DNA of 64,000 nt, taken from NCBI GenBank assembly GCA_032718475.1, contig JAUCBJ010008829.1:62001-126000 (forward strand), written 5' to 3'. The DNA is from Nemertoderma westbladi. Taxonomy: Eukaryota > Animalia > Xenacoelomorpha. The notes below the pieces were generated by a model, which was not told the origin of the DNA, made no database searches, and saw only the letters and a list, made by a program, of their open reading frames with translations. The position numbers and the translations under genes were made by a program. Positions 1 through 64,000 of this stretch are shown here, piece after piece (position 1 is the first letter of the stretch; each line of letters begins with the position of its first letter).

Positions 1-167
1 CCAGGGATCCGTGGAAGAATGGGGAGTCCGATCCCTGGGGATAAAGGGTTGTGCACGGGCGTCATGTCGTCCGTAATCCCCTGGCGCCCCGTCGTCCATT
101 AGTGGAGCCGAAGCCTTTGTAGGCGGAAGGTTGTAGGCGACCCCCACATCCCTCGGCTTAACCTCTG

Positions 168-1103
168 TCACGGTCCGAGAGTTCTCAAATAAACCCGAGG
201 GTTTCCTATCCGCCCAAAGGTTGTTGTTGTCCGACACAGCCGGGATTTCCACAACGCCACCATGGGATGTGCTGCATCCCAGCCATGGCCCGTTATGACC
301 GGGACTTCTACAATGCCACCCTGACATTGCAACGCATCCCGATCATAGTCCGTTACAACCGGGGTTGCCACAACGCCACCCTGATGTTGTGCCGCGTCCC
401 GAATCTCGCGTCCTTCTTCCTCCGATTTCGGTTCCGGCCTTGGGGAGGATGAAGCCATTGGCTGGGGGCCGCGTTGTGTACGTACCAGTACACTCTCCGA
501 CCCCATGACTGCCCGTACCTGTGTGACACCCGAGTTATCTGTTGCCGCCCACCGTTCCGTGTTTCCCTGAGGTGAGAGGGTGAACCCGAATGGTTCAGGT
601 CCGTCCGTCCCTTCACCCCTGACCGCGCCACTGTGACACGGTCTGGCATCCTCAGTTCCTAGATCCAACTCACCATCGAACTCCCGAAGCCGGCCCAAGA
701 GTCCTTCCTCACAGTCCTCCTTAGCTTCTTCCTCCCAGAGTCGCGCTTCGAATTCCACCTTTGCAGCCTCTGGTATCAGTTTTTCCAGCCCGCGTTCATC
801 GTAGACCTTCTGTTCTTCCAGTTTACGTTCCTCGGAGTTCCTCAATTCTCCCAGATTACGTTCCTGTTCCTGATGTATCCATCCTCGTTCCTTTATTGCC
901 CCCAACTGTTCCTTTCGGATCCGTTCCCGTTCGGCTTGAACTCGGAAGCCGATCATCCAAGCTCCATGTTTGGCAAGTCGTGCCACCGAACTCGCCGTGG
1001 TTTTAGCGCTACCGGTAGTGGAGGACGCCCGGCTGCGCCCATCTCTGGTATCGTTGATCGCCGGTTCCATTTTGCCAGAATCCCCACGGATGGTGTCCTC
1101 CAT
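168..1103 (-). CDS. Probable N-terminal gag-like ORF of an unidentified retroelement (charged coiled-coil plus 20-aa repeats)
   Basis: 311-aa ORF with an E/R/K-rich helical region and three ~60-bp repeats (241-400). No diagnostic domain is visible. It lies among TEs with a long AT-rich leader upstream. Confidence 0.35.
   Translation of the reverse strand: MEDTIRGDSGKMEPAINDTRDGRSRASSTTGSAKTTASSVARLAKHGAWMIGFRVQAERERIRKEQLGAIKERGWIHQEQERNLGELRNSEERKLEEQKVYDERGLEKLIPEAAKVEFEARLWEEEAKEDCEEGLLGRLREFDGELDLGTEDARPCHSGAVRGEGTDGPEPFGFTLSPQGNTERWAATDNSGVTQVRAVMGSESVLVRTQRGPQPMASSSPRPEPKSEEEGREIRDAAQHQGGVVATPVVTDYDRDALQCQGGIVEVPVITGHGWDAAHPMVALWKSRLCRTTTTFGRIGNPRVYLRTLGP
241..400. repeat. Imperfect ~60-bp tandem repeat, about 2.7 copies
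   Basis: GGGATTTCCACAACGCCACC / GGGACTTCTACAATGCCACC / GGGGTTGCCACAACGCCACC at ~60-bp spacing. Confidence 0.85.
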
Positions 1104-2243
1104 AGTTTGGTTGTATCCGGTTTGAATGTAAAAAAGGTTTTTGCAGACTATCTACCAGGCCAGCGTGTGGTTGCCTTCAATTCCCTATAAGGTTCGTGGA
1201 GTGTGTGGGGAGTGCAGTAGCCTGGTATGTGCTTGCCTTTTTTTTTAAAGAATAGGCCTATACGAGAGGGGTAGGGGGGGGGGGGGGTTATCCGGATGGT
1301 TTCCTTCCTTGGTCTAGAGATTGGGGAGCCCGTGATTCATTTTCACCATGACAAGGTTTAATTTTTTATTCAATTTCAATCAGACAGTAAAAATTCATGC
1401 GGATATTGCATTAATGATAATAATAAAATTACCGGTCCGGCCGGGACCAAAAAACATTTAATTAAATGGCATGACAGTTAGCTGTGGGATTCGTAGGCTA
1501 CTGAAGAATGAATCCCAGAACTATAGTTTATATACACCGAAATTCAACCAATATAAAAGGTGTTAATGGATTACCGAACAAACTGCACATTACTTCAACA
1601 GGCAAACAAGCAAACGAGCTATAATCAGTTTGACCCTTACGACAATGGAGTAACACAACTTCAACCATCCTAACATAGGCTATTATTAGCTACAACATTC
1701 AAAGTAATAATATCACAAAGCCAAGCCTTGAATACACCCCCCCCCCCCTCCCCCGAAAGGAATCCTCCAATCAAACTTACAAGAGAAATAATGGCCACAT
1801 GTTATCCTACAACTTTACGGAGGCTAATCGTGATTACATATCCAATATAATGGCTAAGTACGCCCACCCCAAGCAATACCCGAGTCTGCCCCAGGTAACA
1901 ATAACCGAGCTAAAAATAAACCCAATAATCAACTTACGGCCCACCAATAAAAATTACAACCCAATGGATGTCGTCACAGCCAATATACAGGTACGCACAC
2001 CAACAAAATCAATATAGAACAAGTCCTAAGCCTAAAATAATCACCCAATAAATGGATCAACATTACAGATTATATGCTGAGAAATAATGCACTAAATAAA
2101 TAATTAAAGACATAAATAAATTATATGCCGAAATAATACATCGCATCGAATAGGTAGATTACATAGGATAAATTCTGAGCCGAAATAACACACCGAATAG
2201 TCAGATTACATAGATAGATTACAAGCTAAAAATAGTGGTAATA

Positions 2244-4186
2244 CTACTAGGATCGGCATGCTGCATTGCAGCTGCATTTTTAAGAATGCTGTGCCGGCTT
2301 GTCAACAAAATTGCACCGCCACAACTCCCTATCACCCATGACATTTGCTAGATCATCCGCATCTTTAAGGCCAGTGTCCTTTAAGATGCGTCTCAAGAAT
2401 GTCATGGGCTGTCCACCATGCTTATTCACTCCATGAGGCTGCCAAAGTACAAGATTATGCACTGGCTGGTCCTCACGGCGAAAGCAATGTCCTGCAAAGC
2501 GGAGGCGATTTTGTTCTAGTGTCAAGCTTGGGGGAACCAATGAGACACCTCCAATGTTATATAGTGTCTGGTTGGAGATGTGTGCATTGTACTTGACACA
2601 ATGTACCCGGCGTAGCATTCTTGTGAATGTGCCATCCAGAGATTTGGTGTCCTCAGCAGTTAGAGCCCAGCATGGACTCCCGTAGAGGAGTACTGGAACT
2701 ACTGCTGCTCTAAATAATCGGACCTTAAGTTTCCGATTAATTCTAGGTGACTTCCAAATCCTGGAAAGCCTATTCAAGGCTGCCCATGCCTTTCCCTTAC
2801 GTATTCGAAGGTCCTCACCTGACTTCCGGATCCATGATCCCAGGTAACAGAAGTCGTCCACATGCTCAAGCATACCATCCTTTGAGCTTATGCTCATCCG
2901 ATCAGAGACTTGCTGAGGACTTTCAAAGTTAACTGTCAGAATTTTGGTCTTTCTGGAGTTAATAAAAAGACCAACACTAGAAGCAGCATGTTCTAATGAG
3001 CTGAGGAGCCGCTGGGCTCCCTCTAATGATTCTGAGAGTACTCCTAAGTCATCAGCAAAGTCTAGATCAGTTAGGTACTTGGCAGGATTTCCTCGACTTC
3101 TGGAGCCAGTAGGTGGAGTTATCATCACCCCATCATCATTATGACGATCTAAGGACATGCGTAGAACATAGTCAACCACAATAATGAACAAGAATGGTGC
3201 AAGCGTGTCTCCTTGGAGTACGCCCCATAACACTTCAAATGGTTCTGTGTCACCGTCAACAGTAGACACAAATGTTGTCGAACCATCGTATACTGATCTG
3301 ATTGCTGCAATAATTTCATCAGGAATCCCATATAATGAAAGTATGCTGAACATACGTGAGCGAGAGACTGAATCAAAGGCCTTGAAGAAGTCAACAAAGA
3401 TAACAGCCAGATGCCTGTCTTTCTTTTTTGATAACTCTTCAATTATCCTTCTAAGTGCCAAAATGGGCTCCATGGTCCCACGACCTTTACGGAACCCATT
3501 CTGATTTCCACGTAGCAGTCTCTCAATGGGATCCCTGATGCGATTTAATAGAATTCTATTGTATAGTTTTGCAGCAATCGAGATCAATGAGATTCCCCGA
3601 AAAGAACCATAGAGTGTTAGGTTGCCCTTCTTGGGGACTGGCACCAACTTATTTGTTTTCATTTCTTGTGGGACTCTTGTTGTACGGTACATGTCTACTA
3701 TGATGGGATAGATGAGCTTTAAACACTCAGGTATTTTAAAGACCTCAGGGGGAACACCATCTACTCCACTGGCACGATTGGTCTTAATGCTCTTTGCAGC
3801 AGCCTTCACTTCTGCAAAGGAGATATCGCCAATGGGAATATCTGGGAGTACAGACTCAGACACTTTTACTTCTATAAAGTTATCAGGCAATACCCTGTCA
3901 TTATTGAGGAGCTTTTCAAAGTGGGCTTTCCAACCATTGAGGCGATCGGCTGGTGATTCAGCCTTAACCTTGGTGGTTGGTTGGCTTTTCCGCCCAGTAA
4001 GCAGATTGATCGATTTCCATGCCTGGGATGATTGCCTGCTGTCGTCAGCATCATTGATGGCATCAACCTGTTGGTTTATTAGCTCCTGTAGATTAACAGA
4101 GTACTGCCTGTTCAGGGACCTAGATGCAGCTTTAACTGCATTCTTGGCCGCTGTAGTCTGTTTGAGTCGGGACTCTTTCTGTGCCT
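2244..4186 (-). mobile_element. 5'-truncated RTE-clade non-LTR retrotransposon flanked by an 89-bp direct repeat
   Basis: RT ORF inside. Identical flanks at 2155-2243 and 4187-4275. Short 3' UTR ending in TAGTAG on the minus strand. Confidence 0.9.
2280..3890 (-). CDS. RTE-type reverse transcriptase (endonuclease missing; degraded continuation to ~4186)
   Basis: Motifs FRGISL, QNGFRKGRG, FVDFFKAFDSV, GVLQGDTLAPFLF, DLDFADD, FCYLGS, LLYGS, RLRFAGH. Confidence 0.92.
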   Translation of the reverse strand: MPDNFIEVKVSESVLPDIPIGDISFAEVKAAAKSIKTNRASGVDGVPPEVFKIPECLKLIYPIIVDMYRTTRVPQEMKTNKLVPVPKKGNLTLYGSFRGISLISIAAKLYNRILLNRIRDPIERLLRGNQNGFRKGRGTMEPILALRRIIEELSKKKDRHLAVIFVDFFKAFDSVSRSRMFSILSLYGIPDEIIAAIRSVYDGSTTFVSTVDGDTEPFEVLWGVLQGDTLAPFLFIIVVDYVLRMSLDRHNDDGVMITPPTGSRSRGNPAKYLTDLDFADDLGVLSESLEGAQRLLSSLEHAASSVGLFINSRKTKILTVNFESPQQVSDRMSISSKDGMLEHVDDFCYLGSWIRKSGEDLRIRKGKAWAALNRLSRIWKSPRINRKLKVRLFRAAVVPVLLYGSPCWALTAEDTKSLDGTFTRMLRRVHCVKYNAHISNQTLYNIGGVSLVPPSLTLEQNRLRFAGHCFRREDQPVHNLVLWQPHGVNKHGGQPMTFLRRILKDTGLKDADDLANVMGDRELWRCNFVDKPAQHS

Positions 4187-4757
4187 TAGATTACATAGGA
4201 TAAATTCTGAGCCGAAATAACACACCGAATAGTCAGATTACATAGATAGATTACAAGCTAAAAATAGTGGTAATAGTAGTATTAGTAGTAATAAATAGAT
4301 AAGACACAAAGCAAATCACATGTTAAAAATAATGCATTAAATAAATAGTATGAATATCAGGCTAAAAAACTAATTTCCCCGTGGAGTCTACTTTGGGCGG
4401 CCGTTCGTCTTAACAAATAATTTACACTTCTTAGAAATAGCATAATTAATTAATAATCGTAATGCAACAACTTGTTCAGTACACCCACGGTTCTTTCTAC
4501 CACCCGCTTGACAGCTGTCAATATTGACCCATCTAAGCAGCCTAGAGTTTATAAGCATATCATAAATCTTACCAAATGAGTCAACAATACTAATACCACG
4601 GTCAAGTTCAAGTTCAAGTTTATTATATTTCATTCTCCTACTGCATAGTACATAGATACTTTAACAAACAAGAACCATAATAAAAATAAATCAACATAAA
4701 GCCCCACCCTTGCTGATAGCAGAGCTAGTGCTGCGAGGGTGGACACTTTTTACAGTA

Positions 4758-4796
<39 letters not shown>
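4758..4796. repeat. Poly-G tract (poly-C in the LINE 3' UTR)
   Basis: About 39 consecutive G. Confidence 0.95.
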
Positions 4797-5069
4797 CGTG
4801 CTATTTGCTTATAATTTTAATTTTGAATAATTTAGAAATATATTGTAAAACTTAAATCTTCAGTAACCATCTATTTTTCACCTCGGGTAATAAAGAGCAA
4901 GAGACAATATTAAAGAAAGAAAATAAAAATTGTTGAAACAAACAGAGAATAACCATTACAAGAAAAGAAAGTGGTGGAAGATCGAAATATAAGAACGAAC
5001 AGTAGGTATAAAAAATGTGACTAAGAGGATATTCAAATGTTTATTAGGAAAATATTTTAGACCGAGCTG

Positions 5070-6080
5070 TTATAAATTTGAAAAAATTGACCTTTTTAGA
5101 GCAGATGAAAATTTGTTTTTTGATTTTTTTGAACGAATGTCGAGTGGCACCGAGTTCCAAATGACAGGACCTCGAAAACTCAGGGATCGTTGGGAAGAGC
5201 TAAGATTAAAAAGAGGAGTTGTGAAGTCGCCACGAACAGAAGAACGAGTATAGTAGTTGTGTACAGTAGATTGTTTAGTGAATAGTTTACCAAGAGTCGA
5301 AGAAGGACATATAGTTTCGGAGTTAATATCGTACATGAATTTTGCGACGGAGTGTTCGTATAGTTTGTTAATGGGTAGTATATTCAGTTTTTTGTAAAGC
5401 GGCAAGGAAGATGATCGATAGTGGGAAAATGTTATACAACGTAGGAGTTTATTAACTTTGATTCGTAAAGGTTTAAGTATTGTTGAATATGTATTACCCC
5501 ACAAGATAATTCCGTAGTTAATGTATGGATGTACTAAAGAAAAGTATAAGGTTTTAAGAATATTTAGAGGAAATACATGGCGCAGTTTGTAAAAAATTCC
5601 GGAAGATTTAGATATTTTTTTCAGAATATAATTAATGTGTGTTTTCCAGGTTAGTTTTGAATCGACCCATATCCCCAGTAATTTAGTGCTATCGGTTAAA
5701 TTTATTTGGGTGTTATCTATTTTTATTTGTGGTACAGAATTGGAGGTCGTTAGGGTACTGTTTGTAAAAATAGTATATTCCGTTTTTTTTAAATTTAGTA
5801 AAAGTTTGTTATCAGTTAACCAGTTATTTAGTTTTGAAAGTTCATTGTTCGTGCTGTTGAGTAGGTAGTGAATGTTAGAATGTGAGTTTAACAGAGTTGT
5901 ATCGTCAGCAAAGAGTGTCGAAAGTAACTTGGTAACATTCGGTAGGTCGTTGATAAAAATAAGAAAGAGAGTCGGGGACAGGACCGAACCTTGGGGGACA
6001 CCGCAAGACAGTGGTAGGAGGGAAGAGTTCTGACCATCTATTGTAACAAATTGATAGCGGTCGGTTAAAAATTTTTTAAA
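5070..6080 (-). pseudogene. C-terminal half of the LINE reverse transcriptase (N-terminal RT domains deleted)
   Basis: Motifs FLTDRYQFV, GVPQGSVLSPTLFLIFINDL, LFADDT, KLLGIWVDSKLTW, YGIILWG. Confidence 0.88.
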
Positions 6081-6123
6081 AGATTTAATGGGGTGCCTCT
6101 GACACCATAGGCCTCCAGCTTCT

Positions 6124-7308
6124 TTAGTAGTATACTGTGGTAATTCTCGTGTAATTCTTAGGTTTATTAAAGATGCAGTTGAATTTTTGCAGAACAATGA
6201 AAGTTGCACGGTGGTCGCAATTCCCGATTTTACAGTTAAAGGTTCCAGCGTTTGAGACAGAAGTAGTAATGTTTGTGATAATGTGGTCAAGTAATGTTTC
6301 GGAATTACGTTTAGGGTCGATTCGAGTAGGGTGGTTGAGTATTTGTAAGAATCCGTAGGAGTTGAGTAAATTAATGTATTCTTTCTGGGTATTATTGTTG
6401 CTAGTTTTCAGTAAGTCAATGTTGATATCTCCAGTAATAATAGTGTCACAGTTATTATTAGTAAGTTTAGTAAGATTAGTATTAAGTAACGTATTGAAGT
6501 CGGTCGGTTTAATCGCGTCAGTGCGGTAGATAGTGCCTACGATAAGAGATTTAGTACCAGGTCTAGCAATTCTAATCCATGAGTTCTCGAGCCCCGGAAT
6601 TTGGAACTCGGGACACTCAGACATTTGTAAAGACTCGCTCACGTAGATAGCGGTGCCACCACGCCTTGTATTTCCAGTCTGGCGATTAGTAAGAATCGGA
6701 CGGTCGTGGTAGCCATTGAATTTAAAAAGATCTAACGGGGTATCACAGTTAAAAAAAGTTTCAGTAAAGGTTAAAATGTCGAATTTAAAGCTTAAGGTAT
6801 CAAGAAAAGTGCTAATGGCACCGTAATTAAAGGGTAAGCTACAGCAATTTAAGTGTAGAACAGAAAAAGAGTCTTTATAGTTAGAGGAAGAAAACTCAGA
6901 CTGGAAATATTCGGCAGTGAGCGACCCCTTATCAAAAGCTAATTTGGTGACGTTTTGATCGGGGTCAATGTTTGAAAAAGTTTGGTTGAAGTTTTGGGAC
7001 TCACTATCTAGTGGTGTTTGTGGATATGTATTATTATTTGAGAATATGTCTTCATCTTGATTAGATATGTTAGAGAACGGAAATGTAGCAATTTGACAGG
7101 AAATACACAAACAATTGTTGACGTTTTGGGACTGAAAATCTGAAGTGTTTAAATGTGAACCGCATTGGAGGTGAAAAATTGACTGGCATAAAGAACACGA
7201 AAAATGGCAATCAGCTGCCGAAATAGTGGAAAAGCAAAAAGCACAGTTAATGGGGACAGATGTGCAGGGGGATTGAATACTCGTATTGTTGGCGGATACC
7301 TTTACCAA
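6124..7308 (-). CDS. PHD finger plus apurinic-like endonuclease (N-terminal part of ORF2)
   Basis: CAFC...CSLC..FHLQC...CISC PHD pattern. APE motifs HLNCCSL, TFTET, RGGTAIY, GTIYR, GDINID, TLLDHI, CDH. Confidence 0.88.
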   Translation of the reverse strand: MVKVSANNTSIQSPCTSVPINCAFCFSTISAADCHFSCSLCQSIFHLQCGSHLNTSDFQSQNVNNCLCISCQIATFPFSNISNQDEDIFSNNNTYPQTPLDSESQNFNQTFSNIDPDQNVTKLAFDKGSLTAEYFQSEFSSSNYKDSFSVLHLNCCSLPFNYGAISTFLDTLSFKFDILTFTETFFNCDTPLDLFKFNGYHDRPILTNRQTGNTRRGGTAIYVSESLQMSECPEFQIPGLENSWIRIARPGTKSLIVGTIYRTDAIKPTDFNTLLNTNLTKLTNNNCDTIITGDINIDLLKTSNNNTQKEYINLLNSYGFLQILNHPTRIDPKRNSETLLDHIITNITTSVSNAGTFNCKIGNCDHRATFIVLQKFNCIFNKPKNYTRITTVYY

Positions 7309-8669
7309 TGGCCGGGCCTACAATAGGACAGTTACTGGCAATAGTGCGAAAAATACCCTCGCCCCCTTCGATATAATCCTCGCCCCCTACGGTAATTACT
7401 GCAGTCCATGCGTGACCCACTATTCTTATAAAGCACAAACAGTTTACTGTAACACCATGCTGGGGGGAATCGTTCATACTCAAATATTACATTGAATATT
7501 GATAACATAAAAATTAACCAAGATCCTGGAAGTTTGCATATTAACCCTAAACTACTGCCCCAATACGCTTTATTAACCTTAATATCAGCTAGAGTATCAG
7601 CAAGCTCGCGTGGAGTAAACTTATCGTCTAGTTCCGGTATATACGGCGCCGATTCAAACTCAGGATCGATTCCAGCGCTTAGCGGAACGGCGCTTGTGGG
7701 ATTTAGTAGAGATTCAAAGTGAGCTTTAAACTGGCTAGGGGGCGGTTGGTCCTGAGCAAGATTATCGTTACCGTCGTACAGGTGGCCCTTCCAGTTTATT
7801 GCCCGCCATATCTGTTTAGGATCATTACCTTCGAGAATGGTTTCCCACCTAGTATATTTGTTGCGTTTATCGAATCTAGTGTTGCAGCCCAGATTGCAAG
7901 GTATTCTAGAACTGGAGGCGATAAGGTTATTTATATCCTTCAGCGTGGTATCTACATCCTCCGGCGATAGACCGACCAGGAGCAGAGGTTTGACTTCCTC
8001 CATTACATTGTGGAACTTGACACAATCGACGTTCGAGTTGTGTGTACTGTTCCCAAGACCAGATTTTGTTTGGTTACCGGAAACGCCCAGGCGTGCTGAG
8101 CAGTTCTTTAGGTCACTAACTGGGACCTGCAAACCGCAATCTACGTCGAGCAGTAGTGTGGCGTGGTCTGATCCGGTTACGGACTGGTCGACTTCCCAGC
8201 GAGAGATACAGTTTAGAATAGGCCCCTTCGCTACACCTATATTGATTTCTGAAACCCATTTATTTCCCATCCTGTATGAAAGATTTCCTCCTAACTGTTT
8301 ACCTTTGTATTCGAGATGGTTTAAAATAAGAGAATTTGTAGATTTACAGATAGCAATCACGTCCTTCCCGTGGCGGTTTACATCTCGGTCGACTATGTTT
8401 CTGTAAGGCACATCTAGGTGAGGCAAAGCGTCGCCAACTCGAGCGTTAAGATCCCTTATGGTTAGATCCCTTATAAGAATCATAAGATCCCTTATGATTC
8501 CTTAGGTTTCTGGTCCGCGGCGCAGTATACCGCGACGAGGTTTCTCAGCTGTTCCTTGTTCATTTTTCCAACTTGGCTGCTGGATAATACACATTTATCG
8601 TCAATACCTGTTAGGTTAGGATCAATATTTTGCTCCATCTTCGGTATAGCTGTATTATACAGTAGTTTT

Positions 8670-9190
8670 GGACAGCATTAACCTTGGGTGAGTGATAGTA
8701 GTATACATGCAAAGCAATGGAGAGAGTGGGAAGCCGAGTTACATCTATTGAAAAATATAGATGTACCCCACTCCTACTTTCCGAATCAGCTGGCTTTTCC
8801 AGCTGATCTGGAATTGCACCTATTCAGTGACGCAAGTGACACCGGCTTTGGTATGGTAGCCTACCTTCACCGTGAGGTAAGTCAGGATAATTTTGAGACG
8901 GCCTTTGTGACTTCTAGATCAAAGACAATGCTGGTCAAATACATGACTGTCCTTCGTGCAGAGTTGCAGGCGGCAGTAGTCTCGATCGAGGTAAGTAAGC
9001 AGATAATAGAGGAGTTAGACACGACCTTGACATTATTTTATTGGACAGATGCATCCTTAGTGTTAGTGTATATTGCAGCCGACAATATTGCACTAAAGAC
9101 ATTTGTAGCCAACAGACGCGCTCAGATCGTCAACTTCTCGTAGAAGGAACAATGGAGACATTGTCCGGGAGTGTTAAACCCGGCTGACAT
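8670..9190 (+). pseudogene. BEL/Pao RNase H fragment, an inverted segment related to element A
   Basis: Motifs LHLFSDAS..GFGMVAYL, RAELQAA, YWTDA, FVANR, WRHCPGVLNPAD. Confidence 0.88.
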
Positions 9191-9237
9191 TGTTCCTTCG
9201 TCGAGAAGTCGACGATCTGAGCGCGTCTGTTGGCTAC

Positions 9238-9384
9238 TGTAATATTCATACTGTATTATTGTATATTGTGTGGTGGTGGTGGTTGTCTATTGTGTGTGCG
9301 ATACATATATATATATGACCCTACCTACCAGTACTGATATATTCCTTATTATACTGATCTAAGCCTACATCCAACTTCACAACA
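9238..9384 (+). repeat. 5' LTR of Gypsy element G
   Basis: TGTAATATTC...TTCACAACA, matching the split 3' LTR. Confidence 0.93.
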
Positions 9385-9400
9385 TGGCGCTGCGAGAAGG
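9385..9400 (+). promoter_or_regulatory. Primer-binding site, probably tRNA-Ser
   Basis: TGGCGCTGCGAGAAGG directly after the LTR. It resembles the complement of animal tRNA-Ser 3' ends. Confidence 0.75.
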
Positions 9401-9492
9401 GTAAGAAAATAAGATTAGAGGTATAAATAAAACTGTCGGCCGACCGTACCTTAAAATAATTAATTATTTGCTGATCCATAAATACTGAAATA

Positions 9493-11539
9493 ATGTCGAC
9501 GACAGCAGTACAAATGGCCAGACGACGACATGGGGGATTCAAGGCGAATTTAACCGGAAAATGAATTCCTGCCGGTCCATCTTGGACAATCTACTACATA
9601 CCGATCCTAAACAGCGATCTCCAGATTCGGTGAGTCGGTTAAAACAAACTTACCAGGAATTAGAAACAGCCAGTCAAGCAGTAGAGGATTCCTTGATGGA
9701 ATTTTTAAAGTTTGATGATGAAGTTACCAGTGTAGGCCTACATGAAACTGAAGAATCTATATATAATTCTGTAGTCGATACAGTCGATCAAATTCGCCTG
9801 GAAGTAACCCAGATAGACAATGAATGTTTGCCGGTTGGCCTATTTCAGGCTGTAGACCCAAATACTGTACCGGTACCATCCATTCCAAAGTTAGAAAATG
9901 CACCAAGGCCAAGTGTAAAACAACCGCCAACTTTAGATGAAAATGTTACATTGAAACAGTTCTGCAACTGGCAAAAATCGTGGTGCAATTATTCCATAAT
10001 GATACATTTATCTAATCAACCTCGTAGAGAACAAGTTTCAGAATTTATGCAGTGTTGTTTGCCCTCTCTTTTAGCATTAATGGAACATGCTATTAACATT
10101 GGACTAACTAACTTAACTTTGGATGAAATATCCACAGAAATTGAAACATATTTACGAGAGAAACAAAATATTGCTTTTGATAGACTTCAGATGATTTTAT
10201 GCAGACAGCAGGAGGGTAAAAATTTTGATTCTTATTACACACCGCGTTGTGAAGCAGGTTTTACAGCAGGTTTAGAGTTGATGACTAAAGACGACTGGAT
10301 GTGTACACTAATCACTGTAGGCATACTAGACGAGGAAGTACGGCAAGATTTGTTGGGTAAACGCCCACATCTATCTCACACTGAAACAGTTAAATTTTGT
10401 CGTAGCGAGGAAGCAGCACGTCGGGATCGTGATCGCATAAGCAAACAACGGTTATCTATATCTACAATCGCTGCAAATAATCATTCACGTACCCCTTATA
10501 AGGAACACAGATTTTCAAGCCCTAACCAAGGACAGACTGGTAATTACAACCAAAGGCGAGGTCGCAGTGGCGGAAGCTGGGATTGCCGGGGGTACGGGCG
10601 TGGCAGCTGGGATCGTAGGGGGTATGGTAGTGGCAGGAGCTACTCAACCTCCAGATATAGACAACAACGAGGGGGAACAGATCATGGAAACTGCTTTAAA
10701 TGTGGTCATTTCAGACACAAAAATCGTGATGAGTGTCCCGCCAAGAATCAACAATGTGGGCGGTGCGGGAAAAATAACCACTTCGCCAGAGTCTGCCATA
10801 GTAATATGTCAAATAAGCAGGGAAATACGAGGGATTCAGAACAAACAACAAGGAATAATGCTGTATATGTGGCTACAGTCAATAACAGTTTGAGTTTACC
10901 CACTGTTTCCATGAGAATAACTGACCCCGTTACAAATGAGTTTCTCGCACAAGTTTCTGCTGTTCCTGATACTGGATCACAGCGAACCGTGGCAAACCGA
11001 GATTTAATTACTGCCATGGATCTAACAGTCGAAGACCTCATGGCAACATCTAAAGACAAACCCGTAAGTATTAATTGTAATATTATACATCAGATAGGCC
11101 AAATTAAACTGTGTATGGAATTATGTGGCCGGAAAATAATGGAAAATGTAGTGATTTGCAAGAATATTCCAGGTACTTATTTATCTTTGGATGCATGTTA
11201 GGGACTGGAAATTGTTTCTCATAATTTTCCCAACCCACCACCTTTACATAACGATACCGGTACAGTAATTTCTGCTGTAGAAACCGGATCAAATTATCCT
11301 TTAATGTCTGAACTGAAACGGAGAGAATTCTGCAATTCATTACCTAAACTACCCAGTGAATTGCAAAAAACAGAAATCCGCAATAAATTATTGGATTTAT
11401 ATAGTAGTGTTTTCGACACCGATGATAAATTAATGTCAATGTCGGGTCCAGAAATCGGAGAACCCATGAAAATTGAATTAATAGATAACGCAAAACCTTA
11501 TGCAATTCATGGGGCGAGACCAATTCCTTTTATCCATAG
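9493..11539 (+). pseudogene. gag: Gypsy G gag-protease and start of pol (frameshift and stops)
   Basis: Double knuckle CFKCG..H....CPAKNQQCGRCGKNNHFARVC and protease PDTGS. Continues to ARPIPF, where B1 is inserted. Confidence 0.88.
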
Positions 11540-12724
11540 TGTAAAAGCTTTTGCTGAATTGTCCGGTTATTTTTCCTTATTTTTCCCGTAAAATACTCTG
11601 TAGTTGGTTTACCAGGCATAAAAAGGCCGTGTCCTTGTTGTACTGGTGTTTTAGCGGACATAAAAGCTATTTCTTCTGTATTTGTACTTTAGAGGACATA
11701 ATCCGTAATTCTGTGACGTAAAAGCTCGATACTCTTGAAAACAGTGTCGCTACCATGACGACGGCTAGCAGCTGATATTGCCACGTCGACGTTTCTTTGT
11801 TCTCTCGTTGTTCAGGTTGACCAATCAGAGCGTTTGTTGTCTCTGTGTTGGAGGTATATACAGAAACTCAGTAGTTCAGTGTTATGTTTTTGCCCAGAGC
11901 CTAAGAACCGGCTTTTGGCACCTCCGTGTTTCAGTTTTTAGTCTTACACTAGTAGGTTTAATTATAAGGACATATATCCTTTAACTGCTAACTGATCATA
12001 CATACTGACTGCTGAAACATTGCAAACTCATAACAATCAGTGTTCAGTTGTTGTTTTATACTGCTATTTACTGTCAGTTCTTCATAATATGGTTGATGAA
12101 TTATTATATTTGGAATAACGATAAATAACCCCGAAACCCAATATTCTTGATATACCGAAGGTAAGAGAGAAAGGTTACAGATAAACGATTGTGACTTATG
12201 TTAAAGTGGTTTGAAGTGAATCTAATGTTATTTGATAGACCCTACATGAGTCAGTCTGTGTTCCTTTTATATGTGACTAAAATCAGTGAAGATTGGCAGA
12301 TTAGTGTGCAGTATTGTGCAGCATTGTGTATGAGTGAGTCTGTTAAAGAAGCAATTCCTAAAGAATGCGCCATATATGTGAATTATAATTAAGCCATATC
12401 GTTGTAAGTAGTTTAAGTCATAACTCTGTTTATATAGATAAAGCGCCACGTCCTAAAGGAACTGTTAATATTCCCGAAGGTGAATAATATTGTCAGAGAT
12501 TATATAATACTGTCAGTCGAATAATACATTAGGCTTACATAGCAATAAAATTAAACCGTCGAACCCAATCTCCCGGGAATATCCAGCGGGTGAATGATCG
12601 CGCACAGATTGGTTTCGACTAGTGTAGTGAATCAAATACTTGTCATAGACTAAAAACCGATTTAATATCTGGAAGACATCTTAATTTGGTGGGTTAAACT
12701 GCCAAAGGTCTGAAAGCGCGAACA
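11540..12724 (+). repeat. 5' LTR of B1
   Basis: TGTAAAAGC...GCGCGAACA. CCAAT box at ~11821. Confidence 0.95.
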
Positions 12725-12736
12725 TTAAAGGATATA
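12725..12736 (+). promoter_or_regulatory. Non-tRNA PBS of B1, complementary to its own LTR (11973-11984)
   Basis: TTAAAGGATATA is the exact reverse complement of TATATCCTTTAA. Confidence 0.75.
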
Positions 12737-12803
12737 GCTCCTTTATTGCAGTAAGCAATAAAGTCGAAAGTACCGGTCAACCGGTAAACCTGAACCGGTA
12801 CAT

Positions 12804-12917
12804 CTGTAGGTCAGTAGGCCCAACTGCCAGAACCGGTACTGCCGTAGGTCCGTAGGTCCAACTGCCAGAACCGGTACTTCTGTAGGTCCGTAGGCCTAAC
12901 TGTCCTAACCGGTACTT
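12804..12917 (+). repeat. 38-bp tandem repeat x3 in the B1 leader (also 59877-59991 in B3)
   Basis: Unit GCCGTAGGTCCGTAGGTCCAACTGCCAGAACCGGTACT. Confidence 0.9.
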
Positions 12918-13089
12918 CCCGTATAAGTACATTAGTATTATTCGATTTTGATAGTTATATACCGGTAGGCCTTAATAATTAATCAGGGACTGCAGCCCTG
13001 GTTTTTTATTGAGATTTTTACTTATTTCTGTCAAGTTTTATTTGTTTGTAGGCCAGTATTGAACAGAAGGCGTGTAAGCCTGATCAGAT

Positions 13090-13670
13090 TGTACAGACAA
13101 TTTGTAGGCTGAGCTGTTGTCTGATTGCTGTTAAGTCTGAACGGATTGCAGTGTGTGTAGATCACCTGTCCGATTAAGTACGGTTAGGAAGTAGGGGCAG
13201 CGAATGCTGTAAGGTAAACCCCCAATTAAAGAATAAGTCGTACTACTGGGTTAGAACGCATACTCCCTAATCATTTCGGAGTCTGCATGTCCTGTAGTTT
13301 ATTTAGGCTTGAGAGTAGTCTGCCATCGTTTAGTCTGTACTTTGTTTGTGTAAGTCTGTACGGGTAGCGTATAATTTTATTTAGATAATTTGTAGGCTGG
13401 ATAGTTGTCTGGCTGTTATTAGGTCTGAGCGGATTGCAGCGTGTGTAGATCACTTGTCCGATAAAGAACGGTTAGGAAGTAGGGGCAGCGAATGCTGTAA
13501 GGTAAACCCCCAATTAAAGAATAAGTCGTACTACTGGGTTAGAACGCATACTACCTAATTATTTCGGAGTCTACATATACCGTAGTTTGTTTAGGTTTGA
13601 TGGTAGTCTGTCAGTGTTCGGTCTGCATTTTGTTTGAGTAGTTTGTACGCGTTGCGTAATATTTATTATT
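13090..13670 (+). repeat. ~288-bp tandem duplication in the B-family leader (also ~26550-27125 and ~60170-60740)
   Basis: For example GGGGCAGCGAATGCTGTAAGGTAAACCCC at ~13194 and ~13482. Confidence 0.88.
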
Positions 13671-14975
13671 CAGAGTTTATGCGATTATCCGCAACATTCA
13701 TTCCCCAAGTTTGTTCCTACAATAATTGTGTTTGTTATACATACCGCTATAGTTAAATTAACCCCGGTACTACACGGGCTGCTTGGCGTAGGTAAAGACT
13801 GGTGATTTTGTGCATCGGTCACTCCAGCAGATGCCGTGGTTCTTTTGGCTGTTCAAGTATATTTAACTACAGATTATATGTTGTACAAGTACTCGTACCT
13901 AATTTAGGGTTTAGTGTACAGTACTTTCCGAAGTAATTAGTGTAGACATTATATTTGTGTTGTAAAGTGGTTGATAGGCACGTTCGATTAGCTCTATTAA
14001 CCTCTAGGTAGGAACACTCCGTGATACATAACGTAGAACCTATAGCGATACGGCTATAGGTCGTCAGGCGGTGGTATTTTCCTATCTGGACAACGCAGTG
14101 TATTTACTACTACTTATTATTTCAAATACCGTAGTACCCTGTCCGTTGTAATAACCAGATTTCTAACCCTTTGTTAGGCTGGTTTGTAGACTTCTTGTAA
14201 AATTACCCTAAAAAATTCGTATTTTGTGTTTTTGTAAATTTTTGTGTTTATTTAGAGATTGTAATCTCACCCGAATCGTACGTAATTTGTAGTATTAAGT
14301 AACTTAGGTAAATTAGAATTATTTGTTTTAGTGTCCTATAAGTAACACTTCACTGAAAGCGCACCGCTTTGTGTAGTGATTACTCCCCAGAAATAATAAC
14401 ATTTATTTCAACATTGACAAAACCCATTAAAACGGGTATATATATATTATAAATCAACTCAAACGATTTATAAATAGTAGGCCTACCATATAACCATTAG
14501 GTCTCAATATCAGTTGGACTACTGCTCAAATAACGGTAATAAAGTAAGTAGAGTAACCAAGTAACCCTAAAGTTCAGAAATTCAATTATTTAAAATAATT
14601 GATATACCGGTATTTACGATAGGCCTATTATCTTTATTTCTATAAATTTAGGTTGAAATTATACTGGTACTTTGTAATTAATTCTAGTCCAGAATTATAT
14701 ATACTACAAACTGTAAGCTGTATACCGGTATCCACGATAGGCCTATTATATATTTATATATATTTGTGCTAAAATTATACCGGTATTCGGTGATAAACCT
14801 AGTCTGTAATAATAGTTATATACTATAAGCATACCGGTATTCTAATATATTATATATATCACGCTACACTGAGTAGCAGTACCGGTAATTAATTACTAGG
14901 CTAGCAGTTAATACTGAGTTACTAGACTTGCTCAGACTGTAATACAGCAGTAGACATTCAACTGTATACATAAGC

Positions 14976-17900
14976 ATGTCTGACGCAAAGCAGAACCTGT
15001 CAGACAGTCTACTAGATACAACCGAGAGCGAAGGGACAGCGGAGGGGCCGCAAAAGAGAGATGCCATTGACATCTATCTGTCAGACTATCAACGCTTTGT
15101 AGGGGACAAAGAGTTGAGGAGAAGGCTGGAGGGGCTTAGCCCTAATAGTGAAGGAACCAAGCTTGTGCTGGACGCAATCGATGCGGAAATGTTAGCGGCG
15201 AACCAAGCTAAATTTGATGAACAACTCCGCATCATACGAGTCCAAGTAAAGAAAAAAGTTATAGAAGACAGAAAGAAAATAGCAGCAGCAGTGGCAGCTG
15301 CAGAAGCAGAAAGAAAAGCGACAGTGGCAGAAGCGGAAAGAAAGGCGGCAGTGGCAGCAGCCGAAGCGGAAAGAAAAGCGGCAGAGGCAGTGGCAGAAGC
15401 AGAACGGAGAGCGACTGAAGAAACCACCCAACTAGAATTGGAATACATTCAGGAGAATCAAGACTGCATAAATAAACAGTTAACAGCTAGTAATATGCAG
15501 ATGATGAATCGATCTACTCCCAAAAGACAGGGATATACATCATCTGAGGAAGGCGATACCACCGATACTGAAGGCAAAAGAAATAGATCTCACCTAAGCA
15601 GACGTAAAAGAACATCCTACCGTCAGAAATTGCCTGATTTGCCTCCAGCTGTTAGAAGGCAACTAAATAACACCAACTTAGAGAGTACAGAACCCACAGA
15701 CCAAATAATTACAATAGAAAGACTCCCTACTATAGTAGATGAGCCTGAAATAAGTAGGCCTGTTCTTGAAATCACCCCTTCGGTAATAGATACACCTATG
15801 CTCCCTGAAGCTACCTATAAATTCCCTCGGCATAGCACTAAGCTACCTGTGCCCCGTAGAACTGCCCAGGAGACAGTTCAGGTCCTGGACCCCGAGCGAA
15901 ATATTCCAAATTTGTCGCCCGTTGTCCCTCGTCTGCCCACTACGACGTTGGCGGATCCCGTTTCGGCGGTTGATTGGGTAGACGAGAGACGGCGGGGGAT
16001 GGATATTCTCCTCGGAGAGATGAAGGAGAATCGGATACGCTCCTCCCAACAGGTCCGAGAGTTGGAAGGGACTGTCCAACATTTAAAGGGAACAGTGAGG
16101 GAAAGTAAGTTAGAGTTGCAAGAAGTGCAGCAAAATATCGCGCTAGAGCGCGATAAATTAGTAAATTTACAAAAGGGTATACCACCACCCCCTGTAACAA
16201 TGTGTCAACCCGTTAGGTCTGAAGTATCTCATGCGCAAGGTGTGGAGCCTACACGCATTTATACTGCTAGCGAAGTAGAAACTCCTATAATGAACCCTAT
16301 TAAGGGTAATTATATACCTGTTGATAATGACATTCCCTATAGAACTGATCATAATCCGAGAAATTTATATACCGATAACTCGATATTAAATAACACGATG
16401 GCCCAAGAAAGTTTTACGCGTCAAATGGCTAGAACCGAAGCCCGGCAAGCGGTAAAGGTGGGAGAGATCGTCAAGTTCAATGGAGATGAGATGAAATGGT
16501 TACCTTTTAATGAATATTATAAAGATAACATACAGAACTCTGTACTATCTAACGGAGAGAAACTTAGATTCCTCATCGAATGTTTGGAAGGACCTCCCAA
16601 GTCAATGGCGTTAAAATTTATTGGACATCCAGATGGATTAAGACAAGTTTGGGATACACTAAACATCAGGTATGGTAATAGGACTAACATAGCTAGGTAT
16701 TTATATGCGAAATTAATGGCGCCCCGAAAGTTTCTTAGCAGCGGGATTATAGAGTTTTCCGATGAGATTCAGGAGATCTGTAGACAACTAGATTGGTTAG
16801 GTAAGTCTCATGAATACCAGAATTCTATGGTTGTAGGAGCCTTAGCATCTACTTTGCCCAAGGGTGGAGTAGGTACACGCTGGGACAAGAAGGTGTTATA
16901 TATGATGGAACAACAACGACGAGACCCTACCATGACTGATCTCATGTCATTCTTAGATAGAGAAGTGAAATTACAGCTCCTAAGGCAGTCCAGAGAGAAG
17001 ACATTGGAAAACAAGGTAAGTGAGAAACCCGTTTCTAGGAGAAGGGTAACACCAGTATGTTATACCGACGACGGTGAAAGCCAAACTTCTCAAGGAGAGG
17101 ACAGCGGGAAAGACACTGACAGATCTTATTATGTCAATAAAATGCCTAAAGATCAGGTAAGTAAATCCGAGTCTCGACCCAATGACAGAAGGGAACCGGT
17201 ACAAAAAACCCTTCCTACGTCTCCTAAAAGAATTCAGGTGAGAAAGCCCGAGGAAAGAACAAGTGTGCACCACATAGCACAGGTTAAAGTAAGTAACATC
17301 AAGCCGAAATGTGTGCTGTGCGACGGGCCCCACCGTTTAAATGCGTGTGATAAATTCCTGAGGAAATCACTAAAGGATAGACGTGAAGTCATGTGGGATA
17401 AGCGGTTGTGTTATAATTGCCTCAGACGAGGACACCAACGGCGAACCTGTTACTCTGACGCAAGGTGTGCAAAGTGCGGCGCAAAACATCATATCTTGTT
17501 GCACACGGAATTCGAACGAAACAGCCCGAGTCAGGTAAGTGAGTCCGAACTACATGTCCAATTCAGTGATGTGAACGACACTGACCAAAGTTCTGAGTGG
17601 GAAGGATTCTATACGGACGAATTCTCCGATGAAAACGAATCCTGTTACTTAATAAACACCACCGCAGTGTATCGAGCACTCATGTATGAGAAAGACACAG
17701 ACAGCGACCTCACCCTAACTACTTCAGATCAACAACCATCTTGGAAAGCGCCAACTTCCAATATAGGAATCCGAGAATTTCCTGTAGTCCAGTTACGGGT
17801 CCACGGACCTCAGAAGAGCTATATAGTGAACGCCCTCCTGGACTCCGGTAGCACAGGAACATTCATCGATAAAGAACTAGCCGAAGTCATCTTTGCTGGA

Positions 17901-19052
17901 CAACCCAAGTTCCGAACCAAGCTAAACATGTCAGGGATCATGCAGGTTTGGAATTCTACTGTAGCTGCCGACTATTATATAGGTGAGTTGTCCACTCCAC
18001 AGGATAAACTAGGAGAATACAGTATGAGGTCAGTCAAAATGGTGGCAATAAAGAACTTCGCTACCACCCAAGTGGAACCTTATAATTGGGACGAAGATGA
18101 TCATGCCCAACGACTTAACATTCCTAGATTCGACACCGATTATCCTGGAGTACAAATATTAATCGGTCAAAACGCGCATGAGGCGCTGGAGACATTGGAG
18201 AAACGACCTGCTCAACCGCAACCACTTCAGACCTATGCGGTAAGAACTAGAGTAGGTTGGTACCTTACTGGACCTTCCCGAAGAACGCTCAGAGAAAGAC
18301 TGCTTCAAGATCGCGTCTGCCAGGTGAGTGAATGGGAAGATGATACTAGTGAGGGAGACGACCCAACTGAGGGAACACCACACTCCTCAGATAATGACAA
18401 TCTTAGCTCCAATGTAGATCAATGGAGATATTGCCCCAAGAAGTTTAATCCAACTGACATCGCTTCCAGAGGAGCAACACCTCAAGAACTGACAGATACT
18501 ACAGACCGGTTAGGTGAACCCGACTTCCTGAGTAAGGAGGATGAATGGTCTCCCCATCTTACTCCGACTGAGATTAGACCAGCCAAGGGAGCGGAGAAAG
18601 TTAAACCTAAAACCCGGACGGGTGGAGCGGAGTTATTTGAACCCGGGATAGATCTGTCGGTATTACATATTGCCAGGGACGACGCCGTGGATCTGGACCT
18701 CCCCACCGCGAGTGGATCCTTCATGAAGATCAGAGGGAGCGATTGGAGCTCTGGAACATCAGACGTCTCGCAGGGACTCTTACCTCTCCTGCAGGGAGCG
18801 ACGGACCACTATAGCTCCTGGAATCGGCTTTGTAACGCCGTCATATACTTTGAGCGATGTTTCTATCGTCACTATTCCAGGACGAAGAGGAAACCTGGAA
18901 TTGTATTCGGGATGCAGCGACTCAATCACCCAGTCGGTCGTTTGTGTTTACCGGAAGGGAATGGAGGACTCTCCGGAAACTGTGGAAGGCAAGATTCTCT
19001 TCCCACGACCACCTCCCTAATCCTTCAAACATCTAGGGACTCCATAACGTAG
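14976..19052 (+). CDS. gag: B1 Gag-protease polyprotein with in-frame remnants of the post-RNase H region and integrase tail
   Basis: BEL gag (KFNG...W..F, EKLRFLIECLEG), knuckles CVLC..PH...C, CYNCL..GH...C and CAKC..KHH.LLH, protease LLDSGS. No YMDD, RH core or IN core. Confidence 0.92.
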   Translation: MSDAKQNLSDSLLDTTESEGTAEGPQKRDAIDIYLSDYQRFVGDKELRRRLEGLSPNSEGTKLVLDAIDAEMLAANQAKFDEQLRIIRVQVKKKVIEDRKKIAAAVAAAEAERKATVAEAERKAAVAAAEAERKAAEAVAEAERRATEETTQLELEYIQENQDCINKQLTASNMQMMNRSTPKRQGYTSSEEGDTTDTEGKRNRSHLSRRKRTSYRQKLPDLPPAVRRQLNNTNLESTEPTDQIITIERLPTIVDEPEISRPVLEITPSVIDTPMLPEATYKFPRHSTKLPVPRRTAQETVQVLDPERNIPNLSPVVPRLPTTTLADPVSAVDWVDERRRGMDILLGEMKENRIRSSQQVRELEGTVQHLKGTVRESKLELQEVQQNIALERDKLVNLQKGIPPPPVTMCQPVRSEVSHAQGVEPTRIYTASEVETPIMNPIKGNYIPVDNDIPYRTDHNPRNLYTDNSILNNTMAQESFTRQMARTEARQAVKVGEIVKFNGDEMKWLPFNEYYKDNIQNSVLSNGEKLRFLIECLEGPPKSMALKFIGHPDGLRQVWDTLNIRYGNRTNIARYLYAKLMAPRKFLSSGIIEFSDEIQEICRQLDWLGKSHEYQNSMVVGALASTLPKGGVGTRWDKKVLYMMEQQRRDPTMTDLMSFLDREVKLQLLRQSREKTLENKVSEKPVSRRRVTPVCYTDDGESQTSQGEDSGKDTDRSYYVNKMPKDQVSKSESRPNDRREPVQKTLPTSPKRIQVRKPEERTSVHHIAQVKVSNIKPKCVLCDGPHRLNACDKFLRKSLKDRREVMWDKRLCYNCLRRGHQRRTCYSDARCAKCGAKHHILLHTEFERNSPSQVSESELHVQFSDVNDTDQSSEWEGFYTDEFSDENESCYLINTTAVYRALMYEKDTDSDLTLTTSDQQPSWKAPTSNIGIREFPVVQLRVHGPQKSYIVNALLDSGSTGTFIDKELAEVIFAGQPKFRTKLNMSGIMQVWNSTVAADYYIGELSTPQDKLGEYSMRSVKMVAIKNFATTQVEPYNWDEDDHAQRLNIPRFDTDYPGVQILIGQNAHEALETLEKRPAQPQPLQTYAVRTRVGWYLTGPSRRTLRERLLQDRVCQVSEWEDDTSEGDDPTEGTPHSSDNDNLSSNVDQWRYCPKKFNPTDIASRGATPQELTDTTDRLGEPDFLSKEDEWSPHLTPTEIRPAKGAEKVKPKTRTGGAELFEPGIDLSVLHIARDDAVDLDLPTASGSFMKIRGSDWSSGTSDVSQGLLPLLQGATDHYSSWNRLCNAVIYFERCFYRHYSRTKRKPGIVFGMQRLNHPVGRLCLPEGNGGLSGNCGRQDSLPTTTSLILQTSRDSIT

Positions 19053-22000
19053 CAACATATGGAGTGGGTGTGTGACTCTATTATTTTATATTATTTTATT
19101 ATTTTTATATTTACGTATGTATTACTATGTAATTTTATTATAATCGTTTTCTTTAATTTTATTCAGTAGAATGTTATTTTAGCGATTATTTAGTAGATTA
19201 GTGCAATATATATTCGCGTTTATTACTTAATTACGTATATATTATATTTAATGCGACGGCAAGAAATAATTCTTTTCCTCTTTCCTTACTGTATTACATT
19301 ACAAATACGTAACTACAGTAAGATGAAATGTCCGTACTTATTAAAGTACAATAAAGCCACTACTATATTTAAGTATTATTGGTAGGCAGAGTATTAGGAA
19401 TGCAAAGTTCAGATCCTCGTGTCTCGGCTAAACCAAGCTCTGGGTAGACCTTGGAAACGACTTGCCTCTTCACACTGACATTGCTTCGTGCGATATTGCT
19501 CTCATACCGTATATTAAATAATACATATAGTAGCGTGATGTCCCTTTAACAGTAGCGTATAACGCAAAATAAATCTGTTAAACCCTTTGACCATCTGTAA
19601 TTCTAGTCGATTAAGATATCGCGGCACCCACCGATATACTTGAAAGACAAATTCTAGAATCAGTGGTTAACGTCCCCAGACAAGTTCTGGAATAAATCGG
19701 TGCCCATCTCAAATATTAATTAGTTAATATTTACAAATCAAATAAGTCAAAATCTGTAAAATTCAGATCCTTCAACAATTCTAGTCAATTAAGATATCGT
19801 AGCATTTACCGATATTCTTAAAGAGACAATTTTCTTAGAATTAAAGATCTTGTGTCCCTAGACATGTTCTAGAATCAAAATATGCCCATTTAATTATCAA
19901 ATAATAAAATTTCAGGGAATAAATTTAAATTCATGTCTTTTAATGAATTTAATAAATTGCCATTTTACGCGATTTATAACATTCCCAAAATTCCATTAAT
20001 TAATAGATCAAGGGAGCGGAGATTTATATTATTATGCGTATGCGTGTACGAAAGTCTCCCAAACATAGTTAATAGCCGATAAAATTCGTAAAGTCATGTA
20101 TAAACAGGACATTGACTATTAAAGAATTACTATTAAATAACATCCCAGATCTGTATGCATTGGAATCACCCTAATTCTACCGCTAGCTTTGCATAATGTC
20201 ACCATAGCAACAACCACGCTAGAATTAGAATTGAGTTAAACGAACAATAGAAAGCTTGTCCCATTAAATAGCATAGGGAATAAATAGCGCACTACTAGTA
20301 TCCAAGGATACATAATAATACAGTGACATTCTGGAAGGCATTGACTAACGGACAAATGGCCCGAATGTGCGTAGTTGTGACCAGTTGTGTGGTATTTGTG
20401 AGTTTATAGGTGAATGTTACTGCTAAAGTGTGTTTACAGTAGCTAGTCGCAATCGTAAAAATAACCTAACTCTCCAAGGAATACCTGAAGTACATCTAAG
20501 CCTTTGGGACGGACAGTCGAGTGACTTGTGCCGGTTGTCGTTGTCGTTGTGCGGCTACGTCGTTGGCGAAAGTACAGCGGCGACGACACATCGGCGCTGA
20601 GGATCTCGTACTGTCCGGGGGTTGATTGGGGTAGGCAGCGACGCCCGCTCGCCTAAATGTGGACTCATTATAATATGGATAAACTCATATATAGCAGATA
20701 TGACGGAGTTGATAGAAGATGGTCTTGGTATCGGGGAGCGATATACTCTACTTTTACAAGCGTTTGTTGATAGCTTAATACGCGGCGACGTTAGTCCAAC
20801 TGCTGCGGAGGACGATGGTCGTCATATCGAACCGCCAATGTCCCAAGAGCAGCTCACGCGTGAGTTGGACTATAGAAAATTCGCTGCTCGATATACGCAG
20901 CGTAATGGTATGTATATGGGCTTCTTAATTACTGGTCATCCTATCGATTTACACAATACGGACTATGTCGACTATATATCCTGCCCAGCGGAGTCGGAAC
21001 CATAAACTGAAATTCGAATGCGAAAATTCTATTCGAAATCGACTCGAAAGAAAAGACACTAAAGAAACAAATGGACGCGGTAACTCCAACGTATATTTGG
21101 AATTCTTGATAGAAGCATTGTAACAACAAATAAATATCACCCGCATTTACCCTACCAGACGTGCGTCTTTGGTATTATTACGATAAATGCCCTAGACCCA
21201 ACTAATAAACGGAAAGAAATAAACATCCACGTAAACCGAAACTTGTTGACGTATCACCTATGCTCACTCGGCTCGAACGATCCTGGAGTAAACCTACGAT
21301 CAGAGTCCCGGAATACTCGGTCAAACCTCCTCATTCCTTAGTTGGACCTCAGACCTGCGATCCTGGTGGTGTCGCGGATCCTCGCGGACTGTATTCACTG
21401 TTCAAAGATCTAGTGCTACCCTAACAATTAATCGGTAACACTCCGACAGTGATTTCTAGCTAGCCGCCCATCTTACCTAGCCGGATTTTGACGCGAACAC
21501 CTAATATCACTATCCAACCGTATGGTCGTCCACGTTTAACGCGATACAACCCCTCATCAAGGTGAAGGAGAGCGTTGTACGAAACGAGTTAAACGCTATT
21601 CTATAAAGATCAAAAAGGAAACCTGCGTTTGTTCAGATAAACGTAAGTTATAACAGTAAGTCCAATCGATAAACGAATTGGCCTTATCTCAATTCGATTG
21701 GGAAATCCAGAATCTCTAAGAAGTTATCGAACTTGGACGATCCTATTCTCTGCGAGAGTTTTTGGAGGAACGTATCCAGCTATGAGCGGAGGAAAATCAG
21801 CTCGAGGAGAAGCATATCGAAACGGCAGATACCTCGACCACAATCCTACACCTTCTGATGCAATCATATTGCACCCTTCACCCAGGAGTTATGGCCCTCC
21901 TAGTAAAGTGGCTCCCCCCAAAGAGAAAAAGACTCTTGCTAGCCTCAAAAAACTGCGTAAACGCCGTCTGCGTAAGAAAGACTAACTGTTTAGAGTATCT

Positions 22001-22063
22001 TTATGTTTTAGAAACTGTGATTTTTATATTTTATAGACTGAAAATCCCATTTTCTGGGAGCGG

Positions 22064-23248
22064 TGTAAAAGCTTTTGCTGAATTGTCCGGTTATTTTTCC
22101 TTATTTTTCCCGTAAAATACTCTGTAGTTGGTTTACCAGGCATAAAAAGGCCGTGTCCTTGCTGTACTGGTGTTTTAGCGGACATAAAAGCTATTTCTTC
22201 TGTATTTGTACTTTAGAGGACATAATCCGTAATTCTGTGACGTAAAAGCTCGATACTCTTGAAAACAGTGTCGCTACCATGACGACGGCTAGCAGCTGAT
22301 ATTGCCACGTCGACGTTTCTTTGTTCTCTCGTTGTTCAGGTTGACCAATCAGAGCGTTTGTTGTCTCTGTGTTGGAGGTATATACAGAAACTCAGTAGTT
22401 CAGTGTTATGTTTTTGCCCAGAGCCTAAGAACCGGCTTTTGGCACCTCCGTGTTTCAGTTTTTAGTCTTACACTAGTAGGTTTAATTATAAGGACATATA
22501 TCCTTTAACTGCTAACTGATCATACATACTGACTGCTGAAACATTGCAAACTCATAACAATCAGTGTTCAGTTGTTGTTTTATACTGCTATTTACTGTCA
22601 GTTCTTCATAATATGGTTGATGAATTATTATATTTGGAATAACGATAAATAACCCCGAAACCCAATATTCTTGATATACCGAAGGTAAGAGAGAAAGGTT
22701 ACAGATAAACGATTGTGACTTATGTTAAAGTGGTTTGAAGTGAATCTAATGTTATTTGATAGACCCTACATGAGTCAGTCTGTGTTCCTTTTATATGTGA
22801 CTAAAATCAGTGAAGATTGGCAGATTAGTGTGCAGTATTGTGCAGCATTGTGTATGAGTGAGTCTGTTAAAGAAGCAATTCCTAAAGAATGCGCCATATA
22901 TGTGAATTATAATTAAGCCATATCGTTGTGAGTAGTTTAAGTCATAACTCTGTTTATATAGATAAAGCGCCACGTCCTAAAGGAACTGTTAATATTCCCG
23001 AAGGTGAATAATATTGTCAGAGATTATATAATACTGTCAGTCGAATAATACATTAGGCTTACATAGCAATAAAATTAAACCGTCGAACCCAATCTCCCGG
23101 GAATATCCAGCGGGTGAATGATCGCGCACAGATTGGTTTCGACTAGTGTAGTGAATCAAATACTTGTCATAGACTAAAAACCGATTTAATATCTGGAAGA
23201 CATCTTAATTTGGTGGGTTAAACTGCCAAAGGTCTGAAAGCGCGAACA
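22064..23248 (+). repeat. 3' LTR of B1
   Basis: Near-identical to 11540-12724, preceded by the short purine tract GGGAGCGG. Confidence 0.95.
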
Positions 23249-23253
23249 CATAG

Positions 23254-24838
23254 AGATAAAGTTAAACAGGAACTTGAAAGTCTGGTTAACAAGGGTATTA
23301 TTGCTCCAGTTGGTGATCGTCCAACTGAATGGTGCCACCCCTTAGTGGTGGTACATTATCCTAATGGTAAAATAGAATGTGCGTTGATCTAACCCACTTA
23401 AATAGTCAAGATAAAAGAGTAATTCATCCAATTCAGACACCTAATGAAGTTGTGAGAAATATAACTCCAAATTCAAAAATTTTCTCTACACTAGACGCAA
23501 AAAAAGGTTATTGGCAAATGCCACTTGATAAAAACTCACAGGATCTAACCTGTTTTCTAACTCCATGGGGGCGCTACATATATTTGAGATCTCCAATGGG
23601 ATTTATTCATACTGGAGCTTCGTATAGTCTACGTGGTGACCTTGCATTTTCTAATCTCCCAAACATTCATAAAATAGTTGACGATATCTTTATTGAAGAT
23701 GAGAACTTTATTGATCATGTAGATCGTGTTTGCCAAACATTAGAGCGATGTGCTAAATATAGCATTACATTAAACAGAGATAAATTTAACTTTGCCAAAT
23801 CATCGGTCAAATTTGCTGGTTTTATTGTTTCTGACCAAGGAGTAAAAGCTGACCTTGATAAAGTAAAAACAATTTGTAAATTTCCTACACCAATATCTAG
23901 GACAGACCTTAGATCTTTTATGGGTCTAGTGCAGCAACTTGGACAATTCTCAGATGAAATAAGTAAAGCCACTACTCCATTGAGAGATATCCTTAAAACC
24001 AAAATGAGTTTATATGGACAACAAACCACCAAGTTGCGTTTGATAATGTGAAACAAGTTTTAGCATCCCCACCAATTCTTAGTACATTTGATCCTAAAGC
24101 AGAAACTGCACTCCATACTGATGCTTCGCGCATACATGGCTTAGGATATGCATTGCTGCAAAAACAAGATGAAAAATGGCGCCTAATACAGTGTGGATCA
24201 CGATTTCTGGGAGAGACAGAGTCGAGATATGCTGTAATTGAATTAGAAGCGTTAGCCATTTTATGGGCAACGAAGAAATGTCACCTCCTCAAATAATCAA
24301 CCAAATCCGCCAATTTTTGTCAATACTGGTGTACCTACACGTTTACGTTCAGATGGTTGCCCGCAATTCAAATCGAAAGAGTTTCAAGATTTTTTGAAAT
24401 TATGGGGTGTAATATGGGTGCCATCTACTCCATATAATCCGCAATCAAATGGACATGCTGAGGTCATGGTGAAATCTCTTAAAAACTTAGTTGCAAAAAA
24501 CATCAGCTAAAGAAGCAGATATTGTGCGACATAAAACAATTGAAAAATCTAAGTTGTATTATGACAAATCGGTACGACAATTGACGAAACTGGAATCCGG
24601 CTCTCCCGTAATAGTTCAAAATCCTATCACCAAACGTTGGGACGAAAGGGGAACAATTGTCCACATGGGACAATCTCGAGACTACAGAATCCTATTCCCT
24701 TCAGGGAGAACCTTATGGCGTAACAGACGATTTTTACGTCCCATACCAGATGATAATAAGAATACTGAATCCCCAAAAACAGAAGTTCCACGACGCAGCA
24801 CACGCACTCTCAGAAAAACTGTACATTTTTCTACCTAA
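23254..24838 (+). pseudogene. pol: Gypsy G RT, RNase H and deleted integrase
   Basis: WCHP, MCVDL, LDAKKGYWQ, PMG, IVDDI; HTDAS..GLG, YAVIELEALAI; RSDGCPQF, PQSNGHAE; WRNRRFLR. Confidence 0.9.
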
Positions 24839-24993
24839 AAGTTTATAAAATTTTTTTTTAGTTATTAATTTTCGATTTGACTCGTATATATATGCCGGTA
24901 CCATATATTTGCTATTTAAAAAAAAGGAGATGATGTATACACATTATATATATCAATTATTTACTTCAAATGAGAGTTGTAATATTCATACTG

Positions 24994-26201
24994 TGTAAAA
25001 GCTTTTGCGGAATTGCCCGGTTATTTTTCCTTATTTTTCCCGTAAAATACTCTGTAGTTGGTTTAGTAGGCGTAAGAGGCCGTATTATTGCTGTATCGGT
25101 GTTTTTTAGAGGACCTAAGAGCTATTTCTTCCGTATGAGTACTTTGGAAGACATGGTTGGTGATTCTATGGCAATTCTATGAAGCAAAATAGCTAGATCC
25201 TCTTGAAACAGTAGTTACTATGACGACGGTTAACAGCTGAGCTGTATAGGTGTCAATTTTCTTTGTTCTACGGTGTCTCTTAGTTCAGTCAACCAATCAG
25301 AGCATTTTTACTGCTCTTGTACAGAAATTTCCTAGAAATCACGCAATGCTTTATGGGCAGTGTTTACATTCAGTCCTGAGCCCAAGAAAGAACGGCTTTT
25401 GGAATATCTGTGTTTTCAGCTCTTTAGCCCAACACTAGTAGGCTTAATTATAGGGACATATATTCGTTATCTTACTGACCTAACTCAACTGGGCAATGCA
25501 TATATCTTATCGTACATACTTTTATATCGTTATACTGCTATTTACTGTCGGTTATTCACTATATATGGTTGATGAAATATTATATTTGGAATAACGAGAA
25601 ATAATCACGAAACCCCAATATTCTTGATATACCGAAGGTAAGAGAGACCGGTTACATATAACGATTGCGACTTATGTTAAAGTGGTTTGAAGTGAATCTA
25701 ATGTTATTTGATAGACCCTACATGAGTCGGTCTGTGTTCCTTTTATATGTGACTAAAATTAGTGAAGATCGGCAGATTGGTGTGCAGTATTGTGCAGCAT
25801 TGTTTATGAGTGAGACTGATAACGAAGCATTTCCTAAAGAATGCGCCATATATGTGAATTATAACTAAGCCATATCGTTGTGTGTAGTTTAAGTCATAAC
25901 TCTGTTTATATAGATAGAACGCCACGTCCTAAAGGAACTGTTAATATTCCCCAAGGTGAATAATATTTGTCAGAGATTATATAATACGATCAGTCGAATA
26001 ATACAGTAGGCTTACATAGCAATACGATTAAGCCGTCGAACCCAATCTCCCGGGTATATCCAGCGGGTGAATGATCGCGCATAGATTGGTTTCGACTAGT
26101 GTAGTGAATCAAATATTTGTCATAGGCTAAAAGCGATTTATTATCTAGAAGATATCCTAATTTGGCGGGTTAAACTGCCAAAGGTCTTAAAAGCGCGAAC
26201 A
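24994..26201 (+). repeat. 5' LTR of B2
   Basis: TGTAAAAGC...GCGCGAACA. Confidence 0.95.
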
Positions 26202-26214
26202 ATAACGGATATAT
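26202..26214 (+). promoter_or_regulatory. Non-tRNA PBS of B2, complementary to its LTR (25458-25470; 51804-51816)
   Basis: ATAACGGATATAT pairs with ATATATCCGTTAT (3' LTR, exact) and ATATATTCGTTAT (5' LTR, one G-U). Confidence 0.75.
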
Positions 26215-28464
26215 ATCTGTATTGCAGTGTAGGCACTAAATACAGTTTAATATTGTTCTGGTAAGAACAATAACTGATATTGCTTCTGTATTGCGGTAGG
26301 CAATAAAGCTAAAGTACCGGTCGACCGGTAACCAGTAGGCCTGATTGCCTGATCACCCGTACGGGTACTTACTGCAGTACAGGTACAACAGTATTATTCG
26401 ATTGTGATATTGTATATCGGTAGGCCTTAATATTAAATCAGGGAGGGCCCGCCCTGGTTTTTTATTGAGATTTTACTTATTTCTGTCAGTTTTATTTATT
26501 TGTAGGCCAATGTTGAGCAGAAGGCGTGTAAGCCTGTTCAGATTGTATAGAGAATTTGTAGGCTGGGCTGTTGTCTGACTGTTGTTAAGTCTGAGGGGAC
26601 TGCAGTGTGTGTAGAGCATCTGTCCGATAGAGTGCTAGTTAGGAAAGTGGGGGCAGCTTGAGCTGTAAGGTAAACCCCTCGAAAAGAATAAGTCGTACTA
26701 CCAAGTAGAACGCATACTAACTAATTATTTCGGAGTCTGCATATACTGTAATTTATTTAGGCTTGATAGTAGTCTGCCAGCGTTTGGTTTATATTTTGTT
26801 TGTGTAGTCTGTACGGGTAGCGTAATATTCTTATTTGAATAATTTGTAGGCTGGATTGTTGTCTGGCTGTTGTTGAGTTTGAACGGACCGCCGTGTGTGT
26901 AGAGCATCTGTCCGATAGAGTGCTAGTTAGGAAAGTGGGGGCAGCTTGAGCTGTAAGGTAAACCCCTCGAAAAGAATAAGTCGTACTGCCAAGTAGAACG
27001 CATACTAACTAATTATTTGGGAGTCTGCATATACTGTGGTTTATTTAGGCTTAGTAATAGTTGGCCAGCATTTAGTCTGTATTTTGTTTGAGTAGTTTGT
27101 ACGCGTAGCGTAATATTTATTATTCAGAGTTTATGCGATTATTCGCAACATTCACTTCCCCAAGTTTATTCCTACAGTAATTGTGCTTGTTATACATACC
27201 GTTATAGTTAAATTAACCCCGGTACTACATCAGGGCTGCTTGGCGTAGGTAAAGACTGGAGATTTTGTGCTTTGGTCACTCCGGCAGATACCGTGGTTCT
27301 TTTAGCTGTTCAAGTATTTCTAACTGCTAGTTATCTGTTTTATTAGTACTTGTACCTAATTTAGGGTTTAGTGTACAGTGCTTTCCGAAAGTAATTAGTG
27401 TGTAGGCAGTATATTTGTGTTGTAAAGTGGTTAATAGGCGCGTTGGTTCTGGTAGACCGCGGTAATTAATCTCTAGGTAGGAACAATCCGTGATACATAA
27501 CGTAGTACCTATAGCGATACGGCTATAGGTCGTCAGACGGTGGTATTTTCCTATCTGGACAGCGCAATATATTTACTACTACTTATTATTTTCAAATACC
27601 GTAGTATCCTGTCCGTTGTAATAACCAGAAATTCTAACCTTCTGTTAGACTGGTTTGTAGTTCCCTGTAAAATTACCCTAAAATTTCGTACGTAATATTC
27701 TGTTTGTTGTGTTTAATTAGAGATTTAATCTCACCCGAATCGTAAGTAATTAGTAGATAAGTAACTTAGGAAGTAGAATTATTTGTTTTAGTGTCCACTA
27801 AGTAGCACTTCACTGAGAGCGCACAGCTTTTGTGTAGTGATTACTTCTCAGAAATAATAACATCTATTTCAATATTATAACAAAACCCTCATACGGGTAT
27901 ATATATATTATAAAATAAAATAAAATCTATTTATAAAATAGTAGGCCTGCCATACAACAATTAGGTCTCAATACCAGTTGGACTACTGCTCAAGTAACGG
28001 TAATAGAGTAAGTAAAGTAACAAAGTAACCCAAGTAACCCTAAATTTCAGAAATTCAATTATTCTAAAATAATTGATATACCGGTATTTCCCATAGGCTT
28101 ATTATATTTATTTTTATAAATTTAGGCTGAAATCATACCGGTATTCTGTAATTAATTATAATCCATAATTATACTTATATATACTATAAGTGTAAGCTGT
28201 ATACCGGTATTCAAGATAGGCCTATTATATACTTATATATATTTGTGCTGAAACTACATACCGGTATTCTGTGACAAATCTAGTCTGTAATAATACTTAT
28301 ATATACTATAAGTGTATACCGGTATTCTAATATATTGTGTGTATATATACAGCTACACTGAGTAGCAGTATAAGTAATTGATTACTAGGCTAGCAGTGAT
28401 ACTGAATTACTAGACTTGCTTTAACTGTATTTATAGCAGTAGGCATTCAACTGTATAAACCGAA

Positions 28465-31400
28465 ATGTCTGACACCAAGCAAAACCTATCAGACAGTCTC
28501 CTAGATACAACCATCTGTGACTCAGATAGGGGTGTGGAACCGTCGGGACCTAAGTTCAGATCACCTCCTACTGTAAGGAAGGTTATCCCCCCTCCAGACT
28601 CCAGACTGTTGAGCTAATGCCCGAACACGGAGCGAAGATGGCGGATACGGTTTATGTGGACCCCCTTCTTGTTCTTCCGGCAGCAGTACTAACTACGGTG
28701 TTAGTTGCGGTAGAAGAACACCAACACGATTGGGTTAAAAGTGGGCAGGCGACTAAAGATAATTATGCGGGATACTCGAAGGAAGAACTGATATCTATTG
28801 TCGAATCACAATGGAACTTCCCCGGACTCGGACTCCCGTTTGACTTATCAGAAGCCACCTGGGATGATATACACCGGATGGGAGTGGCCAAGGATACCGT
28901 TGATCCAGCTGTTTGGAAGAGGTCGGCAGCTGGATATGTGCAAGGGTTCTTCGGCTCTTTGGAGCGATTAGAAGAACAGCTGTTTCGACAACAACGAGGA
29001 CCTCAAGAGCAGGAAAAGCTGCTTTATCAAGTACGCGAAAGAACTCTACGCATTAGACTAATCTTATCGGCTTTTGAGGAAACATCCAAAAGAAAACAGG
29101 ACACGTCGTTGCAAGTTGCTGTCAAGACTTGGTTCCAGCGGGTGAGCCTCAAGGTTCAAGAAACAGCCAAGTGGAAAGCTCAGTTGGCTGAGCGCCCCTA
29201 CCACTATGAAGAATCAACCGATGCCACCTTTTCTCAAGTGGAAAGCGAAGTAACAGCAGCCGAGAAGCTGCGAACTAGAGACGCTATTGACATTTATCTG
29301 TCCGACTATCAGCGATTCCTAGGAGACGAAGAGTTGAGGAGACGGCTGGCTGGACTTTCCCCTAATAGTGAAGGAGCCAAGCATGTGTTGGACGCAATCG
29401 ATGCGGAAATGTTGGCTGCGAACCAAGCTAAATTTGATGAATGTCTCCACATCGCTAGAGTCCAAGAAGAACAAGTAAAGAAAAGGCGGATAGAAGACAG
29501 AAAGGCAACAGCAGTAGCAGTGGCAATGGCAGCGGCCGAAGCAGACAGAAAGGCAGCAGCAGTAGCAGCGGCAATGGCAGCAGCCGAAGCAGACAGAAAG
29601 GCGGCCGAAGCAGACAGAAAAGCAGCGGAGGCAGTGGCAGAAGCCGAATGGAGAGCGTCTGAAGAGGCTACCCAACTGGAGTTGGAAAATCTGCAAGAGA
29701 CGCAAGACCACATAAATAAACAGTTAACTGAGAGTCGAATGCAGATGATGAATCGATCTACTTCCAAACGCCAAGGTTATACATCATCGGAGGAGGGAGA
29801 TACCACTGATCCTGAAGGCGGAGGAAATAGATCTCGTCTCAGTAGGCGTAGAAGAACATCTCACTGTCATAAATTGCCCGATTTGCCCCCCGCTGTTAGA
29901 AGACAATTAGCTAGCACAGCCGTAGGTAGTACAGAACCCACAGACCAAATTATTACCGTAAACAAACTCCCTACTATAGTAGATAAGCCGGAAATAATTA
30001 GGCCTGTTCTCGAAGCCACCCCTTCGGTGCTAGAGACACCTGTACTCCCGGAAATAAACTCTAGATTCCCTTTGCACAGCACAAAACTATCTGTGCCATC
30101 TTTGCCTAGTAGAACAGCCCCTGAAACGGTTCCTGTCATGGACTCCGAGCGAATGGATTTATCGCCCGTGGTCCCTTGTCTGCCCGCTACGACGTTGGCG
30201 GATCCCGCTTCGGCGGTTGAATGGGTAGATGAGGGGCGGCGAGGGATGAATCTCCTGCTCGGACAGATGCAGGAGACTGTCCACCAACTCAAGGGAACAG
30301 TAAGGGAAAGTAAACTAGAGTTGCAAGAAGTGCAGCAAAGTATCGCGTTAGAACGCGATAAATTAGTAAATATACAAAAGGGTATACCACCACCCTCTGT
30401 AACAATGTGTCAACCCGTTAGGTCTGAAGTATCTCATGCGCAAGGTGTGGAGCCTACACGCATCTATACTGCTAGTGAAGTAGAAACTCCTATAGTAAAC
30501 CCTATTAAGGGTAATTATAGACCTGTTGACAGTGATATTCCATATAGACCTGATCATAATCCGAGAAATTTATATACCGATAATTCGATATTAAATAATA
30601 CGATGGCCCAAGAAAGTTTTACGCGTCAAATGGCTAGAACCGAAGCCCGTCAAGCGGTAAAGGTTGGAGAGATCCTCAAGTTCAATGGAGATGAGATGAA
30701 ATGGTTACCTTTTAATGAATATTACAAAGATAACATACAGAACTCTGTACTATCTAACGGAGAGAAACTCAGATACCTCATTGAATGCTTGGAAGGACCT
30801 CCCAAGTTAATGGCGTTAAAATTTATTGGACATCCAGACGGATTAAGACAAGTTTGGGATACTCTAAACTTCAGATATGGTAATAGGAATAACATAGCTG
30901 GGTATTTGTATGCAAAATTGGTAGCGCCCCGAAAGTTTATTAGCAGCGGGATTATAGAGTTTTCCGATGAAATTCAGGAGATCTGCAGACAATTAGATTG
31001 GCTAGGTAAGTCTCATGAGTATCAGAGTGCTATAGTTATTAGAGCAGTGACTTCCACTTTACCGAAGGGTGGAGTAGCTAACCGTTGGGATAAGAAAGTG
31101 TTATATATGATGGAACAACAACAACGGGACCCTACCATGGCTGATCTCATGTCATTCTTGGATGGTGAGGTGAAATTACAGCTCATAAAGCAGTCCAGAG
31201 AGAAGACAGCGGAAAGTAAGGTAAGTGAGAAACCCGTTTCTAGAAGAAAGGTAACACCAGTGTGTTATACAGACGACGGCGAAAGCCAACTCTCTCAGGG
31301 GGAGGACAGCGGGAAAGACACTGAAAGATCATACTATGTCAATAAATCTCCCAAAGATGTAAGTAAACTCAAGTCTCGAACCAATGACCGGAGAGAGCAG

Positions 31401-31970
31401 GTAAGAAAAACTCCTCCCACGTCTCCTAAGAGAATTCATGTGAGAAAACCTGAGGAAAGAACCCGGGTGAACAACGCGAACAACTCAGAGCCTATTAAGG
31501 TAAGCAACATCAAAGCTAAATGTGTGTTGTGTGACGGACCGCACCGTCTAAATACTTGTGATGAATTCTTAAGGAAATCATTGAAGGAGAGACGTGAAGT
31601 CATGTGGGATAAGCGGTTGTGTTATAATTGCCTCAGACAAGGACACCAACGGCGAACCTGTTATTCCGACGCAAAGTGCAATAAGTGCGGAGCGAAACAT
31701 CATAGCTTGTTGCACGCTGAATTCGATCGAAACAGCCCGAATCAGGTAAGTGAGTCCGAACTACATGTCCAATTCAGTGATGTGAACGACACTGACCAAA
31801 GTTCTGAGATGGAAGGATTCTATACTGACGAATTCTCAGATGAAGATGAATCCTGTTATCTAATAAACACCGCAGTGTATCGAGCACTTACTTATGAAAA
31901 AGACACAGACAGCGACCTCACCCTAACTACTTCTGATCAACAACCATCTTGGAAAGCGCCAACTTCCAAT
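28465..31970 (+). pseudogene. gag: B2 Gag (family ATG at 28465, frameshift near 28600, ORF from 28617), cut by a LINE insertion
   Basis: Core nearly identical to B1 gag, with three BEL zinc knuckles. Confidence 0.9.
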
Positions 31971-34900
31971 GTTCCGAAAACGCGTTCTTTTACGCGACGA
32001 TGTTGTTATTGACAAGTTCAATTCAAGATTAAAATAGGAGTTATCGGCCCGACGGATAATTGGCTTTCCTGAACTTAATTTAAATATTTGTTTTTGGAAT
32101 ATTGCAGGATGCAAGGACAAACTTTCTAGTGGTAGTATTATATCGTTCATAGTAAACTATGATTTAGTTTATATATCAGAGACTAAAACGGCCGCCAGTG
32201 TTTCTGTACCAGGTTTTGCGACTATTTCAAACCCGTCAAAGTCACCACATCGTGGTGGTATAATCTTACTTGTTAAATACGCTATACTCGACAGAATCAA
32301 ATCTATAGATAAGTCAGTAGAAGGTCAGATATGGATTGAGTTTGACTATATAGCTGATATATTGTTTGGTGGAGTCTATATTCCGCCGAATGATAGTCTG
32401 TACTACGATGATTCATTATTCGCCGAACTGCACCACAAATTTGGCTCGTCAAAAGATTTCGTTGCGTTAGGTGATTTTAACGCTCGTGTCGGCATTCCAC
32501 AAATCTATGATATCGACAATGAGATAAATACAAGTAATCTACACTATAGAAATGTATCTGATCTAACAGTTAACAAAAGTGGTCAAATTCTACAGTGCAT
32601 TTGCACAGCTACAAATTCGATTGTTTGTAATAATCTTTGTTCTGGGTACTCTAACCTAGGAGGAGGTCTAACTTATAATTAAGGTGGTAAATGGGTGTCA
32701 GAAATCGATCTTTGCGTGTCGAGCTCTAATATTTATGGTACAATTGCAACGCTCGACGTACATCAAGACATTCTAGGTTCCGATCACGCACCAATATCTA
32801 TTTTGGTTAAGGTTGATAGAGAAAACTTTCGTGTTGATAAGAAGGGTCTATTTACTCGTAGTATGAGTTTGGGTCATTCAATTTATGAAGACGGTGACGC
32901 TGTTAAGCTTACTGGAGTAGCCATGGATATCAAAGGACTTTCCCATAAATTTGTCGAATGCGACAAGTTTGAGGCTAGGATTGCGCAATGTGATCCTCCT
33001 GTTATCTCGGATACTAACGATGTCGATACGTTGTTGGACTCGTTCTTTGGGACAATCGATGAAGCAGCCCGATCGTGTCGAAGATCTCGTAACGATCCAG
33101 TGATCACAAGGGATCCTGATGCATGTCGATGGGATCATATCATCAACTCAAATGATCCTAAAAGTTTATGGAAAGCTCTTGACTGGAATGGAACCATTTC
33201 ATTTGAAGATGAGAATAATGCAAATACTGCACCTGAAGATGAGGAGTTTAGGACTCATTTTGAGTCTCTTCTCAATCCTAGCGAACCTGCAGACATTGAC
33301 TCCGACATCACTAGTACTATTTACGTACCATGTCTGGATAATCCATTTACTCAACGCGAATTTGCCGAAGGTTTGGCCAATATGAAAACCAACAAAGGCT
33401 ATATTGGGGTAAGCCCCGGCTTGCTAACTAGGCTTCCAGGTGCATGGCTAATATTCATCTTATCAATCTTTAATTTAATATTTATTGGTGCAATATATCC
33501 TGTAAAATGGGCTGTTAGTAAATTAATAACGTGTTTCAAATCTGGTAATAGATTAGATTGTGGCAATTACCGTGGTCTTAGTATAATGACAACACTGTTA
33601 AAGTTTTTTGATATATTAATTTACAATCGGTTAAAATATTGGATTAATTTAGATAAATGTCAGGCAGGAGCTCAAAAAGGCCGAGGGTGCATTGAACACA
33701 TCCTCGGACTTCGACTCATTATAGATTATGCAATTTTCAAGAAGTCTAAATTATACGTCGTTTTCATTGATTTTAGTAAGGCGTATGACCGTGTTCCACG
33801 TGATAAAATGTTTGAACTACTTAAATCTTCAGGGTGTGGTTTTCGGATGTTATTTATTATTAAAGCGCTGTATTCTGCAACAAAATCTATCTTAAGATCT
33901 GCTGTAATTCTGACTACTATTGGGGTCCGCCAGGGGGCGCCTTCAAGCGGGATTTTATTTTGTATGTATCTTAATAAACTTGTTATCATGTTAAAAGAAG
34001 CTGTTAAATGTGATGTTTTCCTTGGTGCTTTAGTTTGCCTTTTGTTTATGGACGATACAGTAATAGTATCAACTTCTAGGAAAAATTGTGAAATTAAATT
34101 ACGTGCTCTATACGATTATTGTACTGTTTTTGGTATGGTAATTAATCAAAAGAAAAGCGAATTTTTTGTAATAAACGGTAATGTTGATGACAGTAAACCA
34201 TTTATTTTAGGTACTACAGTTATTTCTACATGTGAATTTTATGTTTATTTAGGTTCTGTTTTCGCCGCTGATGGCCGCATATCTACTGCACTAAAACACC
34301 ATATTATCATATGTGAGAGAACAATTAATAAATTTGCAATATTTTGCAGTAAGAATACATCACTCCCATTCGCTTTAAAGAAAAAGGTTTTTGATGCATA
34401 TGTATAATATCTTCTATTTTATATGGTTGTGAAACATGGTTGTCTGTTAATGCATGTACTAAGCAAATTGAACCGGTCTTCAATAGGTTAATTAAAACTT
34501 TACTTTCAGTACGTCAACAAACACCAATTGATTTGTGCTTAATTGAGTTTAATATCCCACCACTTAGTCACTATATTGTAAATGCTAGACTTAAATATGT
34601 GAAAAATATGTTTAAGTTACCCGTGCACGATACTGATGTGCCTTTATATTATATTTATGATCTTTGTAAAGCTGCAAACACTCCCGGATATCGTTGTTTA
34701 ATGTCAGCACTTGACTACAAGGTCGATGACCCCCTAACTTCCGTCCGTTTATGTGTATTAAATAAACCACTTTCAGCTACCAAGTTCCGTACTTACAGTG
34801 ACACTATCAACCCTGGCCTTACTGCTCATCCACTATACAGTTGCTTGAAACCCATCATCCCAGACTTTAAACGTGTCCATTTCACCAGACTCCGTCTCAT

Positions 34901-35301
34901 GTCACATAGACTCCGAGTGGAAACTGGTCGATGGACTCGTGTTGCTCCTGAGTTACGTGTTTGCTATTGTGATAATACCTCTGTACAAAATGAACACCAC
35001 GTACTATTAAAATGCCCGATATCTGAACACATTAGAATTAAGTTTGTACAGTTAGATTTCACCGATTTATCTTCATTATTTTCTACCGATTTACTAGTTG
35101 ATCTGTGCAGTTATGTCTCTGAAGTCCTATGTCTTTATTATTGAATTAATCTAGTGCTAATTACTCTAGTTATTGATATTATTTCACGTATTAATTATTG
35201 TGCTATATATATATATACATATTATTCAGAAATTGATTTGGAATTGTGCGCCATTATTATGATATTATAGGCCGGACGGGCTGCATACCGTCTACTACTA
35301 C
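31971..35301 (+). mobile_element. RTEX-like LINE, 5'-truncated within the end of ORF1; APE-RT ORF2 with a few stops or frameshifts
   Basis: ORF1 tail RVLLRDDVVIDKF. Motifs FWNIAG, ISETK, GVYIPP, GDFNARVG, GSDH, FIDFSKAYD, GVRQG, FMDD. C-terminus RLRLMSHRLRVETGRW..C.C..EHHVLLKCP. (CTA)n tail. No TSD. Confidence 0.88.
32695..35144 (+). pseudogene. RTEX-like ORF2, RT and C-terminal Cys/His domain
   Basis: ORFs 32695-34407 and 34440-35144 are separated by a frameshift. The APE part lies at ~32080-32680. Confidence 0.88.
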
Positions 35302-35371
35302 TAGGAATCCGAAAATTTCCTGTAGTCCAGTTACGGGTCCACGGACCTCAAAGGAGCTATATAGTGAACGC

Positions 35372-36683
35372 TGTTCGCGGTATTTCAATTTTCCATAACA
35401 CGAGTTGAATATTTTTGTATTTATTTAAAATTGATTATTCCGATATTACTACTGGGTGCGGGACCATGGGTTTTGGGCACATTCAATAAACTGGGGGCGA
35501 TTTATGGGCGAACTTTGGGGCAACTTACAGGGTACGGGAATAATTTCATAGTTATAAGGGCCAGGGGGGGATGGAAAATGCAAGCAGTATTCAGGTTAGC
35601 CTGAGTACTATTAGGCCCTGGCCAACTTCCTGCTGCCTGTAGGGGTGGATTTGGTAATGCGCCAGGCCTAAAGGACAAGGACTGCCCTTAGTGGTCCCTG
35701 GCCAACAGCAGCCATTACGAGACTGAAGAGAACTCGGACTGCTGACTGCTTGTGTCAGGGATTTGCGACGGGCACCGACGGCCCCTTAGTAGCCAAGCCG
35801 TTCTGGTTCTCGATGATCGAACCCCGGGGTTCGTGAGGGGTGGAGCGGACACGCGAACGGGTGGCCAACTAACGACTGCCCCCTGACCTAAGCCGTACTG
35901 GTTCTCGATGACCGATCCCTTCGGGGTTCGCGAGGGGTGGGACGGACATGCGAAAGGGCTGGCCACAGGACGGGTTTGACGAGAACTGCCCTTAGCGGTC
36001 TCTGGTCAACGGCAGCTACTATGAGACTGAAAAGAACTCGGAACGCTGACTGCTTGTACTGGGATTTGCGACGGGAACTGACGACAGACCCCTTAGCCAA
36101 GCCGTACTGGTTCTCGATGATCGTTCCCTTCGGGGTTCGTGAGGGGTGGAACGGACACGCGAACGGGTCCACTGACACGACAGACTCCTAGCCAAGCCGT
36201 ACTGGTTCTCGATGACCGAACCCTTCAGGGTTCGAGAGGGGTGGTACGGATACGCGACAGAGTCTACCGACTGGACCGACCCTTAGCCAAGCCGTGCTGG
36301 TTCTCGATGATCGTTCCCTTCGGGGTTCGTGAGGGGTGGAACGGACACGCGACAGGGTCGACCGACACCGACACTACGGCACTAAGACTGGGACCGAGGG
36401 AAAATCTGGGGAACATTAGGTAGGCTAAAATTCTGAGCGAACAGTGGGTTATTAAATAATATACCGTAGGGATTTCTATTATCGTGTATAATTATTGTGA
36501 ATATTTGGTGTATATTGATTTGGGGAAGCCCAAAATTATTCTTAATCAAGTTTCAATGATGTTGAACGGGTTTCAACTATAGGAAGTTACATTAAAGAGT
36601 ATATCCAACTAATGCAGCTTTTTATCAACCGCAAACTTGCATCTCAGAAAATATTCCCTCCCCACAATCAATATCCGGTGACT
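35372..36683 (+). repeat. 5' LTR of C (last ~78 bp deleted)
   Basis: Matches 42317-43839 apart from a ~220-bp and a 9-bp indel. Confidence 0.93.
35681..36362 (+). repeat. Array of structured-RNA-like repeats in the C LTR (5 type-A and 2 type-B units; 3' LTR copy 42627-43525 has 6 type-A)
   Basis: Type A: TAGCCAAGCCGTACTGGTTCTCGATGAYCGWWCCCTTCGGGGTTCGTGAGGGGTGGAACGGACACGCGA with covarying closing stems. Type B contains TACGAGACTGAAAAGAACTCGGAAC. Confidence 0.9.
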
Positions 36684-38306
36684 CGAAGCAACGCGGTGGA
36701 AATTTATAGTTGTCTGACTGAGCCTGCAAAGGACTCGGGCAGGCACTATAACGTCGCGACGATCACCCAACTAGCGGCGTCTTTACATCGGTTGATCGAG
36801 CGAACTTCATCCATGAGACGGCTCGTCTATCACGTTATAACCCTTCGCAACTTCCTACGGTGGAAAAACAACAAACCGATAGTTCAACGGAATATACAAG
36901 AACTCATTATTGCGGAGAAGTGTATTGTTAGATATGTCCAGAAAGAAAGTTTCCCCGATGAATGGGAACAACTTAGTGCGGGCAAAACGTTGAAACCGGA
37001 CAGCCCAGTCTACCAACTGAGACCAATGATGGGAGAGGACGGACTGATCCGACTGAATACCCGGATGGCAAACGCCCCGGTCGAATATGAGGTTAAATAC
37101 CCGGCGCTTCTGCCCGGAACGTCGACACTAGCTAAGCTATTAATTCTACAATGTCACGAGGACAACCACCACGCAGGACAGAATTGGATTATAGCTAATA
37201 TAAGACAAAGATATTGGATCACCCACATCCAGCCACTGATCCGGAAAGTGTTGAAACGTTGCTTCACCTGCAGACGTTACCTAGCGCCACCAATCACCCA
37301 AAAGATGGCCGACTTACCAGCCACCCGTCTACAAGCGGATTCCCCACCATTCTACGTCACCAGAGTGGACTGTTTCGGACCGTTCACGGTTATTGAACGA
37401 CGATCCAACATCAAATGCTGGGGAGCCATCTTCACCTGCCTAAGGTCTAGGGCAATTTACCTAGATATCGTGGTAAATCTGACACAACACGCATTCATCA
37501 ACGCTCTGCGTCGGTTCGTGGCGAACAACGGGACATGCCGCCACATGTATTCCGATAATGGTACAAACTTTGTGGGAGGAGAAAGAGAACTTAGAGAGGT
37601 GATCGAGGGATGGTTTACCGATAACACTGCATCCCAAGTCTGGAAGGAACACCAGATACAGTGGCACTTCCAGACCCCCTTAGCACCCCATACGAGCGGG
37701 GTATGGGAGAAACTGATCGACCTAGTGAAACGATCCATGCGCGTCGCTCTAGGCGATACCCGGGTAACCCATGACACCCTCCGCACAACATTCTGCGAGA
37801 TCACGGCTACCCTGAACAACCGACCCATTGTTCCTATCCGCGACGACCCCACAGACCTGGAACCCCTCACTCCTAACCACTTACTGGGGAGACCCAAAAC
37901 CCACCTCCTCCCGGAAACCATGTTCCCGGATCCCAACGAGATCGCGAAACATACAAACTGGAAAAAGGCCCAAGCGTTGGCAGCGCATTGGTGGAGAATT
38001 TGGGCCCAGGAGTACCTCATAACCCTCCGGACCAGGAGGAAATGGAACAACACCTACCGGAACGTCGCAGTTGGCGACATGGTACTAGTTAAAGAAGATC
38101 TCAAAGACCGCGTTCACTGGCCTGTGGCGCGGGTCGTGACCATACACCCAAGCAAAGACGGACTTGCGAGGACTGTGACGATACGAACGAAATCGGGCCA
38201 CTACCAACGCCCCATCCAGAAGCTGTGCCTTCTTGAAGGCAATGACAGTGGTGATTCTACGAGAGGTCCTGCTGTGGACATTGGTGACAATTATAAACCC
38301 GTGTAA
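36684..38306 (+). CDS. BEL/Pao integrase of element C (open frame, N-terminus lost)
   Basis: H..HHAG...CFTC zinc domain, VDCFGPF, YSDNGTNF, GVWEKLI, LTPNH, VGDMVLV, WPVARV, DGLART, RPIQKL. Confidence 0.93.
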   Translation, partial: RSNAVEIYSCLTEPAKDSGRHYNVATITQLAASLHRLIERTSSMRRLVYHVITLRNFLRWKNNKPIVQRNIQELIIAEKCIVRYVQKESFPDEWEQLSAGKTLKPDSPVYQLRPMMGEDGLIRLNTRMANAPVEYEVKYPALLPGTSTLAKLLILQCHEDNHHAGQNWIIANIRQRYWITHIQPLIRKVLKRCFTCRRYLAPPITQKMADLPATRLQADSPPFYVTRVDCFGPFTVIERRSNIKCWGAIFTCLRSRAIYLDIVVNLTQHAFINALRRFVANNGTCRHMYSDNGTNFVGGERELREVIEGWFTDNTASQVWKEHQIQWHFQTPLAPHTSGVWEKLIDLVKRSMRVALGDTRVTHDTLRTTFCEITATLNNRPIVPIRDDPTDLEPLTPNHLLGRPKTHLLPETMFPDPNEIAKHTNWKKAQALAAHWWRIWAQEYLITLRTRRKWNNTYRNVAVGDMVLVKEDLKDRVHWPVARVVTIHPSKDGLARTVTIRTKSGHYQRPIQKLCLLEGNDSGDSTRGPAVDIGDNYKPV

Positions 38307-38569
38307 CCATTCTCATCATGTTGACAAACTCTTTTTAACTGTGATTTATCGACAACGAGTTATGGACCCCCTTTAAAACCAACTGTAACCACGCAATGGT
38401 ATTTGTGTTTCCTCGTGTGTTATGTGGAGTCCAGCATCACCCTGCAGATGTTTCGACTGACGCAGGGTCGTTTATGTATTGTTTACCCTGATTTTGGTCA
38501 TTGGGACCAACGATATTGGATTATTGGAAATGGAAAAGATTTGAAGTGGAATTCATTGTATTCATCGCA

Positions 38570-39003
38570 GTATGTTATGTTGTCCGTTGCGTGCGCAGTT
38601 CGGGGCGTAGGCGGTGTAACGAGTCCAGCTGTAGATCCTGGATTGCCGCGCAACACCCCCTCTACCCCGTTATTCTGGTGGGTCCATGGTGCATCCACAT
38701 GACTTCGACGATAGAGGGTTTTATGTTTCTCAGTCGCGTTATTCTGGTGGGACCGTTGCGTGGATTTTGGGGCGTAGGCGGTGTAACGAGTCCAGCTGTA
38801 GATCCCAGAATGTTGCGTAACCCCATCCCACATGACTTCGTCGACTGAGCTTTATGTTGTTGGGAGTGTTATTCTGGTGGGTCCATGGTGCATCCACGTG
38901 ACTTCACTCCTAGCGTCTTCATTGTCCGTTATGTGCGCAGTTTGGGGCGTAGGCGGTGTAACGAGTCCAGCTGTAGATCCCAGATTGCCGCGTAACACCC
39001 CTT
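38570..39003 (+). repeat. Three ~170-bp tandem units between IN and the accessory ORF
   Basis: GGGGCGTAGGCGGTGTAACGAGTCCAGCTGTAGATCC at ~38602, ~38769 and ~38944. Confidence 0.9.
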
Positions 39004-39550
39004 CCACGACAAAGATTAACCAAAGAAAATGATTGAATATAGTTGGAAACGATGAAAAGGATCAGACAACTCTACTATAAACCTGAATGATGACGCGTAT
39101 GCTGATGAAAATGAAATGATGCGCACCCTGGTGCTGCGCTTATAACAAATGATGATAGCCGGGGGGCTATAAACCCAATGATGATGTGGAAATAAATAAA
39201 TGTGAAATAAATGGTGGAACTAAATGTTGAAATACATGTGGAAAGAAATGAAATGAGATGAAATAATAATGAAATGAAAAAAGACAAAAAAAGGTATAAA
39301 AGAGTCTAAAGAAAAGAATTAGAAAAAAGAAAGGACAAAAAAGTCATAAAAAACTGGTTGGATATTATGAATAGCTATAGTAACTGTAAATGCTGAATGT
39401 ATTAGCAATAAGATGATAGATGTCTATATAGCAATATTATTTAATAAACTGAATTAAATAAAAAACTGAATTATTCTGCTATCGCTATAGTTTCAGACTT
39501 TCTGGACTTATAATTAACTGATCTAATTTGTAACGGATATAATCGTAAAT

Positions 39551-42151
39551 ATGGACCCAAATCGCCAAATTATCGGCGAATTACGTAACACGATAGATCT
39601 ACTGGAATATTCGCAACCCGGATCCCCTGACTTTGATACAAATTGGAGCACCCTGCTAAATGAGAACGTGCGAGTCATTAAATTCACCGGGCGAGAGGGA
39701 CCGGATTCTAAGAATCTACGAGCCCTCCGGTTAGCCGATGCTAGTACGAGACTGAAAAGAACTCGGAACGCAAAGGCAACCGGAGGGGACGATTCGTCGT
39801 TTTGGGAAACGTTCCGGCAGAGCGTCTACAGATCCCGATGTTTGATCTACGACAACGAGGGAAACGCGATGCCCACCTCGAAAGCGATTACGTTGGCGAG
39901 ATGTCAAAGTTTCGTCGACGACAAGAGTACGTACCTCGCCCACTGGGGAAACCTGTCAGAGTGTACGGCGACGCTTCGAGAGGAACGCGTATCGATTATC
40001 CAGAACCGCGACGACTACCAAGAAAAGTACGGGGCGAGAGAATACGGTCGATCCTTAGTCGTCGTCCTCGGAACCCTGGACGGTTTGGTACTGGTGTGCC
40101 GAATATTCCCGACACCCAGACAGGAAGTGCAGGCAGCCGGAGCGATCTGGTTGCTGCCTCCGGAAATCCAAAAGATCCTCTTCGACTTCGACGTCATTAA
40201 AATCGGGTCGGATATCAAGGCGGACGTCCGGAATGACTACGCGAACGCTCCTGCAGGAAGAAACCGACGGGACGACCTCAACGCCCTTAGCCATTGCATC
40301 GACACTCAAACGCTACTAGCCTGGTTACGATTCGCCGAGTTCATGCGAGGATTCCAAGAGGTGAGACCAACGAAATCTGGGATCGGCTACCTCGCTGTGC
40401 TAAACGACGGTATCGACTTCAAACCCCAGAAATTCCGGGACTATAATAAAATATATGGTGGATACCCGGGATTAGAAATAAAGAGCGAGCGAGAGGGTCG
40501 ATGGAAGGACGTTGATCGGAAGTGGACGATACACCAAAGATGGGAGAATCCCGATCGACGGAACTACGTTTACGTCGTTATGGAATGCTACACCGTCGCT
40601 AAGTTTATCTGTAAAACTCTCGATAACCGTATTACGGCGGTCCCCCTTTCCTTCGTCGACTACGACTGGAACGAGGTTATAAACCACGCGTTTAAAGCAG
40701 TCGAGAACATTACACCGGGAGAATCGAAAACACCCGCCGTTATCGATTCCTGGGACGAGAGCGGACCTTACGACATCCCTACGATTACCGAACTTCTCGG
40801 TGCGGAGGAGCCTCTGATCTCCTCGGAAGGGGAAGAGATATGGCTAAACGAGGGTGTTCTACTCTCCACCCCGAAGCGACAACTCGAGCCGGAGGCCGCG
40901 TATGGACCAGCCGCCAAACGGGTTGCCTCGGCCGAACCGATGAAGAGAGCAGGCGTTTACACTCCACGCGGCTCCGGTAGCCCCGCGAGGGAGGTGGCTA
41001 CTACAGCTGCATTGAGCGACTTCGGCGACATATGCCAACGGTTATCCCCGTATCCTTTCCCGGGTGGCGAAGATTGGTCGTCGGAGATTCCGAGTACCAG
41101 CCACCAACGGACCCGCGCAGCGATACTGATCGAGGAGGGCCCCAGCGACGCGCCGACCCCCGACGATCTCCTCGGTATCCCTCCGTCGAAAACCCCGGCA
41201 CCTCTTCGCCGACCAGCGGTGGCTACTACACCCGCCGTTCCTCAGGAGCCTATGCGACTAACCCGTTGGTACGCCAAGCAAACTGAATGGATCCACCGCC
41301 AGAAACGGTCATCCGAGTTGAGACCAACGGGACACAAAGAAGGTTATCGGAGCGAGAACCTATTACGCAAAAGCCTAGCATTCCGCGGGCTACCGACCAC
41401 CGAGAATATTCCGAAGAGCGACCGACGACTTGAATACTACGTCGGCGTCCCGATTCCGATATTCCCCGGTCGAGAGATGCAGTTGGAGGTATGCGGCGAC
41501 TGCGGCTCGGAGCAGTGCCCACGCGGCAGAAGGTATTGGGTTACCGATTCTTGCCTCCAGCTCCTCGGGATACTCTATTGCCCATACTGCGCGACATCGG
41601 GCCACGACGTTTCCGTCTGCCCAATCCTTTATAACCTCTGCACCACGTGCGGTTTCCGTGGACATTCCTCTAGCCCCCGCTGCTATATCAAATGTCCAAC
41701 CAAAGACGTTACCGCTATGGGCAATATGGTCATGTTTGAAACATACGCAAACAGCCATTTAAAGACCAAGGTTCGGAGAAACGCTCGGAATATCGCGCAG
41801 GAGATGGCGTGCGGATATTTCTCCTTCCCGGAACGCCTCCACACGTCGGCCATGCTACCTTTCCATTACGTGGATCTACTACTGAGCGCCGGATTATTCG
41901 GTCCATTTGAAGTCATTAGACGATTATACTCGTATAAAGAGGAGTTCGGTGACGGAGAATGGTTCCTAGAGGCACGCAAATCTGAGTTGGAAAGACGAAC
42001 CGACATGATCCCGATGCCTTCGAAAGGAAGAGCCGCCAGGAGACAAGCCGAAGCGTTACTCACAATGGATGTTGACGCTCCTCTACCAGCCATAGCGATC
42101 GATGAGAGTCGACGGGCGAAGAGACGAAAGGCGTATCAGAGAAAGAAATAG
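39551..42151 (+). CDS. Accessory 866-aa protein: DEDDy (WRN/EXD-like) 3'-5' exonuclease domain, disordered linker, Cys/His zinc knuckles
   Basis: ExoI IYDNEG, LPPEIQKILFD..VIKIGSDIKAD (ExoII), CIDTQ, KSGIGYL, ExoIII-like YVVMEC. C-terminal CGDCG, CPYC...GH....CP.L...CTTCGFRGH. Uninterrupted ORF. Confidence 0.75.
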   Translation: MDPNRQIIGELRNTIDLLEYSQPGSPDFDTNWSTLLNENVRVIKFTGREGPDSKNLRALRLADASTRLKRTRNAKATGGDDSSFWETFRQSVYRSRCLIYDNEGNAMPTSKAITLARCQSFVDDKSTYLAHWGNLSECTATLREERVSIIQNRDDYQEKYGAREYGRSLVVVLGTLDGLVLVCRIFPTPRQEVQAAGAIWLLPPEIQKILFDFDVIKIGSDIKADVRNDYANAPAGRNRRDDLNALSHCIDTQTLLAWLRFAEFMRGFQEVRPTKSGIGYLAVLNDGIDFKPQKFRDYNKIYGGYPGLEIKSEREGRWKDVDRKWTIHQRWENPDRRNYVYVVMECYTVAKFICKTLDNRITAVPLSFVDYDWNEVINHAFKAVENITPGESKTPAVIDSWDESGPYDIPTITELLGAEEPLISSEGEEIWLNEGVLLSTPKRQLEPEAAYGPAAKRVASAEPMKRAGVYTPRGSGSPAREVATTAALSDFGDICQRLSPYPFPGGEDWSSEIPSTSHQRTRAAILIEEGPSDAPTPDDLLGIPPSKTPAPLRRPAVATTPAVPQEPMRLTRWYAKQTEWIHRQKRSSELRPTGHKEGYRSENLLRKSLAFRGLPTTENIPKSDRRLEYYVGVPIPIFPGREMQLEVCGDCGSEQCPRGRRYWVTDSCLQLLGILYCPYCATSGHDVSVCPILYNLCTTCGFRGHSSSPRCYIKCPTKDVTAMGNMVMFETYANSHLKTKVRRNARNIAQEMACGYFSFPERLHTSAMLPFHYVDLLLSAGLFGPFEVIRRLYSYKEEFGDGEWFLEARKSELERRTDMIPMPSKGRAARRQAEALLTMDVDAPLPAIAIDESRRAKRRKAYQRKK

Positions 42152-42316
42152 TGGATCGGGATATTCCAGGAACATTTATCGAACATTTATTTTTATACAA
42201 ACTCTAGGCCAAATTAATTAAAAACTATGCAATATTAAATTTGGGTTTTTTATATTGGGAATGACCTACGCAAACTCAATCGACCGACAGACTTCACGAA
42301 GGTCATTGGGGGGGAC

Positions 42317-43917
42317 TGTTCGCGGTATTTCAATTTTCCATAACGCGAGTTGAATATTTTTGTATTTATTTAAAATTGATTATTCCGATATTACTACTGG
42401 GTGCGGGACCATGGGTTTTGGGCACATTCAATAAACTGGGGGCGATTTATGGGCGAACTTTGGGGCAACTTACAGGGTACGGGAATAATTTCATAGTTAT
42501 AAGGGCCAGGGGGGGATGGAAAATGCAAGCAGTATTCAGGTTAGCCTGAGTACTATTAGGCCCTGGCCAACTTCCTGCTGCCTGTAGGGGTGGATTTGGT
42601 AATGCGCCAGGCCTAAAGGACAAGGACTGCCCTTAGCGGTCCCTGGCCAACAGCAGCCATTACGAGACTGAAAAGAACTCGGACCGCTGACTGCTTGTGT
42701 CAGGGATTTGCGACGGGCACCGACGGCCCCTTAGTAGCCAAGCCGTTCTGGTTCTCGATGATCGAACCCCGGGGTTCGTGAGGGGTGGAGCGGACACGCG
42801 AACGGGTGGCCAACTAACGACTGCCCCCTGACCTAAGCCGTACTGGTTCTCGATGACCGATCCCTTCGGGGTTCGCGAGGGGTGGGACGGACATGCGAAA
42901 GGGCTGGCCACAGGACGGGTTTGACGAGAACTGCCCTTAGCGGTCTCTGGTCAACGGCAGCTACTACGAGACTGAAAAGAACTCGGAACGCTGACTGCTT
43001 GTACTGGGATTTGCGACGGGAACCGACGACAGACCCCTTAGCCAAGCCGTACTGGTTCTCGATGATCGTTCCCTTCGGGGTTCGTGAGGGGTGGAACGGA
43101 CACGCGATGGGGTCGAAAGACAAAGGACTAGACTCGACTAGACTCTACTGGCCTACCGACTGTTCGGAGCAGTTTCTCGGCTGCCGAAGCGACTACGAGC
43201 CTGAAACGGACTCGGAAAGCCTAGGTGGTTGGGTTTCTGTGATGAACCGACGGACCCCTAGCCAAGCCGTTCTGGTTCTCGATGATCGAACCCTTCGGGG
43301 TTCGTGAGGGGTGGAACGGACACGCGAACGGGTCCACCGACACGACAGACTCCTAGCCAAGCCGTACTGGTTCTCGATGACCGAACCCTTCGGGGTTCGA
43401 GAGGGGTGGTACGGATACGCGACAGAGTCTACCGACTGGACCGACCCTTAGCCAAGCCGTGCTGGTTCTCGATGATCGTTCCCTTCGGGGTTCGTGAGGG
43501 GTGGAACGGACACGCGACAGGGTCGACCGACACCGACACTACGGCACTAAGACTGGGACCGAGGGAAAATCTGGGGAACATTAGGTAGGCTAAAATTCTG
43601 AGCGAATAGTGGGTTATTAAATAATATACCGTAGGGATTTCTATTATCGTGTATAATTATTTGGTGTATATTGATTTGGGGAAGCCCAAAATTATTCTTA
43701 ATCAAGTTTCAATGATGTTGAACGGGTTTCAACTATAGGAAGTTACATTAAAGAGTATATCCAACTAATGCAGCTTTTTATCAACCGCAAACTTGCATCT
43801 CAGAAAATATTCCCTCCCCACAATCAATATCCGGTGACTGGCCGGGGCTCGGTGGTCTGTTAAGTCACGTCTCCAGCATCGGCGTTTTTCCCCCCTGGTG
43901 TAGGGATAACGGCAACA
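42317..43917 (+). repeat. 3' LTR of C (1.6 kb)
   Basis: TGTTCGCGG...GGCAACA. Confidence 0.93.
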
Positions 43918-43922
43918 AACGC

Positions 43923-46900
43923 CCTCCTGGACTCCGGTAGCACAGGAACATTCATCGATAAAGATCTAGCCGAGGACATCTTTGCTGGACAACCCAAGTT
44001 CCGAACCAAGCTAAAAATGTCAGGAATCATGCAGGTTTGGAAATCTACTGTAGCTGCCGACTATTATGTAGGTGCGTTGTCCACTCCACAGGATAAACTA
44101 GGAGAACACAGTATAAGGTCAGTAAAAATGGTAGCAATAAAGAACTTCGCTACCACCCAAGTGGAACCTTATAATTGGGATGAAGATGATCATGCCCAAC
44201 AACTTAACATCCCTAGATTAGACACCGATTATCCTGGAGTACAAATATTAATCGGTCAAAACACGCATGAGGCGCTGGAGACATTGGAGAAACGACCTGC
44301 TCAACCGCAACCACTTCAGACCTATGCGGTAAGAACTAGAGTAGGTTGGTACCTTACTGGACCTTCCCGTAGAACGCTCAGAGAAAGACTACCTCAAGAT
44401 CGCGTCTGCCAAGTGAGTGAATGGGAAGATGATACTAGTGAGGGAGACGATCCAACTGAGGGAACTCCATACTCCTCAGATAACGACGACGTCCACCAAC
44501 TCTTCGACGAGGAGAATACCATTGATCTCCTTAAGGAAAACGAGACTTGGCAAAACCAAGTGAACCTATGTCAACTCCTCCATCCATCAGAGCGAGAAGC
44601 GTATAATGACGAGCTAAATGACGTCATTGAACGTTATAATGCCAAGACTCGGGATGAACATGCCGTACGATTCTTTACGCAAGAGGCGGTAGAGCCCAAT
44701 TCCTACGATAAGGCCTTAGCGGTGGAAGAGGAAAGGGCCAAGCAGATCCAAGAGACAACTACACGTTTCCTCAAAGATCAAGGTAGGTATGAAATCGGTC
44801 TACCTTTCCGCAAGAGAGAACCGAAGTTCATCAATAACAGACCCTTGGCGGAGAAAAGAATCGCGCAACTCCATCGACGCCTTACGGCAAATTCTTCAGC
44901 TAAAGAAATGTATCAAACACAGCTGAAGAAATTTATCAGCAAGGGATATGCGGAGCGAGTACCGGAAGAAACACCTATAACTGAAAGAACGTATTACTTA
45001 ACTCACCATTACGTTCCCAAACCCGGTAAACCACATGAAGTGAGAGTAGTGTTTGATGGCTCCGCTCTCTACATGGGCCAATCCCTTAATTCTGAATTGT
45101 TACCCGGACCCAACTTACTTCAATCCTTGTTGGGAATTCTTTTAAGATTGAGACAATACTCAATCGCTTTCGCCTCAGATATAGAAGGCATGTTATTACA
45201 AGTCAAGGTGCTGGATAGGGATCGAGATAGCCTACGATTTCTGTGGTGGCCCGAAGGAGACCTCAACCAGAAACCGGTGGAGTACTGGATGACCATCCAG
45301 GCCTTTGGGATAATCTCAAGCCCTTCCAACGCCTGTTCAGTGGTGCGTACCACTGCGGATGACAACCGTGAAGCCTTCTCTAAGGAAGTGATTGACAACA
45401 TCAAGCGGGACATATACATGGACGATAATCTGAAGTCCCTTCCATCAGTTGAAGAAGCCATTGAGGTCAGTAAAGGAACGGTAGAGTGCTTAAAAAAGGG
45501 TGGATTTCGATTAACTAAATTCACCAGCAACTCCCGTGAGTTTCTGGAGTCAATCCCTGTAGAAGATCGAGGAGCGAAAGACCTAGATTTAATCAAGGAT
45601 GATCTTCCAGAAACCAAGACACTCGGCTTGAAATAGGACACAGAGAGAGATATCCTGTTTTTCCAGCTAAAACAGCGAGATAATCCAGTTCGAACCAAAC
45701 GGATTTGTTTAAGTATACTGAGCACTTATTTCGATCCATTGGGATTTATAAGCCCAGTTATATTGATTGCTCGGAGTTTGGTACAACAAATGTGGCTTGA
45801 AAACCACTCATGGGACGATCCACTTAAGGGAGAATTATTAAAGAAGTGGATGAAATGGGAAGATTCTCTGCCGGCCATCGAGGATTTTATAATTTCCCGT
45901 TCATATTTTGGTCATGTTCTCCCTACGTATTCCTATCAACTCCATGTGTTTGGAGATGCCAGCGATATGGGAATAGGTATAGTAGCCTACCTAAGAGTGG
46001 AAACTCCGGATGGAATCAAAGTCTCCTTGGTTACCTCTAAGGCATTAATCAACAATAAGTTGAAAGTTCCTCGAGCGGAGTTAAAGGCGGCTCTATACGC
46101 TACAGCCATCGGCCGGAATGTAACCGAACAGATCGATTATCCATTAGAGAAAACTGTCTATTGGACCGACGCTTTACTCGTGTTAGAGTATATAACCAAT
46201 GAAGTCTGTCAGTTCAGCGTCTTCGTTACCAACAGAGTAGCCATCATACATAGTCGCACGACGATGGATCAATGGAGACATTGCCCCGGAACGATTAATC
46301 CAGCAGACATCGCCTCCAGGGGAGCGACTCCACATGAATTGGTAAATACTCCAGAATGGTTAGGTGGACCCGACTTCCTCTACAAAGAAGAAGAAGAATG
46401 GCCTCCCCATCTTACAACCGCAGAGATTAGATAGGCCAAGGGAGCGGAGAAAGTTAAACCTAAAACTCGAGTGAGTAAATCGAAGTTATTTAAACCTACG
46501 GTCGATCTATCTGTATTACTTACTTCCGGAGATGACGCTTTGGATCAGAAGCCCACAGCCACAAATAAAGAGGTATTGGAAATCCGTGACAAGGATTGGA
46601 AATCTGGAATACCAGACATCTCGCAAGGACTCTCACCTCTACTTCAGAGAGCGATACATCACTACAGTTCCTGGAATCGGCTCTGTAAGGCCGTCACATA
46701 TTTAAAACGATGCTTTCATCATCATTACTCCAGGACGAAGACCAATAGTGATGCCGTTGTTAAAGATCTTCCCAAATACAAGATATCCGACAGGTTTCTA
46801 AAGGAGAAGATCAGTTACCAGGAGCATGAGGAAACCAACAAGCAGATACTGAGACTCCTACAATGCTATGAAGATTCCGATAAGTATTTCCTGTTGTTGA

Positions 46901-48273
46901 GAAATCCGCAGATGCGCTTAAGGGATCGTTTCTCTAGTACAATGATAGATGGGTTAATACGCGTTGGAGGACGGCTAACTAACGCGCCATTATCCTTTGA
47001 CACTAAGTTTCCCATACTCATTAGAAATCTTGACATACAAATCAAGATGATTGTAGACGTCCATAGCAAACTGTACCATGCTGGTAGAGAACGAGTTCTT
47101 AGCGAAATTCGAACTCGCTACTATTTTTATAAACCCTGTAGAGCTCTGAACCAAGTTCTTAGGAACTGCATACCCTGTAGGAAAGCATTCAGTAGGCCTT
47201 TAACACAGCGAGAGGCAGAATTACCTAGGGAACGAGTAAGCTTCTATGAACCACCCTTTACTAATACCGGTGTGGATTTATTTGGCCCCATTGAAGTATA
47301 TCGTGCCAGGACTATAGTCAAGAGATGGTGTGTCATCTTCGTTTGTATGACTTGTAGAGCTATCCATCTCGATATGGTGAACGATCTATCTACCAACAGC
47401 TTCGTGTTAAGTTTACGACGACAGATCGCTCGCTTCGGAACTAGTAACACGATGAGATCGGATAAGGGAACGAACTTCATTGGCGCCAACAACGAAATTC
47501 AAGCTTACGTAAAGGACTGGAACCAAAGACAGGTGGACGACCAACTAAAGGTGACAGCGTCTAGCTGGACCTTCAACGCCGCCGACGCCCCTTGGTGGGG
47601 AGGAAGTTGGGAGAGATTGATTAGGAGCGTGAAGACTGCATTCCACTTTATAGTGCCGTGTCGCGCTTATCTCACCGACGAACTCTTGCGGACGTTAATG
47701 GAGGAAATCGCCGCCTATCTCAACGAAAGACCGCTTATGCCAGTCTCTTCGAGTCCTGATTCCCTGGAAGCGCTAACACCCGCGCACTTTCTACTGAAGA
47801 AACCCATAGCCATGCTCCCACGATCGGAGATCACAGACGGAGACGAGTACTGCCGTCAAACTTGGCAACTTATGCAGTTGCTATCCCGTCGTTTCGCTGA
47901 CCATTTCGAGAAACATTATCTGCCCACTCTACAACTTCGAACTAAGTGGTTTGCGCAGCAAGAAAACGTCAGCGCTGGAGACATGGTGCTTATTGTGGAC
48001 CCCGATCTTCCACGTAAGCGATGGCAAACAGGTCGTATCATTGAGACACATATCTCGAGCGATGGTTTGGTGCGATCGGTAGAACTCGTCGTCATGCGGC
48101 GTAACTTCAAGAAACCGGGGATATTCTTTGAGACGCAACAGCTCAATCGCCCAGTGGGTCGTTTATGTTTACTGGAAAGAGACAGAGAACTCTCCGGAAA
48201 CTATGGAAGGCAAGATACTCTTCCCACGACCACCTCCCTAATTCAACCAACATCTAGGGGCTCCCCAACATAA
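43923..48273 (+). pseudogene. pol: B2 pol (PR-RT-RH-IN) with two in-frame stops (45634-45636, 46432-46434); start of PR at 35302-35371
   Basis: LLDSGS, VRVVFDGS, SDIEGM, YMDD, FDPLG, HVFGDAS, WTDA, NPADIASRG, TGVDLFGP, SDKGTNF, GGSWERL. Confidence 0.95.
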
Positions 48274-51200
48274 TATCGTTCGGAGTGGGCGTGTGACTAT
48301 ATTATTTTATATTCGTTTTCTTATTTTTATATTTATGTATGTATTACTATGTAATTTTGTTATAATCGTTTTCTTTAATTTTTATTTTAAGTAGAATATT
48401 ATTTAGTGATCATTTAGTAGAATAAGTGCAATATATTTGCGTTTATTACATACGTAATTACTTATATTATATACTTAGTGTGACGGCAAGAAATATTTCT
48501 TTCTCTTTCCTTACTGTCCGTATTATATTATAAATACGTAACTACAGTAAGATGAAATGTCCGTACTTATTAAAGTACAATAAAGCCACTACTATATTCA
48601 AGTATTATTGGTAGGCAGAGTATTAGGAATGCAAAGTTCAGATCCTCGTGTCTCGGCTAAACCAAGCTCTGGGTAGACCTTGGAAACGACTTGCCTCTTC
48701 ACACTGACATTGCTTTGTGCGATATTGCTCTCATACCATATATAATAATACATATAGTAGCGTGATGTCCCTACAACAGTAGCGTAAACCGCAAATAAAT
48801 CTGTTGAACCCTTTGACCATCTGTAATTCTAGTCGATTAAGATATCGTGGCACCCACCGATATACTTGAAAGACAAATTCTAGAATCAGTGGTTAACGTC
48901 CCCAGACAAGTTCTGGAATAAATTGGTGCCCATCTTAAATATTAATTATTTAATATTTACAAATCTATATCTAAAAATCTGTAAAATTCAGATCCTTTAA
49001 CAATTCTAGTCGATTAAGATATCGCAGCACTTACCGATACTCTTAAAAGACAATTTTCATAGAATTAAGGATCCTATGTCCCCAGAAATGTTCTGGAATC
49101 AAATCGTGTCAATTTTACTATTAAATAATAAAATTCACGGGAATAAATTTAAATTCATACCTTTCAATGAATTTAATAAATTGCCATTTTACGCAATTTA
49201 TAACATTCCCAAAATTCCATTAATTAATAGATCACGGGAGCGGAGATTTATCCTATCAAGCGTATTAGTGTGCGAGAATCTCCCAGACATAGTCAATAGC
49301 CGATAAAATTCATAAAGTCATGTATAAAAGGATATTGACCATTAAAGAATTACTATTAAATAACATCCCAGATCTGTATGCATTGGAATTACCCTAATTC
49401 TACCGCTAGCTTTGCATAATGTCACCATAGCAACACCCACGCTAGAATTAGAAGCGAGTTAAAAGAACAATAGAAAGCTTGCCCATTGAATAGCATAGGG
49501 AATAAATAGCACACTGCTAGTATCCCAGGATACATAATAATAACGTGAAATTCTGGAAGGCACTGACTAACGGACAAGTGGCCCGAGTGTGTGTAATTTG
49601 TGACAAGTTGTGTGTGTGGTATTTGTGAGTTTATAGGCGAATGTTACTACTAAGGTGTGTTTACAGTAGCAAGTTGCAATTGTGAAAGTAACCCTAACTC
49701 TCCAGTAAAAACCTGAAGTGTATCTAAGCCTTTGGGACAGACAGTGGAGTGACTCGTGCTAGTGTCGTTGTCATTGTGTGGCTACAACGTTGGTGAGGGC
49801 ACAGTGGCGACGATACGACGATACATCTGCGCTGAGGATCTTACACTTTCCGGGGGCTGATTGGGGTAGGCAGCGACGCTCGCTAGCCTAAATATAAACT
49901 CATTATAATATTAATAAACTCATATATAGCAGATATGACGGAGTTGATAGAAGATGGTCTTGGTATCAGGGAGCGATATACTCTACTTTCAAGCGTTTGT
50001 TGATAGCTTGATACGCGGTGATACTAGTCCAACTACTACGGAGGATGATGGTCGTTATATCGAACCGACGATTTCCTGGAAGCAACTTACGCGTGAATTG
50101 GACTATGGAAAATTCACCACTCGCTACACACATCGTAATGGTATGTATATGGACTTCTTAACCATTGGCCATTCTATCGATTTACACGATACGGACTATG
50201 TCGAACATATCCTACCCAGCGGAGTCGAAACGATAAACCGAAATTCGAATGCGAAAATCCTATTCGAAATCGACTCGAAAGAAAGACATTAAAGAAACAA
50301 ATAAACGCGGTAACTCCAACATATATTTGGAATTCTTGATAGAAGCATTGTAACAACAAATAAATATCATCCGCGTTTCCCCTACCAGACGTGCGTCTTT
50401 GATATTATTACGATAAATGCCCTAGACCCAACTAATAAACGGAAAGACATAAACATCCACGGAAACGTTGTGCTAAACACAGTTGTACTTGTTATATTTA
50501 CTGGAGTTTCGAACGAAGCTTATTCGACGTATCACCTACGCTCACTCGGCTCAAACAGTCCTTGAGTGAACCTTTGATCGGAGTTCCGGAATACTCGGTC
50601 AGACCACCTCGTTCTTGATTAGACCTCAGATTTTCGATTCTGATGGTATCACGGATCCTCACGGACTGTATTCACTGTTCCAAGATCTAGTGCTACCCTA
50701 ACAATTAATCGGTAACACTCCGACAGTGATCTCTAGCTATCCGCCCATCTTACCTAGCCGGATTGGGACGTGGACACCTAATATCACTATCCAACCGTAT
50801 GGTCGTCCCCGTTTAACGCAATACAACCCTTCATCAAGGTGAAGGAGAGCGTTGTACGAAACGAGTTAAACGCTACTCTATAAAGATCAAAAAAGAAACC
50901 TGCGTTTGTTCAGATAAACGTAAGTTATAACAGCAAGTCCAATCGATAAACGAATTGGCTTTATCTCAGTTCGATTGGGAAATCTCGAATCTCTAAGAAG
51001 ATATCGAGCTTAGAAAACCCTATTCTCTGCGAGAGTTTTGGACGAACGTATCCCATGACAAGCGGAGGAAAATCAGCTCGAGGAGAAGCATATCGAAATG
51101 GACGAGACACCGACCGTAAACCCAAACCTTCTAATGCAATTGTATTGCACCTTTTACCCAGGAGTTATAGCCTTCCTAGTAAAGTGGCTCGCCCCAAAGA

Positions 51201-51339
51201 GAAAAGGACTCTTGCTGGCCTCGGGAAACTGCGTGAACGCCGTCCGCGCAAGAAAAACTAACTGTTTAGAGTATCTTTATGTTTTAGAAACTGTGATTTT
51301 TATATTTTATAGACTGAAAATCCCATTTTCTGGGAGCGG

Positions 51340-52548
51340 TGTAAAAGCTTTTGCGGAATTGCCCGGTTATTTTTCCTTATTTTTCCCGTAAAATACTTTG
51401 TAGTTGGTTTAGTAGGCGTAAGAGGCCATATTATTGCTGTATCGGTGTTTTTTAGAGGACCTAAGAGCTATTTCTTCCGTATGTGTACTTTGGAAGACAT
51501 GGTTGGTGATTCTATGGCAATTCTATGACGCAAAATAGCTAGATCCTCTTGAAACAGTAGTTACTATGACGACGGTTAACAGCTGAGCTGTATACGTGTC
51601 AATTTTCTTTGTTCTACGGTGTCTCTTAGTTCAGTCAACCAATCAGAGCGTTTTTACTGCTCTTGTACAGAAATTTCCTAGAAATCACGCAATGCTTTAT
51701 GGGCAGTGTTTACATTCAGTCCTGAGCCCAAGAAAGAACGGCTTTTGGAATATCTGTGTTTTCAGCTCTTTAGCCCAACACTAGTAGGCTTAATTATAGG
51801 GACATATATCCGTTATCTTACTGACCTAACTCAACTGGGCAATGCATATATCTTATCGTACATACTTTTATATCGTTATACTGCTATTTACTGTCGGTTA
51901 TTCACTATATATGGTTGATGAAATATTATATTTGGAATAACGAGAAATAATCACGAAACCCCAATATTCTTGATATACCGAAGGTAAGAGAGACCGGTTA
52001 CATATAACGATTGCGACTTATGTTAAAGTGGTTTGAAGTGAATCTAATGTTATTTGATAGACCCTACATGAGTCGGTCTGTGTTCCTTTTATATGTGACT
52101 AAAATTAGTGAAGATCGGCAGATTGGTGTGCAGTATTGTGCAGCATTGTTTATGAGTGAGACTGATAACGAAGCATTTCCTAAAGAATGCGCCATATATG
52201 TGAATTATAACTAAGCCATATCGTTGTGTGTAGTTTAAGTCATAACTCTGTTTATATAGATAGAACGCCACGTCCTAAAGGAACTGTTAATATTCCCCGA
52301 AGGTGAATAATATTTGTCAGAGATTATATAATACGATCAGTCGAATAATACAGTAGGCTTACATAGCAATACGATTAAGCCGTCGAACCCAATCTCCCGG
52401 GTATATCAAGCGGGTGAATGATCACGCATAGATTGGTTTCGACTAGTGTAGTGAATCAAATATTTGTCATAGGCTAAAAGCGATTTATTATCTAGAAGAC
52501 ATCCTAATTTGGCGGGTTAAACTGCCAAAGGTCTTAAAAGCGCGAACA
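51340..52548 (+). repeat. 3' LTR of B2
   Basis: Matches 24994-26201, preceded by GGGAGCGG. Confidence 0.95.
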
Positions 52549-52689
52549 TACTGTATTATTGTATATTGTGTAGTGGTGGTGGTTGTCTATTGTGTGTGCT
52601 ATATATATATATATATGACCCTACCTACCGGTACTGATATATTCCTTATTATACTGACCTGAGCCTACATCCAACTTCACAACAGCTAC

Positions 52690-55600
52690 AAATGTCTTTA
52701 GTGCAATATTCTCGGCTGCAATATACACTAACACTAAGGATGCGTCCGTCCAATAAAATAATGTTAAGGTCGTGTCGAACTCCGCTATTATCTGCTTACT
52801 TACCTTGACCGAGACTACTGCCACCTGCAACTCTGCACGAGGGACAGTCATGTATTTGTTCTACTAACGGTTGTTGTGTTATAGGCTGTAATTCGTCGTG
52901 TCTATCCTTTGGCTTGTCACCACCTGAAAACTCATAGGACATGGGTACTCGTGTATACCAACCTAATATAGTCCTATGGGCATGTGGTCCATTTACATGC
53001 GGTTCAGCTGGTCTCGTTTCCCATATCTGGTGTGTGATCAACTGTTCTGCACCAATCAACATAGAAACAATCCTATAACCTACCTGGTGTCTGGGTACTC
53101 TAAGCTTGTCAAAATACTCCTGTGCTATGGGACTCATCGGTGGCACCTTACCTAACTGCCTGCCGAACCCCTTCATAGCTAGACACTTAAATCCGTCCAA
53201 TGGCAAAGCTCTTCGTTCTTGTTGAGTATGTTGGTCTCTTGGAAGTAAGGATTCTAATTCTACCGAAATTATGTGTCCCTTGAGGTCCCCTACCCCGTGC
53301 ATAGACTTCAACTCTATTTGGATCTCCTCGGCGTCCTGGAAGCTAGAAACAGCTCTCGCCACTTCCTCATCGATATAGGATAATGTGGACGCAGTGTCCA
53401 ACATCACATATATTCTTTTCAATCCCTTATCCCCAGTAAGTTTCACCGGAATCACGCTAAATATTTCCGACGTGGCCGATGATAAATACGTCCGCGCGCT
53501 TGTCGATGAACTATCCGCAGTGAAACCTTGGTAGGTCACTTCTCTTGCGCTCGACTCGCCATCCTCGTCCGACGAACCTGGTTGATAACCATCGTCCTGA
53601 ATGCTGGTGTACATATTTCTCCTTATCGATACGGGTTCTCTGCTCCCCTTCCTTTGAGGATTTCGCTGTAAGTAACGGTCCGTTGGGGTGTGGAAATCCG
53701 CATGTAGCAACTTGTGATGTAGTCTGCCGCATTCCATGCATCCATCCTTGCTGTTTGGGCACTGCCGCCGTACATGGCCTGGCGCAAGACATGCCCAACA
53801 GGTGTCCAACGTCCGCACTTGAACTCTTCTATGTTCCGAATTTAATTCTTTGAACCGTCTGCAACAATCTAACTTATGATCGTCAGATCTTACCTCCTTT
53901 AGCAAGCAGAATTGGCAACCTACAAATCCATCCGGCAACTCCTGTTGCTTTAACCTAGGTCTATCTAACCGCTCACCTGGCCATACTCGCGAGTCTGATC
54001 TAAAGGCTGGGGTACTCGAATTATATCTGTCTACTGAGTTAAATGTCACAGTGGTCCTGTCATTGTCAAAACTTACCATAGACTTACCGGTAACAGGTTT
54101 AGACTCCCTCATATTCTCCTCTGAGAAATTTGATTTCATCTCTGCTACTGCGTCTGTGGCTATCATGTCATGAATGTGTTGAAGTGTCAACACTTTACCT
54201 TGGCTCTCCAACTTATTCTCTAATTTGTGCCATTTCTGTCTGTAACGCATATTTAAACGTCTTATCACGCTCTTCAAAACTTCGGCGTGATCACCATGGT
54301 GAGGTAGATTCACCATCCTCAAGCTGCCCAATGCGTTCGAAATAGCGTTCGCTAAGTTCAACAGCTCTAACGGAGTTGTAATCCTTCTGCCCTTACCCAA
54401 GTCTTCCACTATCGACTGTGCCATCTTGGTTTTATTCCCATAGATGTTGCTAAGCGTCTTCATTGCTAACTCGAATGCTCTTTCATTGCCGACGAAGTTG
54501 TCAGCAATTGCTCTAGGTTCTCGATGGAGCATTTGAAGCAAATAGTTGAATTTCTCGTTGGGAGTAAAGGTGCTGTTGGTCAGCTGTTTGTCGACATAGG
54601 TTTTGAACGTCCTCCAGTACTTATGGTTGCCCATAAACTTCTGGGGTTGTTGCGTCGGCAGTCCTTGCCTAGCGGCAAACTTACCTATGTCTCTAAGGGT
54701 TGCGTCGTTCCGGGTTAACAAATGGTTTAGTTCCGCAGGGTTATTAAGTCTGGTCCTTTCCCGGTGGTTAAACTTACCTGCTCTGCGTCCGTCCTTCTTT
54801 CTTTATAGTTTCGGGACTTCTGACGTCTCATGTCTTCTTCTTCATCGCTTGATTCAGTGTCAGTCCTTAGCGCTCGCGATGGTTTGCGCGCCGAAGCCCT
54901 GACCCAAGCATCCTGAATAAACCTTTCCGCCGAATTTTCGAAATTAGGATTATGTATAGTTGGGACAGATGCCCTTACCTGAGGTCTATGTGGTATAGTT
55001 GCCTCCGATATACGTACTCGTTGACTAGGTTGGACTTTATCTGACTCAGGCCTGCTAGGATTTGAATTACTTCTTACCTGGGCTGCTTCCTTTAACCATA
55101 GGTTGCTAAGCATGTCCGTTATAGGTTGGATGTGCGGCGATATAGCTTGCGCTAAACTAGCACTTAACTCATCCCTCGTAATAAATTCCTGGCTAGGGTT
55201 CTGTTGTATAGTCGGCTCTATCTGAGTAATCCGCTGTCTCTCATATGATCCCTCTTTCGGTTTAACCCGTAAGTTATCCGTCAAACTGTGTCGGCGCTCC
55301 GTCCGCGTATTCCAAAAGCGCGGGTTCGGTTCGCCAAATACTCGTCCCGTTGGAGTTTCTCTAAACTCTTCGTTCTCGCGTTCGGTATGTAGTGGTGCGG
55401 TGTTCTGATGCCGTGGATTCTGCGCGATGGGTGGAGCACTAATACCAACTGGTGTGCGATATGTAGAGAACGGTTTAGCGATCCGAGTACTCGTAATAGC
55501 TGGACTGGGTATAGGAATTCCGGTCGTTGTCAACTCGCGTATAGTCGGAGTTCTCGCTTCCTGTTCGGCCTTCTGCAGTGCGAACAGTTCTCGCAACTCA

Positions 55601-57164
55601 GTCCCTACACTCGCCCCACATTCTTCGATCATTCGCATCCCCTTCTTGGAGATTTCATTCGCCTTCCTGGTCCATTCTTCACTCTCTAAATTTAATCTCG
55701 CACTTTCCAACTGCGCCAGTTTACGTTCTTCTTCTTCCCTCGCTCGTCTCGCTGCGCTCTCTTCTTCCACTCGCGCCTTATCTTCATACAACGCTTGTCG
55801 CTCTTTCTCGATCTCGAGTTCACGTTCCTTGCGTTCGCGTTCAAGTTCGAGTTCGCATTCCTTCTGTTCGCGTTCGAGCTGAAGTTCGCGTTCCTTCTGT
55901 TCGCGTTCAAGCTGGAGTTCGCATTCCTTGCGTTCGCGTTCAAGTCGGAGTTTGCGTTCCTTCTGTTTGCGTTCCGCTCGCTCACGCTTACCTTTATCTT
56001 CCAACTCTCGCAAATTCGTGTCTAACTTACGTGTGCGCTCCCGTTCCCGCTTGGCTTCCTTCCGTGCTTCCGATGCACGCAAAACTTCCGCCTGTTGTTC
56101 GTCCAGTCGGCGTCTTCTCCCCTCTGCCGAGTTGTGAGAAACAAGGGATCTAGCACATTCCCTCGCGCGTGACTAACCTGGGAATTGCCACTGCCTCTGG
56201 ATGCGTCGTCGGGTGGAGTTAACGTTCTCTGTTGGATATTGTCTGTCGTCGGTAGCACCTGACCCGGTACCACCACTCCACTCTGCATCAGCCAGCTGGT
56301 AACTTCCCGTTGATACCTGCGCTCCTCCTTATCCTGCATATCTTCTTGCTCCACTAAATTTCTCGACTCTGCGTCACTCACTTGAGTCGCCTGCGCTTGT
56401 GATGCCCATAGCAACCAGTTCTCCGTCCTAACTCGCCGAAATCGCTCAGATAACGCGTGGTGCTCTAGCAAGGCTGCTAAAACCCTGTCGTAAATCCTCG
56501 TCGCCACGTCGCTCGACTGAGACTCTACTGCCTTCGTTGCCAGGACTGCAAGCTCCTCTGTCTGCTAAAATAACGCTGAGTTGTATCTTCTTCTAATCTC
56601 TACTAACCCTTCTCTTCCAATGTTCGCTGAGTCGGCTAACATCTTCCTTACCTAGTCCGCCGTCCGGGTTATATGTCCGGCATGCGCGCGAAGTTTCTTC
56701 TTTATCGCGATATCAAGTTCTCTTTCGCTTACCTGACTCACACTTGGTGGACTTGAAGGATTATTCCGGGAACTACGGGTACTCCTTACAGCCGCTGGGA
56801 CCACAGCACTTACCATACCCACAGGTCTGGAAACCGGGCTCCGGGCTCTCGCTTTAGCTACACTACCCTCCCTATCACTCACCTCTGGCCGGGTTGCTGT
56901 ACAATCCTTCCTTACAGTAGCGGTAGGGGATCCTAATACTATTACCTCTGGTGGTTCTTCCTCACTAGTTACTGTCTCGTCCTCCTGTTCACTTACGTCA
57001 GCGTAGCTCGCTGTGTCGTCATAGTCAGCATTGTCATCAACAGTAATATTAACGCTATCGTCAGTCGGCGGTCCTGCCGCCATATCATAGCTGTCCTCTA
57101 GTGCCTCCTTGTCTGAGACACTCAGTCTAAATAATATTTGCCTTCCGGCCAAAAAATCTCGCAA
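52690..57164 (-). mobile_element. Old BEL/Pao element A: degenerate gag-protease joined by a deletion (~52860) to an RNase H fragment that continues at 9191-9237
   Basis: ORF pieces 56652-57164, 56022-56507, 54727-56082 and 52796-54721. Motifs KFMG...W..F, CWACLAPGH...C, CMECGRLHHKLLH, MLDTAS, PRAELQ, YWTDA. Confidence 0.88.
55795..55985 (-). repeat. ERE/REL coiled-coil coding repeats in element A gag
   Basis: Repeated ~33-bp units translating as LEREQKERELQ / LERERKECEL. Confidence 0.8.
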
Positions 57165-58486
57165 AATTCGAGATATATATAAAATTTAATCGAAATACGA
57201 TTAAATTATTTGTCAAATAATTAGTTGTCCAAATGTCAAAATAAATTTGCATGCAATATTGTGAATTTAATAGGATACGGTTATAGCAAATACCAATACA
57301 ATATTTAAACAAAAATATTATTCTTTAGCTATTATATAGCATTTAAATACTGGTATGACACAAAATAATTTTGAATCTAATACAAAATATTCAAAATGAA
57401 CTTGCCACCCAAATATTTCTAATTTTGCATATATAGCTCTAATCAACGCAATTTTAATTACAAATATTATATGTATCCACTAGAGCGTGGCTACATCTTT
57501 GGGCTGCGACTCTCTTTCTCTCTCTCTCTAACTCGAGCGATTCAAAAAACATGGTCGGCTAAACCTAACTATCCTAACTAATAAATCGAGTTCAGCTTCG
57601 CAGTTAAACAACCGGTAATTTTTTACTGCTTCCACAAACACAATGGTGCCAACAGAACAACTAACCTTGTTTGCTGTGAGATTCCACGTCCGCGTCCAAA
57701 GTTTCAGTCCTTTCGCTGATTGCAAAACAAACCCGCAGACCCACACAAACCCCAAACTCAGAATCTCCGCCTTACCATGTATCTCCAGATGGTATAAAAC
57801 AACTAAGCGGTTATCCAACATACCAGTGCAAAACTGTAGATTTTATTACAAAATTAATTTTTTGACCAAAACTGAATTCTCACAAACCTAGCTAAAATTT
57901 TCAAAAAACTAACTTACAGCTTGCCCTAACGGCCTAATGAACTGCTGTATTTGCGATTAGTAAATGCACTACTGTACATCCACTGTACACAGTACAGTAA
58001 GTAAAATAGTACACTAACCTAACAGCCTAATGAATACTGTATGTAGTACAGCAAAACAAATGTCTTTTCTACCGTAAGCAGTACAGCAAAACCAAACGTG
58101 CCTTACTGTTACGAACAAACTACCCGGCCTAACCAATAAAGACACAAACTGCTCTATTTATTAAACAGGGCAATCAGGAGCGTATAATTGCTAATGTAGG
58201 GCTGCGGAGTACAAAAACCACTACTTACCGTTGGATGGCGCTAATCTGCCGTCCGCTAATATATTTCCTAATTGTCTACGGCTCCTGCTAAATTCTCGTT
58301 CCTTTCTCTATCGATTACTCAATAGAGAGCTAACTGTTCGAATATATGAGCCAAACGGGAATAACCAAAACAACAAACCCAAATCGGCTCCCTAAGCTTA
58401 CTTAAAACGAGTGTGAGAGGCTCTACACTCCGAGTATATTCTTAAGGCCTAATTTGCTGTTAAAATGCGTTAACAATTATGTCTTT

Positions 58487-58532
58487 TCTAATCTAATCTA
58501 ATCTAATCTAATCTAATCTAATCTAATCTAAT
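58487..58532. repeat. (TCTAA)n microsatellite at the B3 insertion site
   Basis: About 9 copies of TCTAA immediately before the B3 LTR. Confidence 0.95.
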
Positions 58533-59803
58533 TGTAAAAGCTTCTGTGGGATATAACTAGTCCTTCGCTCCGCAATCCAGTTTTCCCCCGTGCGCTCAAA
58601 TACTCTAAAACCTACTGTAAAAGCGTTTACGGATATAATCCGTTCCCTGGCCCGCAAAGTACCGTATAGGTGTTTTTAACGGACATAAAAGTAATTCTTC
58701 TGGATGTATACTTTAGCGGACATAGCAAGGTACAAAAACCCGCCATACGGCATTTTCTCTATCACCATATCGTGGGAAGGATTCAGATTACGACATCTAC
58801 CAGCTGACTACCAGCTGACGTGGAAGGGGCCATTGGACACATGGTTTCTTTGTTCCGCTTAACAGCCAATCAGGGTGATGTTTACTTTTACCTGTGAAGA
58901 CATTCTACGGATGTGGCGGATGTCAGTGTTGGTTTTATTCTAGGCCACAAGAACGGCTCTGGAATCACTTGTTTTCAGACTTTATAAGAAACATTAGTAG
59001 GCTTAGATTATAGAGTGTATAACTGTTATCATACCATATCACAAGTCACACATATTAACAATCATACCGGTCCAAATCATACCAATCATACGGGACATAC
59101 TTATCATATCTTAACCTACCGTCTTACTGCTTTTACTGTTTGTAATTATTTGTGTCAGTTAGTTGGATGTTATTAGTTGAAGAATATCGAGAAATAACCC
59201 AAATTTCCCAATCTTCTTGATACACTACAGGTTAGAGAGACAGGTTACATAACGATTGCGACTTATATTATTGTGGTTTGTAATGAATCTAATGCTATTT
59301 GATAGCCACTACGAGTCAATTGCTGTTCTCTTTATGTGTGATCAAAGTCAGTAACTGTCGGCAAACCAGTGAGCAGTATTGTGCGGTACCGGTAGTGTGT
59401 ATGATTGTGGTTGATAACTAAGCATTTCCTAAAGAATGCGTCTCATACGTGAATTCTAAGCCATATCGTTGTGTTTAGTATAAGTCATAGCTTTGTTTAC
59501 ATAGATAGAGCGCCACGTCCTAAAGGAACTGCTAATATTTCCCGAAAGTGAATAATATTTGTCAGAGATTATATATTGGTGATCAATCGAATAATACATG
59601 TAGGCTTCACTGCAATAAATCTAAGCATACGAATCCAGTCTCCCGGGTGTAACCATCGGGTGAATGAACGCGCACAGGCTGGCTTCGGCTAATGTTGTGT
59701 TTATTTTGTATTAAATCTTGTCATCTTATAAAGTCAATTTACCAACTAAAGACATATAAATTTTGGCAGGTTAAACTGCTAAAGGTCTCCAAAAGCGCGT
59801 ACA

Positions 59804-59814
59804 ATAACAGTTAT
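59804..59814 (+). promoter_or_regulatory. Non-tRNA PBS of B3, complementary to its LTR (59019-59029)
   Basis: ATAACAGTTAT pairs with ATAACTGTTAT. Confidence 0.7.
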
Positions 59815-61892
59815 TGATCTTATTGCAGTAAGCAATAAGGTTGCAAAGTACCGGTCGACCGGTAAACCGGTCGACTTCTGTAGGTCAGTAGGCCCAACTG
59901 CCAGAACCGGTACTGCTGTAGGTCCGTAGGTCCAACTGCCAGAACCGGTACTTCTGTAGGTCAGTAGGCCCAACTGTCATAACCGGTACTGCTGTATAAG
60001 TACATTAGTATTATTCGATTTTGATTATTGTATACCGGTAGGTCTTGGTACTTAATCAGGGAATGGCCGCCCTGGTTTTTTTTATTGAGATTTTACTTAT
60101 TTCTGTCAGTTCTTATTTGCATGTAAGTTAATATTGAGCAGAAGACGTGTAAGTCTGCTCAGATTGTTCAGATCATTGTAGGCTGGACTGTTGTCTGACT
60201 GTTGTTAGGCTTGAAGATTACAGCGTGTGTAGAGTTGGTCTGATAAAGTGCCAGTTAGTAAGTTGGGGCAACTCGTAGTTGTAAGGTCAACCCCCTTCTA
60301 AAGAATAAGTCGTACTACCGTGTTAGCACGCATACTAACTAACAATTTCGGAATCTGCATATACTGTAGTTTATTTAGGCTTGATAGTAGTCCGTCAGCG
60401 TTTATCCTGTATTGTTTGTATAGTCTGTTCAGGTACCGTAATATTATTCAGATATTTTGTAGGCTGGATTGTTGTCTGGCTGTTGTTGGGTCTGAAGGAA
60501 TTGCTGCGTGTGTAGAGTAAGTCTGATAAAGTGCCAGTTAGTAAGTTGGGGCAACTCGTAGTTGTAAGGTCAACCCCCTTCTAAAGAATAAGTCGTACTA
60601 CCGTGTTAGCACGCATACTAACTAACAGTTTCGGAATCTGCACATACGGTAGTTTGTTTAGGCTTGATAGTAGTCTGCCAGCATTTGGTTTGTATTTTAT
60701 TTGAGTATTCTGTACGGGTAGCGTAATATTTATTATTCAGAGTTTATGCGATTACTCGCAACATTCATGTCCCCAAGTTTATCCCTACAGTAATTGTGTT
60801 TGTTATACATACCGTTATAGTTAAATTAACCCCGGTACTACACGGGCTGCTTGGTGTAGGTAAAGACTGGTGACTTTGTGCCCCGGTCACTCCAGCAGAT
60901 GCTGTGGTTCTTTTAACTGTTCAAGTATATTTAACTGCTGGTTATCTGTTTTTACAAGTACTTGTACCTAATTTAGGGTTTAGTGTACTAGTTGCTTTCC
61001 GAAAGTAATTAGTGTAGGCATTATATTTGTGTTGTAAAGTGGTTGATAGGCACGTTCGTTAGCTCTATTAACTTCTAGGTAGGAACACTCCGTGATACAT
61101 AACGTAGTACCTATAGCGATACGGCTGTAGGTCGTCAAGCGGTGGTATTTTTCTATCTGGACAATGCAGTATATTTACTTCTGCTTATTATTTTCAAATA
61201 CCGTAGTATCCTATCCGTTGTAATAACCAGAAGTTCTAACCCTTTGTTAGACTGGTTCGTAGTTTCCCTGTTAAATTGCCCTAAAAATTCGTACGTATAG
61301 TTTTTTCGTGTGTTTATTAGAGATTGTAATCTCACCTATATTGTACGTAATTCGTAGATAAGTAACGTAGGCCAGTAGAATTATTCGTTTTAGTGTCCAA
61401 TAAGTAGCACTCTCACTGAGAGCGCACAGCTTCTGTGTAGTGATTATTTCCCAGAAATAGTAACATCTATTTCAATATTGTAACAAAACCCCTCATACGG
61501 GTACATATAAATCCACTAAATCTATTAATAAAATAGTAGGCCTGTCATACAACAATTAGGTCTCAATATCAGTTGGACTTACTGCTTGAATAACGGTAAT
61601 AGTGTAAACTAAAGTAACTAAGTAAACCTATAATTTCAGAAATTTAATTATTCTAAATAATTGATATACCGGTACCTATAATAGGCTTATTATATATTTG
61701 TATATATTTGCACTGAAATTATATACCGGTATTCTGTGACAAACCTAGTCTGCAATACTTATATACTATAAGTGTATACCGGTATTCTAATATATTGTAA
61801 TTAATTACCGGTACTAGGCCTACAGTCATACTGAATTACTAGACTTGCTTTAACTGTAATATAGCAGTAGGCATTCAACTGTACAAACAAAC

Positions 61893-64000
61893 ATGTCTGA
61901 CACAACCCAAACACTGTCAGATAGTCTCTTAGAAAGTGCTAGAATGAGTGTTAGACAGGGTCTTAAAAAGATCTGGGACTCAGCTAAGAGTATAGAACGT
62001 CTGAGACCAAAGTCCAAGTCCCCTCCTACTGTAAGCAAGGTCATCCCTACAGTAGTAGTGTCAGACCCTAGGCTAGTAGAACAACGTAAGTCTATCCACG
62101 GCACTCAGTCCCAAATCGAGCGGGATCAAGAAGCAGCTGTCAAACAGCAGCAACATCCTAGCCAAGAACCTAGTTCTCAGCGGCCCGATAGCTCCAGTAG
62201 TTCGGATACTGTTGAGCGGATGCCCGAACGCGGAGCGAAGATGGCGGATACGGTTTATGATGAGCGGCCAACCTTTGAAGAATCAACCGACGCCACTTCT
62301 TCTCAAGTGGAAAGCAAAGTGGAAAGCGAAGTGGAAAGCGAAGTGGAAAGCGAAGTGGAAAGCGAAGTGGAAAGCGAAGTGGAAAGCGAATTAACAGCAG
62401 CAGAGAAGCCGCGAACTAGAGATGCCATTGACATCTATCTGTCAGACTATCAACGTTTTGTCGGAGACGAAGAGTTGAGGAGACGGCTAGATGGACTTAG
62501 CCCTAATAGTGAGGGTGCCAAGCTTGTTTTGGACGCAATCGATGTGGATAGGATAGCTGCGAACCAAGCTAAATTTGAGGAACAACTCCGCATCACTAGA
62601 GCCCAAGAGGAGCAAGTAAAGAAAAGACGAATAGAAGATCGAAAAGCAGCAGCAGTGGCAGCGGCAGAAGCAGAAAAAAGGGCAGTGGAGGCAGAGGCAG
62701 AAAGAAAGGCTGCAGCGGCAGAAGCAGAAAGAAAAGCGGCAGAAGCAGAAAGAAAGGCAGCAGAGGCAGAGGCAGAAAGAAAGGCTGCAGTGTCAGAGGC
62801 AGAAAGAAAATCGGCAGAAGCAGAAAGAAAGGCAGCAGAGGCAGAGGCAGAAAGAAAGGCTGCAATGGCAGAGGCAGAAAGAAAATTGGCAGAAGCGGAA
62901 CGGAGAGTGTCTGAAGAAATCACTCAACTAGAATTGGAAAAGATTCAGGAAAGTCAATTGAGTATAAATAGACAGTTAACAGCCAGTAATATGCAGATGA
63001 TGAATCGGTCTACTCCCAAGCGACAGGGATTTACCTCCTCTGATGAAGGCGACACCACTGATCCTGAAGGCGGAGGACATAGATCTCGTCTAAGTAGACG
63101 TAAAAGAACGTCTCCCCGTCAGAAATTGCCTGATTTGCCTCCAGCTGTTAGAAAACAGCTAGCTAGCACCGCCGTAGCGATTACAGAACACACAGACCGA
63201 ATTGTTACTGTAAGTAGACTCCCTACTATAACAGATGAGCCTGAAATAATTAGGCCTGTTCTCGAAGCCACCACTTCGGTGCTAGAGACACCTGTATTCC
63301 AGGGAGCAACCTCCAAATTCCCTTTACACAGCACGAAACTATCTGTGCCTAGTAGAACAGCCCCTGAAATGGTTCCTGTCATGGACTCCGAGCGAATGGA
63401 TTGGTCGCCCGTAGTTCCTCGCCCGCCCGCCACAACGTTTGCGACTCCTGCTTCGGCGGTCGAGTGGGTGGAGGAGGGACGGAGGGGGATGAATGTCCTG
63501 CTCGGACAGATGCAGGAGACGGTCCACCAGTTCAAGGGAACAGTCAGGGAAAGTAGGTTAGAGCTGCAAGAAGTGCAGCAAAGTATCGCGCTAGAACGCG
63601 ATAAATTAGTAAATGTAAAAAGGGGCATACCAACACCCCCTGTAACAATGTGTCAACCTGTTTGGCCTGAAGTATTTCATGCGCAAGGTGTGGAGCCTAC
63701 ACGCATCTATACTGCTAGCGAAGTAGAAACTCCTATAGCAAACCCTATTAAGGGTGATTATAAACCTGTTTGTAATGATATTCCCTATAGACCTGATAAT
63801 AATCCGAGAAATTTATATACCGATAATTCGATATTAAATAACACGATGGCCCAAGAAAGTTTTACGCGTCAGATGGCTAGAACAGAAGCCCGCCAAGCGG
63901 TCAAAGTGGGAGAAATCGTCAAATTCAATGGAGATGAGATGAAATGGTTACCGTTTAATGAATATTACGAAGATAGCATACAGAACTCTGTACTATCTAG
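61893..64000 (+). CDS. gag: B3 Gag, partial and apparently open to the window end
   Basis: MSDTTQTLSDSLL...RDAIDIYLSDYQRF...(AEAERKAA)n...ARQAVKVGEIVKFNGDEMKW. A 12-bp VESE repeat at ~62305-62390. Confidence 0.88.
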   Translation, partial: MSDTTQTLSDSLLESARMSVRQGLKKIWDSAKSIERLRPKSKSPPTVSKVIPTVVVSDPRLVEQRKSIHGTQSQIERDQEAAVKQQQHPSQEPSSQRPDSSSSSDTVERMPERGAKMADTVYDERPTFEESTDATSSQVESKVESEVESEVESEVESEVESEVESELTAAEKPRTRDAIDIYLSDYQRFVGDEELRRRLDGLSPNSEGAKLVLDAIDVDRIAANQAKFEEQLRITRAQEEQVKKRRIEDRKAAAVAAAEAEKRAVEAEAERKAAAAEAERKAAEAERKAAEAEAERKAAVSEAERKSAEAERKAAEAEAERKAAMAEAERKLAEAERRVSEEITQLELEKIQESQLSINRQLTASNMQMMNRSTPKRQGFTSSDEGDTTDPEGGGHRSRLSRRKRTSPRQKLPDLPPAVRKQLASTAVAITEHTDRIVTVSRLPTITDEPEIIRPVLEATTSVLETPVFQGATSKFPLHSTKLSVPSRTAPEMVPVMDSERMDWSPVVPRPPATTFATPASAVEWVEEGRRGMNVLLGQMQETVHQFKGTVRESRLELQEVQQSIALERDKLVNVKRGIPTPPVTMCQPVWPEVFHAQGVEPTRIYTASEVETPIANPIKGDYKPVCNDIPYRPDNNPRNLYTDNSILNNTMAQESFTRQMARTEARQAVKVGEIVKFNGDEMKWLPFNEYYEDSIQNSVLS

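Follow-up and report, generated by a model that had tools for sequence, protein, structure and literature searches.

BEL/Pao retrotransposons are, as a rule, primed for reverse transcription by a tRNA. Three related BEL/Pao copies (B1, B2 and B3) in a 64,000-nt stretch of the Nemertoderma westbladi genome (contig JAUCBJ010008829.1, positions 62,001 to 126,000; hereafter the window) raise the question of what primes an element in which no tRNA-type site adjoins the LTR. The copies have the following parts:

11540..12724, + strand: 5' LTR of B1 (TG...CA, 1185 nt; self-comparison and alignment), with the target-site duplication (TSD) CATAG at 11535-11539 and 23249-23253
14943..19052, + strand: open frame of B1, coding for Gag (DUF1759, zinc knuckles) and protease, followed by fused remnants; deletions have removed RT, the integrase core and most of RNase H
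22044..22063, + strand: polypurine tract region of B1, adjoining the 3' LTR and identical in B2 (51320-51339)
22064..23248, + strand: 3' LTR of B1 (self-comparison and alignment), with 2 differences from the 5' LTR
24994..26201, + strand: 5' LTR of B2 (self-comparison and alignment), TSD TACTG
43864..48273, + strand: pol of B2, with protease, RT (YMDD), RNase H (Peptidase_A17 match) and integrase (H2C2, DUF5641), and in-frame stops at 45634-45636 and 46432-46434
51340..52548, + strand: 3' LTR of B2, 99.1% alike to the B2 5' LTR
58533..59803, + strand: 5' LTR of B3 (alignment), its only LTR in the window, the 3' end of B3 lying beyond it

The assignment to BEL/Pao made in the original prediction is borne out by protein domains, pol order and RT likeness to BEL/Pao polyproteins, all of which agree. 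A profile search of the elements returned matches to DUF1759, Peptidase_A17, Integrase_H2C2 and DUF5641; they have a Gag with DUF1759 and Cys-His knuckles, a Pao-type RNase H, and DUF5641 behind the integrase. Catalytic motifs of both RT and RNase H are found in B2, and its pol order, protease-RT-RNase H-integrase, is that of BEL/Pao. The relatives listed for the B2 protease-RT stretch are BEL/Pao-type polyproteins, the best of them 32-45% identical; PF05380 is present in 118 of the 120 matches listed, and the remaining two carry either PF03564 with PF05585 or PF03564. B1 and B2 also have the TG...CA LTRs and 5-bp TSDs of BEL/Pao elements, and thus share LTR termini, TSD length, and domain content and order with canonical members (Belpaoviridae). 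As had been reported, their TSDs are clean and their LTRs near-identical (CATAG with 2 differences in B1; TACTG with 99.1% in B2). No intact autonomous copy exists among B1-B3 within the window. Since B1 is devoid of RT and the integrase core, it will have moved in trans, copied by the enzymes of another family member.

Directly behind the 5' LTR of each copy, at the position of a primer binding site (PBS), lies a short segment complementary to the LTR itself:

11973..11984, + strand: LTR site of B1, exact reverse complement of the PBS and candidate self-primer
12725..12736, + strand: PBS position of B1 (sequence match), 12 nt complementary to 11973-11984, no TGG
25458..25470, + strand: LTR site of B2, whose pairing with the PBS includes one G-U; its 3' LTR counterpart (51804-51816) pairs perfectly
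26202..26214, + strand: PBS position of B2 (sequence match), 13 nt
59019..59029, + strand: LTR site of B3 (sequence match)
59804..59814, + strand: PBS position of B3 (sequence match), 11 nt

All 7 of the segments reported earlier for these sites are in place and are exact reverse complements, except for the one G-U in the B2 5' LTR, and an LTR alignment puts the pairing partner at one homologous place in B1, B2 and B3, as had been proposed. The reported absence of a TGG-type site also held: the first 120 nt behind the LTR of B1 and of B3 contain no TGG, and the first in B2 is at +57, so that the TGG near the LTR end typical of a tRNA-type PBS is lacking in B1-B3. In 3 of 3 copies the helix starts at the first base after the terminal CA (offset 0) and does not extend into the LTR. 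Each LTR site closes a conserved block on its 3' side, just before a hypervariable stretch, and joints at 11983/11987 in DNA runs fall just at the end of the B1 site.

For each LTR, we took the longest perfect complement starting 0-3 nt past the LTR end and compared it with 1000 dinucleotide shuffles. The 12-nt match of B1 was equaled in 0 of 1000 shuffles for the 5' LTR and 1 of 1000 for the 3' LTR, the 13-nt match of B2 to its own 3' LTR in none of 1000, and the 11-nt match of B3 in 7 of 1000. Against its own 5' LTR, B2 yields 6 nt without G-U (684 of 1000 shuffles) and 13 nt with it. Non-self combinations of PBS and LTR among the three copies (n=6) give only 5-8 nt. Elsewhere inside the three elements, 5 of 9252, 2 of 5674 and 5 of 4174 positions match the own LTR over 11 nt, and the B3 11-mer is nearly palindromic. 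Pairing beyond the perfect core was not above chance (63, 240 and 928 of 1000). These results confirm PBS-LTR complementarity in the three copies as a real feature, specific to each element's own LTR. The covariation originally described is present insofar as pairing is kept while 4 of 11 shared positions are changed on both sides, but compensatory selection is not established: if each cycle renews the PBS by copying the primer, double-sided changes would be expected without selection on the pairs.

We extended the comparison to distant relatives collected by RT alignment, comprising 80 metagenome and 20 genome-collection loci that are 34-48% identical. An LTR end was called in 18 of these 100 loci, at 38-48% RT identity, with two wrong calls, L027 (end not reached) and L079 (repeat not TG...CA), counted as misses. 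Under a strict test (Watson-Crick pairs only, at least 10 nt, offset of at most 8, canonical splice signals), 11 of the 18 have a perfect 10-15 nt PBS match that runs across a GT-AG junction within their own LTR (L003, L022, L029, L030, L039, L043, L086, L087, L089, L093 and L099, the last with its 5' LTR). One, L084, has a contiguous 11-nt match, and one, L028, has a TGG-type site. The strict test found no match in the other five (L012, L062, L081, L027 and L079); among these, a revised LTR end gives L012 an 11-nt match, L062 reaches 9 nt, and L081 pairs at 10 of 11 positions. In a control of 462 cross pairs among 22 elements, a single pair reached 10 nt by junction and none did contiguously. 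Close kin among the positives (L022/L023, L086/L087, L016/L089) mean that these counts overstate independence. Outside the count, and uncontrolled, 11 more loci have a known LTR start but an uncalled end, and 8 of them show junction matches at a plausible first CA. Eleven additional stretches, one of which repeated L089, contributed zero new self-pairing cases; scans of metagenome and genome contigs for LTR-end patterns returned 0 matches, and viral contigs yielded no relatives.

The same analysis does detect TGG-type sites where these are present, in L028 and in the more distant L127 and L128, which come from one bin and have roughly called ends; B1-B3 thus differ from these canonical representatives in the absence of such a site. 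Judged from sequence, PBS self-pairing is common in this BEL/Pao group, and the B elements appear as its intron-less form. A junction-made primer was also considered for B1-B3 and rejected, the best junction matches being 0, 0 and 6 nt against contiguous matches of 12, 13 and 11 nt. Both L003 and L012 have a TATA box ~140-170 nt ahead of the donor, which makes it likely that their transcripts include the pairing segment internally rather than at the 5' end. From this pattern it follows that the primer of the B elements need not be the RNA 5' end. The PBS of B2 and that of B3 both start with ATAAC (26202-26206 and 59804-59808). Most junction-type relatives have a PBS that starts with GT after a 0-5 nt spacer, a hint of a cut-site preference.

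BEL/Pao elements were also encountered in bacterial metagenome bins (L081-L100, some with both LTRs, and G001, with 16 RT matches); they are probably animal host DNA. L034 and L035 are two copies with identical RT that lie 12276 nt apart on one contig and may represent a tandem pair or an assembly repeat.

The original prediction held that self-priming arose independently in the B lineage. We placed B2 in an RT and RNase H tree (LG+G4; 33 of 51 rows, 18 dropped) and in a quick tree; the trees stand without a gypsy or copia outgroup and without the named Sinbad, Suzu, Sparrow, Surcouf, Pao, Tas, Flow and Dan references. B2 groups with BEL/Pao polyproteins as a long branch (best identity 44%), inside a group (95/98) that contains all junction-type loci and L028. 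In the 33-row tree it stands beside the junction elements (52/99), and in the quick tree outside the junction clade. Because the two trees place B2 differently, we claim neither a shared nor an independent origin; independence is not established, the trait being common in the wider group. The contiguous L084 is sister to the junction-type L086 (100/98) within a junction-type clade (100/98), and this nesting indicates that the contiguous state can arise by intron loss. The B elements may represent another such loss or retain an intron-less ancestral form, and B1-B3 provide an intron-less comparison for whether the junction form is ancestral or derived.

A conserved CCAAT box had been taken to make a transcription start near the LTR site plausible:

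11821..11828, + strand: CCAATCAG box of B1, kept in B2 (25293) and B3 (58866)

The box is present 152-165 nt upstream of the site, but alone it does not place the RNA start there. No TATA box lies at the expected distance (-30) from the site in B2 or B3, and none is common to all three. The pairing site itself opens with a TATA-like word, TATAT or TATAAC, and a TCAG that is either initiator-like or acceptor-like lies at about -42 to -48 from it. Downstream of the B1 site, a donor-like word (12158-12166) and an acceptor-like word (12489-12496) are kept in all three LTRs (25635/25966 in B2; 59228/59558 in B3). They may mark an intron, or they may give rise to a spliced mRNA lacking both the PBS and the 2.2-kb leader. 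Within the leader, 12762-13674 contains 38-nt tandem repeats and a 288-nt duplication, partly kept in B2 and B3.

RNA folding bears on where transcripts might begin. When the RNA starts at the site, whole-leader folding predicts the helix between site and PBS with mean pair probabilities of 0.91 (B1), 0.62 (B2, with the G-U) and 0.92 (B3); adding 25-120 nt of the natural upstream sequence lowers the probability to 0.0 in all three. The predicted helix tolerates 10 added upstream bases in B1 and 15 in B3, and is lost with 6 in B2. Shuffled 40-nt extensions push it below 0.05 in 1 of 7 trials for B1 and in 4 of 7 each for B2 and B3. Folding across ~800 nt is unreliable, and since shuffled extensions often remove the helix too, these predictions offer at most a weak hint that the RNA of B1 and B3 starts ~10-15 nt or less from the site. 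Loss of the helix with upstream sequence also implies that an inner primer would pair only with assistance. Two predicted local structures flank the PBS:

12595..12603, + strand: 5' arm of a predicted U5 stem (folding), pairing with the terminal 9 nt of the LTR (12716-12724); one pair is T-A in B1 and B2 and A-T in B3
12741..12763, + strand: predicted hairpin directly 3' of the B1 PBS, kept in B3 and present in altered form in B2

The U5 arm lies ~120 nt upstream of the LTR end, and the predicted stem, with one double-sided change (in B3), closes at that end and so adjoins the PBS. Its six core pairs have probabilities of 0.92-0.98 in B1 and ~0.6 in B2, and form in B3 only in the local fold; the last 140 nt have z scores of -1.9 to -2.5.

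We consider it likely, from these sequence features, that the B elements prime reverse transcription with an RNA segment derived from their own LTR and cut at its 3' end, rather than with a tRNA. Self-priming, the core of the original prediction, remains the best reading and gains strength from the relatives and the U5 stem, but neither its exact Tf1-like form nor its independence is established. In the scheme we propose, the genomic RNA would start at or upstream of the LTR site and fold back over ~740 nt, with the LTR segment covering the PBS, helped by the U5 stem beside it. RNase H supplied by an intact family member would cut after the last paired base, which makes the predicted cut positions exact and testable (behind 11984 in B1, 25470 in B2 and 59029 in B3), and RT would extend from the newly made 3' end into U5. 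The minus strand would be copied up to the cut and then jump to the 3' LTR; the 3' copy would therefore be the source of the primer segment and of all LTR sequence upstream of it. Plus-strand synthesis would then re-copy the PBS from the primer, keeping both sides matched. Because sequence upstream of the cut would come from the 3' LTR copy, the relatives could keep their LTR intron, and because only one cut would be needed, the primer may carry a 5' tail. We narrowly favor a primer that is the RNA 5' end, as in Tf1, over an inner segment, as in the junction-type relatives. For the group at large, we lean slightly toward a scenario in which a large animal BEL/Pao branch swapped its tRNA primer for its own RNA, mostly assembled by splicing in the 5' leader, with B1-B3 as intron-less members in which the transcription start would free the primer.

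To our knowledge, Tf1 is the only element with experimentally demonstrated self-priming; for its gypsy relatives and one plant copia lineage it has been predicted. Passages in two reports describe the Tf1/sushi group (Tf1/Tf2 of Schizosaccharomyces pombe, Tj1, Tosmo1-3 and Tcry1) as Ty3/gypsy chromoviruses without a tRNA PBS, in which ~11 nt next to the 5' LTR pair with part of the LTR (PMC7175516, PMC4600332). The scheme outlined there for Tf1 comprises fold-back onto the PBS, an RNase H cut and RT extension (PMC7175516, bioRxiv 2022.12.06.519325), with a duplex beside the PBS (bioRxiv 2022.12.06.519325); passages of another report note that PBS sequence is often found at the end of Tf1 cDNA and that the first five bases of the Tf1 PBS are ATAAC (PMC11042837). 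Like these elements, B1-B3 have a PBS that adjoins the LTR, is perfectly complementary to the own LTR and has a predicted duplex beside it. The ATAAC start shared between the Tf1 PBS and those of B2 and B3 is probably convergence or chance. Several distinctions are also apparent. The B elements carry BEL/Pao domains and had no chromodomain match in a profile search, their loop is ~740 nt, and the primer as RNA 5' end is only a candidate. Compared with the three-duplex "pretzel" of Tf1, they have a predicted U5 stem on the 5' side of the PBS and a local hairpin on its 3' side, where Tf1 has LTR pairing. Moreover, in most of their relatives, unlike in Tf1, the pairing segment spans a predicted splice junction.

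Self-priming has also been predicted from PBS-LTR complementarity for plant Tcn1 (gypsy) and TAR/Houba/Osr-1 (copia), according to passages of PMC6317226. This is the same inference that we draw for the B elements, but in plant hosts and other superfamilies; it indicates that self-priming arose more than once and makes the present case less surprising. Fungal GalEa copia elements (with a Conserved Hairpin Site) and bivalve TRIMs are described in the relevant passages as lacking a tRNA PBS and having a hairpin close behind the LTR, and the authors of those studies detected no LTR complement of the site (PMC5445492, PMC6934838). The B elements resemble them in the hairpin and differ in having an LTR complement. 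In the BEL/Pao papers searched by term, the passages returned make no mention of tRNA priming or of a PBS, and a tRNA-complementary PBS does not serve there to delimit the family. The literature covered included PMC8220671, PMC554778, PMC6238403 and PMC3601003, whereas PMC8556966 and PMC3118150 gave no passage by term; no report of BEL/Pao self-priming was found in it, though BEL/Pao survey supplements, subscription papers or Repbase entries might hold one.

The pairing could have a role other than priming. It might form a structural long-range helix used in packaging, dimer formation or a translation switch, with priming left to a tRNA half or a downstream site. Long retroelement leaders do contain long-range helices, and the predicted U5 stem and the hairpin behind the PBS point to a structured region. 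Within the window, neither tRNA genes (ARAGORN) nor Rfam matches were found. A helix of this kind would nevertheless not account for paired bases that lie exactly at the LTR end, where a primer must sit, and stop at the CA in each of the three copies, or for a match of primer length (10-15 nt) in every positive relative. The letters of the site also vary freely between families, which a tRNA-matched site would forbid, and we regard this alternative as improbable. A match that is a mere by-product, either of a TATA-like AT-rich promoter word meeting an AT-rich leader or of a one-off inverted copy inherited by the three elements, is very improbable and largely excluded. The TATAT or TATAAC that opens the site, the near-palindrome in B3, and the 2-5 other internal positions per element that match the own LTR over 11 nt would fit such an origin. 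Against it stand the offset of 0 and the same LTR place in all three copies, the four double-sided changes, the short cross pairs (5-8 nt), the rarity of equal matches in shuffles (0-7 of 1000), and the parallel pattern in distant relatives.

A further alternative retains an LTR-sequence primer but has it act in trans, as an abortive RNA, a small RNA or part of a second packaged genome, without fold-back of the same molecule. Such a primer would leave an identical sequence signature, and both the 740-nt loop, which far exceeds the usual span of local folding, and the disappearance of the predicted cis helix when upstream sequence is included would be accommodated by it. The cis helix is, however, the predicted best fold if the RNA starts near the site, and Tf1 is described as a cis fold-back in the pertinent passages of PMC7175516. 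We consider priming in trans quite improbable and favor self-priming by fold-back. If correct, this reading would extend self-priming to a third LTR superfamily, and in animals, with a primer built by splicing as a further form of it. It would explain why PBS-based annotation misses such elements, which may in addition be freed from dependence on tRNA supply and from silencing by tRNA fragments.

Along the B1 LTR, summed contig depth (runs X1 and X3), which is not a measure of copy number, is ~3-4x lower over 11550-12060 than over 12060-12720. This contrast is in line with a subfamily-specific U3 and a shared R-U5. Contigs aligned to this LTR show strong variant rows at 12597 and 12671 in one alignment that are missing from another. 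Among the rows listed, none falls at the pairing site or the PBS, a blank from which we draw nothing, as both places are close to the ends of the second alignment.

The window holds other retroelements, two of them nested inside B2:

~31970-35370: LINE in B2 (endonuclease and RT, with stops), relatives 37-53% identical
35372-43347: BEL element C in B2 (LTRs 91% alike), with an integrase frame
2280-7317 (- strand), 9489-11201 (+ strand), 23371-24051 (+ strand) and 52796-57185 (- strand): further retroelement remnants

At its called LTR end, element C shows neither self-pairing (6 nt; 445 of 1000 shuffles) nor a clear TGG site. It encodes an extra 874-aa frame (39527-42151) that has no Pfam match up to E = 1 and that may resemble 3'-5' exonucleases. 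Among the remnants are two gag-protease pieces, one from BEL and one of another type, together with LINE pieces and an RT fragment.

Follow-up and report, generated by a model that had tools for sequence, protein, structure and literature searches.

A hairpin inside the accessory gene of a Nemertoderma westbladi BEL/Pao-type retrotransposon, homologous in sequence and pairing to LTR hairpin units, is a possible RNA response element

Why should a hairpin that is repeated in the LTRs of a retrotransposon also lie within the coding sequence of its accessory gene? This question was addressed for an LTR retrotransposon in a 64,000-nucleotide stretch of the Nemertoderma westbladi genome (the window). 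The 3′ LTR contains three type-B hairpin units (B1-B3) and six type-A units, and the 5′ LTR contains two type-B and five type-A units; B3 falls in a 220-nt block missing from the 5′ LTR. An internal deletion took the primer site, gag, protease, RT and RNase H from this copy, while the accessory gene ORF3 is intact (Table 1). The element has TG...CA LTRs, a polypurine tract, a 5-bp target-site duplication and, after the integrase, a DUF5641 domain (domain search, E 9.7e-30), which we take to be linked to BEL/Pao. By these features of its sequence it is a BEL/Pao-type LTR retrotransposon. It is inserted in the protease gene of another BEL/Pao element that carries DUF5641 too, with Peptidase_A17 and DUF1759; the empty target site is visible at 17829-17833, where the host element occurs a second time. 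Up to the breakpoint, 9 scattered substitutions, the 220-nt block and a 9-nt indel separate the two LTRs, with 7 additional mismatches beside the breakpoint treated as alignment noise. With so few differences, the insertion is young.

Table 1. Coordinates of the retrotransposon, its hairpin units and related features in the window.
Feature	Coordinates	Strand	Remark
Target-site duplication, 5 bp, left copy	35367..35371	+	right copy 43918-43922
LTR retrotransposon with hairpin	35372-43917	+	Nemertoderma westbladi window
5′ LTR	35372..36699	+	3′ end lost to internal deletion; breakpoint ~36699
5′ LTR unit B1, apex	35716..35742	+	3 mismatches
5′ LTR unit B2, apex	36020..36046	+	1 mismatch
Leftover pol frame, integrase	36546..38306	+	Integrase_H2C2, rve, DUF5641
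Candidate 3′ splice site before ORF3 ATG	39491..39496	+	sequence inspection
ORF3, intact, 866 aa	39551..42151	+	
ORF3-embedded type-B hairpin, 65 nt	39723..39787	+	codons 58-79; fold
27-nt apex of ORF3 hairpin	39745..39771	+	identical to 3′ LTR unit B2
3′ LTR, 1601 bp, TGTT...AACA	42317..43917	+	upstream G-run polypurine tract
3′ LTR unit B1, long hairpin	42620..42724	+	apex 42661-42687; z −5.0
3′ LTR unit B2	42926..43028	+	apex 42965-42991
3′ LTR unit B3	43176..43233	+	10-bp lower stem homologous to ORF3 lower stem

A previous reading of the window, made from the sequence only, had drawn a 65-nt hairpin inside the accessory ORF, and the segment folds as drawn (−33.3 kcal/mol, z −6.5; 0 of 200 shuffles equally stable). 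From its base the hairpin comprises a 10-bp stem, a bulged A, a 3-bp stem, a 2x2 loop and a second 3-bp stem; above these follow a U.C and AGUA/GAA loop, a 4-bp stem, a 1x2 loop and a C-UGAAA-A-G apex. It gave the top fold among 286 windows of 70 nt along ORF3 (z −7.85; runner-up −4.09; 20 shuffles each). Within a 400-nt context the hairpin persisted, with sampled stem pairs at p ≥ 0.97 and two apical pairs at 0.84-0.85. The strand is not given by energy alone, because the reverse strand folds about equally well (z −6.3); G-U pairing in B3, like the loop motif, appears to favour the + strand. Two mini-hairpins flanking the element were rejected (pair probability 0.14).

The apex is identical over 27 nt to that of unit B2 in the 3′ LTR, exactly as had been reported; the match extends on neither side, and a 27-mer match is expected by chance at about 1e-11. 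Six apex copies were found in the window, at 0-4 mismatches, and the variants that the earlier reading had placed approximately were located at 35716 (3 mismatches; previously ~35715), 36020 (1), 42661 (1) and 43194 (4). Beyond these six copies, a search of both strands at up to 9 mismatches gave one minus-strand match, with 9 mismatches. A covariance model built from the six copies regained the same six in the 64 kb, together with two weak matches, both rejected as further copies: 55469-55501 does not fold (z +0.7), and 36719-36738 was dropped. Among the six strong matches, the ORF3 copy is the only one outside the LTRs. Rfam gave 0 matches at E up to 5 over 35000-44200; the apex pattern had no match in viral or metagenome contigs, and the LTR array had none in phages.

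The same apex had been described as sitting on unrelated lower stems. This part of the description has to be revised: the ORF3 lower stem is homologous to that of B3, with 10 of 10 pairs kept and 9 of 20 positions changed, all by transitions, in a mapping that leaves out the single bulged A. The changes include two compensatory double changes (U-A versus C-G), and five lower-stem pairs are G-U in B3 and Watson-Crick in ORF3. The chance that all 10 pairs would survive was 0.003-0.004 at the transition share of the family and 0.05-0.06 with transitions only, in a register set by hand from the folds (MAFFT placed the gap elsewhere, at the end). The upper 10 pairs show one double change across the six copies; because 76 of 500 shuffles reach the same, covariation in this part is not significant. 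Compared ungapped, the 20 nt 5′ of the ORF3 apex agree with B2 at 13 of 20 positions (p 0.0004), with B3 at 11 (0.007) and with B1 at 10 (0.024), and outside the hairpin the similarity between ORF3 and the LTR units drops to chance. Judged by sequence and pairing, the ORF3 hairpin is a full-length, diverged homologue of an LTR type-B unit, and it is a mosaic with a stem of B3 type and an apex of B2 type. On the same comparisons, pairing is maintained across copies by compensatory and wobble changes. The hairpin is very probably a selected RNA structure.

Sequencing runs provided a view of variation in the family. The stretch was found in 6 of 9 listed runs, from 4 studies, the best of which may include the window's own source. 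No indel or joint across the hairpin was listed in four runs over 39400-42330 or in three covered runs over 39680-39840. One contig of run X3 covers all 161 nt of 39680-39840 with zero differences, and a ~88% identical X3 contig crosses 39713-39954 ungapped. Contigs of run X1 that differ at 16 and 13 letters are ungapped across the region as well; one X1 contig that covers the region contains 2 gaps, at a place not listed. The contigs from four studies, with no indel or joint listed, and the pairing kept with the B3 stem argue that the hairpin is present across the family and under structural constraint, and is not a one-off template switch.

Nine sites in 39680-39840 varied at ≥2%. Five lie within the hairpin. 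Two are the bulged A and its neighbour, one is the bulged G in loop E, and the other two, both in the 1x2 loop, correspond to bases that pair as C-G in B3. The variant next to the bulged A would shift the bulge only, if the two are linked, as their similar depth suggests. Four of the five hairpin variant sites are unpaired (p 0.04), although three of the five variants also occur on LTR contigs mapping there, and p is 0.54 when they are left out. The same three changes were found together in a contig of run X5 that is anchored in ORF3 on both sides (depth 3.2), and all three match B3. A second ORF3 allele appears, from this contig, to have a B3-type apex. Since a B3-type apex occurs in an ORF3-anchored contig and the ORF3 copy is itself a mosaic, the sequences suggest that ORF3 and the LTR array have repeatedly exchanged segments.

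Reduced synonymous variation at the hairpin, which the sequence-only reading had proposed as a sign of constraint, was not borne out: none of the 44 paired positions varied at ≥5% (2.9 expected), which reaches only p 0.05, and the 65 nt of flanks were likewise without a listed variant. Amino-acid changes result from seven of the nine variants in 39680-39840 and, in the rest of ORF3, from 12 of the 40 differences with the best support (Fisher p 0.019; the two counts rest on different thresholds). With 28 of these 40 synonymous (263 differences listed), ORF3 overall looks to be under purifying selection, and around the hairpin the protein sequence is, by these counts, loosely constrained. Such tolerance would suit a neutral capture, in which an LTR unit reached a tolerant extension by a template switch, its apex being kept similar by conversion now and then, with no function for the hairpin. 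The region is missing in P0001, a homologue of ORF3, and tolerates amino-acid change; the mosaic points to exchange, and the population statistics are weak. However, a diverged lower stem with all 10 pairs intact, five G-U pairs of B3 that are Watson-Crick in ORF3 and the first rank of the hairpin among the 286 folded windows argue against this explanation, which we consider improbable.

The loop-E or S-turn motif consists of AGUA opposite GAA between helices (PMC4695836, in the part available). This motif and a GAAA apex had both been recognized in the hairpin, and both are present in the ORF3 copy, with AGUA at 39743-39746 and GAA at 39766-39768. They do not carry over to the family as a whole. 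Of the six copies, that of ORF3 alone has canonical AGUA/GAA; the 5 LTR copies have ACUA or AUUA in place of AGUA, B1 with GAC opposite. The bulged base of loop E is G in 1 of 6 window copies and C in one ORF3-anchored contig; the conserved loop core across copies is A-N-U-A opposite G-A-(A/C). Four of the six copies have a GAAA loop on a U-A closing pair; the other two depart from a canonically closed GNRA loop, B3 having U.C and 5′ LTR unit B1 having GAAG. Invariant in 6 of 6 copies is C-U-G-A-A-x-x-G. The T-loop consensus is YGNRA, and T-loops of FMN and cobalamin RNAs have two extruded bases, according to the available text of 10.1101/2022.12.26.521914. UGAAA on C-G in 5 of 6 copies fits this consensus, with one extruded base versus two in the FMN and cobalamin loops. 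The 11 type-A units have a 3-nt bulge and tandem G-A pairs and, by the kink-turn definition given in the part of PMC4695836 available, are apparently kink-turn-like. A T-box riboswitch was rejected, the T-box architecture being absent and Rfam giving no match at E up to 5.

These modules raise the possibility that a T-loop at the apex makes contact with another RNA, be it the LTR array, a further genome copy or a tRNA, and serves in folding, strand transfer or dimerisation without being read by a protein. Such a contact would fit the invariance of C-U-G-A-A-x-x-G in 6 of 6 copies though the U-A pair is broken in B3, and UGAAA would supply the YGNRA sequence (10.1101/2022.12.26.521914, available text). 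Loop E together with kink-turn-like units also recalls the building blocks of T-box leaders, as far as these are described in the available part of PMC4695836. However, one extruded base follows UGAAA where the FMN and cobalamin T-loops have two, no receptor was identified, and Rfam is without a match at E up to 5; we regard an RNA-RNA contact of this kind as quite unlikely.

A protein reader could be encoded by the element itself. ORF3 is composed of an N-terminal extension that contains the hairpin, an exonuclease-like domain (aa ~145-350), a linker, CCHC knuckles (a strict one at aa 677-690) and a basic C-terminal stretch. The hairpin encodes residues 58-79 of the extension, which is missing in P0001 (alignment begins at aa 168). 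When 1.84 billion representatives were scanned with ORF3, 2 matches were obtained; searches of a 90% protein collection gave nothing or P0001 alone. P0001 shares the two-domain layout of ORF3 (pairwise E 4e-15 and 4e-11); it matches PF01612 at E 0.2, and 30 of its 30 named Atlas matches are exonucleases (best score 0.94). ORF3 itself scored 0.90 to an exonuclease cluster, below unnamed clusters at 0.92. In Pfam, ORF3 had no exonuclease match and weak knuckle matches only (E 0.13-8.5), and PDB sequences alone gave nothing; the knuckles resemble HIV nucleocapsid (E 0.0013). Searches for related loci with ORF3, its alignment and the integrase found none. Two structure models were of low confidence (mean pLDDT 33 and 42). 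Foldseek found nothing, and a wide structure search with a low-confidence model gave Z 3.3 to DnaQ epsilon, level with helicases.

The ExoI D-x-E is intact in both homologues (P0001 and P0002) and absent from ORF3 in either plausible register of the three-sequence alignment. D-N-E at aa 100-102 was rejected as ExoI; it lies ~50 residues before the position aligned with ExoI of the homologues. Because ORF3 lacks the D-x-E that both homologues have, we predict its 3′-5′ exonuclease-like fold to be nuclease-dead. The D-x-E register, the nucleocapsid-like knuckles and the exonuclease leads agree with the former description of ORF3 as an exonuclease-knuckle protein, and by these features it resembles an RNA-binding protein.

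The place of the hairpins in transcripts bears on what such a protein could read. AATAAA occurs once in the LTR, at 42430 on the upstream side of the array, and ATTAAA is found at 43616 and 43747. From these signals, the array may lie in U5, and be present in the 5′ leader only, or in R, at both ends of the genomic RNA as the earlier reading had it; confinement to the 5′ leader is possible because the lone AATAAA lies upstream of the array. Sequence inspection gave a candidate splice donor near 35594, and its use with the acceptor at 39496 would skip the array. With the upstream poly(A) signal in use as well, an ORF3 message would then carry the embedded hairpin as its sole copy. In four runs no joint was listed at the candidate 3′ splice site, and no contig was spliced; none of the runs with the stretch was listed as RNA, and X5 is RNA by guess only.

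In its narrow form, the earlier proposal was a translational operator, by which the ORF3 protein represses its own synthesis. The site is within the ORF3 message, is very stable and is like the protein's presumed LTR target. However, the hairpin begins 172 nt past the ATG, which is in good context; this is too distant to block initiation, and elongating ribosomes usually clear such complexes. A −1 frameshift signal was also rejected: no slippery heptamer is present just upstream of the hairpin, so a frameshift switch is not provided. Because of the 172-nt distance, an operator is the weaker form of the idea, and we give it little probability.

Our tentative choice for the whole mechanism, which falls short of probable, is a response element in the style of Rev and CERV that is read by ORF3. 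It was chosen because the element encodes a predicted nuclear, RNA-binding accessory protein and because the extra hairpin copy sits in the gene for that protein. As in Rev/Rex-type systems, a conserved structured RNA lies within the element, on the evidence of the aligned copies. An LTR type-B unit would have been captured into the N-terminal extension of ORF3, and template switching with the LTR array, or gene conversion, would since have refreshed its apex. The hairpin is probably a protein docking site, for which ORF3's own protein would be the most likely ligand. ORF3 could act as a nuclease-dead RNA-binding adaptor that steers the nuclear export or stability of element RNAs, its role presumably being nuclear. 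Through the embedded copy, the subgenomic ORF3 message would gain a site that it may not receive from the LTR array, and a feedback loop would result. The fullest version is a self-built Rev-like circuit, in which a dead exonuclease-knuckle protein reads an LTR array of loop E, T-loop and kink-turn modules while the ORF3 copy, converted in step, lets the protein regulate its own message; taken as one claim, this is doubtful.

The ligand could instead be a host factor acting in export, transport or stability, comparable to the CTE or to the signal for localisation of the I-factor, or it could be Gag acting in packaging; the hairpin would be a selected cis element, and ORF3 merely a place where it is tolerated. 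All of the structural evidence fits such a ligand equally, and ORF3 lies within the genomic RNA. The adjacent type-A units appear kink-turn-like, and kink-turns bind host proteins. A precedent is the ILS of the I-factor, a stem-loop in coding sequence that is bound by a host protein (PMC13186709, available part). However, two observations would be left unexplained: that the sole non-LTR copy among 6 strong matches in 64 kb is in the accessory gene, and that the element has an RNA-binding-like accessory protein beside Gag. A host or Gag ligand is therefore possible but, in our judgement, rather unlikely.

For the accessory ORFs of LTR retrotransposons, among them ORF3s of exonuclease-like type, the available text of PMC5408684 offers suggestions of function only. 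The present element pairs a candidate protein with a short candidate target in several natural variants. With ORF3 as the ligand, the BEL/Pao group would have a Rev-like protein-RNA pair, and a coding sequence would be evolving in concert with an LTR array; with a host factor as the ligand, the hairpin would be a new transport or export element.

The RRE lies within env, and HTLV Rex has its RxRE in the LTR. HIV combines Rev, an accessory protein, with the RRE as response element (PMC10309623, available part). Like Rev/RRE and Rex/RxRE, the present element has structured RNA in coding sequence or LTR together with an element-encoded accessory protein, whose basic stretch may serve in RNA binding or as a nuclear signal. 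Unlike these systems, it has one modular hairpin that forms an array in the LTR and recurs within the accessory gene, and its accessory protein is an exonuclease-like and knuckle fusion with putative roles in binding and export. In Cer1 of C. elegans, the accessory protein CERV is needed for export of genomic RNA; it has a captured G-protein-like domain, from which activity is not expected, and a cysteine loop (PMC10309623, available part). ORF3 is similar, by description, in being an accessory protein of an LTR retrotransposon with an inactive-looking, enzyme-like domain and a cysteine motif; it differs in that the CERV domain is G-protein-like and in that the available part of PMC10309623 names no RNA target element for CERV.

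Exonuclease ORF3s are already known in LTR elements (PMC5408684 and PMC6338049, in the parts available). Those of the bdelloid elements Juno and Vesta encode a DEDDy exonuclease downstream of pol, with the catalytic residues kept (PMC5408684, available part). The present ORF3 also follows pol and has a predicted DnaQ-like exonuclease domain. Juno and Vesta belong to other clades and have LTRs of 159-551 bp in that text, whereas the present element is BEL/Pao-type with a 1.6-kb LTR that holds a hairpin array, and its ORF3 has added knuckles and a degenerate ExoI. Egalitarian, through its exonuclease-homology domain, binds bulged stem-loops without catalytic residues, and one target, the I-factor ILS, is in retrotransposon coding sequence, as the available part of PMC13186709 describes. 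Egalitarian is a host protein with LOTUS-like domains, whereas the candidate reader here is element-encoded. The hairpins resemble known loop E, T-loop and kink-turn modules in AGUA opposite GAA, in the UGAAA apex and in the 3-nt bulge and tandem G-A pairs of type A; unlike the modules of T-box leaders, they have a variable bulged base, no Rfam family and no T-box architecture. In the literature covered, with most subscription papers outside its scope, no paper was found on such a hairpin array or its ORF3 copy. Exonuclease ORF3s in LTR elements and response elements in coding sequence are already known; what appears to be new is a hairpin array in a long BEL/Pao LTR together with a covarying, apparently converted copy in the accessory gene.

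The ORF3 accessory gene (39551-42151) was compared with contigs from the sequencing runs. The window copy differed from most run contigs at many near-fixed sites, mostly synonymous. Among the 40 best-supported differences, 28 were synonymous and none was located before 39870. Together, these features of the differences hint that the window ORF3 is a sub-lineage or recombinant copy. A protein search revealed a metagenomic homologue of 648 aa (P0001) with an intact ExoI exonuclease motif, tandem knuckles and a basic tail. P0001 is probably the ORF3 of a related element, and is the best lead to distant copies of the hairpin.

Features in the window are listed in the table. In B3, the type-B hairpin unit of the 3′ LTR, the second internal loop resembles half a loop-E motif in reversed orientation. 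In the ORF3 frame, this loop would give B3 a stop codon at the position of a lysine codon in ORF3. Outside the element, the covariance model built from six type-B copies gave a weak match that lies within the reading frame of another BEL/Pao element's gag region. The match includes the two internal-loop halves, with a very short apex. Folding of this segment gave no stable structure; the match is therefore probably due to chance.

Features detected in the window
Feature	Position	Strand	Location	Score
Second internal loop of B3, GAA opposite CUA	43186-43188 and 43221-43223
Three related repeats, each ~86 nt	38580-39007		integrase-ORF3 interval
Weak type-B model match	55469-55501	minus		E 0.005
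Type-A units (n=11)	35789-36365 and 42734-43530		5′ LTR and 3′ LTR, respectively
Perfect 10-bp hairpin	42531-42554, also 35586-35609		upstream of array	z -5.4

Nested insertions extend across 11531-52549. The BEL/Pao element that hosts the present element, in its protease gene, occurs there in several copies. One host copy is broken by a LINE (32038-35300) together with the present element. The host copies carry ~1.2-kb LTR-like repeats (11539/22063 and 24993/51339) as well as ~290-nt internal repeats.

The three ~86-nt repeats share a conserved core of 40 nt; no consistent fold was found for them. The perfect 10-bp hairpin is preceded by TATAA at a distance of ~30 nt. A candidate splice donor is located at its loop.

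Most type-A hairpin units of the LTRs are capped by a UUCG loop. The eleven units contain tandem G-A pairs and a 3-nt bulge, which are typical of kink-turns. An LTR carrying an array of such kink-turn-like modules is unusual by itself.
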